A DNA stretch of 45,600 bases from an uncultured Bacteroidales bacterium (GCA_964345255.1 CAYFQK010000003.1:1-45600); one strand, 5' to 3'. Counted from the first letter of the stretch, positions 1 to 45,600 are shown. A program made the numbers and translations. The notes: generated by a model from the sequence alone, not told the origin.

Positions 1-1074
1 AGTATAAAACAGGCTTTAACTTTTGAAGGAGGAAAAGGGCCTCATCTTATCGTTGACGATGGAGGAGATGCAACCCTCATGATGCACCTGGGGGTGGATA
101 TCGAAGAGAATCCCGATTTACTGAAGAAAGAGCCGGAAAGCGAAGAAGAAACTGCTTTGCTGAGTTTGCTTAAGGAAACCTACGTTAACGAACCAGAAAA
201 ATGGCGTAAAGCATCCAAAGATTTAAAAGGTATCTCTGAAGAGACAACCACTGGCGTTAACCGTCTTTATCAAAAAGAAAAAGACGGCACGTTGCTCGTT
301 CCCGCCGTTAATGTCAATGACTCTGTTACCAAGTCAAAATTCGATAACCTTTACGGATGTCGCGAATCACTGGCCGACGGCCTTAAGCGTGCCACGGATA
401 TTATGCTGGCCGGTAAGGTCGTGCTTGTTTTAGGTTATGGTGACGTTGGAAAAGGCAGTGCCAAATCTATGCGTTCATATGGTGCAAGAGTTATCGTTAC
501 TGAAATAGACCCTATCAATGCTTTGCAGGCTGTAATGGAGGGGTTTGAAGTAACGACCATAGATGATGCCGTAAAAGAAGCAGACATATTCGTAACCGCT
601 ACCGGTAATAAAGATGTTATTACACTGGAGCACATGAAGCAAATGAAAGATCAGGCAATCGTTGCCAACATAGGTCATTTTGATAATGAAATCCAGGTAG
701 CTGCTCTTAAAAAGAATCCGGGAATTGAAAAAGATATGATAAAGCCCCAGGTTGACAGATATACTTTTTCTGAAACGGGTCATTCCATTTTCCTGTTAGC
801 TGACGGCAGGCTGGTAAATCTGGGTTGTGCCACAGGCCACCCCTCTTTTGTTATGAGTAATTCGTTTTCCAACCAGGTGTTAGCTCAAATTGATCTCTGG
901 CAAAAAGAATACGAAAAGGGAGTTTACAGGCTTCCCAAATATCTTGACGAGGAAGTAGCACGTTTACATTTACCTCAACTAGGCGTAAAATTGACTGAGC
1001 TTACTTCAGAGCAGGCCGAATATCTGGGCGTTAATCGTAAAGGACCGTATAAGCCTGATCATTACAGATATTAA
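1..1074 (+). CDS. ahcY: S-adenosyl-L-homocysteine hydrolase (adenosylhomocysteinase), 5' end cut by the window edge
   Basis: Frame 1 is open from base 1 ([29 protein letters not shown]...), so the listed ATG at 79 is internal. It has the NAD-binding [27 protein letters not shown] and the C-terminal [10 protein letters not shown] typical of AhcY. Confidence 0.95.
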
Positions 1075-1093
1075 TATCCAAAATACAGATTGT

Positions 1094-1126
1094 AACCGGG
1101 GGCCATTTCGTCTCCGGTTTTTTTAT
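1094..1126 (+). terminator. Rho-independent terminator after ahcY
   Basis: Stem AACCGGGGG (1094-1102) pairs with TCTCCGGTT (1111-1119), 9 bp with 2 G-U pairs, and runs into a T7 tract. It lies between convergent genes. Confidence 0.6.
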
Positions 1127-1132
1127 TTAAGA

Positions 1133-1579
1133 TTAGTTGTAGATACGCAGGCTGTTCCCGTCATAACTTGTCCTGTATTGGATCATAGGGCATTGGGCAG
1201 GACCGTCAAGCGGATATCCGGAAGTTAGGATAAACCGGGAGCCACAAACAGAGTCGTAAGCAAAGAGTTCGGTTTCTTCATCAACTTTTAATATAGCATT
1301 CGGATCGTCAGGATCATGAGGACATGTGCGCTCGTAAGCCTGAAAATGATTCAGGCTTGAGCGATATACTATGATGCCTTTGCTGGGTTTTCGGGCGGTT
1401 AGATAAAGCCAGCCGTTTACGGTATTTAGTTGCTGGTATTCTGTGGCATTGGGGAAAATAGTTATATTTACCGGCACGTCTGAATATTGCTTACAGTGCT
1501 TTTCGTCACCACATCCTGTGGCATAAAAGATTAATGCAGAGAAAAATAATATCCTCAGAGATCGAAGCTTGTGTTTCAT
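1133..1579 (-). CDS. Small lipoprotein with a Rieske-like fold and a non-canonical ligand set
   Basis: Signal peptide plus lipobox (LIFYATGC). The C-terminal half reads CPH-x23-CGSRF...DGPAQCPMIQY, which resembles the Rieske pattern CxH...CxxH...GPA..L..Y but lacks the second His. Confidence 0.6.
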   Translation of the reverse strand: MKHKLRSLRILFFSALIFYATGCGDEKHCKQYSDVPVNITIFPNATEYQQLNTVNGWLYLTARKPSKGIIVYRSSLNHFQAYERTCPHDPDDPNAILKVDEETELFAYDSVCGSRFILTSGYPLDGPAQCPMIQYRTSYDGNSLRIYN

Positions 1580-1583
1580 TTTC

Positions 1584-1591
1584 CAAAAGTA
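1584..1591 (-). promoter_or_regulatory. Candidate -7 box TACTTTTG (minus strand) only 4 nt from the ATG at 1579
   Basis: The plus strand reads CAAAAGTA, an exact match to the Bacteroidota TAnnTTTG consensus. The spacing implies a leaderless or near-leaderless mRNA if the box is real. Confidence 0.3.
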
Positions 1592-1872
1592 TAGATTTGC
1601 CGGCTAAGTTTAAACGCTTTTAATGGTAGATAATTGTATTTATTTTCGTCAGATCCTCTTTGTTGAGACTCCTGTTTTTGGTTTTTTTTATTGATTTATT
1701 GTCAATCTAAATTATGAAAATAATACAAAGATTATTTTGATGACTTTAATCATTGAGTAACGCAACGTAGAGGCCGCCTTTTTTGTCTTTATTTTTAACA
1801 AAAGAAATTGAAGACTTTTTGTAATTGAAGATTTAATTTATATTTTTAATAAATTTTTAGAAAAAGGGGGTG

Positions 1873-2379
1873 ATGGAGGATTTAATAATCATATTACTAG
1901 GCTTAGCTGCAGCAGGTTATTCTGCTTTCAGGAAAAACAGGAAGGCTAAAGAAGAAGGCGCTTCCGGCACCTCCCGCAGCAGAACTGCAGATGCTTATAG
2001 CCAGGAAAGTGAAACTGACAGAGATTACATTGAGGAGTTTTTTGGCGATGAAGCATATAACACGGCAACACAAGAACAGTTATATAGTGAGGTGAACGAA
2101 GGACAGCAAAGGTTTAGAAATCCCCGCCTGGGAGATGCATCCCGCCAGGAAAAATTTAAAGAGGAAGATACCTTTGCCAATACAGGGAAAAACGATAAAT
2201 CAACATTTAATAAAAGATACAATGAATCAATCAACACAAAAAAATATGATTATCAACCGGCAGGTAAAAAGAGAGAGCAGGCGAAATACCGTCAAAACTC
2301 GCGGAATAAATCTATTCATCACCGGTTCGATTTGAGGCGAGCTGTTATTTATTCTGAAATCTTAAATCGCAAGTATTAA
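1873..2379 (+). CDS. Hypothetical single-pass membrane protein with a disordered polar region and conserved-looking C-terminal motif
   Basis: N-terminal TM segment (LIIILLGLAAAGYSAF), about 130 aa rich in K/E/R/N/Q, and a C-terminal FDLRRAVIYSEILNRKY. The ATG at 1873 is preferred over the GTG at 1870. No family recognised. Confidence 0.5.
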   Translation: MEDLIIILLGLAAAGYSAFRKNRKAKEEGASGTSRSRTADAYSQESETDRDYIEEFFGDEAYNTATQEQLYSEVNEGQQRFRNPRLGDASRQEKFKEEDTFANTGKNDKSTFNKRYNESINTKKYDYQPAGKKREQAKYRQNSRNKSIHHRFDLRRAVIYSEILNRKY

Positions 2380-2482
2380 AAAAAGAATGAGAATTTCTGT
2401 ATTAAGTTATTTGGAAGGAAAGTATATTTATTAGTAATTTTACGCTTCCTTAAAATTTGTTTGTAAACAAAAACTACAAAAT

Positions 2483-5400
2483 ATGTTGAGAAAACTACTA
2501 TTAACTTTTGGAGTTATACTGGCATCCAGTGTGTTGGTATTTTCACAATCGGGAACTCTCAAAGGAAAAATATTGGACAAGGAAACGGGAGATCCTATTC
2601 CTTTTGCGAATATTGTTATTCTTTTGGGGGGATCTCAGGAAGGTGGTGCAACAAGTGATATTGATGGAAATTACACAATAAAACCTGTAGCGCCGGGAAC
2701 ATACGATGTTAAGGCAACTTATGTGGGTTATCAAAGTGTCCAGATTAATGATGTGGTCATTAGTTCTGATAAGATTACTTTTTTAGACGTGAAGATGTCT
2801 TCTACGGCCCAAAACCTTGAAGAGGTAGTCATTAAGGACTACAAGGTGCCTTTGATTAGTAAAGACCAGACTTCTTCGGGAGGGACTGTTACCTCAGAAG
2901 AGATCGAAAAGATGCCGAACAAAAATGCCGAAGCCATTGCCACAACAGTCGGAGGTGTTTTTTCGGAAGATGGTGATGTGAAAAGTATCCGCGGACAGCG
3001 TGAGGAAGGTACCGTTTATTACATTGACGGTATTAAAGTGACCGGCGGTAAGAACCTTCCTGAATCATCTATCGAGCAGGTTTCTGTCGTTTTGGGTGGT
3101 GTACCTGCACAATATGGTGATGCCACCGGCGGTATCATCAACATTACTACAAAAGGACCCTCCAGGAAATTTGGCGGGGGCGTCTCACTCAGGACCTCGG
3201 AATACCTCGATGAGTATGGCTATAACCGGGTAGGACTTAATATGAATGGTCCTCTCCTGAAGAAAAAAAGTGAGGATGGGAATGCCAAATCTCTATTAGG
3301 ATACTACATTGCTGGTGAAATGATTTTCAAGCAGGATGGCAGGCCCACTTCTACCGGCGTGGACAGAGTCAAAGACAGCGTATTGAATTTTCTTGAGGAA
3401 GAGCCTATCAGGTTGCGCGAAACACAACAAGGAGCCTCTATTGTGAACAATGCATTGTTTTTGAGAGATGACGCCTTTAAGCATGTTGACGCCACCCTGA
3501 ATACCGACCGGACGAGGGTAAATCTGTCAGGGAAAATAGATATTAATACCGGTCCAAGGATGAACCTTACGGTAGGGGGAAACATGAGTTACATAGAAGC
3601 CAATAATTTTAGCTATTATAATTCATTGTTTAACTGGCAAAACAACCAGGAAGTCATTAACAATACCCGCCGGGGTTTTATTCGGTTTACTAATCGTTTT
3701 CCGAATTCGGAAGAAGAAGATCAGCTCATAAGCAATACTTACTTGTCTATACAGGCGGATTATTCCAGGTTTACAAGCAAGTCGCAGGACCCCAGGCATA
3801 AAGATAATCTACTTGAATACGGTCATGTTGGTCAGTATACTACTTACAAGGAAAGAAACTACGAGTTTAAATATGATTCCATCTCCGGAAAAGAAGCCTG
3901 GCATATGAATAACTGGGCTGATACGCTGGTTACTTTCCAACCGGGAGCCTCTAATCCCGTTTGGGCGAACTACACCGAAACGGTTTATTCCTTATTTGAT
4001 GAGCCTGATGGGAACTACGATAATCTGACAAATATTCTGAACCGGGGTGGACTGCTTAATAGTATGGGACCGAATAATGTGTACGGTATTTGGGCCAATG
4101 TGGGAACCCTTCAGTCTGGTTATAGCGAAACCCAGAATGATCAGCTCGGAATCGATCTCAGGGTTTCAACCGATATTGGTAACCATGAAGTGAGATTTGG
4201 TTTGAGCTATGAACAGCGCAGCAATAGATATTATGCCTACGGTCCGGACCAGTTTTGGCAGCTAATGCGTGACTTGACCAACTCACATATCCAACAGCTC
4301 AATTTGGATAACCCCAAACTGGTGACCCGCAATGGCTTCTTTATGGATACTGTAAATTACAATCGTTTATATGACGAAGCTTCGCAAAGAACTTTCGACA
4401 AAAGACTGCGTCAGGCTATGGGCCTGCCGGTTGACGGAACGGAGTGGATTGATGTGGATTCATACAACATGGAAACACAAACCATCAGTTATTACGACGA
4501 TCAGGGTAATCAGCACACGACACAACTTAATGAGCCTTTGAGCGAGGATATGTTTAGTGCCGATGAGCTTCTCAACTCAGGAAGCTACATAGGATATTTT
4601 TATGGCTTTGATCATCAAGGCAATAAGTTAGACCAGAGGCCAAGTTTTAATGACTTTTTTACTGAAAAGAATGAAAATGGAGTATTCACACGTCCGGTAC
4701 CCGCTTTTGAACCAGTATACACGGCAGGTTACATTCAGGATAAGTTTGCATTTAAAGATTTAATCTTTAATGTAGGTATTCGGGTAGACCGTTTTGATGC
4801 GAACCAAATGGTCCTGGAAGATCCTTACTTGTTGTTCCCTGCCGAGAGCGTATCGGAAGTAAAAGGTGGAGATTTGGGAGAAGTGCCCTCAAATATGGGA
4901 AATGAATACACGGTGTATGTAGATAATACATCCAATCCAACCAGAATTATGGGTTACCGCGACGGCCACACGTGGTTTGATGCGGCCGGCGAAGAGGTGC
5001 TTGACCCTGAAACGGCACTTGACGCAGGTAACGGAATACAACCAAAACTGGTGGATCCGGACAATGAACAGGTGTCTGCTGAAGTCTTTAAAGACTATGA
5101 GCCCCAATTAAGTGTGATGCCACGAATTGCGTTTTCATTCCCTATATCAGATGAAGCCCTTTTCTTTGCTCACTACGATGTGCTTACACAGCGCCCTAAG
5201 AATAGCTTGAGAATGCATCCGGCTACTTATTTTTTCATGCCGACATCAAGCCTTGGAACAACATCTATCAGCAATCCTAACCTGAAACCGGAACAAACAA
5301 TTGATTATGAGTTAGGGTTCCAGCAGAAATTATCCAACACCTCATCTTTAGTGCTTTCTGCTTTTTATCGCGAGATGCGGGACCAGATTCAGAGTTACAG

Positions 5401-6193
5401 GTACACCGGAGCTTACCCCAGCACATATTACTCTTTCAGAAACCTTGACTTTGGCACCGTTAAAGGCATGACGGTTACATACGACTTAAGAAGAACAAAA
5501 AATATCAGACTTAAAGCAAGTTATACATTGCAGTTTGCTGAAGGAACAGGTTCGAATCAGAATACCGCCAAGGCGCTTATTCAATCAGGTCAACCTAACC
5601 TCAGGACACTTATCCCGCTTAATTTTGATAGAAGACACCAGTTTAATGTTTCACTGGACTATCGTTTCAAAGGCGGGAATCAATACAATGGGCCTGTTAC
5701 AACGAGGAAAATTGAAGGAACCGATAAAACCAGGAGCATAAAATGGCTTCAAAACACGGGGGTAAATATTACCCTTAATGGAGGTTCGGGTACGCCCTAT
5801 ACGAAGTCAAGCCGTATATATCCGCTGGGTGGTCAGCGTGTTATCCAGGGCTCGATTAATGGAGCCCGTAAACCATCTCAGTTCCGGTTTGATTTGAGAC
5901 TGGACAGGGATATAGATATTACATTCGGTAGTGGTCAAAACAAACGGGGATCTACCATGAACATCTATGTACAAGTGTTGAACTTGTTTGATGCTATGAA
6001 TGTACTGAACGTTTACTCTGCCACGGGTAACGCCGATGACGACGGATATCTTGCTGCTGATGCATGGCAGACGAGCATAAACTCGAGGATTGATTCGCAG
6101 GCTTATCGTAACATGTATGCTATGCGGATTTACTCCCCGTTTAATTACAGTGCTCCCAGGAGGATTCGTTTCGGAGTAAACTTTAATTTTTAA
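2483..6193 (+). CDS. Oversized TonB-dependent-transporter-like outer membrane protein with a CarboxypepD_reg N-domain
   Basis: Signal peptide, then a CarboxypepD_reg-like domain (GTLKGKILDKETGDPIPFANIVI...DGNYTIKPVAPGTYDV). It also has a TonB-box-like LEEVVI, a plug (IRGQREEGTVYYIDGIKV...GGVPAQYGDATGGIINITTK), a roughly 1000-aa barrel region and an OMP-type C-terminus RIRFGVNFNF. Confidence 0.85.
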   Translation: MLRKLLLTFGVILASSVLVFSQSGTLKGKILDKETGDPIPFANIVILLGGSQEGGATSDIDGNYTIKPVAPGTYDVKATYVGYQSVQINDVVISSDKITFLDVKMSSTAQNLEEVVIKDYKVPLISKDQTSSGGTVTSEEIEKMPNKNAEAIATTVGGVFSEDGDVKSIRGQREEGTVYYIDGIKVTGGKNLPESSIEQVSVVLGGVPAQYGDATGGIINITTKGPSRKFGGGVSLRTSEYLDEYGYNRVGLNMNGPLLKKKSEDGNAKSLLGYYIAGEMIFKQDGRPTSTGVDRVKDSVLNFLEEEPIRLRETQQGASIVNNALFLRDDAFKHVDATLNTDRTRVNLSGKIDINTGPRMNLTVGGNMSYIEANNFSYYNSLFNWQNNQEVINNTRRGFIRFTNRFPNSEEEDQLISNTYLSIQADYSRFTSKSQDPRHKDNLLEYGHVGQYTTYKERNYEFKYDSISGKEAWHMNNWADTLVTFQPGASNPVWANYTETVYSLFDEPDGNYDNLTNILNRGGLLNSMGPNNVYGIWANVGTLQSGYSETQNDQLGIDLRVSTDIGNHEVRFGLSYEQRSNRYYAYGPDQFWQLMRDLTNSHIQQLNLDNPKLVTRNGFFMDTVNYNRLYDEASQRTFDKRLRQAMGLPVDGTEWIDVDSYNMETQTISYYDDQGNQHTTQLNEPLSEDMFSADELLNSGSYIGYFYGFDHQGNKLDQRPSFNDFFTEKNENGVFTRPVPAFEPVYTAGYIQDKFAFKDLIFNVGIRVDRFDANQMVLEDPYLLFPAESVSEVKGGDLGEVPSNMGNEYTVYVDNTSNPTRIMGYRDGHTWFDAAGEEVLDPETALDAGNGIQPKLVDPDNEQVSAEVFKDYEPQLSVMPRIAFSFPISDEALFFAHYDVLTQRPKNSLRMHPATYFFMPTSSLGTTSISNPNLKPEQTIDYELGFQQKLSNTSSLVLSAFYREMRDQIQSYRYTGAYPSTYYSFRNLDFGTVKGMTVTYDLRRTKNIRLKASYTLQFAEGTGSNQNTAKALIQSGQPNLRTLIPLNFDRRHQFNVSLDYRFKGGNQYNGPVTTRKIEGTDKTRSIKWLQNTGVNITLNGGSGTPYTKSSRIYPLGGQRVIQGSINGARKPSQFRFDLRLDRDIDITFGSGQNKRGSTMNIYVQVLNLFDAMNVLNVYSATGNADDDGYLAADAWQTSINSRIDSQAYRNMYAMRIYSPFNYSAPRRIRFGVNFNF

Positions 6194-6222
6194 TTAGTTA
6201 AGAAATAGATAAAGTGGAAATT

Positions 6223-9200
6223 ATGTATAGAAAAAGATTAACCTTATTTGTACTTGTGCTCGCTCTGCTTTCTGCCATTCCGTATCAAACTTCGGCGGAG
6301 GAATGGAAGAAAAAGTCAGACAATAAAAAGCGCACAAAGACAATAAAATCAACTGCTGCCGGGTGCTTACCGGGCACCGCCTACCAGTACCTTGATGTGA
6401 ATAATGTGAGGGCACGTATTAATACTGGCGGTGATATGTGGTGGGATTTTGAGAATGCAAAATACGAAATCCCCGCAGGAACCGGTAAAACCTCCATGTT
6501 CTCCGCAGCGCTTTGGCTTGGTGGTGTCGACGTCAATGACCAGTTAAAGCTGGCTGCACAAATGTACCGCTATGGCCCGGATATTCAGGGAAGAAGTGAT
6601 ACAGACTATTTTACAGGTCCGCTTACTACCGACGGTTCGGCTGCCGTTAGCCAGGCTACTTGTAAAGCCTACGACAAAATGTTTCCTATCTCAAGGCAGG
6701 AAGTAAACGAATTTATTGCTAAATGGGATAATCCTGAACAATATCCGGATTACAATCCGCCAAGGTCAATTACCGAATGGCCTGCTCACGGAGATATTAC
6801 AAAGGGCCAAAGCTATTACCTGGCACCCTTTTATGATAATAATGGCGACGGGGATTATAATCCTGCCCAGGGGGATTATCCTTATTATGATGTGGATAAT
6901 GACCTTTGCGGTACGCAAACACCCACGCAGGATGAAATGGCAGGCGATGTAATTGCGGGGACATCGGTACTCGCCGACCAGGTCATCAAAGGCGATGAGA
7001 CACTGTGGTGGGTCTTTAATGATAAGGGAAACTTCCATGCTGAAACAACCGGTGCACCTATTGGAGTCGAGATTCGTGCACAGGCCTTTGGCTTTTCAAC
7101 AAATGACGAAATAGATGACATGAGCTTCTACTCTTACGAGATTATTAACCGCTCTACGTTTACCCTGAAGGATACTTATTTTAGCCAGTGGGTTGATACC
7201 GACCTGGGCGATGCGGTTGATGATTACGTCGGTTGTGATGTTCAGCGCGGACTGGGTTATTGTTACAATGGGGATCCCAATGATGGTCAGGGTCAGCCAT
7301 GGACTTATGGTGAAAACCCCCCTGCTATTGGTGTTGATTTCTTCCAGGGACCTTATATTGACGACGATGGGTTAGATAATAAAAAATTCACGGGCGACTG
7401 CTCCATATTTGATTTTAATGCCCCCGCCGGCAGTGCTGATGATGGAAGCGCCATAAACGGTATTAACTTTGGCGACTCTATAGTGGACAATGAGCGTTTT
7501 GGAATGCGCCGCTTCGTTTATCACAATAATCCGGGATCAGGTGCTGCAGGTCCTTACATGCACGACCCTGATTATGCCATTGATTATTATAACTATCTGA
7601 GAGGTATTTGGAGAGATGGAACCAAAATGATTTATGGTGGGAATGGCCATGAGACAGCCGGTGGATACGGACCGGAATGCGACTTTATGTTCCCCGATCA
7701 ATCTGACCCTTGTAACTGGGGTACTGACGGGCAGGAACCCAACGGACCGGTGGAATGGACGGAAGAAACAGCAGGAAACCTCAAAGGTGACCGCCGTTTT
7801 ATGCAGTCGGCCGGTCCTTTTACGCTTGAGCCTGGAGCTGTAAACTACATTACAGTTGGTATACCCTGGGCAAGAGCTAACAGAGGGGGGCCGTTTGCAT
7901 CAGTTGAAAAACTTAAGGTTGCTGACGATAAAGCCCAGGCGCTTTTTGATAATTGCTTTGATGTTGTGGATGGTCCCAGAGCTCCTGATTTAACAATTAA
8001 GGAAGCGGATCAAAAACTGACCATATTTATTACGAACCGCAATATTTTGGGATCAGGAAACAATTACAGAGAACAATATGAGGAAATTGACCCAACCATT
8101 AGCTCACCTGATACTTTAACAGGTGACGACAGATGGGACTCGACATATAACTTTGAAGGATATAAGATTTATCAATTGGCTTCGCCTGATGTTTCGGAAC
8201 TCGATAATCCCGATAAGGCACAGCTTGTTATGCAATGCGATATCGATAACGGGGTAGACCGCCTTATCAATTATGAGTTTAATGAAAACCTGGATGCTAC
8301 CGTCCCCAAAATCAAGGTGGACGGAAACGACGAGGGGATTAAGCATACGTTTACTCTTGAAAAGGATTTCTTTACCGGCGAGGATTTGGTTAATCATAAG
8401 CAGTATTATTATAAAGCCATAGCTTATGGATATAATAACTACAAGGATTATGATCCGGAAACTGCAATAGACGGACAAAAACTTCCTTACCTTGAAGGAC
8501 GTGGAAACATAAGATCATACACGGGTATCCCGCATAAGAATGTCTCCGATATGAAAGAGCGGGCAGATTATGGTGACGGCCTTCCTGTAACCAGATTACA
8601 GGGAAGAGGAAATAGCGGCAATTATCTTAAACTTAAAGATGAAGTGTATGACCGGCTTCTCGAGAAATCACCGTATGACACAAATATGACTATTGCTGAT
8701 GATAATTATCCTATGGTCAGCGATTTGGAATATCAACCGGGATATGGTCCGATTAATGTGAAGGTTATTGACCCAATGAATGTAAAAGAAGGTAATTATG
8801 TCGTTCTTTTGGATTCACTGGTAAAATATCAGTTCACGGATGTTACCGAGGCAGCAAATCTCATTGATGGCGGTGATACGTTAAATAAGTTTGTTGCTGA
8901 GTGGTATCTTAAAGATATAGGAACCGGTGAAGTGTATCGCTCAGATACGACGATCATTAGAAATAATGAACAACTATTCCTTGATCTGGGAATTTCTGTG
9001 GAGGTAGTTCAGGTTCATCGTCCCGGCCCTATTCAGGTGGGAAGAGTAGAAATTTCCAGTACTTCTTCTGAACCAGTAATATTTAATACCGATAATAATG
9101 GGTACATTGGGTCGAGTATAAAATTTGCAGATTCCCTGAACCAATGGCTGACGGGGATACCGGATGACGATTTAGCTCCGGGAGGTTATACGGATTGGAT

Positions 9201-10533
9201 ACAGGCAGGAGCCAGTTCTCCGGCCGATCCGTCGGATTCACAATTAGCCGACGTTAACTTAACAGCCCCATCTCCCTATGTGGCTGACCCGGGATCGGTA
9301 TATGAGACCGTCCTCAATGGAACGTGGTCTCCATTCAAAATGGTAGCCACATCTAAACAGTCGACAACAGGTCCGGCAATCAGAAGGCGGCAGCAAAGCA
9401 AGCCCAAGTATCACGCCAGAGAATTAGCTAATTGGAGTTCGCTGGCCAGTGTGGATGTTATTATCACACCCGACTCAACGAAATGGACCAGATGTCCGGT
9501 AGTTGAAACACAGTCGAACCCGGAACTGTCTGAAGGCGGGGCACTGCAATACACCCCGAGAAAAGCGCCATCAGTGAACGTGATGGGAGAAGCCGGGGTG
9601 GAAAGTGATAACCCCCTTCTCAATTCAAATTATATCGACAGTACTGGAATGGGATGGTTCCCGGGATATGCCGTTAACGTTGAAACCGGTGAGCGACTGA
9701 ACATGGCCTTTGGCGAAGACTCCTGGTGGGCACAGGATAATGGACGCGACATGTTGTGGAATCCATCTTCACGTATTTATACTAATACATTTGAGCCGGC
9801 CATGGGTGGTAAGCATTATGTGTATGTTTTTGCTCATGATTCTGTCAAATTTGAATTCGGGCCATTTAACTATAAGTTTATCCAGCCACCTTATGATGCG
9901 GGCAGAAACCTGAAGACTTATCTGGATACAACGTTAGACATTAACTCCACGTTCTTTACGGCACCTGAATTTGCATTCGGAACAGCCATGTGGGTAAATG
10001 TGCCATTAGCAGCTGATGAAGAAAAGTGGCTTTCTACAGAAGCTAAAATTGAGCTTCGCGTGAATAAGGCCTTCGGAAGGTTTGAAACCAGGCATTCCGG
10101 TAATCTCTCTGAGTACGATATCCCGGAAGTGGATGTCCAGGACGGATATCCGGTATATACGTTCTCCACTGAGGGCTATGGTCCGGTAGAGAAAGAAAAA
10201 CCAGAGATTAAAAGCGATCTTGATTTAATCAGTGTCGTCCCCAACCCGTATTATGGGTATAATCAGTATGAGGAAAACCAGCTCGACAACAGGGTTAAGT
10301 TTACCAATCTACCTCAAACATGTACCATTACGATTTACAATGTCAGTGGTACACTGGTGCGTCAGTATAAGAAAGACAATCCAAGTACACAGTTAGATTG
10401 GGACCTTAAAAATTTTGCTGGGATACCTGTCTCCGGAGGAGTTTATTTTATTCATGTGAAATCTCCGGGTAAAGGAGAACGCGTGGTGAAGTGGTTTGGA
10501 GCAATGCGTCCAATTGACCTGAACGCATTTTAA
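6223..10533 (+). CDS. Large secreted protein (1436 aa from the ATG) with a type-A T9SS C-terminal sorting domain; function unknown
   Basis: Signal peptide MYRKRLTLFVLVLALLSAIPYQTSA, with the ATG at 6223 preferred over the GTG at 6214. It carries D-rich Ca-binding-like motifs (YDNNGDGDYNPAQGDYPYYDVDND; VDTDLGDAVDDYVGCD). I saw no HExxH, GDSGG or other catalytic signature. The CTD is listed as a separate feature. Confidence 0.8.
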   Translation: MYRKRLTLFVLVLALLSAIPYQTSAEEWKKKSDNKKRTKTIKSTAAGCLPGTAYQYLDVNNVRARINTGGDMWWDFENAKYEIPAGTGKTSMFSAALWLGGVDVNDQLKLAAQMYRYGPDIQGRSDTDYFTGPLTTDGSAAVSQATCKAYDKMFPISRQEVNEFIAKWDNPEQYPDYNPPRSITEWPAHGDITKGQSYYLAPFYDNNGDGDYNPAQGDYPYYDVDNDLCGTQTPTQDEMAGDVIAGTSVLADQVIKGDETLWWVFNDKGNFHAETTGAPIGVEIRAQAFGFSTNDEIDDMSFYSYEIINRSTFTLKDTYFSQWVDTDLGDAVDDYVGCDVQRGLGYCYNGDPNDGQGQPWTYGENPPAIGVDFFQGPYIDDDGLDNKKFTGDCSIFDFNAPAGSADDGSAINGINFGDSIVDNERFGMRRFVYHNNPGSGAAGPYMHDPDYAIDYYNYLRGIWRDGTKMIYGGNGHETAGGYGPECDFMFPDQSDPCNWGTDGQEPNGPVEWTEETAGNLKGDRRFMQSAGPFTLEPGAVNYITVGIPWARANRGGPFASVEKLKVADDKAQALFDNCFDVVDGPRAPDLTIKEADQKLTIFITNRNILGSGNNYREQYEEIDPTISSPDTLTGDDRWDSTYNFEGYKIYQLASPDVSELDNPDKAQLVMQCDIDNGVDRLINYEFNENLDATVPKIKVDGNDEGIKHTFTLEKDFFTGEDLVNHKQYYYKAIAYGYNNYKDYDPETAIDGQKLPYLEGRGNIRSYTGIPHKNVSDMKERADYGDGLPVTRLQGRGNSGNYLKLKDEVYDRLLEKSPYDTNMTIADDNYPMVSDLEYQPGYGPINVKVIDPMNVKEGNYVVLLDSLVKYQFTDVTEAANLIDGGDTLNKFVAEWYLKDIGTGEVYRSDTTIIRNNEQLFLDLGISVEVVQVHRPGPIQVGRVEISSTSSEPVIFNTDNNGYIGSSIKFADSLNQWLTGIPDDDLAPGGYTDWIQAGASSPADPSDSQLADVNLTAPSPYVADPGSVYETVLNGTWSPFKMVATSKQSTTGPAIRRRQQSKPKYHARELANWSSLASVDVIITPDSTKWTRCPVVETQSNPELSEGGALQYTPRKAPSVNVMGEAGVESDNPLLNSNYIDSTGMGWFPGYAVNVETGERLNMAFGEDSWWAQDNGRDMLWNPSSRIYTNTFEPAMGGKHYVYVFAHDSVKFEFGPFNYKFIQPPYDAGRNLKTYLDTTLDINSTFFTAPEFAFGTAMWVNVPLAADEEKWLSTEAKIELRVNKAFGRFETRHSGNLSEYDIPEVDVQDGYPVYTFSTEGYGPVEKEKPEIKSDLDLISVVPNPYYGYNQYEENQLDNRVKFTNLPQTCTITIYNVSGTLVRQYKKDNPSTQLDWDLKNFAGIPVSGGVYFIHVKSPGKGERVVKWFGAMRPIDLNAF
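10213..10530 (+). other. Type-A T9SS C-terminal sorting domain of the 1436-aa protein
   Basis: SVVPNPYYG...VKFTNLPQTCTITIYNVSGTLVRQY...LDWDLKNFAGIPVSGGVYFIHVKSPGKGERVVKW matches the Por-secretion-tail pattern (PNP...I.IYN..G..V......D......G.Y). A short tail, FGAMRPIDLNAF, follows. Confidence 0.75.
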
Positions 10534-10555
10534 TCCGTGATAATCAATTGGTAGA

Positions 10556-11638
10556 ATGATAAAAAGTTATATTATGAATACGATATATCATTATTTAATC
10601 GCAGTATTATTATCAGGTTTGTTTATATTTCCGGCTAATGAAGCATTAGCCGGAAATAAGGACCGTTCAGGGGAAGCCGGAGCTACCGAACTCCTGATAA
10701 ATCCATGGGCCCGTAGTTCCGGATGGGGTAGTGTAAGTACCGCAAGTGTCCAGGGGCTCGAAAGTATGTTCGTGAACATTGCAGGCGCTGCCTTCACTGA
10801 TGGAACAGAAGTGATTTTCAGCTCTACACAATGGCTGAAAGGAAGTGGTACCGACGTTATGGCTTTCGGACTCACACAAAAAACAGGCGCTTCGGGAGTC
10901 CTCGGGCTTAACATGATGTCTATGAGTTTTGGTGACATTCAGGTGACTGAAGTGAATACCCCTGAAAGCGACATCGGAACCTTTTCGCCAAACCTGATGA
11001 ATATAGGAGTTTCTTATTCTAAGATTTTCTCCAATAGTATATATGGCGGAATTCAGGTAAAAGCGATATCGGAAAATATATCCGATTTGAGCGCTACGGC
11101 TCTTGCCATAGATGCAGGAATTCAATATGTAACCGGGCCTCAGGATAATATTCGTTTTGGTATTACTTTGAGAAACTGGGGTACTAAACTATCTTATACA
11201 GGTGATGGTATTGCTTTCCGTGTATCACCACCAGGTCAGGATGATGAGTTTACTCTTGAGCAGCGTTCGGCTTCATACGAATTGCCTTCGCAGATGAATA
11301 TAGGAGCTTCTTACGATTTTGTATTTGATAAGCACGTTTTTACTCTGGCGGGTAATTTCAGGTCCAATGCATTTACTAATGACCAGATAACCTTTGGTGC
11401 TCAGTATAAACTGATGGATTACCTGATGCTTAGAGGAGCTTACACTACGGAAGAGGGTATTAATAATGCTATTGACAGCGGCGAGCGCTATACCGTCGAT
11501 GATGGCCTTAGTGCCGGTATGACGGTGGAGATTCCCTTAAACAAAGATAGCAACACAACATTTGCCGTAGATTATGCGTTAAGAACAACTGCGCACTTTG
11601 ATAATACGCATAGCATAGGTGCCAGGGTAAATTTCTAG
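10556..11638 (+). CDS. PorV/PorQ-like outer membrane beta-barrel protein
   Basis: Signal peptide, then an N-terminal motif SGEAGATELLINPWARSSGWGSVSTASVQGLESMFVNIAGAAF. This resembles the PorV/PorQ-family signature (..A..L.I....R..G.G.A.......A...NPAG.A). The rest shows an alternating beta-strand pattern and a C-terminal IGARVNF. An alternative ATG lies at 10574. Confidence 0.6.
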   Translation: MIKSYIMNTIYHYLIAVLLSGLFIFPANEALAGNKDRSGEAGATELLINPWARSSGWGSVSTASVQGLESMFVNIAGAAFTDGTEVIFSSTQWLKGSGTDVMAFGLTQKTGASGVLGLNMMSMSFGDIQVTEVNTPESDIGTFSPNLMNIGVSYSKIFSNSIYGGIQVKAISENISDLSATALAIDAGIQYVTGPQDNIRFGITLRNWGTKLSYTGDGIAFRVSPPGQDDEFTLEQRSASYELPSQMNIGASYDFVFDKHVFTLAGNFRSNAFTNDQITFGAQYKLMDYLMLRGAYTTEEGINNAIDSGERYTVDDGLSAGMTVEIPLNKDSNTTFAVDYALRTTAHFDNTHSIGARVNF

Positions 11639-11667
11639 GATATTTTTATAAAACGTTGATAATTAGC

Positions 11668-11699
11668 AACAAGAGGACCTTTTCGGAGGTCTTCTTGTT
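11668..11699 (+). terminator. Rho-independent terminator closing the 2483-11638 operon
   Basis: AACAAGAGGACCT (11668-11680) pairs with AGGTCTTCTTGTT (11687-11699), 13 bp with one G-U pair. The loop is TTTCGG and a T-rich tail ATTATTGT follows. Confidence 0.65.
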
Positions 11700-11737
11700 A
11701 TTATTGTCTCATAAAAAATTAAAGTTGGAGGAGAACT

Positions 11738-12214
11738 ATGGCAGACGTGAAGTATTTTACAAAAGAAGCGCTGGAGAAGCTCAAAAATGAGCTGGATCAA
11801 TTGACAAAAGTAGAACGGCCTAAAATCTCCAAGCAAATAGCAGAGGCACGCGATAAAGGTGATTTATCGGAAAATGCCGAATACGATGCTGCTAAAGATG
11901 CTCAAGGAATGCTTGAGATGAAAATTGCCAAGCTACAGGAAAAGATATCCATGGCCAGGATTATTGATGAATCAAAAATTGATACATCCAAGGCTTATAT
12001 TTATTCTACAGTAACCATAAAGAATAAGAATAACAACAGTAAAATGAAATACACACTTGTCAACGAAAGTGAGGCAAGCCTTAAAGAAGGAAAGATTTCT
12101 GTTGATTCGCCCATAGGAAAAGGATTGCTGGGTCATGAGATAGGCGATTCGGTGGAGATTCAAGTACCGGCAGGGAAAATTCCATTTGAAATTATAGATA
12201 TTCAATACCATTAA
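11738..12214 (+). CDS. greA: Transcription elongation factor GreA
   Basis: 158 aa with an N-terminal coiled-coil carrying the acidic tip ARDKGDLSENAEYDAAKD, plus a C-terminal globular domain (SPIGKGLLGHEIGDSVEIQVPAG). Confidence 0.95.
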   Translation: MADVKYFTKEALEKLKNELDQLTKVERPKISKQIAEARDKGDLSENAEYDAAKDAQGMLEMKIAKLQEKISMARIIDESKIDTSKAYIYSTVTIKNKNNNSKMKYTLVNESEASLKEGKISVDSPIGKGLLGHEIGDSVEIQVPAGKIPFEIIDIQYH

Positions 12215-12227
12215 AAAAGCAGAAGTT

Positions 12228-12620
12228 ATGAGCACTATTTTTTCAAAAATTGTCAGCGGTGAGCTGCCTTCATACAAGATAGCAGAAAATGATAAGTTTT
12301 TAGCCTTTCTGGATATAAATCCCCTGGCTAAGGGGCATACGTTAGTAATCCCTAAAAAGGAAGTGGATTATATCTTCGACATTGAAGATGACTTGTACAA
12401 GGAACTTTTTGCATTTGCCAAAAAAGTGGGTAAAGCCATTGATAAATCGATACCTTGCGAGCGCGTTGGGATTACCGTCATAGGTCTCGAAATTGCCCAT
12501 GCCCATATTCATCTGATACCTATCAATTCCATTTACGATATGGACTTTAAGCAGCCAAAGCTTAAGCTATCGGAACAAGAGTTTGAGGATATCGCAAAGA
12601 AGATTAAAGGACAACTGTAA
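12228..12620 (+). CDS. HIT-family nucleotide hydrolase (HinT-like)
   Basis: 130 aa with FLDINPLAKGHTLVIPKK and the histidine-triad motif HAHIHLIP. Confidence 0.9.
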   Translation: MSTIFSKIVSGELPSYKIAENDKFLAFLDINPLAKGHTLVIPKKEVDYIFDIEDDLYKELFAFAKKVGKAIDKSIPCERVGITVIGLEIAHAHIHLIPINSIYDMDFKQPKLKLSEQEFEDIAKKIKGQL

Positions 12621-12673
12621 TAAAACAACCCCCGTAAAGGCATTACCGAACTACAGTAAAAACTGATAAGAAA

Positions 12674-12716
12674 GAGCGAGCCTGCTAATAAAAGTGTTTT
12701 TTTAGTAGGCTCGTTC
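12674..12716 (-). terminator. Hairpin terminator whose 5' arm (as read on the minus strand) covers the last codons of the purF-like gene
   Basis: GAGCGAGCCTGCTAA (12674-12688) pairs with TTAGTAGGCTCGTTC (12702-12716), 15 bp with 2 G-U pairs and a 13-nt loop. On the minus strand the hairpin is followed by TTTCTTATCAGTTTTT. Confidence 0.5.
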
Positions 12717-14603
12717 ATTACGGCCTTCAATATAATTAATAAAAGATCGATTTACCACTTTATTACCTCCCGGTGTGGGATACTTTCCTGTAAAATACCA
12801 GTCTCCGTTATGATTGGGAATGGCCCGGTGAAGGCTTTCGATGGACTGATAAACAATTTGAACGTCAGCCCTGACATCGGGCGAAGACACCAGTTGTGAA
12901 ATTTTTGTGGAAATCTGCTTTGCAGTGAAAGGGGCGTATATGGATTTAACGTGGTTCACCATTTGCTCTTTGGGAAGGGATTCCTGTGCTTTACACTTCT
13001 GGTAAACCTCATTAATAACATGCTGCCGGTTGCTTTCTTTGAGTAGTGCAATAGCCGCATTGAAAGCAATGAAATCATTTAATTTGGCCATATCAATACC
13101 ATAGCAGTCGGGGTAACGTATTTGAGGAGCTGAAGACCCTATAATGATCTTTTTTGGGTTTAAGCGGTCCAGGATACGTATGATGCTATGTTTAAGCGTC
13201 GTGCCACGAACTATGGAGTCATCCAGGACTACCAGCGTATCTTTCCCATCCTCTATTATACCATAGGTCACATCATAAACATGAGCCACCAACTCATCCC
13301 GTTTTTGGTCCTGCGTTATGAAAGTGCGCATTTTCGCGTCTTTCACAGCTACATTTTCAATTCGGGGTCTTAGCGAGAGAATATCATTCAGCTCCTCCTG
13401 AGCGGATACATCCTTCATAGCTGTAATACGGTCTTTTTTAACCGAATCACAGAAATTATGCAATTCATCTATCATGCCATAATAAGCCACTGAAGCTGTA
13501 TTGGGGATATAGCTAAAAACGGTATGCTTGAGGTCGTAGTTTACCTCTTTTAATATATCCTGTACGAGATATTTTCCCAGGTTTTTGCGTTCATTATAAA
13601 TATCTTTATCCGAACCCCTGGAAAAATATATCCTTTCAAAGGAACACGGCCGCACTACGTCACTTTTTTTAAAAGGCTTTTCACTTACCTCTCCGTTATG
13701 CTTGATTACCAGTGCGTGGCCGGGCTTCACCTCCCGGATGTTTTCAAGCGGAACGTTAAATGCAGTTTGGATTACCGGCCTTTCAGAAGCAGCCACAACC
13801 ACCTCATCGTCCACATAGTAGAAGGCGGGTCTGATTCCGCCCGGATCGCGCATAACAAAGGCATCGCCATGCCCAAGAAATCCGCCTATAGCATAACCTC
13901 CATCCCAGCGTTTTGCTGATTCCTCCAGCATCCGGTGAACATCAATGTTCTCAATGATTTTATCCGTTATTTCGATTTTGCCGTATCCCTGTTTCCGGTA
14001 ATGGGAGTAAAGACGCTCATTTTCTTCATCCAGGAAGTGGCCTATTTTTTCAAGGACGGTAATTGTATCGGAGGTTTCAACGGGGTATTGCCCCAACTCC
14101 ACCAACTGGTCAAACAATTCGTCGACGTTAGTAAAATTAAAATTACCCGCCAGCACCAGGTTTTTTGTTTTCCAATTGTTCTCTCTTATAACCGGATGTA
14201 AAAATTCTATATCATTTCCGCCGAAAGTTCCATAGCGTAAATGACCCAGGAAAAGCTCCCCGGTAAAACCGACATTATCTTTTAACCAGTTAACATCGCG
14301 CAGCAAGTGAGGCTGGGTTGCCTGAATTCTGGAAAACTGGGAGTAGACTTTATTAAATACATCTTTTATGGGGGATGGGTCATTCGAACGACTGCGGTGG
14401 ATATAGCGCTTACCGGGTTCCATATCGAGCTTCAGGTTAGCGATTCCTGCTCCATCCTGCCCGCGATTATGCTGCTTCTCCATTAGCAGGTGCAACTTAT
14501 TCATGCCATAGAATGCCGTACCGTATTTCGAAAGATAATATTCAAGAGGTTTCCTTAGTCTTACAAGCCCTATACCACATTCATGCTTTATTAGTTCACT
14601 CAT
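12702..14603 (-). CDS. purF: Long-form class II glutamine amidophosphoribosyltransferase (PurF-like)
   Basis: Ntn nucleophile context MSELIKHECGIGLV, NRGQDGAGIA and the PRPP-binding loop LVVLDDSIVRGTT. The ATG at 14603 is preferred because the listed ORF start at 14630 is a TTG that would lie upstream of the predicted transcription start. Confidence 0.8.
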   Translation of the reverse strand: MSELIKHECGIGLVRLRKPLEYYLSKYGTAFYGMNKLHLLMEKQHNRGQDGAGIANLKLDMEPGKRYIHRSRSNDPSPIKDVFNKVYSQFSRIQATQPHLLRDVNWLKDNVGFTGELFLGHLRYGTFGGNDIEFLHPVIRENNWKTKNLVLAGNFNFTNVDELFDQLVELGQYPVETSDTITVLEKIGHFLDEENERLYSHYRKQGYGKIEITDKIIENIDVHRMLEESAKRWDGGYAIGGFLGHGDAFVMRDPGGIRPAFYYVDDEVVVAASERPVIQTAFNVPLENIREVKPGHALVIKHNGEVSEKPFKKSDVVRPCSFERIYFSRGSDKDIYNERKNLGKYLVQDILKEVNYDLKHTVFSYIPNTASVAYYGMIDELHNFCDSVKKDRITAMKDVSAQEELNDILSLRPRIENVAVKDAKMRTFITQDQKRDELVAHVYDVTYGIIEDGKDTLVVLDDSIVRGTTLKHSIIRILDRLNPKKIIIGSSAPQIRYPDCYGIDMAKLNDFIAFNAAIALLKESNRQHVINEVYQKCKAQESLPKEQMVNHVKSIYAPFTAKQISTKISQLVSSPDVRADVQIVYQSIESLHRAIPNHNGDWYFTGKYPTPGGNKVVNRSFINYIEGRNERAY

Positions 14604-14627
14604 TTGGTGATCCCTGTTATTTTTATG

Positions 14628-14635
14628 CAAAAATA
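14628..14635 (-). promoter_or_regulatory. -7 box TATTTTTG (minus strand) for the purF-like gene
   Basis: The plus strand reads CAAAAATA, an exact TAnnTTTG match. It ends 24 nt upstream of the ATG at 14603. Confidence 0.5.
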
Positions 14636-14641
14636 CAATAA

Positions 14642-14649
14642 TAGTTTTG
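14642..14649 (+). promoter_or_regulatory. -7 box TAGTTTTG for the GNAT gene
   Basis: Exact TAnnTTTG match, with 38 nt between the box and the ATG at 14688. It sits back-to-back with the minus-strand box 6 nt away. Confidence 0.5.
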
Positions 14650-14687
14650 CGAAATTATTTATCTTTCCACATTCAAAACCGGATTGA

Positions 14688-15140
14688 ATGCAATTTATTG
14701 TAAGAGAAGCTCAAAGAGAAGATATCGAAGGGATTGTAGCCTTTCAGCGAGCGATGGCCAGAGAAACGGAGGAACTTACGCTGAATGACGAATCCTTATT
14801 GCATGGCGTGAAAGCCGTTTTCGATGATCCTGCAAAAGGAAAATATTATGTTTCCACTGCCAGTGATAAGCTTATAGCTTCTACTCTACTTACGCCCGAA
14901 TGGAGTGACTGGAGAAACGGATATGTGTATTGGATTCAATCCGTATACGTGCTACCGGAATTCAGAGGGAAAAAGGTATTTACACAAATCTATAACCACA
15001 TAAAAAAGGTTACCTCAGCGGACAGCCAATCCATGGGTCTTCGTCTTTATGTAGATAAAACCAATGTTAAAGCACAGAAAGTATATGAAAAACTGGGCAT
15101 GAATGGAGAACATTACAAATTATACGAATGGATGAAATAA
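14688..15140 (+). CDS. GNAT-family N-acetyltransferase
   Basis: 150 aa with the acetyl-CoA-binding core WIQSVYVLPEFRGKKVFTQIYNHIKK and a C-terminal KVYEKLGM. Confidence 0.85.
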   Translation: MQFIVREAQREDIEGIVAFQRAMARETEELTLNDESLLHGVKAVFDDPAKGKYYVSTASDKLIASTLLTPEWSDWRNGYVYWIQSVYVLPEFRGKKVFTQIYNHIKKVTSADSQSMGLRLYVDKTNVKAQKVYEKLGMNGEHYKLYEWMK

Positions 15141-15154
15141 TTAAATATAACAAT

Positions 15155-16780
15155 ATGAAACATTTAGGAAGTTTAATAGCTATCATTTTAACAATGAGTA
15201 TTTCGTCGCTTTCGGCACAAAGCAAAGCCGATTGGAAAGGCGGCGTACCTGAAGGATGTACATCAATAACCGTAGGTAAGAAGGCTACAGCAGATGGGTC
15301 TGTTATCACATCTCATACAGATGACAGCCACAGGACAAGGAGCTGGATGGATATAGTTCCTGCAAAAGATCATGAAGAGGGAGCAACAACCCCAATGTAT
15401 AAGCGGGTGTCTACCGACTCTTTGACTATGCCGGCATATGCCCATAATAAAATTGGAGAGATTCCTCAGGTAGAGCATACTTATCAATTTATTAATACCG
15501 CCTACCCATGCATGAATGAGCATCAGCTGGCCATAGGCGAATCGACTTTCGGAGGCAGAGAATCCCTGCAATCGGATGAAGGGCTTATAGATTGCCAAAG
15601 ATTGGTAAAGCTCATGCTTGAAAGGACCAGAACGGCCAGGGGAGCGATAGAAATGGCCCGCGAGCTGACAAAAAAGTATGGCTGGAATGATTATGGAGAA
15701 TGCCTGACGATTGCAGATAAAAAGGAGGTGTGGCATTTTGAAATTACAGGACCGGGAAAGGGTAAAGTAGGTTCTATATGGGCGGCCCAGCGCGTCCCGG
15801 ATGGTCATGTATCATGCAATGCAAACGCCAGCCGCATCAGAGAAATAGATCTGGATAACCCGGATTCTTTTAAAGCTTCAGAGAATATCTATGATATGGC
15901 TCTGGACAGCAACTGGGTGGAATCGAAAGAGGATTTTGAATTTTGCTATGCCTATGCCCCGGGAAGCAGAAAATCTGTGGCTTCAAGGCGAAGGGAGTGG
16001 AGAATATTCGATATGCTGGCTCCTTCAAAAAATTTCAGTCCGACATCAGAAAACTATCCCTTCTCGGTTAAACCTGACGAACAGGTAACAAAATCAAAGC
16101 TGGTAGAAGTATTTAGTGATTACTATCAGGGCACTCCTTATGATATGAGACGCTTAACTACTACCACCAATGAGGAGGGTAAAGAAGTGATTTCGCCGCT
16201 GGCAAATCCATTCATGCCTTATGATCAGCTGGATATAGAAAATGTAAGTGGCGGGTGGTATCATGTTGATGATGAGACAGGTCATATCCGTTTTTTGGGT
16301 GAGCGTACCATAGCACGTTGGTACACAATGTATGCTACAATTACTCAGTCGCGCGATTGGCTGCCCGATGAGGTCGGCGGCCTTGTTTGGCTGGCGCAGG
16401 ATAATGTTGCGACTTCTATTTATATCCCGGTTTTTGCAGGTGTTAATGATTTACCGGAGACGTACAAAACGCCAGGAAGAAAAACGGGATATACCATGGA
16501 ATCAGCCTGGTGGGTGTTTAATCGGTTAGGCACGCTCACCGCCCAGAGATGGGGAGAGATGCACAAAGATGTTGACCAGGTGTGGGGGCCTATGCAGGAA
16601 GAAATATTTCAGAAACAGCCTGAGATCGACAAAAAAGCCGCCAGCATGATTAAGAGCGGAAATCAGCAAGAAGCAGAAAAGTATCTTACTGATTATACCA
16701 TTCAATGGGGCAATAAGGTTGTAGATAAAGCAATCGAGCTCAGTGAAATGCTGTGGACGAAATACGATGAAAAATTTTAA
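15155..16780 (+). CDS. Secreted C69-family dipeptidase
   Basis: Signal peptide MKHLGSLIAIILTMSISSLSAQS, then the Ntn Cys context EGCTSITVGKKATADGSVITSHTDDS typical of peptidase C69. The ATG at 15155 avoids the overlap with the GNAT stop. Confidence 0.8.
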   Translation: MKHLGSLIAIILTMSISSLSAQSKADWKGGVPEGCTSITVGKKATADGSVITSHTDDSHRTRSWMDIVPAKDHEEGATTPMYKRVSTDSLTMPAYAHNKIGEIPQVEHTYQFINTAYPCMNEHQLAIGESTFGGRESLQSDEGLIDCQRLVKLMLERTRTARGAIEMARELTKKYGWNDYGECLTIADKKEVWHFEITGPGKGKVGSIWAAQRVPDGHVSCNANASRIREIDLDNPDSFKASENIYDMALDSNWVESKEDFEFCYAYAPGSRKSVASRRREWRIFDMLAPSKNFSPTSENYPFSVKPDEQVTKSKLVEVFSDYYQGTPYDMRRLTTTTNEEGKEVISPLANPFMPYDQLDIENVSGGWYHVDDETGHIRFLGERTIARWYTMYATITQSRDWLPDEVGGLVWLAQDNVATSIYIPVFAGVNDLPETYKTPGRKTGYTMESAWWVFNRLGTLTAQRWGEMHKDVDQVWGPMQEEIFQKQPEIDKKAASMIKSGNQQEAEKYLTDYTIQWGNKVVDKAIELSEMLWTKYDEKF

Positions 16781-16826
16781 ATCCTGTATCCTGAATTGAA
16801 CAGGGTGGGTTAATTGATTATTTTCC

Positions 16827-16866
16827 GGGAGGACAGGTTTTTGTAGCCTGTCCTCCCTGTTATTTG
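16827..16866 (+). terminator. Rho-independent terminator after the dipeptidase gene
   Basis: Perfect 11-bp stem, GGGAGGACAGG (16827-16837) with CCTGTCCTCCC (16847-16857), followed by TGTTATTTG. Confidence 0.7.
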
Positions 16867-16925
16867 TGGAAGACATTTTAGCGTTAACCAATATTTTTAC
16901 GATATTTGCAGGGATTCAGGTAATC

Positions 16926-17816
16926 ATGGCAAATTCAAACACAGGAAACGGAGAAACACTAAAATGGTATCAAAAGCTAAGGGTTAAGTATAAGCTGATA
17001 ATCAGAAGGCAAGATACTTACGAGGAAAGGGTGTCTGTTAAGCTGTCTCGTATGAAGGTGCTTATCTATACCGGTGCCTTTGCCATTTTAATGATAGTGC
17101 TTACCTCATTGCTAATAGCCTATACCCCTCTTAAAGAATACATTCCCGGGCAAACAGAAATGGAAACCCGCAGACAGCTTTATGAGTTGCAAAAAAAGAC
17201 GGATTCGCTGGAAAACGCTTTTCGGCAAAAAAGTCAGTTTGTCGATAATTTACGTACAGTGTTAAGCGGGGGAACGCATCCTGACAAACCCGGGGTGGTG
17301 CGCCAGGATTCTGTAGACTACCAGAAGATAGAATTGCAAAGATCGCAGGCCGATTCGGCTTTAAGGGATAAAATTGAAAACCAAAGAGGAAGCTACAGCC
17401 TGGCAGGATATGGACAGGAGTCGAGGCTTTCGGCAGGCTCCATGCTTTATAATAATTTTTTTAATCCCCTTTCAGGGATTATTACCAACCGGTTTAAGCC
17501 TGCGAAGGGACATTATGGTATCGATATCGTGGCAGATAGTAATGAAGCTATCAAAGCCGTTTTGGGAGGAAGTGTAATGCTGGCAAACTGGACAACTGAA
17601 ACTGGATATGTTATTGCCTTGCAGCATCATGGGAATTATATTTCAGTATACAAGCACAACTCAGTGCTTTTAAAGTCCCAGGGCGAGCATGTTAATGCCG
17701 GAGAAGCGATAGCCATAGTCGGAGAGTCGGGAGAATTGACCACAGGACCTCACTTGCATTTTGAGTTATGGTATAAAGGAAGACCGGTAAATCCAGAGAA
17801 CTATATCCTATTTTAA
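16926..17816 (+). CDS. Membrane-anchored M23 (LytM-type) metallopeptidase
   Basis: TM segment VLIYTGAFAILMIVLTSLLIAY, a coiled-coil, and the M23 motifs GHYGIDIVA and GPHLHFELW. The ATG at 16926 is preferred over the GTG at 16866. Confidence 0.85.
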   Translation: MANSNTGNGETLKWYQKLRVKYKLIIRRQDTYEERVSVKLSRMKVLIYTGAFAILMIVLTSLLIAYTPLKEYIPGQTEMETRRQLYELQKKTDSLENAFRQKSQFVDNLRTVLSGGTHPDKPGVVRQDSVDYQKIELQRSQADSALRDKIENQRGSYSLAGYGQESRLSAGSMLYNNFFNPLSGIITNRFKPAKGHYGIDIVADSNEAIKAVLGGSVMLANWTTETGYVIALQHHGNYISVYKHNSVLLKSQGEHVNAGEAIAIVGESGELTTGPHLHFELWYKGRPVNPENYILF

Positions 17817-17824
17817 TTAATAAT

Positions 17825-18976
17825 ATGAAAAAACGTGTTGCAATTCTCGGTTCCACCGGATCGATAGGTACACAGAGCCTCGAAGTCATCAGAGAAAATC
17901 CTGATTTTTTCAGCGTGGAGGTGCTTACCGCGCAATCCAATATGAAATTATTAGTTCAGCAAGCCGAAGAGTTCAGGCCCAACGCCGTTGTCATTGGCGA
18001 AGAGCACTTATTTCACAGTGTACGTGAAGTGCTTGACAGGCTCGATATAAAAGTCTTTGCAGGTAGCAGTAGTATTTCCCAGATCGTGGCTATGGATGAA
18101 ATTGATATCGTTTTAGTAGCTCTGATGGGGTTTGCCGGACTGGAGCCTACGTTGAACGCTATTCGAAACAAAAAACAGATTGCCATTGCCAATAAGGAAA
18201 CGCTTGTCGTAGCCGGTGAACTGATCAAAAAGGAAGCATTTGAGAATAAGGTTCGTGTTTTGCCTGTAGATTCAGAACACTCTGCCATATTCCAGTGCCT
18301 CGTTGGGGAGCACAATCCGATAGAGAAAATATACCTTACAGCTTCCGGGGGCCCTTTTATTAATCGAACAAAAGAAGAACTGAAAAGCGTTACGAAAGAA
18401 GAAGCCTTAAAACATCCCAACTGGGATATGGGGTGTAAAATAACGATTGATTCGGCCACGATGATGAACAAGGGGCTGGAGGTAATAGAGGCCCGGTGGC
18501 TGTTTGACCTGGAACCCGGCCAAATTGATATTATCGTTCATCCTCAATCTGTCATCCACTCTATGGTGCAGTTTGAAGATGGTAGCATGAAAGCGCAAAT
18601 GGGTCTCCCTGATATGAAAGTGCCGATTCAATACGCACTGTCGTTTCCCGAAAGAATTAAAAATAATTTCAGCAGGCTGGACTTTGCTGATTATCCCTCC
18701 CTGACATTTACAAAACCGGATAGAGAAAAATTTAAAAACCTGCAATTAGCTTTTGATGCACTGGCAGAAGGAGGAAACCTGCCCTGCATACTCAATGCAG
18801 CAAACGAGGTGGCGGTGAATGCCTTTTTGCAGGATAAAATCGATTTCCTTGAAATATCAGATGTTATTGAACAAAGTTTTATGAAAGTTGATTTTATAAA
18901 AAGTCCTAATTTTGACGACTATTTAAAAACAGATAACGAAACAAGAAAAGTCGCTGAAAGTCTTATCAGGAGATAG
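17825..18976 (+). CDS. dxr: 1-deoxy-D-xylulose-5-phosphate reductoisomerase
   Basis: NADPH-binding ILGSTGSIGTQ, NKETLV, VDSEHSAIFQC, HPNWDMG and NKGLEVIEA. Confidence 0.95.
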   Translation: MKKRVAILGSTGSIGTQSLEVIRENPDFFSVEVLTAQSNMKLLVQQAEEFRPNAVVIGEEHLFHSVREVLDRLDIKVFAGSSSISQIVAMDEIDIVLVALMGFAGLEPTLNAIRNKKQIAIANKETLVVAGELIKKEAFENKVRVLPVDSEHSAIFQCLVGEHNPIEKIYLTASGGPFINRTKEELKSVTKEEALKHPNWDMGCKITIDSATMMNKGLEVIEARWLFDLEPGQIDIIVHPQSVIHSMVQFEDGSMKAQMGLPDMKVPIQYALSFPERIKNNFSRLDFADYPSLTFTKPDREKFKNLQLAFDALAEGGNLPCILNAANEVAVNAFLQDKIDFLEISDVIEQSFMKVDFIKSPNFDDYLKTDNETRKVAESLIRR

Positions 18977-19007
18977 GGTTTCAAGAGGATAAAACAGTAA
19001 AGCAATT

Positions 19008-20333
19008 ATGGAAATTTTAATAAAGGCATTGCAGCTCATTCTCAGTCTTTCAATTCTCGTGATATTTCATGAGTTCGGTCATTTTATTGCTGCAAAGATT
19101 TTTAAAACACGGGTAGAAAAATTTTATCTGTTTTTCAATCCGGGGTTCTCTATTTTTAAGATAAGAGGGAAAGAAACCGAATATGGAATGGGATGGTTGC
19201 CGCTTGGCGGATATGTTAAAATTTCCGGAATGATTGATGAATCCATGGATAAAGACCAGATGAAACAACCTCCAAAGCCCTGGGAGTTTCGCTCGAAACC
19301 TGCCTGGCAGCGACTTATAATAATGCTGGGTGGAGTTACTGTTAATATTATCCTCGCCGCTTTAATCTATGTGATGATGCTTGCCGTATGGGGAGAACAA
19401 TATCTTCCGAGCTCTGAGGTGAAATACGGGATTACTGTTGATTCACTCGCCCGTGAAATGGGGCTGAAAGATGGCGATAAAGTGCTGGCAGTCGATGGAC
19501 AGGAAGTCAAAAATTTCAACCAAATTCCCGCTAAAATCATTCTTAGCGAAGCAGAAAGTGTTGAAGTTTTGAGAGATGGGCAGCAAAAAAGGATAGAGAT
19601 ACCTGATGGCTTCCTTGCAAAAATGGTTGAAACGCAAAACCCTTCATTCATTTCTATCCGTTTTCCTTATGAAGTGGCAAAGTTTTCAAAACAATCGGCA
19701 GCTGAAAAAGCGGGGCTCAAAAAGGGAGATAAACTTATTGCCTTAAACGGCGAGCAAATGCAATATTTCAACGAATATGTCAGGAAAATACCCAAACATA
19801 AAAATGAGGAGATATCGCTGAAGGTTCTGAGGGATGGCGATACGATGACCTATAGTTTTAAGGTCCCCCCGGAAGGAAAAATTGGAGTCTATCCCAAGAA
19901 TCCGCAGGAATATTTTGATTTTGCAGAAAAAAGATATGGTTTTTTTGAAGCAATTCCGGCCGGTATTAATAAGGCATATGAGGGAATAGGCAGCTATCTT
20001 AAACAGTTAAAGCTTATTTTCTCCCCCGAAGTAAAAGCCTATAAATCGGTAGGTGGTTTTATAACCATAGGAGATATTTTCCCGGCTACATGGAACTGGG
20101 AAGCTTTCTGGAGCCTTACGGCATTTTTGTCGATTATGCTGGCGATTCTTAACATACTCCCGATTCCGGCTTTGGATGGAGGACACGTCATGTTTTTACT
20201 TTATGAGATGGTCTCGGGCAGGCCTCCGGGAGAGAAGTTCATGGAGTACTCGCAAATTGCCGGCATGCTTATATTACTGTCCATATTAATTCTTGCTAAT
20301 GGCAATGATATCATGAGACTTATAAATGGGTAA
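19008..20333 (+). CDS. rseP: RIP site-2 zinc metalloprotease RseP
   Basis: HEFGHF zinc motif in TM1, PDZ-like segments (GLKDGDKVLAVDG; GLKKGDKLIALNG) and a C-terminal LNILPIPALDGGH. Confidence 0.9.
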   Translation: MEILIKALQLILSLSILVIFHEFGHFIAAKIFKTRVEKFYLFFNPGFSIFKIRGKETEYGMGWLPLGGYVKISGMIDESMDKDQMKQPPKPWEFRSKPAWQRLIIMLGGVTVNIILAALIYVMMLAVWGEQYLPSSEVKYGITVDSLAREMGLKDGDKVLAVDGQEVKNFNQIPAKIILSEAESVEVLRDGQQKRIEIPDGFLAKMVETQNPSFISIRFPYEVAKFSKQSAAEKAGLKKGDKLIALNGEQMQYFNEYVRKIPKHKNEEISLKVLRDGDTMTYSFKVPPEGKIGVYPKNPQEYFDFAEKRYGFFEAIPAGINKAYEGIGSYLKQLKLIFSPEVKAYKSVGGFITIGDIFPATWNWEAFWSLTAFLSIMLAILNILPIPALDGGHVMFLLYEMVSGRPPGEKFMEYSQIAGMLILLSILILANGNDIMRLING

Positions 20334-20398
20334 ATGGGGATAGGACCAACTATTTGTTTATTTAATAACAAACTAGTTGCTTAAATTAAGTTGCACTG

Positions 20399-20429
20399 TT
20401 TGTATAATAACAATAAAAATCTACCTTTG
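20399..20429 (+). promoter_or_regulatory. Full Bacteroidota-type promoter (-33 TTTG, 19-nt spacer, -7 TACCTTTG)
   Basis: TTTG at 20399-20402 and TACCTTTG at 20422-20429. Both elements and the spacing match the TTTG-N19-21-TAnnTTTG consensus. The box ends 23 nt before the ATG at 20453. Confidence 0.6.
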
Positions 20430-20452
20430 CCGCAATTTTTAAAAGCGGCAAA
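20426..20452. promoter_or_regulatory. Perfect 8-bp-arm palindrome, TTTGCCGC-N11-GCGGCAAA (candidate operator)
   Basis: The left arm (20426-20433) overlaps the -7 box. The right arm (20445-20452) ends on the base before the ATG at 20453. Confidence 0.5.
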
Positions 20453-21610
20453 ATGAATAAAATCAAACAGTCTGATTTCCTGGTCAAAAGACGCTATGAA
20501 GCGTTTGTCTTTATTTTGATCTTCTTCGGTTTTTTCGGATATCTGGGTCATGTAATGGGCGTGACCAATCTTTTAAACACCATCATGAATACGGCGTGGG
20601 ATTTGTTGATGAATACGGTGTTTTATATCATGGGCATCACGGTTTTGTCGGGGGCGCTTGGAAGGCTTATGATTGAATTTGGTGTAGTACGTCTTCTCGA
20701 ATTTGTACTGGCCCCGTTAATGCGACCGCTTTTCAATTTACCCGGCGTGGCTTCGCTGGCCGGTTTGATGACTTTCTTTTCCGATAACCCGGCGATAATC
20801 AGCCTTTCAAATGATAAAAACTTTAGTAGTTACTTTAAAAAGCATGAATTAATTTCGCTTACCAATTTTGGGACTGCTTTTGGGATGGGGCTTATTGTCA
20901 TTACTTTCATGACCGGATTTGGATACTTTTCTTCTGCTATGATTGGGCTGGGCGGAGCGCTGGCCGGAGCTATCGTCTCAACCAGGCTGATGCAAAGGCT
21001 AATCAAAAATGAACCTGCGTTACAAAATGGTGTGAGGGTAAACGATGGAGAGTCTCAACTCTCTTTCCGCTCAGAAGGTGGAACGTTTCTCAGGTTTCTT
21101 AATGCCATCCTTGATGGCGGAAGACAGGGAGTAAATCTGGGCCTTGCCATTATTCCCGGGGTTTTAATTATAAGCACTATGATTATGATCATCACTTTTG
21201 GCCCTGCCGATGCCTCAGCAGGGTATCAGGGGATAGCTTATGAAGGGGTCCCGGTATTGCCCGAAATTGCAGGATATATCTGGTGGCTTTTTGAAGGACT
21301 CTTTGGTTTTACAGAACCTGAATTGATTGCTTTTCCTATTACATCACTCGGTGCCGTCGGAGCCGCATTATCCCTGGTAAAAGCGTTTGTAGCCGAAGGC
21401 TATATAACAGGGAATGAGATAGCTGTTTTTACAGCCATGGGGATGTGCTGGAGCGGCTATTTAAGTACGCATACTGCTATGCTTGACACTTTGAATTTCA
21501 GGGCTTTGACATCAAAAGCTTTGGTAGCTCATACCGTCGGAGGAATTTTTGCAGGAACTTTTGCTCATTACCTTTATGTACTTCTTCAGTATACCGGAAT
21601 AATAAGCTAA
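20453..21610 (+). CDS. Polytopic membrane protein with nucleoside-recognition (Gate) domains, YjiH/SpmA-SpmB-like
   Basis: 385 aa with about 10 hydrophobic segments. LLEFVLAPLMRPLFNLPGVASLAGLMTFFSDNPA resembles the Gate-domain motif. Assignment is from recall only. Confidence 0.55.
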   Translation: MNKIKQSDFLVKRRYEAFVFILIFFGFFGYLGHVMGVTNLLNTIMNTAWDLLMNTVFYIMGITVLSGALGRLMIEFGVVRLLEFVLAPLMRPLFNLPGVASLAGLMTFFSDNPAIISLSNDKNFSSYFKKHELISLTNFGTAFGMGLIVITFMTGFGYFSSAMIGLGGALAGAIVSTRLMQRLIKNEPALQNGVRVNDGESQLSFRSEGGTFLRFLNAILDGGRQGVNLGLAIIPGVLIISTMIMIITFGPADASAGYQGIAYEGVPVLPEIAGYIWWLFEGLFGFTEPELIAFPITSLGAVGAALSLVKAFVAEGYITGNEIAVFTAMGMCWSGYLSTHTAMLDTLNFRALTSKALVAHTVGGIFAGTFAHYLYVLLQYTGIIS

Positions 21611-21613
21611 TAC

Positions 21614-21652
21614 CGGCTGGCGGATATAAGTTTGCGCTTTTATCCGGCCAGC
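21614..21652. terminator. Hairpin between convergent genes (possible terminator)
   Basis: GGCTGGCGGATA (21614-21625) pairs with TATCCGGCCAGCC (21640-21652), 12 bp with a one-nt bulge and a 14-nt loop. The flanking T tracts are weak. Confidence 0.4.
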
Positions 21653-21666
21653 CTTTCAGGGTTTTT

Positions 21667-22581
21667 CTACATCGTCTGGTTTTGTACCACTTTGGCCCGA
21701 AGCGATTTAAACCCATTACCCAGGATTTCACTTGTATTGGTTACCGTAAGGAAAGCGTTAGGGTCAGTTTCGTGAATAAAGTCTTCAAGAATAGCCAGCT
21801 CGCGGCGGTTAACCACTGTAAATATAACCGGCCGCTCGTTGTTTGCATACATCCCGCTTCCATTCAGGTAAGTCCCTCCGCGATTTAAATCGTTGATAAT
21901 TTTATCCCGTATCTTTTCAGGGTGATTGGATATGATGAAAATTGCTTTATCATAATTAACACCCTCCAGCACCCCGTCAATAACTTTTCCTGTAACAAAT
22001 ATAACAATCCACGAATAGAGAGGCACTTTCCAGTCTTTAAATACAATCAATCCAAGCAAAACAATAACGGAATCTACCACAATGAGGAGCTGGCCTATGG
22101 GCAGGCGTGTATATTTTGCGATAATCATGGCTACGATATCCGAACCTGCCGACGTAGCTTTTGCTTTAAAAATCAGCCCGAGTCCCAAGCCAATGGTGAC
22201 GCCGCCGAAAATACACGATAAAAGGATTTCATTTTGCAATCCCAATGGGTCATTCTCACCGATGATCAGGGTTTGCAAATCCATAAAGGCTGAACTAAGC
22301 ACCATGCCAACGATGGTTTTAACCCCGAAGCGCGGACCCAGTATCCTGACAGCAATTATGATTAAGGGTATATTAAGTGCAAGCCCAAAGGTTCCTACAG
22401 GGATTTCAGGGACTAAATGGTGCACGACAATACCTACTCCATAAGCTCCGCCTGGAACAATATTGTATGGGTTGATAAATAAAACAAATCCCAACCCCAG
22501 GATAAAAGCTCCCGTCACTATCAGGCCGTAGTTGTAAAACCAGGCTTTGGATAAAAATTTCTCATTTTGGATTAGCGCCAT
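21667..22581 (-). CDS. YitT-family membrane protein (DUF2179 C-terminal domain)
   Basis: The N-terminal TM bundle contains NIVPGGAYGVGIVVHHL. The C-terminal soluble domain reads VIFTVVNRRELAILEDFIHETDPNAFLTVTNTSEILGNGF. Confidence 0.8.
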   Translation of the reverse strand: MALIQNEKFLSKAWFYNYGLIVTGAFILGLGFVLFINPYNIVPGGAYGVGIVVHHLVPEIPVGTFGLALNIPLIIIAVRILGPRFGVKTIVGMVLSSAFMDLQTLIIGENDPLGLQNEILLSCIFGGVTIGLGLGLIFKAKATSAGSDIVAMIIAKYTRLPIGQLLIVVDSVIVLLGLIVFKDWKVPLYSWIVIFVTGKVIDGVLEGVNYDKAIFIISNHPEKIRDKIINDLNRGGTYLNGSGMYANNERPVIFTVVNRRELAILEDFIHETDPNAFLTVTNTSEILGNGFKSLRAKVVQNQTM

Positions 22582-22612
22582 GTCTTGTAAATTTACTGGA
22601 TTAAAAACGGCG

Positions 22613-22620
22613 CAAAATTA
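22613..22620 (-). promoter_or_regulatory. -7 box TAATTTTG (minus strand) for the YitT-family gene
   Basis: The plus strand reads CAAAATTA, an exact TAnnTTTG match, with 31 nt between the box and the ATG at 22581. Confidence 0.45.
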
Positions 22621-22771
22621 TCAATACTTTTCAGAAATAATAATGCAGTGACAATACTCTTTTAAAAGTTTCAGCTTTGATATAATAATCCTTTTCAAAT
22701 GGTGTTAATACTGTGTCAACTTTGTTGAATTTTGAAATTTATTTTACTTTAGCGGCATCAAGATAGAGTTT

Positions 22772-23713
22772 ATGAACTTTCGGATTATATTAATTGCCTT
22801 AGCAGGTATTTTTTCGGCCTCATTATCTCATGGTCAGCAGGAAGCACAGGTAACACAGAATATGTTTAACTACATGTCTGTGAATCCCGGATACGCCGGC
22901 ATGCGTGGTGGGATCTGTGCTACCGGAATTGTAAGACAGCAATGGGTGGGACTCAAAGATATGGAAGGCAATAATATTAACCCTGAAACTTTTTTCTTGT
23001 CAGTAGATTCTCCGGTCGAGTTTCTTCATGGAGGCCTTGGCGCCACCATTCACCAGGATGAATTGGGATATACAAGCAATGTTGGAATTGAGCTGGATTA
23101 TTCTTATCATACGCGTTTGTGGTATGGTGACCTGGGTATAGGATTTAACATTGGATTTTTAAACCAGGTAGTGGATTTTGGAAGTCTTAATCCCATTGAT
23201 GGCACCGATCCTGTTCTTGAAGAGCGCCAGGGGGAAGAGCAGGATATGGTCATAAATTTTTCATTGGGCGCTTATTACAAGGTTGAAGGAGATTATTATG
23301 TGGGAGTGGCTACTACACGGATGCTGCAGAATCAGGCTCCTACCACACGGTATTACCCCAGAAGACATTATTATGTGATGGGAGGATACCATTACCAACT
23401 TACACCTGAGTATGAAGTGACGCCCTCAATTATGGTTACTTTTGATGGAGCGACCACACAATTTGATTTGGGAAGTGTCGTTCAATATAAAGATAAATAT
23501 TGGGGAGGAGTAAACTATAGAGCTCAAGATGCTGTCTCCCTTATAGCCGGTTTATACTGGAAAGATTTTAAATTTGGCTATTCATATGATTTAACCACGT
23601 CCCGGCTTGCAGGGGCAGGCTCAGGCGGTGCGCACGAGCTAATGCTGGGATATTGTTTTAAATTGGAGTTGGAAAAAGATAATAATAAATACAGGAATAC
23701 CAGATTTTTATAA
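22772..23713 (+). CDS. porP: PorP/SprF-family type IX secretion system membrane protein
   Basis: Signal peptide, then the family-typical QQEAQVTQNMFNYMSVNPGYAG, GAHELMLGY and a C-terminal NTRFL. It lies directly upstream of gldK, as porP does in Porphyromonas. Confidence 0.8.
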   Translation: MNFRIILIALAGIFSASLSHGQQEAQVTQNMFNYMSVNPGYAGMRGGICATGIVRQQWVGLKDMEGNNINPETFFLSVDSPVEFLHGGLGATIHQDELGYTSNVGIELDYSYHTRLWYGDLGIGFNIGFLNQVVDFGSLNPIDGTDPVLEERQGEEQDMVINFSLGAYYKVEGDYYVGVATTRMLQNQAPTTRYYPRRHYYVMGGYHYQLTPEYEVTPSIMVTFDGATTQFDLGSVVQYKDKYWGGVNYRAQDAVSLIAGLYWKDFKFGYSYDLTTSRLAGAGSGGAHELMLGYCFKLELEKDNNKYRNTRFL

Positions 23714-23787
23714 TTTTACAAAATTTACGAAGTCAACAATATTAATAATTGAAAAACGTTGTCTCGATATAAAACACCGACGATAAT

Positions 23788-25158
23788 ATGAGAAAATTAC
23801 TAATTTTATCGGCATTAGCAGCCCTTCTTTATGGATGTGGTAACAGCGGTAATGGAGAACTTGTAGGAGTTCAGGACAGAGCTAAATTTTACCAGCCAGA
23901 TCCTTATGGAATGGCTTATATCCCAATGGGAAGTTACACCATGGGTATTGGGGGCGAAGATGTCCCGAAAGCTAATCTTAGGGACCCCAAAACGGTTACT
24001 GTTTCGGCCTTTTATATGGATGAAACAGAAATTACGAATAACGAGTACCGGCAATTTGTGCATTGGGTCAGAGACTCCATTGCCAGAAGATTATTAGCTA
24101 TTAATAATCCCGATCAATTTAGCCGCTTTATTCAACAGCCTGAGGGAGAAAACGCCGTACCCCTTCCACCAGAGGAAGCCCCTTTGAACTGGGATGAAGA
24201 AATTGAATGGGAAGATGAGCAGGTAGCTGAGGTGCTTGAGAATCAAACCGAGTTTTATATTCCAAAAGAAGAACGGTTTTTCCGCAAAAAGGAAGTTGAC
24301 GCCCGTCAGCTTAATTATGAGTACTACTGGATTGATTTGAAAAAAGCAGCCAGTAAACAATACGACGAAAAAGCCAACCCCGAGGAGGGGATGTTCGGGA
24401 ATAGAACCACATCCAGGGCCGACTTGGTACAAAGAGATAAGATCAATATCTATCCGGATACACTCGTTTGGATCCATGATTATACATACACGCATAATGA
24501 CCCTATGGTGAAGAAATATTTCTCTCATCCGGCATATGACCATTACCCGGTTGTTGGGGTGAACTGGAAACAAGCTAGAGCCTTCAGTATCTGGAGAACC
24601 CAGCTTCGGTCTTCTTATTTGCGAAGCCAGGAAAAAGCAGTTTCCCATGAATTTCGTCTCCCTACTGAAACAGAGTGGGAATGGGCGGCCAGAGGCGGCT
24701 ATGAGGGCAACCCTTATCCATGGGGTGGTCCTTATACAAGAAACGCCAAAGGTTGTTTCCTCGCCAACTTTAAGCCGATGAGGGGCGATTATGCTGATGA
24801 TGGAGGCGGACGAACAGTTATTGTCGGGCATTACCCGCCAAACGATTTTGGACTCTATGACATGTCGGGAAACGTGGCGGAGTGGACGGCTGATACATAC
24901 GATGAAATCTCCGATCATTATAAGTGGGATTTTAATCCTTATTTCAATTATGAAGCCTCGGAGGATGACCCTGAAACCCTGAAAAGAAAGGTTATTCGTG
25001 GCGGTTCATGGAAGGATGTGGCATACTACCTGCGGGTGACTACCAGGGCTTATGAGTATCAGGATACAGCCAAGAGTTATATCGGATTCCGATGTGTTCA
25101 GGATTATATGGGAAGACAAAAAGGAGGGAATCCATCTAAAGCATCACGTGTATATTAA
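23788..25158 (+). CDS. gldK: T9SS/gliding lipoprotein GldK (PorK), FGE-sulfatase fold
   Basis: Lipobox LLYGCGNSG, GELVGVQDR...PYGMAYIPMGSYTMG, and SUMF1-like motifs (YPVVGVNWKQARAF, RLPTETEWEWAARGG, GLYDMSGNVAEW, RGGSW, IGFRCV). Confidence 0.9.
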   Translation: MRKLLILSALAALLYGCGNSGNGELVGVQDRAKFYQPDPYGMAYIPMGSYTMGIGGEDVPKANLRDPKTVTVSAFYMDETEITNNEYRQFVHWVRDSIARRLLAINNPDQFSRFIQQPEGENAVPLPPEEAPLNWDEEIEWEDEQVAEVLENQTEFYIPKEERFFRKKEVDARQLNYEYYWIDLKKAASKQYDEKANPEEGMFGNRTTSRADLVQRDKINIYPDTLVWIHDYTYTHNDPMVKKYFSHPAYDHYPVVGVNWKQARAFSIWRTQLRSSYLRSQEKAVSHEFRLPTETEWEWAARGGYEGNPYPWGGPYTRNAKGCFLANFKPMRGDYADDGGGRTVIVGHYPPNDFGLYDMSGNVAEWTADTYDEISDHYKWDFNPYFNYEASEDDPETLKRKVIRGGSWKDVAYYLRVTTRAYEYQDTAKSYIGFRCVQDYMGRQKGGNPSKASRVY

Positions 25159-25193
25159 CTATAACAATACGACTAAGGAGAAAATAAAAAATT

Positions 25194-26162
25194 ATGGCTA
25201 AGAGTAGTAAGCGCGTTAAACATAGGAAAAGTTTCCTTGAAACCAGGGGATTTAAAAAATTCATGGGTAAGCTTTATGGATTTGGAGCCTCTGTTGTAAT
25301 TATTGGAGCATTATTTAAAATCCAGCATTATCCCGGAGCAAATATTATGCTTCCATTGGGACTGGGCATGGAAGCAATCATCTTCTTCTTTCAGGGGCTA
25401 CAGAAACCCCATGTTGAGCCTGACTGGAGTTATATTTATCCCGAATTTATTGATTTGTATCATTCCCCCAAGGAAGAGGAAAAATTGAGAGCCAGGGGAA
25501 AATTGCCTGAACATGATAAGACGCCTGAAGGAGGCGGCGGTAGCGGCTCCGGAACGGGGACTGCCATTGATGTACTCATGCAGCAGGCTGACATTAGTTC
25601 AGAGGAGCTGGACCGCTTTGGTAAAGGATTGCAAAAGTTTACAAAGCAGACAGAGAAATTAAGTGATATTTCCGATGCCGCTGTGGCAACCGAAGATTAT
25701 GTAAAAAATATTAAAAAAGCATCTGATTCAGCTGATAAAATGAATGAGAGTCTTGAACAGGCGTCAGAAACCGTTGCTAATGAGTTTAAAGACGGCGGCG
25801 AATACGCTCAAAACGTAAAGAAAGCCTCTGAGGCAGCAGCTGGTCTTGCCGACGTTTACCAGAAAAACGCCGATGAATTAAAGAAAGAAAATGATGAATA
25901 TGGCCAGGTGGTATCCAAGATTAAGGATAACCTCACTGCCCTTAATTCGGTTTATGAGCTACAGCTGCAGGACTCAAATAAGCAAAAAGAATCGTCGCAG
26001 AAAATGACGCAAAATGTTGAGTCTTTTCTCAGCAATCTGGATGCGACAAATAAAGCCACGGAAAACTATCAGAAACAAGTTAATATTCTGACCGAGAAAG
26101 TTACAGCATTGAATAATGTCTATGGAAATATGCTTTCGGCAATGAATGTTAACGATAAATAA
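25194..26162 (+). CDS. gldL: T9SS/gliding motor protein GldL (PorL), long form
   Basis: Two N-terminal TM helices (KLYGFGASVVIIGALFKIQHYPGA; LPLGLGMEAIIFFFQG), a GGGGSGSGTG linker and a long coiled-coil-like tail. At 322 aa it is closer to PorL length. Confidence 0.85.
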   Translation: MAKSSKRVKHRKSFLETRGFKKFMGKLYGFGASVVIIGALFKIQHYPGANIMLPLGLGMEAIIFFFQGLQKPHVEPDWSYIYPEFIDLYHSPKEEEKLRARGKLPEHDKTPEGGGGSGSGTGTAIDVLMQQADISSEELDRFGKGLQKFTKQTEKLSDISDAAVATEDYVKNIKKASDSADKMNESLEQASETVANEFKDGGEYAQNVKKASEAAAGLADVYQKNADELKKENDEYGQVVSKIKDNLTALNSVYELQLQDSNKQKESSQKMTQNVESFLSNLDATNKATENYQKQVNILTEKVTALNNVYGNMLSAMNVNDK

Positions 26163-26193
26163 AAAATAGTTTTTCTGAAAAAATAAAATTCTG

Positions 26194-27849
26194 ATGGCGG
26201 CATATAAAGAAACACCAAGACAAAAGATGATCGCGATGATGTATCTCGTGCTAACGGCATTGTTAGCGCTGAATGTATCAAAAGAGGTTATAGATGCTTT
26301 TGGGGTGGTTAACGAGAGTCTGGAGAAGACAAATCAAAATTACAGTAATAAGATTGATCAGATATACACAGTATTTGAGAACAAGTACAAAGCAAACAAA
26401 GAAAAGGTTGGTCCATACTGGGAGAAGGCAAAAGAAGCACGGGAATATTCCGATGAAATGAAAGCATATTTGGAAGATACCAAGGATTCAGTTATTGTTC
26501 TTGCCGAAGGCGGTACTATGGAGTCCATCCGCAGGAATGTGGCCGAAAAAATGGGTGTGCCGGCGGATGAAGTAGATAATATTCCTTTGAATTATCTGAA
26601 GCGTAAAGATCAATATGATAAAACAACTCATTACTTCGTCCCCAATACTTCTAAATCCAGATCAAAAGGAAAGGCCCAGGAAATAAGAAAGCGATTTATT
26701 GAATATCGCGAAAATATAATGGGATTATTACCGAAGGGTGATAGAGAAGGTTTACAGATTGGACCTGATTTTGATGCTGAGTATGTAAATGCGGATGGGC
26801 AGACCGAAACGTGGGAAACGCATAATTTTTATCACACCATCATGGCTGCTGATGTTACCATTTTAAACAAGCTTATTACCGAGGTTCAGAATTCTGAATT
26901 TGACGTGGTGAATTATCTCTACTCTAATATTTCGGAGGAAGATTTCAAATTTACCAATGTAGAGGCCAAGGTGATACCTGAAAAGGGTTATATTTTACAA
27001 GGCGGAGAATATTCTGCCGATGTGATAGTAGCAGCTTACGATACCACCCAGCGACCCCAGGTTTATATCCAGCATGGAGTAGACTCTATCACAGATTTAA
27101 ACCGGGCTACGCGCCTTGAGTCCGCAGAAGATATTGTTAACCTGGACTTTCCTGCTGATGAGGTAGGTGAGCATAAGTATGCAGGCGTGCTTCGAATTAG
27201 AGAACCCGGAGGATTATTCCAAAAGTATTATTTTAAGGATTCCTACAGCGTAGGGCGTAAATCAGCCACCGTATCAGCAGATAAGATGAATGTCTTTTAC
27301 AAAGGGGTTCCCAACCCCGTATCAATTTCGGTACCAGGGGTCCCGGCTCACCAAATGCAACCCACTATTGATGTGGGAACCATTAGCAGTGAAGGTGATG
27401 GGACGTATTCGGTCAGCATACCTGGTGAGGTGGACCAGCGAACTGCCTCTGTGCGGGTTAATGCCTTGCTGGAAGGGGAGAATACTTTCTTTGATGAATA
27501 TAAGTTTAGGATCAAAAAAATACCCGATCCTACGCCAACTATTGGCGGAACATATACCTCGGGAGATGTGGAAAGGGATTTTCTGGAAGTATCAAGTATA
27601 ATTGCCAAAACCCCCGACTTTTTTGAATTTGATTACACTTTTCCGGTAGTCAGCTTCGTTATGTATTATACCGGCGCCGACGGTTATCCGGTTGAGCTGG
27701 TGTCTAACAGCAATAATTTTACAGATGAAATGAAAGCTCAGTTTGAACGGTTAAGAACCGGGTCAAGAATTCAGTTTGAGCGGATTAGAGTTAAAGGTCC
27801 TGAGGGCGAAAGAGAATTGGATAATGTTATTTCGATTAAAATAGATTAG
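26194..27849 (+). CDS. gldM: T9SS/gliding protein GldM (PorM)
   Basis: N-terminal PRQKMIAMMYLVLTALLALNVSKEVIDAF (single TM) followed by a long periplasmic region. Its position between gldL and gldN fits. Confidence 0.85.
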   Translation: MAAYKETPRQKMIAMMYLVLTALLALNVSKEVIDAFGVVNESLEKTNQNYSNKIDQIYTVFENKYKANKEKVGPYWEKAKEAREYSDEMKAYLEDTKDSVIVLAEGGTMESIRRNVAEKMGVPADEVDNIPLNYLKRKDQYDKTTHYFVPNTSKSRSKGKAQEIRKRFIEYRENIMGLLPKGDREGLQIGPDFDAEYVNADGQTETWETHNFYHTIMAADVTILNKLITEVQNSEFDVVNYLYSNISEEDFKFTNVEAKVIPEKGYILQGGEYSADVIVAAYDTTQRPQVYIQHGVDSITDLNRATRLESAEDIVNLDFPADEVGEHKYAGVLRIREPGGLFQKYYFKDSYSVGRKSATVSADKMNVFYKGVPNPVSISVPGVPAHQMQPTIDVGTISSEGDGTYSVSIPGEVDQRTASVRVNALLEGENTFFDEYKFRIKKIPDPTPTIGGTYTSGDVERDFLEVSSIIAKTPDFFEFDYTFPVVSFVMYYTGADGYPVELVSNSNNFTDEMKAQFERLRTGSRIQFERIRVKGPEGERELDNVISIKID

Positions 27850-27853
27850 TATT

Positions 27854-28732
27854 ATGAATATTTCAAAGGTATTTATAGTTGTTTGTGTATTAATGGTTGG
27901 CTTTTTAAGTCAGGGATACGCACAGTATGACAAGGATCCGCGAAAAAGCGCGAAGCAGAATTTTGAAGAGCCTAATGCCAACATTGTTGACAGGGCACAT
28001 TTTCAGGAACGCTTTCCCGTGAAGTATCCACCTCTGCGGGAGGCGGATTTGATGTGGCAAAAGCGCGTATGGCGGGAAATTGATTTTATTCAGAAAAAGA
28101 ATCATCCTTTCTATTTTCCGGTAGAACCAAAGTTTGGGCGGGCAAGCCTGGCTTCTTATGTCTTCGACTCCATCAAATCAGGGAATATTGTAGCCTATGA
28201 GCACAATGAGCCTATGAAGTTTCAGCTGCCGATGACGCCGCCTCAGTTTGAAAACTCACTCACTTCTGAGCGGCAAACGGATTTTACAAGGCAAACTGCT
28301 GACGGAGGCCAGATAACAGTGGACACAACCATTCAGGTTACGCTGAAACCCTCTGATGTCAAAAGGATAAGGCTGATGGAAGACTGGTACTTTGATAAAG
28401 AGCGATCCATGTTCGATGTCAGGGTGATTGGCATTGGATTTATCATGGAGAATCGTGAAGGGAAACTCATTCCCAAGTTTTGGATATATTATCCGCATGC
28501 GCGGCGGGCGCTCGTCCGGTCAGAAAATCTTGTACACGATGGAAACAGAGCGCAGTCATATTCTTATGCCGCTATGCTGGAGAAAAGAAGATTCTCGAGT
28601 TTGATTACCAAAGTGGATAATGTGTATGATCGTTATATTCAAAGTTACACCGATCAGCAGGAAACACTATACGAAGCCAGAAGACTCGAGAGAGACCTGC
28701 TTGAATTTGAACAGAACCTGTGGGAGTATTAA
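27854..28732 (+). CDS. gldN: T9SS/gliding periplasmic ring protein GldN (PorN)
   Basis: Signal peptide, then the GldN-typical PPLREADLMWQKRVWREIDFIQKKNHPFYFP. It is the last gene of the operon. Confidence 0.8.
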   Translation: MNISKVFIVVCVLMVGFLSQGYAQYDKDPRKSAKQNFEEPNANIVDRAHFQERFPVKYPPLREADLMWQKRVWREIDFIQKKNHPFYFPVEPKFGRASLASYVFDSIKSGNIVAYEHNEPMKFQLPMTPPQFENSLTSERQTDFTRQTADGGQITVDTTIQVTLKPSDVKRIRLMEDWYFDKERSMFDVRVIGIGFIMENREGKLIPKFWIYYPHARRALVRSENLVHDGNRAQSYSYAAMLEKRRFSSLITKVDNVYDRYIQSYTDQQETLYEARRLERDLLEFEQNLWEY

Positions 28733-28769
28733 TGGAGTGCTGAGAAATAGAGAGCGCTATAAGACCAAG

Positions 28770-28818
28770 GCCATTTAAAAGGAAAAAGAAACTTCCTTTT
28801 AAATGGCTTTTCTTTTTT
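28770..28818 (+). terminator. Strong rho-independent terminator of the porP-gldKLMN operon
   Basis: Perfect 15-bp stem, GCCATTTAAAAGGAA (28770-28784) with TTCCTTTTAAATGGC (28793-28807), followed by TTTTCTTTTTT. Confidence 0.8.
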
Positions 28819-28827
28819 AGCATTATG

Positions 28828-28835
28828 TATTTTTG
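28828..28835 (+). promoter_or_regulatory. -7 box TATTTTTG for recG
   Basis: Exact TAnnTTTG match, with 25 nt between the box and the ATG at 28861. Confidence 0.5.
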
Positions 28836-28860
28836 AAAAGGAAATGAAACGAAACCCACC

Positions 28861-30966
28861 ATGATGAATGATTTTCTTAATACTCCGATTGAATATCTTA
28901 AAGGGGTGGGGCCAAAGCGGGCTGAACTGCTTAAGAGTGAGCTTGATATCAGCACGTTTGCTCATTTATTGGTTTATTTCCCATTCAGGTACGTGGACCG
29001 GAGTAAGTTTTATCCGATTAATGAAATAAAAGCAGATATTCCCTTGATTCAAGCGAAAGGGAAGCTCATTGCTTTACAGCAGGCAGGAATGGGCCGCTCC
29101 AAGCGAATGGTCGGCTATTTGCAGGATGATACCGGAATATTGGAATTGGTTTGGTTTCAGGGCTTGAGATGGATTAACCAGAAATTGCTCTTAAACAAGG
29201 AATATGTGGTTTTTGGGAAACCCACCGAATTCAATGGCAAATTAAATATTGCACATCCTGAGATAGAGGAAGCCGAAGCTTTTCAGAAAAATGCCGACAA
29301 AGGGATTCAGCCGGTCTACAATGTCACTGAAAAACTCAGGAAAAGCTTTATTAATCCGAAGGTCATAGCTAAAATGACCAAAGCGTTGGTTAATATGGCC
29401 AAAGGCAAAGTACCCGAAAATCTCCCGGATTACCTCGTAAAGGAGATTGAGCTCCTTAACCTGGAGGAAGCTTTTATTAATATTCATCATCCCGAAAGTT
29501 TTGAGAAACTTCGTGGAGCAACAAGGCGTCTTAAGTTTGATGAGCTGTTCCATATACAGCTGAAGAATGTGAAGTTAAAAAACAGGCGTAAGTATGAATA
29601 TGACGGATATCTCTTCCCGAAAGTAGGAGACCTGTTTAATCATTTTTATCGTCATAATTTACCTTTTGAATTGACTAGCGCTCAAAAAAGAGTCATCAAA
29701 GAAATAAGGACCGATCTAAACATAGGAAAACAGATGAATCGACTGCTTCAGGGCGATGTGGGCAGCGGAAAAACGATGGTTGCTCTCATGGTATCTTTGA
29801 TTGCTCTCGATAATGGTTATCAATCGGCTTTTATGGCTCCTACAGAAATTCTGGCCACACAACACTACAACACATTGAAGAAATTCCTGGAGGGCATGCC
29901 AGTGGAAGTACGTCTGCTGACCGGATCCACCAGGAACCAGGAGCGGAAGGAAATTGCGGAGGGGCTGGAAAAGGGCTACATTCATATTTTAATCGGGACT
30001 CATGCTTTGCTTGAAGACACTGTTAAATTCGATAACCTGGGCTTTGTGGTTATTGATGAGCAACATCGTTTTGGTGTGGCGCAAAGGGCCCGCATGTGGA
30101 AAAAGAACCTCCTTCCGCCGCATGTGCTTGTTATGACGGCCACGCCTATACCGCGCAGCCTGGCAATGACGCTTTATGGTGATATGGATTATTCGGTAAT
30201 TGATGAGCTTCCTCCGGGAAGGAAACCGGTTAAAACACACCACCTAACCGATCGGGACAGGCTGAGGTTGTTTGGATTTATGAGAGAACGAATCACAGAA
30301 GGACGGCAGATTTATGTGGTGTATCCCCTTATCGAAGAATCGCAAAAGCTTGATCTTAAAAACCTCATGGAGGGCTATGAAAGCATTGTGAGAGAGTTTC
30401 CTTTACCTGATTACAGGGTGAGTATTGTGCACGGTAAGATGAACCCGGAGGATAAAGATTATGAAATGCAGCGGTTTGTAAAGGGGGAAACACAGATCAT
30501 GGTATCTACAACAGTCATAGAGGTGGGCGTTGATGTATCCAATGCTTCAGTAATGGTCATCGAAAATGCCGAACGCTTTGGCCTCTCGCAACTCCACCAG
30601 CTTCGGGGCCGCGTGGGCAGGGGAGCCGACCAATCATTCTGCATTCTTATGACTAAAGAAAAATTGTCGGGAGAAGCTTCAAAACGCATCAAAACAATGG
30701 TGCAAACCACCGACGGCTTCCTCATAGCAAAGGCGGATCTTGAGATTAGAGGACCAGGAGAAATGGATGGGACACGCCAGAGCGGGATAGCGAATCTAAA
30801 GATTGCCGATTTATCCACCGATAGTGCATTAATAGAATTGGCCAGGAGTAAAGCAGAGAAAATATTGAAGGAGGATCCCGACTTATCTAAACCCGAACAT
30901 GAAGTATTAATTCCGGTCATCAAAAGCAAAACTTCTGCTAAAATTAGCTGGAGCGACATCATATAG
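28861..30966 (+). CDS. recG: ATP-dependent DNA helicase RecG
   Basis: N-terminal wedge/OB domain, Walker A GDVGSGKT, motif II VVIDEQHRFGV, and LHQLRGRVGRG. 701 aa. Confidence 0.95.
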   Translation: MMNDFLNTPIEYLKGVGPKRAELLKSELDISTFAHLLVYFPFRYVDRSKFYPINEIKADIPLIQAKGKLIALQQAGMGRSKRMVGYLQDDTGILELVWFQGLRWINQKLLLNKEYVVFGKPTEFNGKLNIAHPEIEEAEAFQKNADKGIQPVYNVTEKLRKSFINPKVIAKMTKALVNMAKGKVPENLPDYLVKEIELLNLEEAFINIHHPESFEKLRGATRRLKFDELFHIQLKNVKLKNRRKYEYDGYLFPKVGDLFNHFYRHNLPFELTSAQKRVIKEIRTDLNIGKQMNRLLQGDVGSGKTMVALMVSLIALDNGYQSAFMAPTEILATQHYNTLKKFLEGMPVEVRLLTGSTRNQERKEIAEGLEKGYIHILIGTHALLEDTVKFDNLGFVVIDEQHRFGVAQRARMWKKNLLPPHVLVMTATPIPRSLAMTLYGDMDYSVIDELPPGRKPVKTHHLTDRDRLRLFGFMRERITEGRQIYVVYPLIEESQKLDLKNLMEGYESIVREFPLPDYRVSIVHGKMNPEDKDYEMQRFVKGETQIMVSTTVIEVGVDVSNASVMVIENAERFGLSQLHQLRGRVGRGADQSFCILMTKEKLSGEASKRIKTMVQTTDGFLIAKADLEIRGPGEMDGTRQSGIANLKIADLSTDSALIELARSKAEKILKEDPDLSKPEHEVLIPVIKSKTSAKISWSDII

Positions 30967-31026
30967 CTGTCATTCCCTCAACTGACAAATTAGCATGATT
31001 TCCTCTGTTTTTCGCGCCAAATTAAT

Positions 31027-31034
31027 TACTTTTG
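31027..31034 (+). promoter_or_regulatory. -7 box TACTTTTG for pheT
   Basis: Exact TAnnTTTG match, with 37 nt between the box and the ATG at 31072. Confidence 0.45.
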
Positions 31035-31071
31035 CCTTTTATAATCAAAAAAAGAGCGAAACAAAAAGCCG

Positions 31072-33540
31072 ATGAAGATATCCTATAGCTGGTTAAGGCA
31101 ATACATTGATACTGACAAATCACCTGAAGAAATTAGTGATTTGCTGACGAACACCGGATTGGAAGTTGAAGGTCTGGAAAAAGTGGAAACCGTAAAAGGA
31201 GGACTTGAAGGGGTGGTAATAGGCGAAGTCCTTACTTGTGAAAAACACCCGGATGCTGACAAACTTAGCGTTACAACGGTAGACATAGGCAAGGAAGAAC
31301 CTGCCAAAATAGTTTGCGGTGCCCCCAATGTGGCAAAAGGACAAAAAGTGCCGGTTGCAACCGTGGGAACGACACTTTACCCCGACAACAAGCCTTTTGA
31401 AATTAAAAAAACCAAAATTAGAGGCGAACGATCGGAGGGGATGATTTGTGCTGAAGATGAGCTTGGCCTTGGAACTTCTCATGACGGGATAATGGTTTTA
31501 AGCCAGGATGCCAAACCGGGAGCGCCGGCCAGAGATTATTTTAATATCAGCGAGGATTATGTCTTTGAGATTGGCCTTACACCCAACCGCACGGATGCTA
31601 TGGGACATATCGGGGTTGCAAAAGATTTGGCAGCAGCGCTTAATAATTTAGAAGATAACTCCATACGCTACACGGTAAAGATTCCCGGTGTAAGTGATTT
31701 TAGTACAGACAATCAGGATTTGCCTATAGAGGTTATTATCGATGATGAAAAAGCCTGCCCAAGATACTCGGGCGTAACGGTTTCAGGAATCGAAGTAAAA
31801 GAATCTCCTGACTGGCTTAAGAACAAACTGAATGCAATTGGCATCAGGCCCATAAACAACCTTGTAGATATAAGTAACTACGTGCTGTTTGAAACGGCTC
31901 AGCCCCTTCACTTTTTTGATGCGGATGCCATAGCCGGCAATAAAGTAATTATAAAAAAATTACCTGAAGATTCGGCATTTACTACTCTGGATGAAGTGGA
32001 TAGAAAACTCTCTTCCGAAGATCTTATGATCTGTAACGAAAAGGAGCCTATGTGTATGGCTGGAGTTTTTGGGGGAATTAAATCAGGCGTCACTGAACAG
32101 ACAACGAAAGTCTTTATCGAAAGTGCTTATTTTGATCCCCCGACCATTAGGAAAACATCCAAGAAACATGGGCTGCAGACCGACGCTTCTTTTAGGTTTG
32201 AAAGAGGAGCGGACCCTTCGGTGACCGTCTATGCGCTTAAAAGAGCTGCGATGCTAATAAAAGAGATTGCCGGCGGCAAGATTTCGAGTGATATCATGGA
32301 TGAATATCCCCGGAAAATCAATCCCGCCAAAGTCAGAGTCGACTATCAGCGAATGAATGTTATCATTGGGAAGACCATAGACAGAGCAAAAATCCAGGAA
32401 ATTCTTCAATCCCTCGAAATAAGGACTCTTGAAGAAGATGAAAACGGTTTGCTTTTAGAGGTTCCTACCAACCGGGCTGATGTTACCCGTGAGGCAGATA
32501 TTATCGAAGAAATTCTCAGAATATATGGCTACAACAACATCAGCTTTGAGGAGCAACTTTCTTCTTCCCTCTCTCATATAAATAAACCTGAACCTGATCA
32601 CATCCGGAATGTGGTTTCTGATTATCTGTCGGATAATGGTTTTTTTGAGATAATGAATAACTCCCTCACAAAAGGGGATTATGCAAATTATCTGGATACG
32701 CTTTCTGAAAAAAATAATGTGGATATTCTCAACCCACTAAGCAAAGAATTAAATGTGTTGCGTCAGTCGATGGTTTTTGGCGGGCTGGAATCAGTAGCGT
32801 ATAATTTAAATCGCCAGCAAGCCAATCTTCGGTTGTATGAATTTGGTTATGTGTATCATAAAAATCCTGAAAAATCTATAGAGAAAGATGAGCTGGAGCG
32901 CTACAGTGAAAAGCAGCAACTAGCAATATTTATATCAGGAAGCAAAACCGCCGAAAGCTGGAAGGGAAAACCAGAAAAGGCTGATTTTTTTGATCTGAAA
33001 AAAACCATATATAATCTCTTTGAGCGGATAGGTTTTAATACGACAGCTTTTCAGCTAAAGCTTCAAGAATCGGATATTTTCCGGGAAGGAATGGTTATCC
33101 GCTATAAAAAGAAAAATATAGCCACCCTCGGCCTCGTTAATAAAAAGCTTTTGAAGAAAATGGATATTCAGCAGGAAGTTTTTTATGGGGTTATTGAATG
33201 GGATGTCGTATTCAATATGTTATCGGACCACAGCATCACCTATCAGCCAATAGCAAAATATCCCGAGGTGAGAAGAGATTTGGCACTAATGCTCGATGAA
33301 AAGGTGACTTTTGATGAGCTGGAAAAAGTGGCATTTCAATACGGTGGTGATTATTTAAAAGAGGTCAATCTATTTGACATATATCGTGGTGAAAATATAG
33401 CAAAGGGCAAAAAATCGTATGCTCTGAGTTTTATTTTGCAGCGCGAAGACAAAACGCTGAAGGACAAGGAGATTGACAAGGCAATGAATAAAATAATTAA
33501 AGGCTTTGAAAAGCAGGTGGCAGCAGAAATCAGGAAATAG
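31072..33540 (+). CDS. pheT: Phenylalanine--tRNA ligase beta subunit
   Basis: MKISYSWLRQYI start, tRNA-binding OB domain (VVIGEVLTCEKHPDADKLSVTTVDIG), B3/4 and B5 regions, and a C-terminal anticodon-binding-like domain. 822 aa. Confidence 0.95.
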   Translation: MKISYSWLRQYIDTDKSPEEISDLLTNTGLEVEGLEKVETVKGGLEGVVIGEVLTCEKHPDADKLSVTTVDIGKEEPAKIVCGAPNVAKGQKVPVATVGTTLYPDNKPFEIKKTKIRGERSEGMICAEDELGLGTSHDGIMVLSQDAKPGAPARDYFNISEDYVFEIGLTPNRTDAMGHIGVAKDLAAALNNLEDNSIRYTVKIPGVSDFSTDNQDLPIEVIIDDEKACPRYSGVTVSGIEVKESPDWLKNKLNAIGIRPINNLVDISNYVLFETAQPLHFFDADAIAGNKVIIKKLPEDSAFTTLDEVDRKLSSEDLMICNEKEPMCMAGVFGGIKSGVTEQTTKVFIESAYFDPPTIRKTSKKHGLQTDASFRFERGADPSVTVYALKRAAMLIKEIAGGKISSDIMDEYPRKINPAKVRVDYQRMNVIIGKTIDRAKIQEILQSLEIRTLEEDENGLLLEVPTNRADVTREADIIEEILRIYGYNNISFEEQLSSSLSHINKPEPDHIRNVVSDYLSDNGFFEIMNNSLTKGDYANYLDTLSEKNNVDILNPLSKELNVLRQSMVFGGLESVAYNLNRQQANLRLYEFGYVYHKNPEKSIEKDELERYSEKQQLAIFISGSKTAESWKGKPEKADFFDLKKTIYNLFERIGFNTTAFQLKLQESDIFREGMVIRYKKKNIATLGLVNKKLLKKMDIQQEVFYGVIEWDVVFNMLSDHSITYQPIAKYPEVRRDLALMLDEKVTFDELEKVAFQYGGDYLKEVNLFDIYRGENIAKGKKSYALSFILQREDKTLKDKEIDKAMNKIIKGFEKQVAAEIRK

Positions 33541-33551
33541 TGTAATTATAA

Positions 33552-33618
33552 AAAATGATTTCAAAGTCATTGACATCACAGGTTGAATAAGTTAAAATGA
33601 TTTCTTATATTGTGATGT
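33552..33618. repeat. Interleaved direct repeat (AAAATGATTTC x2) and inverted repeat (ACATCACA/TGTGATGT) upstream of the sigma-54 activator operon
   Basis: The direct repeats are at 33552-33562 and 33594-33604, both 11/11 identical. The inverted repeat arms are at 33573-33580 and 33611-33618 and are perfect 8-bp reverse complements. The ATG follows at 33645. Confidence 0.35.
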
Positions 33619-33644
33619 TTACATTTAAAACAAGAGTTTATTAA

Positions 33645-34883
33645 ATGGACCTACAATCAATAAAACAAAGATTTGGTGTCATAGGAAATTCACCGGAACT
33701 GAACCGGGCTATTGATACAGCTATGCAAGTCGCCCCCACGGATATCAGTGTATTAATCACCGGTGAAAGCGGCGCAGGCAAAGAGGTTTTTCCTAAGATT
33801 ATCCACCAACTAAGTGCTCGTAAACACGGTCCATATATTGCCGTTAACTGCGGAGCTATTCCCGAGGGGACCATCGACTCTGAACTCTTCGGTCATGAAA
33901 AAGGATCTTTTACCGGAGCCCATGAAGCGCGGAAAGGGTATTTTGAAGTTGTCAACGGCGGAACAATATTTCTGGATGAAATATCTGAATTGCCCCTTTC
34001 CACGCAGGTAAGACTTCTGAGAGTACTGGAGTCAGGAGAATTTATCAAAGTGGGATCCTCCAGGGTGCTTACTACGGATGTTCGTGTGGTAGCGGCATCA
34101 AATATTGATATGAGTCAGGCGATAGAAGAAGGGAAATTCAGGCAGGATTTATTTTACCGTTTAAGCACTGTTCCTATTTATATTCCTCCTCTTCGGGAAC
34201 GAAAAGATGATATCTATTTGCTTTTCAGGAAGTTTTCGGCTGATTTCGCCGAAAAGTACCGCATGCCCCCTTTGCGCCTTACCGACGATGCAAAGAAACT
34301 ATTGGTGGATTACCGCTGGCCCGGTAATGTTCGTCAGCTGAAAAATATTACCGAACAGATTTCCATTATTGAACAAGACCGGCACATAACCTCCGACGTG
34401 ATTCGGAAATACCTGCCTAAAAATTCATTTTCTGAACTCCCGGTTCTTTACAAAGGACAGGAAAAAGACGCCATGACCGACAGGGATTTGCTGTATAAGG
34501 TCCTTTTTGATATGAAAAAAGATATTAACGATCTGAAGCGAGTTGTTGTAGAAATTATGAGAGAGCGCGGAGGGGCCCCAACAAACCTTGATCAGCACGA
34601 TTCACAGTTGGTTAAGAAATATTTTGAAGACTTCCGGGAAGATCCCTACGATCAGTCAGAGCATGAAAGCGAGGATATCCATATCGCTGATCCTCCGGAA
34701 GAGGATGCCCCGATAGAGCATTCAGAGGTTCTCGAAGAATCGCTTTCACTACAGAAAAAAGAAGTGGATTTGATAAAAAAAGCCCTTGAAAAGCACAGTG
34801 GAAAGCGAAAAGCAGCAGCCCGTGAACTTGGAATATCAGAGCGGACTCTTTACCGAAAAATAAAGGAGTATAATATTAAATGA
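33645..34883 (+). CDS. Sigma-54-dependent transcriptional activator (bEBP) lacking any N-terminal sensor or receiver domain
   Basis: The AAA+ core begins near residue 10. It has Walker A GESGAGKE, a GAFTGA-loop variant EKGSFTGA, Walker B GGTIFLDEI, WPGNVRQL, an acidic linker, and a C-terminal Fis-type HTH AARELGISERTLYRKIKEY. Confidence 0.9.
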   Translation: MDLQSIKQRFGVIGNSPELNRAIDTAMQVAPTDISVLITGESGAGKEVFPKIIHQLSARKHGPYIAVNCGAIPEGTIDSELFGHEKGSFTGAHEARKGYFEVVNGGTIFLDEISELPLSTQVRLLRVLESGEFIKVGSSRVLTTDVRVVAASNIDMSQAIEEGKFRQDLFYRLSTVPIYIPPLRERKDDIYLLFRKFSADFAEKYRMPPLRLTDDAKKLLVDYRWPGNVRQLKNITEQISIIEQDRHITSDVIRKYLPKNSFSELPVLYKGQEKDAMTDRDLLYKVLFDMKKDINDLKRVVVEIMRERGGAPTNLDQHDSQLVKKYFEDFREDPYDQSEHESEDIHIADPPEEDAPIEHSEVLEESLSLQKKEVDLIKKALEKHSGKRKAAARELGISERTLYRKIKEYNIK

Positions 34884-35392
34884 TAATCAGGAAGGTAAAA
34901 ATACTAGTTGCTGTACTTATAGCTGGCTTAATTTCTAATAGCTGTGGAGTGTATTCGTTTACCGGGGCTTCTATTTCACCGGAAGTTGAGTCGGTACAGG
35001 TGAAGTTTTTTGATAACAAAGCCGATCTTGTAGAACCTACATTAAGTCAGAAATTTACAAATTCTCTGAAAGAAAAATTTTCTTCACAGACGAACCTTGA
35101 CGTGGTTGAGTCGCAGGGTGACCTAATTTTTGAAGGGTATATCAAAAACTACAAAACCGAGCCTGCGGCTATACAGGGTGACCAAACGGCAGCGCTGAAC
35201 AGGCTTACAATAACTGTTTTTACCAAATTCACTAACAAAATTAACCCTGACGATAATTTTGAATCAACTTTCTCACATTACAGAGAATACACAAGCAACC
35301 AGTCCTTATCAGCCGTTAAGGATGGTTTGATATTAGAAATTAATGAAGCACTGGTTGACGATATTTTTAACCGGGCAGTGGTAAATTGGTAA
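34880..35392 (+). CDS. LptE-like outer membrane lipoprotein
   Basis: Lipobox LISNSCG. CGVYSFTGASI...VKFFDNKA...GDLIFEGYIKNYKTEPAAIQG...ALNRLTITV resembles the Bacteroidota LptE family. Its start overlaps the activator stop by 4 nt (ATGA). Confidence 0.6.
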   Translation: MIIRKVKILVAVLIAGLISNSCGVYSFTGASISPEVESVQVKFFDNKADLVEPTLSQKFTNSLKEKFSSQTNLDVVESQGDLIFEGYIKNYKTEPAAIQGDQTAALNRLTITVFTKFTNKINPDDNFESTFSHYREYTSNQSLSAVKDGLILEINEALVDDIFNRAVVNW

Positions 35393-35393
35393 T

Positions 35394-36593
35394 ATGATTG
35401 ATAAGCAGAAATTTGAAAACCTGGTAAGGAATCCGGCAAGTCTTAATATGGCTACCATCCCTCAGTTAGAAAAACTGTTGGAAAAGTTCCCCTATTGCCA
35501 GACAGTGCATTTGCTTTATCTAAAAAATCTTAAGCTGGCGCATAATATAAATTTCAAACAACAGCTAAGGGTTACGGCTGCCTATGCCGGCGACAGAGCT
35601 GTGATGCGAAAATTTATTGAGGGGGCGGGGGAACATGCTGAGTCGGTTTCTCATGAAAAAATGACCAAAGAAAAGCCCGCCCAGGCTGCAGATACCGATA
35701 AGGATGAAGGAATTACCCCGCAAAGTAACAAGCAGGATACTTTAAGGGAGGGTGCGGAAGAAAGCCCCAACACTGAAAAGAAAGAGAAGAGACCAGAGGA
35801 AGAAATTGAGAAATCTTCGACGACCCCGGCACAGAATGAGCCTGGCTCTTTTGAAAAAACACCGGCTGAAAGTTCTGCGCTTTCAGCTTCCACAAAATAT
35901 ACAGAAGATAAATCTACCCGCGTAGAAAATGTGGGATATCCTTACAGAGAAGACTCTGAAAATGAAACGACAAGTGATTGGAAGCAGGAAAACCGCCAGG
36001 TCAGGCGTAAAAAGCAGATAGAAGAGCTTAGAGAAGAACTGAATGAGCTCAAAAAGGAAAAGGATAAGATAGAAAACCTCATTAAAGACGAGCCTTCAAG
36101 GCAAAAGCGAAGTACCGCCAAAAAGCCAGGGGACAGAAAAAAACCTGATGAGGTAGAAAGTGCGGGAAAGACAGGCCGGGCAAAAGAAAAGTCGGAAAGT
36201 GATCCTTCTGAAAAGGCTGAAAGGCAAGAAAAGCAGCCGGAGGGGCAGTCCGCTGAAGATGTTGAACCTCCTGGGAATGAGCAACAAAACCAGGGTAAGG
36301 AAAGCGACCTGCCACAGAAAGGAAAAGAGAAAAAAGAACATTTGATTGAAAAATTTATCAAGGAAGAACCCTCTGTTAATCCGAATAATCCCTTGTTCTA
36401 TGATCCTTCTGAGGCAGCACGCCGCAGTATTATGGAAACAGACGACCTGGTCAGCGAGACATTAGCAAAAATGTATCTGAAACAGGATAAAGTGCTGCAA
36501 GCCATAAAAATTTATGAGAAACTTCGCTTGAAATTTCCTGAAAAAAGTAGTTACTTTGCAGGCCAAATAAAAAAGATTAAAGAAAATAAATAA
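35394..36593 (+). CDS. Hypothetical protein: conserved N-terminal segment, about 240-aa charged disordered region, C-terminal TPR-like helix pair
   Basis: The N-terminus reads TIPQLEKLLEKFPYCQTVHLLYLKNL. The middle is rich in K/E/S/P/Q. The C-terminus reads LAKMYLKQDKVLQAIKIYEKLRLKFPEKSSYF. It starts 1 nt after the LptE-like stop. Confidence 0.6.
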   Translation: MIDKQKFENLVRNPASLNMATIPQLEKLLEKFPYCQTVHLLYLKNLKLAHNINFKQQLRVTAAYAGDRAVMRKFIEGAGEHAESVSHEKMTKEKPAQAADTDKDEGITPQSNKQDTLREGAEESPNTEKKEKRPEEEIEKSSTTPAQNEPGSFEKTPAESSALSASTKYTEDKSTRVENVGYPYREDSENETTSDWKQENRQVRRKKQIEELREELNELKKEKDKIENLIKDEPSRQKRSTAKKPGDRKKPDEVESAGKTGRAKEKSESDPSEKAERQEKQPEGQSAEDVEPPGNEQQNQGKESDLPQKGKEKKEHLIEKFIKEEPSVNPNNPLFYDPSEAARRSIMETDDLVSETLAKMYLKQDKVLQAIKIYEKLRLKFPEKSSYFAGQIKKIKENK

Positions 36594-36602
36594 TTAGTTG
36601 AA

Positions 36603-36953
36603 ATGGGCGCATATATTGTTGTTTCGGTATTAATCTTAATCGTTTGTATACTTTTAGGATTGGTAGTTTTGATACAGAATTCTAAAGGAGGCGGATTGTC
36701 CTCAACTTTTGCAGGACAAAACCAATACATGGGAGTTAGAAAAACTGCAGATTTCCTGGAAAAAGCCACGTGGACCCTGGCTATTGTTTTGCTGGTGCTC
36801 AGCTTATCTACAATTTTTGTTATTCCCAGAAATCAAAATGTCACAAGGCAGGATACCGAGCTAAAGGAGTTTATGGAGGATACCCAGCCGGCTGATTATT
36901 CGAGCCGTCCGGCATCTGAGCAGCTCCCTACTCCCGACGATGGAGAAAATTAG
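36603..36953 (+). CDS. secG: Preprotein translocase subunit SecG
   Basis: Two TM helices with an LIQNSKGGGLSSTFAG loop between them. An acidic/polar C-terminal extension follows. Confidence 0.8.
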   Translation: MGAYIVVSVLILIVCILLGLVVLIQNSKGGGLSSTFAGQNQYMGVRKTADFLEKATWTLAIVLLVLSLSTIFVIPRNQNVTRQDTELKEFMEDTQPADYSSRPASEQLPTPDDGEN

Positions 36954-36970
36954 AAAAGGTTTTCATTTCT

Positions 36971-37008
36971 AAAATGTCAGAATGTCATTGCATTCTGACA
37001 TTTTTTTT
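36971..37008 (+). terminator. Rho-independent terminator after secG
   Basis: AAAATGTCAGAATG (36971-36984) pairs perfectly with CATTCTGACATTTT (36991-37004). The right arm's terminal Ts open a T8 tract (37001-37008). Confidence 0.85.
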
Positions 37009-37222
37009 ATCCCCCCCATAGTCTGGTGTTAGAATTGTCAGTAGGTGGCAGCCAAAATATTTGGCACCGAACTTTGGTGTTTCTTTTAAATATCCACTGC
37101 GGCAAACGTTTAGCAATTTCAGAATTAATTTGCCGCTAAGCTCGGATCTGCTTTGGCACAAAATATGTCAGGGCAAGTGTGAATTTTCGGAAAATAATTA
37201 ATGAACCAATAAAATAACCTAA

Positions 37223-38881
<1,659 letters not shown>

Positions 38882-38906
38882 AAATTTCCGCTTAAAAACT
38901 CATTTA

Positions 38907-38940
38907 AGCCTTTCTCAATAAAGAGAAGGGCTTTTTGTTT
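38907..38940 (+). terminator. Rho-independent terminator after groEL
   Basis: AGCCTTTCTC (38907-38916) pairs with GAGAAGGGCT (38923-38932), 10 bp with one G-U pair, and runs into TTTTTGTTT. Confidence 0.7.
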
Positions 38941-38994
38941 ATAAACACGTGCACAAAAAATATGGATATATTGTCGAATTAAATCAAAAACATA

Positions 38995-39002
38995 TATATT
39001 TG
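38995..39002 (+). promoter_or_regulatory. -7 box TATATTTG for the adenine deaminase gene
   Basis: Exact TAnnTTTG match, with 19 nt between the box and the ATG at 39022. A partial -33 element (ATTG) lies 21 nt upstream. Confidence 0.45.
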
Positions 39003-39021
39003 TATATAACATAGTGGAGTT

Positions 39022-40659
39022 ATGAGTAATAAGCATTTCATACTGGAAGGGAATATTGTTGATGTCGTTGGCCAGCGAATCTTTAAAGGGCGTATTCACG
39101 CTAAAGAAGGTAAGATTACCAAGGTACAGGAAGTTGATGTAGCTTCAAATATTTTCATTATGCCTGGCCTTATCGATGCGCATGTGCACATAGAAAGTTC
39201 AATGCTGATCCCTTCCGAATTTGCCCGCATGGCAGTAGTTCACGGAACAGTGGCTACAGTCTCAGACCCCCACGAGATTGCCAATGTTTTGGGGATGGAT
39301 GGAGTTAACTTTATGATTGAAAACGGCAAAAAGGTTCCCTTTAAATTTTTCTTTGGGGCGCCCTCGTGTGTCCCGGCCACTCCTTTTGAGACATCAGGAG
39401 CGCAGATTGATTCCACGAAAACAAGATCATTGCTCGAGCGTGATGATATAAAATATCTTGCCGAGATGATGAATTTTCCGGGTGTACTGGGTTCTGACGA
39501 TGAGGTGATGGCAAAACTGCAGGCGGCCAAAGATGCTGGTAAGCCGGTAGATGGTCATGCTCCGGGCCTGAAAGGGAAGGATGCAAAAAGCTATGGGATT
39601 GCCGGGGTATCAACAGATCATGAATGTTTTACTAAGGAGGAGGCCCTTGATAAACTTGCCGCCGGCATGAAAATTCAAATACGTGAGGGCAGCGCGGCGA
39701 AAAATTTTGACGAGCTCATACCATTAATCAAAGATTATCCCAATGATGTGATGTTTTGCTCTGACGACAAACATCCTGATAGCCTTGCTGAGTCGCACAT
39801 TAATAAATTGGTGGCACGTGCCATAGCTCAGGGCTATGACCCTATGGCAGTACTCAGAGCGGCTACCTTAAATGCCAAACAACATTACAATCTGGAGGTA
39901 GGCATGCTCCAGGAGGGCGATCCGGCTGATATGATTCTGGTAGATAATCTGGAGGCATTTAATGTTCTTGAAACATATATCGATGGCCAGTTGACGGCTA
40001 TTGACGGACAAACCCGCATTAATTCAGTGGGAGAACGTCACCCGAATGTGTTTAAAGCACAAAAGATATCTGCTGAAGATATTAGCGTGGAAGCTCAGCA
40101 AGGGAAGCTGAAGGTTTTCCGGGCGAAAGATGGCCAGCTGATCACAGATGCATTTGAAGCGGATCCCCTGATTGTGGATAATCGTGTAGAAAGTGACCCT
40201 GACAGGGATATCCTGAAGATAGTCGTTATAAATCGCTACACCGCTTCAAAACCTGCCGTTGGTTTTGTTAACAATTTTGGAATAAAGAAGGGAGCCATTG
40301 CCTCAAGCGTAGCTCATGATTCTCATAACATCATTGCCGTAGGAGCCGATGATGAATCTATTGTTGAAGCCGTGAATAAGCTGGTGGAGAATACGGGAGG
40401 AATTACCCTTTATGATGGAGAGGGAACGGAAGTTTTACCCCTGCCGGTGGCAGGGATTATGGCCAGTGCCAATGGCTACTGGGTGGCAAGGCAGTACTCA
40501 ACGCTGGACAAAAAGGCTAAAAGCCTCGGCACAATGCTGGCTGCCCCTTATATGACTCTGTCTTTCATGGCTTTATTGGTTATTCCGCATTTGAAGTTAA
40601 GCGATAAAGGGTTGTTTGACGGTGATAATTTTAAATTTACAACACTATTTACCGAGTAA
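39022..40659 (+). CDS. ade: Adenine deaminase
   Basis: Amidohydrolase metal motif PGLIDAHVHIESSML, DGHAPGL and STDHE, followed by the Ade-specific C-terminal domain. 545 aa. Confidence 0.85.
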   Translation: MSNKHFILEGNIVDVVGQRIFKGRIHAKEGKITKVQEVDVASNIFIMPGLIDAHVHIESSMLIPSEFARMAVVHGTVATVSDPHEIANVLGMDGVNFMIENGKKVPFKFFFGAPSCVPATPFETSGAQIDSTKTRSLLERDDIKYLAEMMNFPGVLGSDDEVMAKLQAAKDAGKPVDGHAPGLKGKDAKSYGIAGVSTDHECFTKEEALDKLAAGMKIQIREGSAAKNFDELIPLIKDYPNDVMFCSDDKHPDSLAESHINKLVARAIAQGYDPMAVLRAATLNAKQHYNLEVGMLQEGDPADMILVDNLEAFNVLETYIDGQLTAIDGQTRINSVGERHPNVFKAQKISAEDISVEAQQGKLKVFRAKDGQLITDAFEADPLIVDNRVESDPDRDILKIVVINRYTASKPAVGFVNNFGIKKGAIASSVAHDSHNIIAVGADDESIVEAVNKLVENTGGITLYDGEGTEVLPLPVAGIMASANGYWVARQYSTLDKKAKSLGTMLAAPYMTLSFMALLVIPHLKLSDKGLFDGDNFKFTTLFTE

Positions 40660-40696
40660 TATATACATATTTATTTTCCTTTTATGTTAAATTTTA

Positions 40697-40704
40697 TATT
40701 TTTG
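40697..40704 (+). promoter_or_regulatory. -7 box TATTTTTG for the ArsR-family gene
   Basis: Exact TAnnTTTG match, with 19 nt between the box and the ATG at 40724. Confidence 0.45.
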
Positions 40705-40723
40705 CACCAAAATTAAGAAAGCT

Positions 40724-41023
40724 ATGAAAAAGTTAGATCTGGATGTAATAAAACTTGAAGCAGCAGCAAGCAAATTAAGAGCAATAGCTCACCCGATGCG
40801 GATAGCTATAATTGATCTTCTGCATGAAAACCAAAAGCAGAGCGTTACAGAGATATATAAGAAACTGAACATTGAACAGGCTTCAGCTTCTCATCATCTA
40901 AATATTTTAAAAAATAAAGGGGTCTTGACGTCAAAGAGAGACGGAAAAAAGATTTACTATTCTTTAAAGAATCAAACGCTGACAGAGATCATCGAATGCA
41001 TTAATCGCTGCAACGAGGAGTAA
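40724..41023 (+). CDS. ArsR/SmtB-family winged-helix transcriptional regulator
   Basis: 99 aa with LRAIAHPMRIAIIDLL...QSVTEIYKKLNIEQASASHHLNILKNKGVL. I see no obvious metal-binding CxC motif in helix 3. Confidence 0.8.
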   Translation: MKKLDLDVIKLEAAASKLRAIAHPMRIAIIDLLHENQKQSVTEIYKKLNIEQASASHHLNILKNKGVLTSKRDGKKIYYSLKNQTLTEIIECINRCNEE

Positions 41024-41096
41024 TCTGTTTAGCTGATATTAAAAAAATTCATTACTGCTACGTAAAGTAGTTTTGAGGGATTAATTATTTATGGGT

Positions 41097-41131
41097 AAAA
41101 ACCTTAGCTCTCCTCTGAGGGCTAAGGTTTT
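41097..41131. terminator. Bidirectional hairpin terminator overlapping the stop codon of the minus-strand gene
   Basis: AAAACCTTAGC (41097-41107) pairs perfectly with GCTAAGGTTTT (41121-41131) and can extend inward. T-rich tracts follow on both strands. Confidence 0.6.
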
Positions 41132-42879
41132 ATTTTCCAATCATATTCTACTTCCCAGTTAGCCATTATCTCAATCACATTCTGGAAATAAATGATTTCT
41201 TCAGGTTGCTCATGTCTTATATACAGCCCGGGGTCCCATATCCTGTTTTTGTTTTTGTCCTGAATGGCTCGAAGTTTATATTTATCAGGTTCAAGAAATT
41301 CAAAACGAAGAGTGGTGTCCTTTTTTACAGTAACTTTCTTAAAAAGCTCCTTCTCATCAGTGGAGAGTAAGCTTACAATGTAGTGAGCTGTAGTATCCGG
41401 GATAGTCATATTGATGAGTAGCGTTCCATATTTATCTTTGGGTTGGGTGGTGAATTTAAGCAAAGTGCTGTCATTTTTATTTCCATAGATATCAAGATAG
41501 GATGAATCAGGGATGTAGAGCCTGTAACTCATGTCATCATTCCATTTATAAGCTATAGTCGCCTCCCGCAGACCGCTTCGCCGGGATGAGACTTTTGTAG
41601 TATCTTCCGTCGAATAAAGGTAGAGAGAGTCATTTATTATGCCCCCTTCTGCAAGAGGTTTAGAGAATTCCAGTTTCATCGGATAGCTCGGAATCTGCAC
41701 ATTATTCTGTAGTACAGGATTGACTTTTAACCCCGGTTCCTCCCTGCGGGACTGCTGTTCTTCCGGTTTTTCAAAATAGGTGAAAGTCAAGGTATCATTT
41801 AACGTCGAATCCATATTAAAAGTCATCTCCAGTGAGTCACTTTTAAAGTCAGTAAGCCATAGGGCCACACTGTCTTTTACTTCATGCCATTCAGGGATGA
41901 ACCAGTTTTTGTCCATCTCAGGCTTTAATGGTTTTATGGCCAGGCTGTCCAGTGGCTTATTGAACCCCAGTATTACCTTCTCATCTTTTTCCATGGTGCT
42001 GGAAGTGAGTTGAAGTGTAGTATCCCGGTCATTGAATAAGCTCAGCGTCAGGGTATCTGATGAACTGCCAGGTTGAGGCTTATCTTTTTTGAGGGTGTCT
42101 TCGGCGGGAGTTTTCAAAGAATCGCGGCTTGCTGTATCTATCACATCGTAACTTTTCATTAAAGTGATTTGCCGGGGCCTTATTAAGGAGTCGGTGAATG
42201 CAATTTTTTCATTCGGGAGATCATACAAATAGTTTGAGTTGACATCGTTAAGCGCAAATATCTTATAAGTGGTGTCCTTAAGGTTAGTAAGATTAAATAT
42301 TCCCCTATCATCGGTTTTGGTTATATAAAGCGGTCTTTGTTTCATCGGCACTGAATCATACATGTCAGTGTAGAGCATGACAAAAATATCCTTGGCAGGA
42401 TTTTTATCCCATGCATTTATAACCTTGCCTGTAACCTTCATCGAATCCACTTCGCTGCCGGTAGAAAAAACATATTGAAAGTTTTCGATAGGATTAGATT
42501 CGTGCAGATCGACGATGGCATTACCAAAATAAAACGTGTAAGTCGTGTTTTTCTTAAGGGTGTCACTTATTTTAATCACAACAGATTTACCGCGGGTGTC
42601 TATGTCCGGATCATTTTTCAGGGGAGGGGAGACCATTAATTTTTGTTTTACTCCCTCCAGCTGTACAAATTCATTGAACTCGATTTCTATTTCTTCACTA
42701 TCGAAATTGGTAGCGTAATTAGGGGGGCTGGAAACTACTACCAGGGGAGGTGTTGTATCCTCAGGTCCACCTGACAGCGGAGCCACCTTAGCACACGATC
42801 CGATAAAGATAGCTGCTACTAAGCCTGCCCAAATAAGCATTCCTGCACTTATACGTCTTCTTCGGGTAATATTCATCAA
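41122..42879 (-). CDS. Lipoprotein with an N-terminal bacterial Ig-like (SbsA/Big_5-type) domain
   Basis: Lipobox FIGSCA, then PLSGGPEDTTPPLVVVSSPPNYATNFDSEEIEIEFNEFVQL, typical of Bacteroidota Ig-like-domain lipoproteins. The rest is predicted beta-rich. Confidence 0.65.
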   Translation of the reverse strand: MMNITRRRRISAGMLIWAGLVAAIFIGSCAKVAPLSGGPEDTTPPLVVVSSPPNYATNFDSEEIEIEFNEFVQLEGVKQKLMVSPPLKNDPDIDTRGKSVVIKISDTLKKNTTYTFYFGNAIVDLHESNPIENFQYVFSTGSEVDSMKVTGKVINAWDKNPAKDIFVMLYTDMYDSVPMKQRPLYITKTDDRGIFNLTNLKDTTYKIFALNDVNSNYLYDLPNEKIAFTDSLIRPRQITLMKSYDVIDTASRDSLKTPAEDTLKKDKPQPGSSSDTLTLSLFNDRDTTLQLTSSTMEKDEKVILGFNKPLDSLAIKPLKPEMDKNWFIPEWHEVKDSVALWLTDFKSDSLEMTFNMDSTLNDTLTFTYFEKPEEQQSRREEPGLKVNPVLQNNVQIPSYPMKLEFSKPLAEGGIINDSLYLYSTEDTTKVSSRRSGLREATIAYKWNDDMSYRLYIPDSSYLDIYGNKNDSTLLKFTTQPKDKYGTLLINMTIPDTTAHYIVSLLSTDEKELFKKVTVKKDTTLRFEFLEPDKYKLRAIQDKNKNRIWDPGLYIRHEQPEEIIYFQNVIEIMANWEVEYDWKIKP

Positions 42880-43034
42880 TTATACTTTTAAGACGATAAA
42901 GATAAAAAAACCATACCAAACAAAGCCAAAACCACATATTCATGCATAATTTTAGATTCTTCGGGAAAACTGTTATTTTAATCTACAACCTTCCGTTGAT
43001 TTATTTGTATTTTTATAAAGAGAAAACAAGGACT

Positions 43035-44963
43035 ATGTTGAAAACCAGGCTAACACTTGTATTAGTTTTTCTGTCTCTGCTTCTTTCAAGTCAGGAGCAA
43101 AAAAACTTGATTACCTCAATAAAACAGTGCAGTGACTTTAAGAAACAATTTCATCTGCAAAATCATGACACAATAGGACTTAATTATGATCTCCACTATC
43201 ATCGCATAAACTGGTTTCTCAATCCCGGTATTCGCTATATTCGGGGAAGTGTAAGGTCTGCCTTCGAAGCCAGAGAGCCTGTCGATTCTGTTGCTTTTCA
43301 GTTGGGCGATGCGATGCAGGTAGACAGCATTGTTTATCACAATAGCAGAATTGCCTATGTTCATCAAGAGGATGTGATTACGGCATATTTGCCATCAGAA
43401 ATCGACGAAGGGACTAATGATTCTCTGACGATATTTTACCAGGGCTCACCGGCCGATTCAGCGGCTTTTGCGCAGGGCGTGCATGGACCCGACGATACCC
43501 CGGTCATTTGGACTTTATCAGAGCCCTACGGGGCCAAACAGTGGTGGCCTTCTAAAAATGCCCTGACTGATAAAATTGATTCGCTGGATATTTTTGTTCA
43601 TGTCACACCAACTCAATACAAGGCCGCTTCCAATGGGATACTCGTAAAGGATACCGTGATGACCTCTGAAGATAAACGCATTTTCCACTGGAAGCACCGC
43701 TATCCCATAACCACTTACCTGGTAGCAGTCGCAGTCAGCGATTACAGAAAGTTTGATGAGTACATCCATTTCAGGGATGATTCGCTGCGCCAGGTTAACT
43801 ATATCTATGAAGAGGATTACAATTTTGCGGTCAATCATATCCCCAATTATTACAAATCGTTTAAGCTTTTTGATACCCTTTTCATGCCCTATCCTTTCTT
43901 TGAAGAACAGTACGGCCATGCCCAGATGAACCGCGGTGGGGGTATGGAACATCAAACCATGACCTTTATCGGCAGCTACGATTTCCACTTGCTTACGCAT
44001 GAAGTCGCTCACCAGTGGTTCGGAAACTACATTACTCTGGATAACTGGCACGATATCTGGCTGAATGAGGGCTTTGCCACCTATCTGACAGGACTGGCCT
44101 ACGAAAAAGCCTTCGATACGGACAAATGGTGGGATATCTGGCGGCCACAGATTATCGGGCATGTTACCAGCGAGCCCGGCGGTTCGGTTTATGTGCCGGA
44201 TGTAAGTGACCGTGAGCGGATTTTTGATGCCCGGCTTTCCTACAGTAAAGGAGCCTATTTGCTTCACATGTTGCGATGGGTTATTGGCGATGAAGCCTTT
44301 TTCCAGGCCATCAGAAACTACCTGGCCGATCCGGCTGTCGCTCACGGTTACGCAGGAAATGAGGATCTGATTTATCACCTGGAGGAGCAGGGTGATACTA
44401 CGCTGACGGAGTTTTTTAACGATTGGTATTATGGGGAGGGCTACCCATCATATGAGGTCAAAACCGACTGGATAAATGAAGGACATGTGAAAGTAACACT
44501 ATCTCAGCAACAAAGCCATCCGAGTGTGGATTTCTTTGAAATGCCGGTGCCGGTGGAGTTCAAGAACTCCATTCACGATACAGTAGTCATTTTTAACCAT
44601 ACCCACAACAATCAACAATTTGAGACCAACCTGGGATTTTTCCCGGATTCGGTTTTTGTGGATCCGAATTACCATCTCATATCTGCAGAGAATTCCACGC
44701 TGTTAAGTACATCATCGCTTAAGGAAGATATACTGCTAAAGCTGCAGCCGAATCCCGTGACCTCTTTTGTTCAAATCATTTCCGATCAAAAGATGAATTC
44801 GGTCAGGGTGTACTCCGCTGATGGTCGTTTTGTTGAGGAACATGGCTTTGATGGAAGTGAAAAAGCACGGATAAACACCCGAAAACTTAATGCCGGCGTA
44901 TATCTATTGCGTATTGAAATGGAAGCCGGAATGATTCGCTCATTGAAGTTTGTAAAGCAATAA
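43035..44963 (+). CDS. Secreted M1-family zinc aminopeptidase with a T9SS sorting domain
   Basis: Signal peptide MLKTRLTLVLVFLSLLLSSQ, with the ATG at 43035 preferred over the start at 42942. It has a GGMEHQ exopeptidase motif, HEVAHQWFGN, WLNEGFATY and a type-A CTD. Confidence 0.9.
   Translation: MLKTRLTLVLVFLSLLLSSQEQKNLITSIKQCSDFKKQFHLQNHDTIGLNYDLHYHRINWFLNPGIRYIRGSVRSAFEAREPVDSVAFQLGDAMQVDSIVYHNSRIAYVHQEDVITAYLPSEIDEGTNDSLTIFYQGSPADSAAFAQGVHGPDDTPVIWTLSEPYGAKQWWPSKNALTDKIDSLDIFVHVTPTQYKAASNGILVKDTVMTSEDKRIFHWKHRYPITTYLVAVAVSDYRKFDEYIHFRDDSLRQVNYIYEEDYNFAVNHIPNYYKSFKLFDTLFMPYPFFEEQYGHAQMNRGGGMEHQTMTFIGSYDFHLLTHEVAHQWFGNYITLDNWHDIWLNEGFATYLTGLAYEKAFDTDKWWDIWRPQIIGHVTSEPGGSVYVPDVSDRERIFDARLSYSKGAYLLHMLRWVIGDEAFFQAIRNYLADPAVAHGYAGNEDLIYHLEEQGDTTLTEFFNDWYYGEGYPSYEVKTDWINEGHVKVTLSQQQSHPSVDFFEMPVPVEFKNSIHDTVVIFNHTHNNQQFETNLGFFPDSVFVDPNYHLISAENSTLLSTSSLKEDILLKLQPNPVTSFVQIISDQKMNSVRVYSADGRFVEEHGFDGSEKARINTRKLNAGVYLLRIEMEAGMIRSLKFVKQ
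44736..44960 (+). other. Type-A T9SS C-terminal sorting domain of the M1 peptidase
   Basis: LKLQPNPVTSFVQI...VRVYSADGRFVEE...INTRKLNAGVYLLRIEMEAGMIRSLKFVKQ matches the canonical Por secretion tail. Confidence 0.8.
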
Positions 44964-44972
44964 ATGTCTGAA

Positions 44973-45596
44973 TTACATCTGAATGGAGTTGAACTGATAC
45001 CCCTTAGCTGAAAAGTGCTCCAGGGTCTTAGACAAAGCATGAAGCATTCTTTCACTAGCTTTTTCACTATCGTGGAAAACAATGATAGCCCCCTCGTCGG
45101 AATTATCAATAACATTCCAGGCACATTTTTCGGGAGTGATGGAATTGTCGAAATCGGCGCTCAGCACCGTCCACATGATGATATGATAGGATTCACTTAG
45201 TTTTGAAATTTGCGATCGGCTGATTTTCCCGTAAGGCGGACGAAATAGTTTTGTATCCAAAAGCAAATTGGCTTGCTCTATGTCATCAAAATAAACTTGA
45301 TCTTCAGTGTTCCAGCCTTTCAAATGATGGTATGTGTGGTTGCCGGTTTGATGTCCGCGTTTTACTATTTCTTTAACAAGTTCAGGATAACGTGCTACTT
45401 TATCGCCTATAATAAAAAAAGTAGCTTTAGCACCATAGCGATCAAGCAGATCAAGGGTTTGCTCTGTAATTCCTGGGGTTGGTCCATCATCAAAAGTCAA
45501 AAAAAGCTCTTTTCGCGAAGTTGGTATTTTCCATACAAGCGAAGGGTAAAGTAACTTGCTAATGATTTTGCCGGATTTTATAAAATAGGTTTTCAT
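44973..45596 (-). CDS. Polysaccharide deacetylase (NodB homology domain)
   Basis: LTFDDGP, ATFFIIG and GNHTYHH motifs. 207 aa, with the complete CDS ending 4 nt before the window edge. Confidence 0.9.
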   Translation of the reverse strand: MKTYFIKSGKIISKLLYPSLVWKIPTSRKELFLTFDDGPTPGITEQTLDLLDRYGAKATFFIIGDKVARYPELVKEIVKRGHQTGNHTYHHLKGWNTEDQVYFDDIEQANLLLDTKLFRPPYGKISRSQISKLSESYHIIMWTVLSADFDNSITPEKCAWNVIDNSDEGAIIVFHDSEKASERMLHALSKTLEHFSAKGYQFNSIQM

Positions 45597-45600
45597 GAAA

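Follow-up and report, generated by a model that had tools for sequence, protein, structure and literature searches.

Here we describe a three-gene outer-membrane locus in a 45,600-nucleotide stretch of DNA from an uncultured Bacteroidales bacterium (GCA_964345255.1, CAYFQK010000003.1:1-45600; hereafter, the window), comprising a predicted TonB-dependent transporter (TBDT; gene 1), a very large predicted T9SS cargo (gene 2) and a PorV/PorQ-family barrel (gene 3). Judged by sequence comparison, the trio is conserved in hundreds of environmental Bacteroidota species and is best explained as a vertically inherited outer-membrane operon of environmental Bacteroidia. We propose, with a probability of roughly 45%, that gene 2 is delivered to the cell surface by the T9SS and anchored there on gene 3, where it would serve uptake through gene 1. 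Each of the three components, taken singly, is of a known kind; their fixed combination is undescribed in the literature searched, in which we found no publication on the trio, in agreement with a preliminary description of this DNA that knew of no function for it. The features are as follows.

2380..2482, plus strand: intergenic leader 5′ of gene 1, presumed promoter region (from a motif in homologous regions)
2483..6193, plus strand: gene 1, 1236 aa, predicted TonB-dependent transporter with large extracellular-loop insertions (Pfam, AF2, Foldseek)
2483..2545, plus strand: gene 1 putative signal peptide, aa 1-21, MLRKLLLTFGVILASSVLVFS (by inspection of the sequence)
2558..2833, plus strand: gene 1 N-terminal extension, CarboxypepD_reg-like Ig domain, aa 26-117 (PF13715, 61.2 bits)
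2816..2833, plus strand: gene 1 TonB-box-like LEEVVI, aa 112-117 (motif position, end of the N-terminal extension)
2864..3136, plus strand: gene 1 plug, aa 128-218 (PF07715, 35.2 bits against a cutoff of 23.9)
3167..6190, plus strand: gene 1 predicted β-barrel with long loop insertions, aa ~229-1236, C-terminal ...FGVNFNF (AF2 secondary structure, Foldseek)
6223..10533, plus strand: gene 2, 1436 aa from ATG, predicted Sec- and T9SS-exported protein (signal peptide, CTD)
6223..6297, plus strand: gene 2 putative signal peptide, aa 1-25, cleavage after TSA (by inspection)
6304..8103, plus strand: gene 2 conserved N-terminal 'head', aa 28-627 (conservation 0.78; many invariant D, G, W and C)
8104..9423, plus strand: gene 2 β-sandwich/FnIII-like spacer modules, aa 628-867, and variable region, aa 868-1067 (weak Foldseek matches)
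9424..9912, plus strand: gene 2 conserved C-terminal core, aa 1068-1230, motif GMGWFPGYA.N.ETGERLN (invariant columns, conservation 0.64-0.78)
10228..10530, plus strand: gene 2 T9SS Type-A-like CTD, aa 1336-1425, and 11-residue tail GAMRPIDLNAF (TIGR04183)
10556..11638, plus strand: gene 3, 360 aa, PorV/PorQ-family outer-membrane barrel (NF033709; probable start nt 10574)
11668..11699, plus strand: hairpin closing the unit before greA (14-pair stem; probable terminator)

Recomputing the junctions returned the same gaps as in the preliminary description, 29 nt between genes 1 and 2 and 22 nt between genes 2 and 3. For gene 2, an alternative in-frame GTG start is possible at 6214. Homologs of gene 3 are 352-356 aa long and cover 98% of the query, which makes M7 (nt 10574) its probable true start and yields a protein of 354 aa and a gene 2-gene 3 gap of 40 nt. 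Across the reference loci, median gaps are 39 nt (genes 1 and 2) and 34 nt (genes 2 and 3), compared with 106 nt before greA. The closing hairpin, previously given 13 bp, was borne out as a 14-pair stem with a 4-nt loop and a weak T-tail (ATTATTGTCT), and the gene 3-greA spacer has a folding z below -2 in 89% of 79 homologous loci. The Bacteroidota -7 motif TAnnTTTG is present in 21 of 71 homologous regions upstream of gene 1 (30%, against a background of 8%), in 48% of regions before greA, and in 4/81 and 0/81 regions at the two internal junctions. The co-linearity, the spacing of about 35 nt, the conserved hairpin and the lack of an internal promoter motif across species bear out the earlier impression that the three genes look like one unit; the boundary signals and tight spacing are consistent with a single transcription unit in hundreds of species, the first step of the proposed mechanism. 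Rfam gave no element anywhere in the window, the region 5′ of gene 1 included, so RNA regulators offer no hint of a substrate. Of two small ORFs further upstream, one (up148, on the minus strand at 1133-1579) shares synteny across most loci and has no family match, and the other (up169, 1870-2379) is conserved in the closest relative only; no tie to the trio was found for either.

The order gene 1-gene 2-gene 3-greA-HIT, on the same strand, recurs in 80/80 reference-genome species loci wherever the contig is long enough, such that the adjacency is not due to chance. The trio is also intact in 34 of the 41 divergent metagenome loci that could be judged, persists where the identity of genes 1 and 2 falls to 33-37% and is present in the cultured Lentimicrobium saccharophilum. 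Co-conservation in relatives, on which the original idea depended, was thus found, with few lineages missing gene 1 or gene 3. In two loci (L131 and L165), unrelated genes occupy the place of gene 1 next to gene 2-gene 3-greA-HIT; another (L162) has genes 1 and 2 without gene 3; gene 2 stands alone in five of the 41 divergent loci and in L083, and is duplicated by itself in L076, L083 and L134. Genes 2 and 3 without gene 1, genes 1 and 2 without gene 3, and orphan copies of gene 2 count against an obligatory coupling. Mirror-tree comparison of the divergence matrices gave r=0.96 for genes 1 and 2 and r=0.83 for genes 2 and 3. After removal of the greA/HIT signal, the partial correlation for genes 1 and 2 was r=0.91, a value biased upwards by the shortness of the control proteins and the noise in their distances; we therefore discount these correlations, strong as they are.

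This distribution bears on a reading in which genes 2 and 3 are a self-contained display pair, gene 3 anchoring an adhesin, coat protein or enzyme encoded by gene 2, and gene 1 being an ordinary transporter that is co-transcribed without interacting. The two loci that retain the pair without gene 1 and the three in which gene 2 alone is duplicated fit such a pair, as do the FnIII-like spacers of gene 2, which are typical of surface proteins; the evidence for CTD retention given below fits it equally. We nonetheless consider it rather unlikely: gene 1 adjoins gene 2, with gaps of ~39 nt, throughout the close loci and in most of the divergent ones, its divergence tracks that of gene 2 more tightly than does that of gene 3, and its extracellular insertions are unusually conserved, suggesting a conserved partner.

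Gene 1 encodes a 138 kDa protein in which all of the elements first read from the sequence—a CarboxypepD_reg-like domain, LEEVVI, a plug and an OMP C terminus—were found (CarbopepD_reg_2, Plug and TonB_dep_Rec matches, and a terminal F). Its AF2 model (pLDDT 86.3, pTM 0.84) has FptA (1xkw, E 2e-26) as its top Foldseek match; matches to FptA, PfeA, BtuB, Cir and XusA (E 2e-26 to 1e-22, probability 1.00, TMt 0.60-0.78, with 0.78 for BtuB and 0.72 for XusA 9gbc) span entire TBDT chains, including the plug. As modelled, gene 1 is a TonB-dependent transporter, with the plug and, by these structural matches, the 22-strand β-barrel fold. Its family profile matches the N-terminal domains of two solved Bacteroidota TBDTs, 6ytc and 9hfj ('SusC homolog'). 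Column conservation is highest in the plug (0.85-0.89) and ranges from 0.58 to 0.76 in the loop insertions. LEEVVI lies where a TonB box is expected, between the N-terminal extension and the plug (family consensus LExFEVxDYK), and is a putative, TonB-box-like element.

Like SusC-SusD, BtuB-BtuG and XusA-XusB, the locus places a gene for a large partner, here predicted to be surface exposed, after its transporter gene, and gene 1 resembles XusA (XusAB complex, 9gbc) in structure and in having the Bacteroidota N-terminal extension. SusD, BtuG and XusB are lids. Gene 1 falls outside the SusC/RagA subfamily, having no SusC/RagA-type NCBIfam match, and no SusD-like lipoprotein gene was found among its neighbours (gene 2, gene 3 and the small ORFs), as noted at the outset; we accordingly rejected a classical SusC/SusD PUL. 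Unlike SusD, BtuG and XusB, gene 2 does not appear to be a lipoprotein—its invariant Cys48 lies beyond a charged linker, outside a lipobox context—and it lacks their folds, probably relying instead on T9SS export and on a third protein as anchor.

The body of gene 2, approximately 1,300 residues, has no relative by Pfam, PDB sequence search or Foldseek, and its head has none in Pfam, NCBIfam or the PDB. The AF2 model (aa 28-1227, pLDDT 77.6) returned no Foldseek PDB match at E<=1e-3. For the spacers, Foldseek gave weak FnIII-type matches in the PDB (2edb and 2crm, E 0.06-0.18) and, in the viral library BFVD, a single significant match to FnIII repeats (E 8.5e-8); conservation drops to 0.39-0.56 across the spacer and variable region. 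Pfam and NCBIfam searches at E<=1 with gene 2 and 12 family members found no function for the body, matching only the CTD type, and PDB sequence searches with two family profiles likewise matched the CTD and left the body unmatched. Unusually long relatives, scanned for fused domains, contained one Big_9/cadherin insertion and gave no function. Among more than 6,279 homologs, none has a Pfam domain. Gene 2 thus belongs to a very large 'dark' family, represented by 7,512 clusters at 50% identity, mostly of 1,300-1,500 aa and with no fold match; one of ten family clusters bears a taxon name, 'Bacteroidia bacterium'. The possibility, raised in the preliminary description, that gene 2 is an enzyme of a characterised family found no support, as it lies outside all such families in Pfam, NCBIfam, the PDB and Foldseek. 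A ligand-capture role for gene 2 would be by analogy, no ligand, enzyme or binding fold having been matched in these searches.

The assignment of its C terminus as a type-A T9SS sorting domain holds, with a marginal pass for TIGR04183 (24.7 bits, cutoff 23) and a score below the Pfam gathering cutoff for PF18962 (20.1 bits, cutoff 27), a model matched at E<=1 by 8 of the 12 family members. Gene 2 has a Sec-signal-like N terminus and T9SS genes in its window, as expected of a Type A cargo; as a Type B cargo it was rejected, with no TIGR04131 match at E<=0.01. The C terminus of the PorZ model NF052228 matches gene 2 at 26.3 bits (cutoff 260), and the PorZ CTD 5m11 is the sole PDB chain found by the two family profiles. 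Gene 2 is not itself PorZ, the NF052228 match being C-terminal only and no propeller appearing among the Foldseek matches, nor a PorU sortase, with no Peptidase_C25/PorU match in Pfam, NCBIfam or Foldseek.

Several observations suggest that this CTD is kept. Column identity is 0.80 in the CTD and 0.86 in the tail, compared with 0.78 in the head and about 0.5 in the variable regions; among deeply divergent members, pairs share on average 50% identity in the CTD versus 36% in the body; and the motif LKWFGxxRPxDLxxF is retained in distant and orphan copies. The L083 paralogs, 55% identical overall, are 99.3% identical over their final 135 nt: the CTD has been homogenised between them. PorU and PorZ CTDs remain bound to PorV and PorQ, and the cognate barrels have been proposed as CTD protectors (PMC10202324). 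Because the CTD is the best conserved part of gene 2, and its one resemblance is to the PorZ CTD, itself retained, docking on gene 3 is supported, and the suggestion that gene 2 sits on its own PorV/PorQ-like barrel gains indirect backing. In the field's view, the general PorV handles every Type A CTD and a private shuttle encoded downstream is a feature of Type B cargo (PMC12618676); with the match to the generic Type A model, this would make gene 2 an ordinary released or A-LPS-attached cargo, its CTD cleaved by PorU, and gene 3 an extra general-purpose PorV paralog. We regard this as very improbable, given that a disposable tag is not expected to be the best conserved part of 1436 aa, to carry a conserved extra tail or to be homogenised between paralogs, and that gene 3 strictly adjoins gene 2 in almost all lineages.

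Gene 3 scores 131.7 bits against the PorV/PorQ family model NF033709 (cutoff 90), and its family profile matches Flavobacterium johnsoniae PorV (6h3i_F, E 4.6e-12), confirming a PorV/PorQ-like barrel rather than one of FadL or OmpA type. As an ortholog of PorV or PorQ it was rejected (61.6 bits versus 250 and 59.2 bits versus 220, respectively), and its match to PorP_SprF is marginal (24.5 bits). The core T9SS genes reported in the same window are present as porP-porK-porL-porM-porN at 22772-28732.

The gene 2-gene 3 pair, in which gene 3 probably holds gene 2 on the cell surface, can be compared with two kinds of known system. In the Porphyromonas gingivalis attachment complex, PorZ-PorQ and PorU-PorV each consist of a CTD-retaining surface protein held non-covalently on a PorV/PorQ-family barrel (PMC10202324). 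The present pair is like PorZ-PorQ in its PorZ-like CTD and in the family of its barrel, but the gene 2 body differs both from the β-propeller of PorZ and from the C25-like sortase of PorU, gene 3 reaches neither equivalog score, and the pair lies in an operon with a TonB-dependent transporter. For Type B cargo (SprB-SprF; Fjoh_3952-Fjoh_3951), the cognate shuttle gene is directly downstream of the cargo gene, and the pairing is specific and stoichiometric, with orphan cargo sharing one shuttle (PMC12618676). Here too the barrel gene is just 3′ of the cargo gene and orphan gene 2 copies keep the same CTD, whereas the CTD is Type-A-like (TIGR04183) and gene 3 is best placed in the PorV/PorQ family.

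A further candidate for comparison is PorF (PG0534)/CHU_1606, a TonB-dependent-receptor-like T9SS component linked functionally and physically to the T9SS and PorV. Both PorF and gene 1 have a TBDT-fold barrel, with FptA as best structural match (1xkw being the best modelling template for PorF), and a PorF homolog co-purified with PorV in Cytophaga hutchinsonii (PMC8564354). Together with the PorZ-like CTD, the core-gene-like conservation beside greA and ahcY and the T9SS core in the same window, this would fit a T9SS accessory or surface-biogenesis machine, a PorZ/PorQ-like pair plus a PorF-like barrel that acts in secretion, attachment or LPS handling and not in import. We find that account improbable. 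PorF, a candidate ortholog of gene 1 compared here by its published description, is ~92 kDa with the plug reported absent, and so differs in size and domain content from the larger gene 1 with its conserved plug, N-terminal extension and TonB-box-like motif; the gene 2 body shows no β-propeller or C25 peptidase similarity (Pfam, NCBIfam, Foldseek), and scores fall far short of the equivalog cutoffs for PorV, PorQ and PorZ.

On the reading that we prefer, an apparently complete Bacteroidota-type TBDT with enlarged, conserved loops would be paired with a PorV/PorQ-family barrel separate from the housekeeping PorV and PorQ and with a Sec-exported protein bearing a Type-A-like CTD. Gene 2 would cross the outer membrane through the T9SS of the same window, keep its CTD and stay on gene 3; that it is so exported and retained, with gene 3 as its dedicated shuttle and anchor in the manner of PorQ for PorZ and of the PorP/SprF-like barrels for Type B cargo, is probable. 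Anchored over or beside gene 1, gene 2 would then capture a generally available ligand for TonB-powered import, standing in for a SusD, BtuG or XusB surface lipoprotein; this capture step we put forward tentatively, as a real possibility. Adjacency, correlated divergence and the analogy to TBDT-lipoprotein pairs make coupling of gene 2 to uptake through gene 1 plausible. It counts against this view that nutrient-uptake loci are seldom so deeply conserved beside housekeeping genes, a pattern that might instead indicate a function in structure or biogenesis.

The trio is a widespread apparent exception to the general-PorV rule for Type A CTDs, and suggests a route by which a TonB-dependent transporter could gain a surface partner without lipoprotein export. 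As gene 2 is conserved almost like its housekeeping neighbours, its role is probably important to its hosts, which are abundant bacteria of anaerobic digesters, sediment and freshwater. In its strongest form—a near-universal T9SS-assembled TonB uptake machine of environmental Bacteroidia, with gene 2 a new fold docked for life as lid or antenna of gene 1—the idea is somewhat doubtful, and the cultured host L. saccharophilum makes the hypothesis directly testable. If true, it would bring Type A CTDs under the 'cognate shuttle' logic and tie the T9SS directly to nutrient import.

The trio comprises three ORFs on a shared strand with intergenic gaps of 29 nt (gene 1 to gene 2) and 22 nt (gene 2 to gene 3), at the positions given in the preliminary description, and the hairpin ahead of greA, the next gene downstream, proves to have a 14-pair stem rather than the 13 bp first described:

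2483-6193, forward strand: gene 1, ORF of 1236 aa (TonB-dependent transporter, TBDT)
6223-10533, forward strand: gene 2, ORF of 1436 aa (T9SS cargo), with an alternative in-frame GTG start at 6214
10556-11638, forward strand: gene 3, ORF of 360 aa (PorV/PorQ-family barrel)
11668-11699: hairpin with a 14-pair stem, ahead of greA (start 11738)

Since gene 3 homologs measure 352-356 aa and span 98% of the query, its translation probably begins at the second ATG (M7, nt 10574), which would make the gap to gene 2 40 nt. Core T9SS genes, also part of the earlier claim, are present as porP-porK-porL-porM-porN at 22772-28732, and the window holds no canonical porU, porV, porQ or porZ. Another T9SS cargo, an M1-family protein of 673 aa resembling aminopeptidase N (42942-44963, forward), has a strong Type A C-terminal domain (CTD; TIGR04183, 38.5 bits) and, unlike gene 2, no adjacent PorV-like gene; it adjoins a 585-aa protein (41122-42879, reverse) that has a Big_5 Ig-like domain at its N terminus as well as a DUF2141 region. 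At 33645-36593 (forward), a 412-aa sigma-54-dependent activator, apparently without a receiver domain, precedes an LptE-like protein (PF04390) and a protein of 399 aa without family assignment; the three may form an LPS-assembly-related cluster. The 642-aa glutamine-amidotransferase protein at 12702-14630 (reverse) is weakly PurF-like (124.6 bits, cutoff 350) and does not rank as a standard amidophosphoribosyltransferase.

Homologs of gene 2 are numerous, with more than 6,279 in a 90%-identity collection (the top 120 full-length at 50-73% identity) and 7,512 representatives of 50%-identity clusters in an exhaustive HMMER search, 2,203 of them at E≤1e-30. Relatives are encoded in the genomes of at least 563 GTDB species, and in the best 80 of these, labelled Lentimicrobiaceae, Prolixibacteraceae, Draconibacterium or 'Bacteroidales', the order and orientation gene 1-gene 2-gene 3-greA-HIT are kept as far as the contigs reach. 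Median gaps across loci are 39 nt and 34 nt within the trio versus 106 nt before greA, and in 89% of loci the spacer between gene 3 and greA shows much stronger folding than shuffled sequence. Set against a background of 8%, the -7 promoter motif of Bacteroidota is enriched upstream of gene 1 (30%) and of greA (48%) and all but missing at the internal junctions (4 of 81 and 0 of 81 cases). Conserved order, short gaps, hairpin spacer and motif-poor junctions strongly support the single transcription unit proposed earlier. Two further ORFs precede the trio. One of 148 aa (1133-1579, reverse), without family assignment, is syntenic with it: most of the best 80 loci have this ORF, at 34-54% identity, flanked by ahcY and gene 1. 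Its neighbour of 169 aa (1870-2379) is conserved in the closest relative only.

The trio remains together where genes 1 and 2 have fallen to 33-37% identity (homologous loci L081 and L084), and the type strain of Lentimicrobium saccharophilum, which is in culture, has it too (L085). In the divergent clade, greA-HIT downstream of the trio is directly followed by a protein of 841 aa with CarboxypepD_reg and DUF5686 (L081, 16123-18648; L082, 6380-8905). Scanning metagenomes with the most divergent members as seeds yielded 41 loci judgeable on both sides: 34 carry the full trio, five carry gene 2 alone, and two have gene 2-gene 3-greA-HIT behind an unrelated upstream gene (a UvrD helicase in L131, an M28 peptidase in L165). 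A single locus, L162 (1635-5813), has genes 1 and 2 without gene 3, followed instead by SOD-like and MgtE genes, and the otherwise conserved C-terminal tail of its gene 2 has diverged to ...KFFGGMRQVDLQNM. Additional gene 2 copies occur in three loci: in L083, in L076 (10121-14194, between greA and HIT) and in L134 (9663-13673, between gene 3 and greA), the latter two, adjoining greA, suggesting recurrent duplication beside the trio. Given these proportions and exceptions, the trio is the dominant and ancient arrangement, yet not a strictly obligatory one.

Gene 3 scores 131.7 bits against the PorV/PorQ family model (cutoff 90), confirming the family named in the preliminary description, and lies far below the equivalog cutoffs of both PorV (61.6 versus 250) and PorQ (59.2 versus 220). 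Its family profile detects the solved Flavobacterium johnsoniae PorV (6h3i_F, E 4.6e-12). Taken together, these results make gene 3 a PorV-family barrel of a third kind; the FadL and OmpA types were rejected on the family score and the PorV profile match.

Gene 2 carries a signal peptide and ends, as first described, in a Type-A-like T9SS sorting domain (TIGR04183, 24.7 bits, cutoff 23; Pfam PF18962 under threshold). For the remaining ~1,300 residues, Pfam and NCBIfam give no match, even for family members at E≤1, so that they fall in no characterised enzyme family there; profile searches of PDB sequences with the gene 2 family likewise return no match for the body. AlphaFold2 gives a usable model of aa 28-1227 (pLDDT 77.6, pTM 0.65), for which Foldseek finds no PDB match at E≤1e-3 and, in a viral library, nothing beyond FnIII-repeat matches. 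By layout, gene 2 appears to comprise a conserved N-terminal head (aa 28-627), spacers of FnIII-like and variable beta-sandwich type, then a conserved core towards the C terminus, and finally the CTD.

The CTD with an extra 11-residue tail (GAMRPIDLNAF) is the best-conserved segment of gene 2, with column identities of 0.80 (CTD) and 0.86 (tail) compared with 0.78 for the head and ~0.5 for variable regions. Among deeply divergent members, pairwise identity averages 50% over CTD and tail versus 36% over the body, and an LKWFGxxRPxDLxxF motif is maintained in distant and orphan copies; for Type A CTDs in general, the reported mutual identity is under 40% (PMC12618676). The sole PDB chain detected by two gene 2 family profiles is the PorZ CTD (5m11, E 0.12 and 0.006), and the NCBIfam PorZ model matches the gene 2 C terminus. 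PorZ retains its CTD and binds PorQ with it, as PorU does with PorV (PMC10202324). Two gene 2 paralogs lie in tandem in L083 (5830-14134), away from any gene 1 or gene 3; their overall identity is 55% but reaches 99.3% across the final 135 nt, in this single case a localised gene-conversion tract confined to the end of the CTD. Together, CTD conservation, likeness to PorZ and the L083 conversion favour a retained CTD docking on a conserved receptor, with the gene 3 barrel as the natural candidate for that part. We therefore put the probability that gene 2 would be docked on gene 3 through its CTD at roughly 0.65; that gene 2 is an ordinary cleaved cargo, its Type-A-like sorting domain notwithstanding, is very improbable.

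Docked in this way, genes 2 and 3 would work similarly to PorZ-PorQ and PorU-PorV, while matching none of their equivalog definitions and having a gene 2 body of a different, unassigned fold. Cargo followed by a private barrel is also the arrangement that typifies Type B CTD cargo and its PorP/SprF-like shuttles; unlike those systems, the gene 2 CTD is Type-A-like and the barrel belongs to the PorV/PorQ family. Recent literature has PorV handling all Type A CTDs (PMC12618676). A transporter followed by a surface partner is the order of SusC-SusD, BtuB-BtuG and XusA-XusB too, but here the partner is a non-lipoprotein. The literature searched holds no description of the trio, in line with the earlier claim.

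Gene 1 has the N-terminal features first described, followed by a TonB-dependent-receptor barrel:

aa 26-117: CarboxypepD_reg-like N-terminal domain
aa 112-117: LEEVVI motif
aa 128-218: Plug domain

The N-terminal domain resembles N-terminal extensions with solved structures from Bacteroidota transporters (6ytc, 9hfj). No SusC/RagA-type match was found in NCBIfam and no SusD-like gene lies near gene 1, the latter as previously noted. A confident AlphaFold2 model (aa 118-1236, from 120 homologs; pLDDT 86.3, pTM 0.84) matches classical TBDTs over whole chains, including FptA (1xkw, E 2e-26), PfeA, Fiu, Cir and BtuB (TMt 0.78), and the Bacteroides thetaiotaomicron XusA of the XusAB complex at TMt 0.72. 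The ~450 extra residues sit in loop insertions (column identity 0.58-0.76), and conservation peaks in the plug (0.85-0.89). FptA is also the best template for PorF (PG0534), a TBDT-like T9SS component whose Cytophaga hutchinsonii homolog co-purified with PorV (PMC5445135, PMC8754138, PMC8564354), a precedent for the trio as T9SS or biogenesis accessory machinery; compared by description, however, PorF is ~92 kDa and reportedly plugless, in contrast to the highly conserved plug of gene 1, and we consider such a role distinctly unlikely.

Coupling of gene 2 to gene 1 has indirect evidence behind it: their near-constant adjacency, the conserved extracellular insertions of gene 1 and tightly correlated divergence (r=0.96 across 64 species). 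Removing the greA/HIT signal leaves partial correlations of 0.91 for genes 1 and 2, 0.67 for genes 2 and 3 and 0.71 for genes 1 and 3, which are discounted because the control proteins are short and the distances noisy. From loci with genes 2 and 3 behind another upstream gene, and from gene 2 orphans, it follows that the pair can do without gene 1; set against the evidence for coupling, an independent surface-display pair seems unlikely. No riboswitch or other known RNA element hints at a substrate. The trio is, on comparative evidence, a real, ancient and widespread operon, and the preliminary interpretation is partly supported: strongly for the trio as a unit and, through CTD conservation and the PorZ-like CTD, well though indirectly for docking of gene 2 on gene 3; its further step, in which gene 2 would feed the gene 1 transporter, is plausible but tentative, at somewhat less than even odds.
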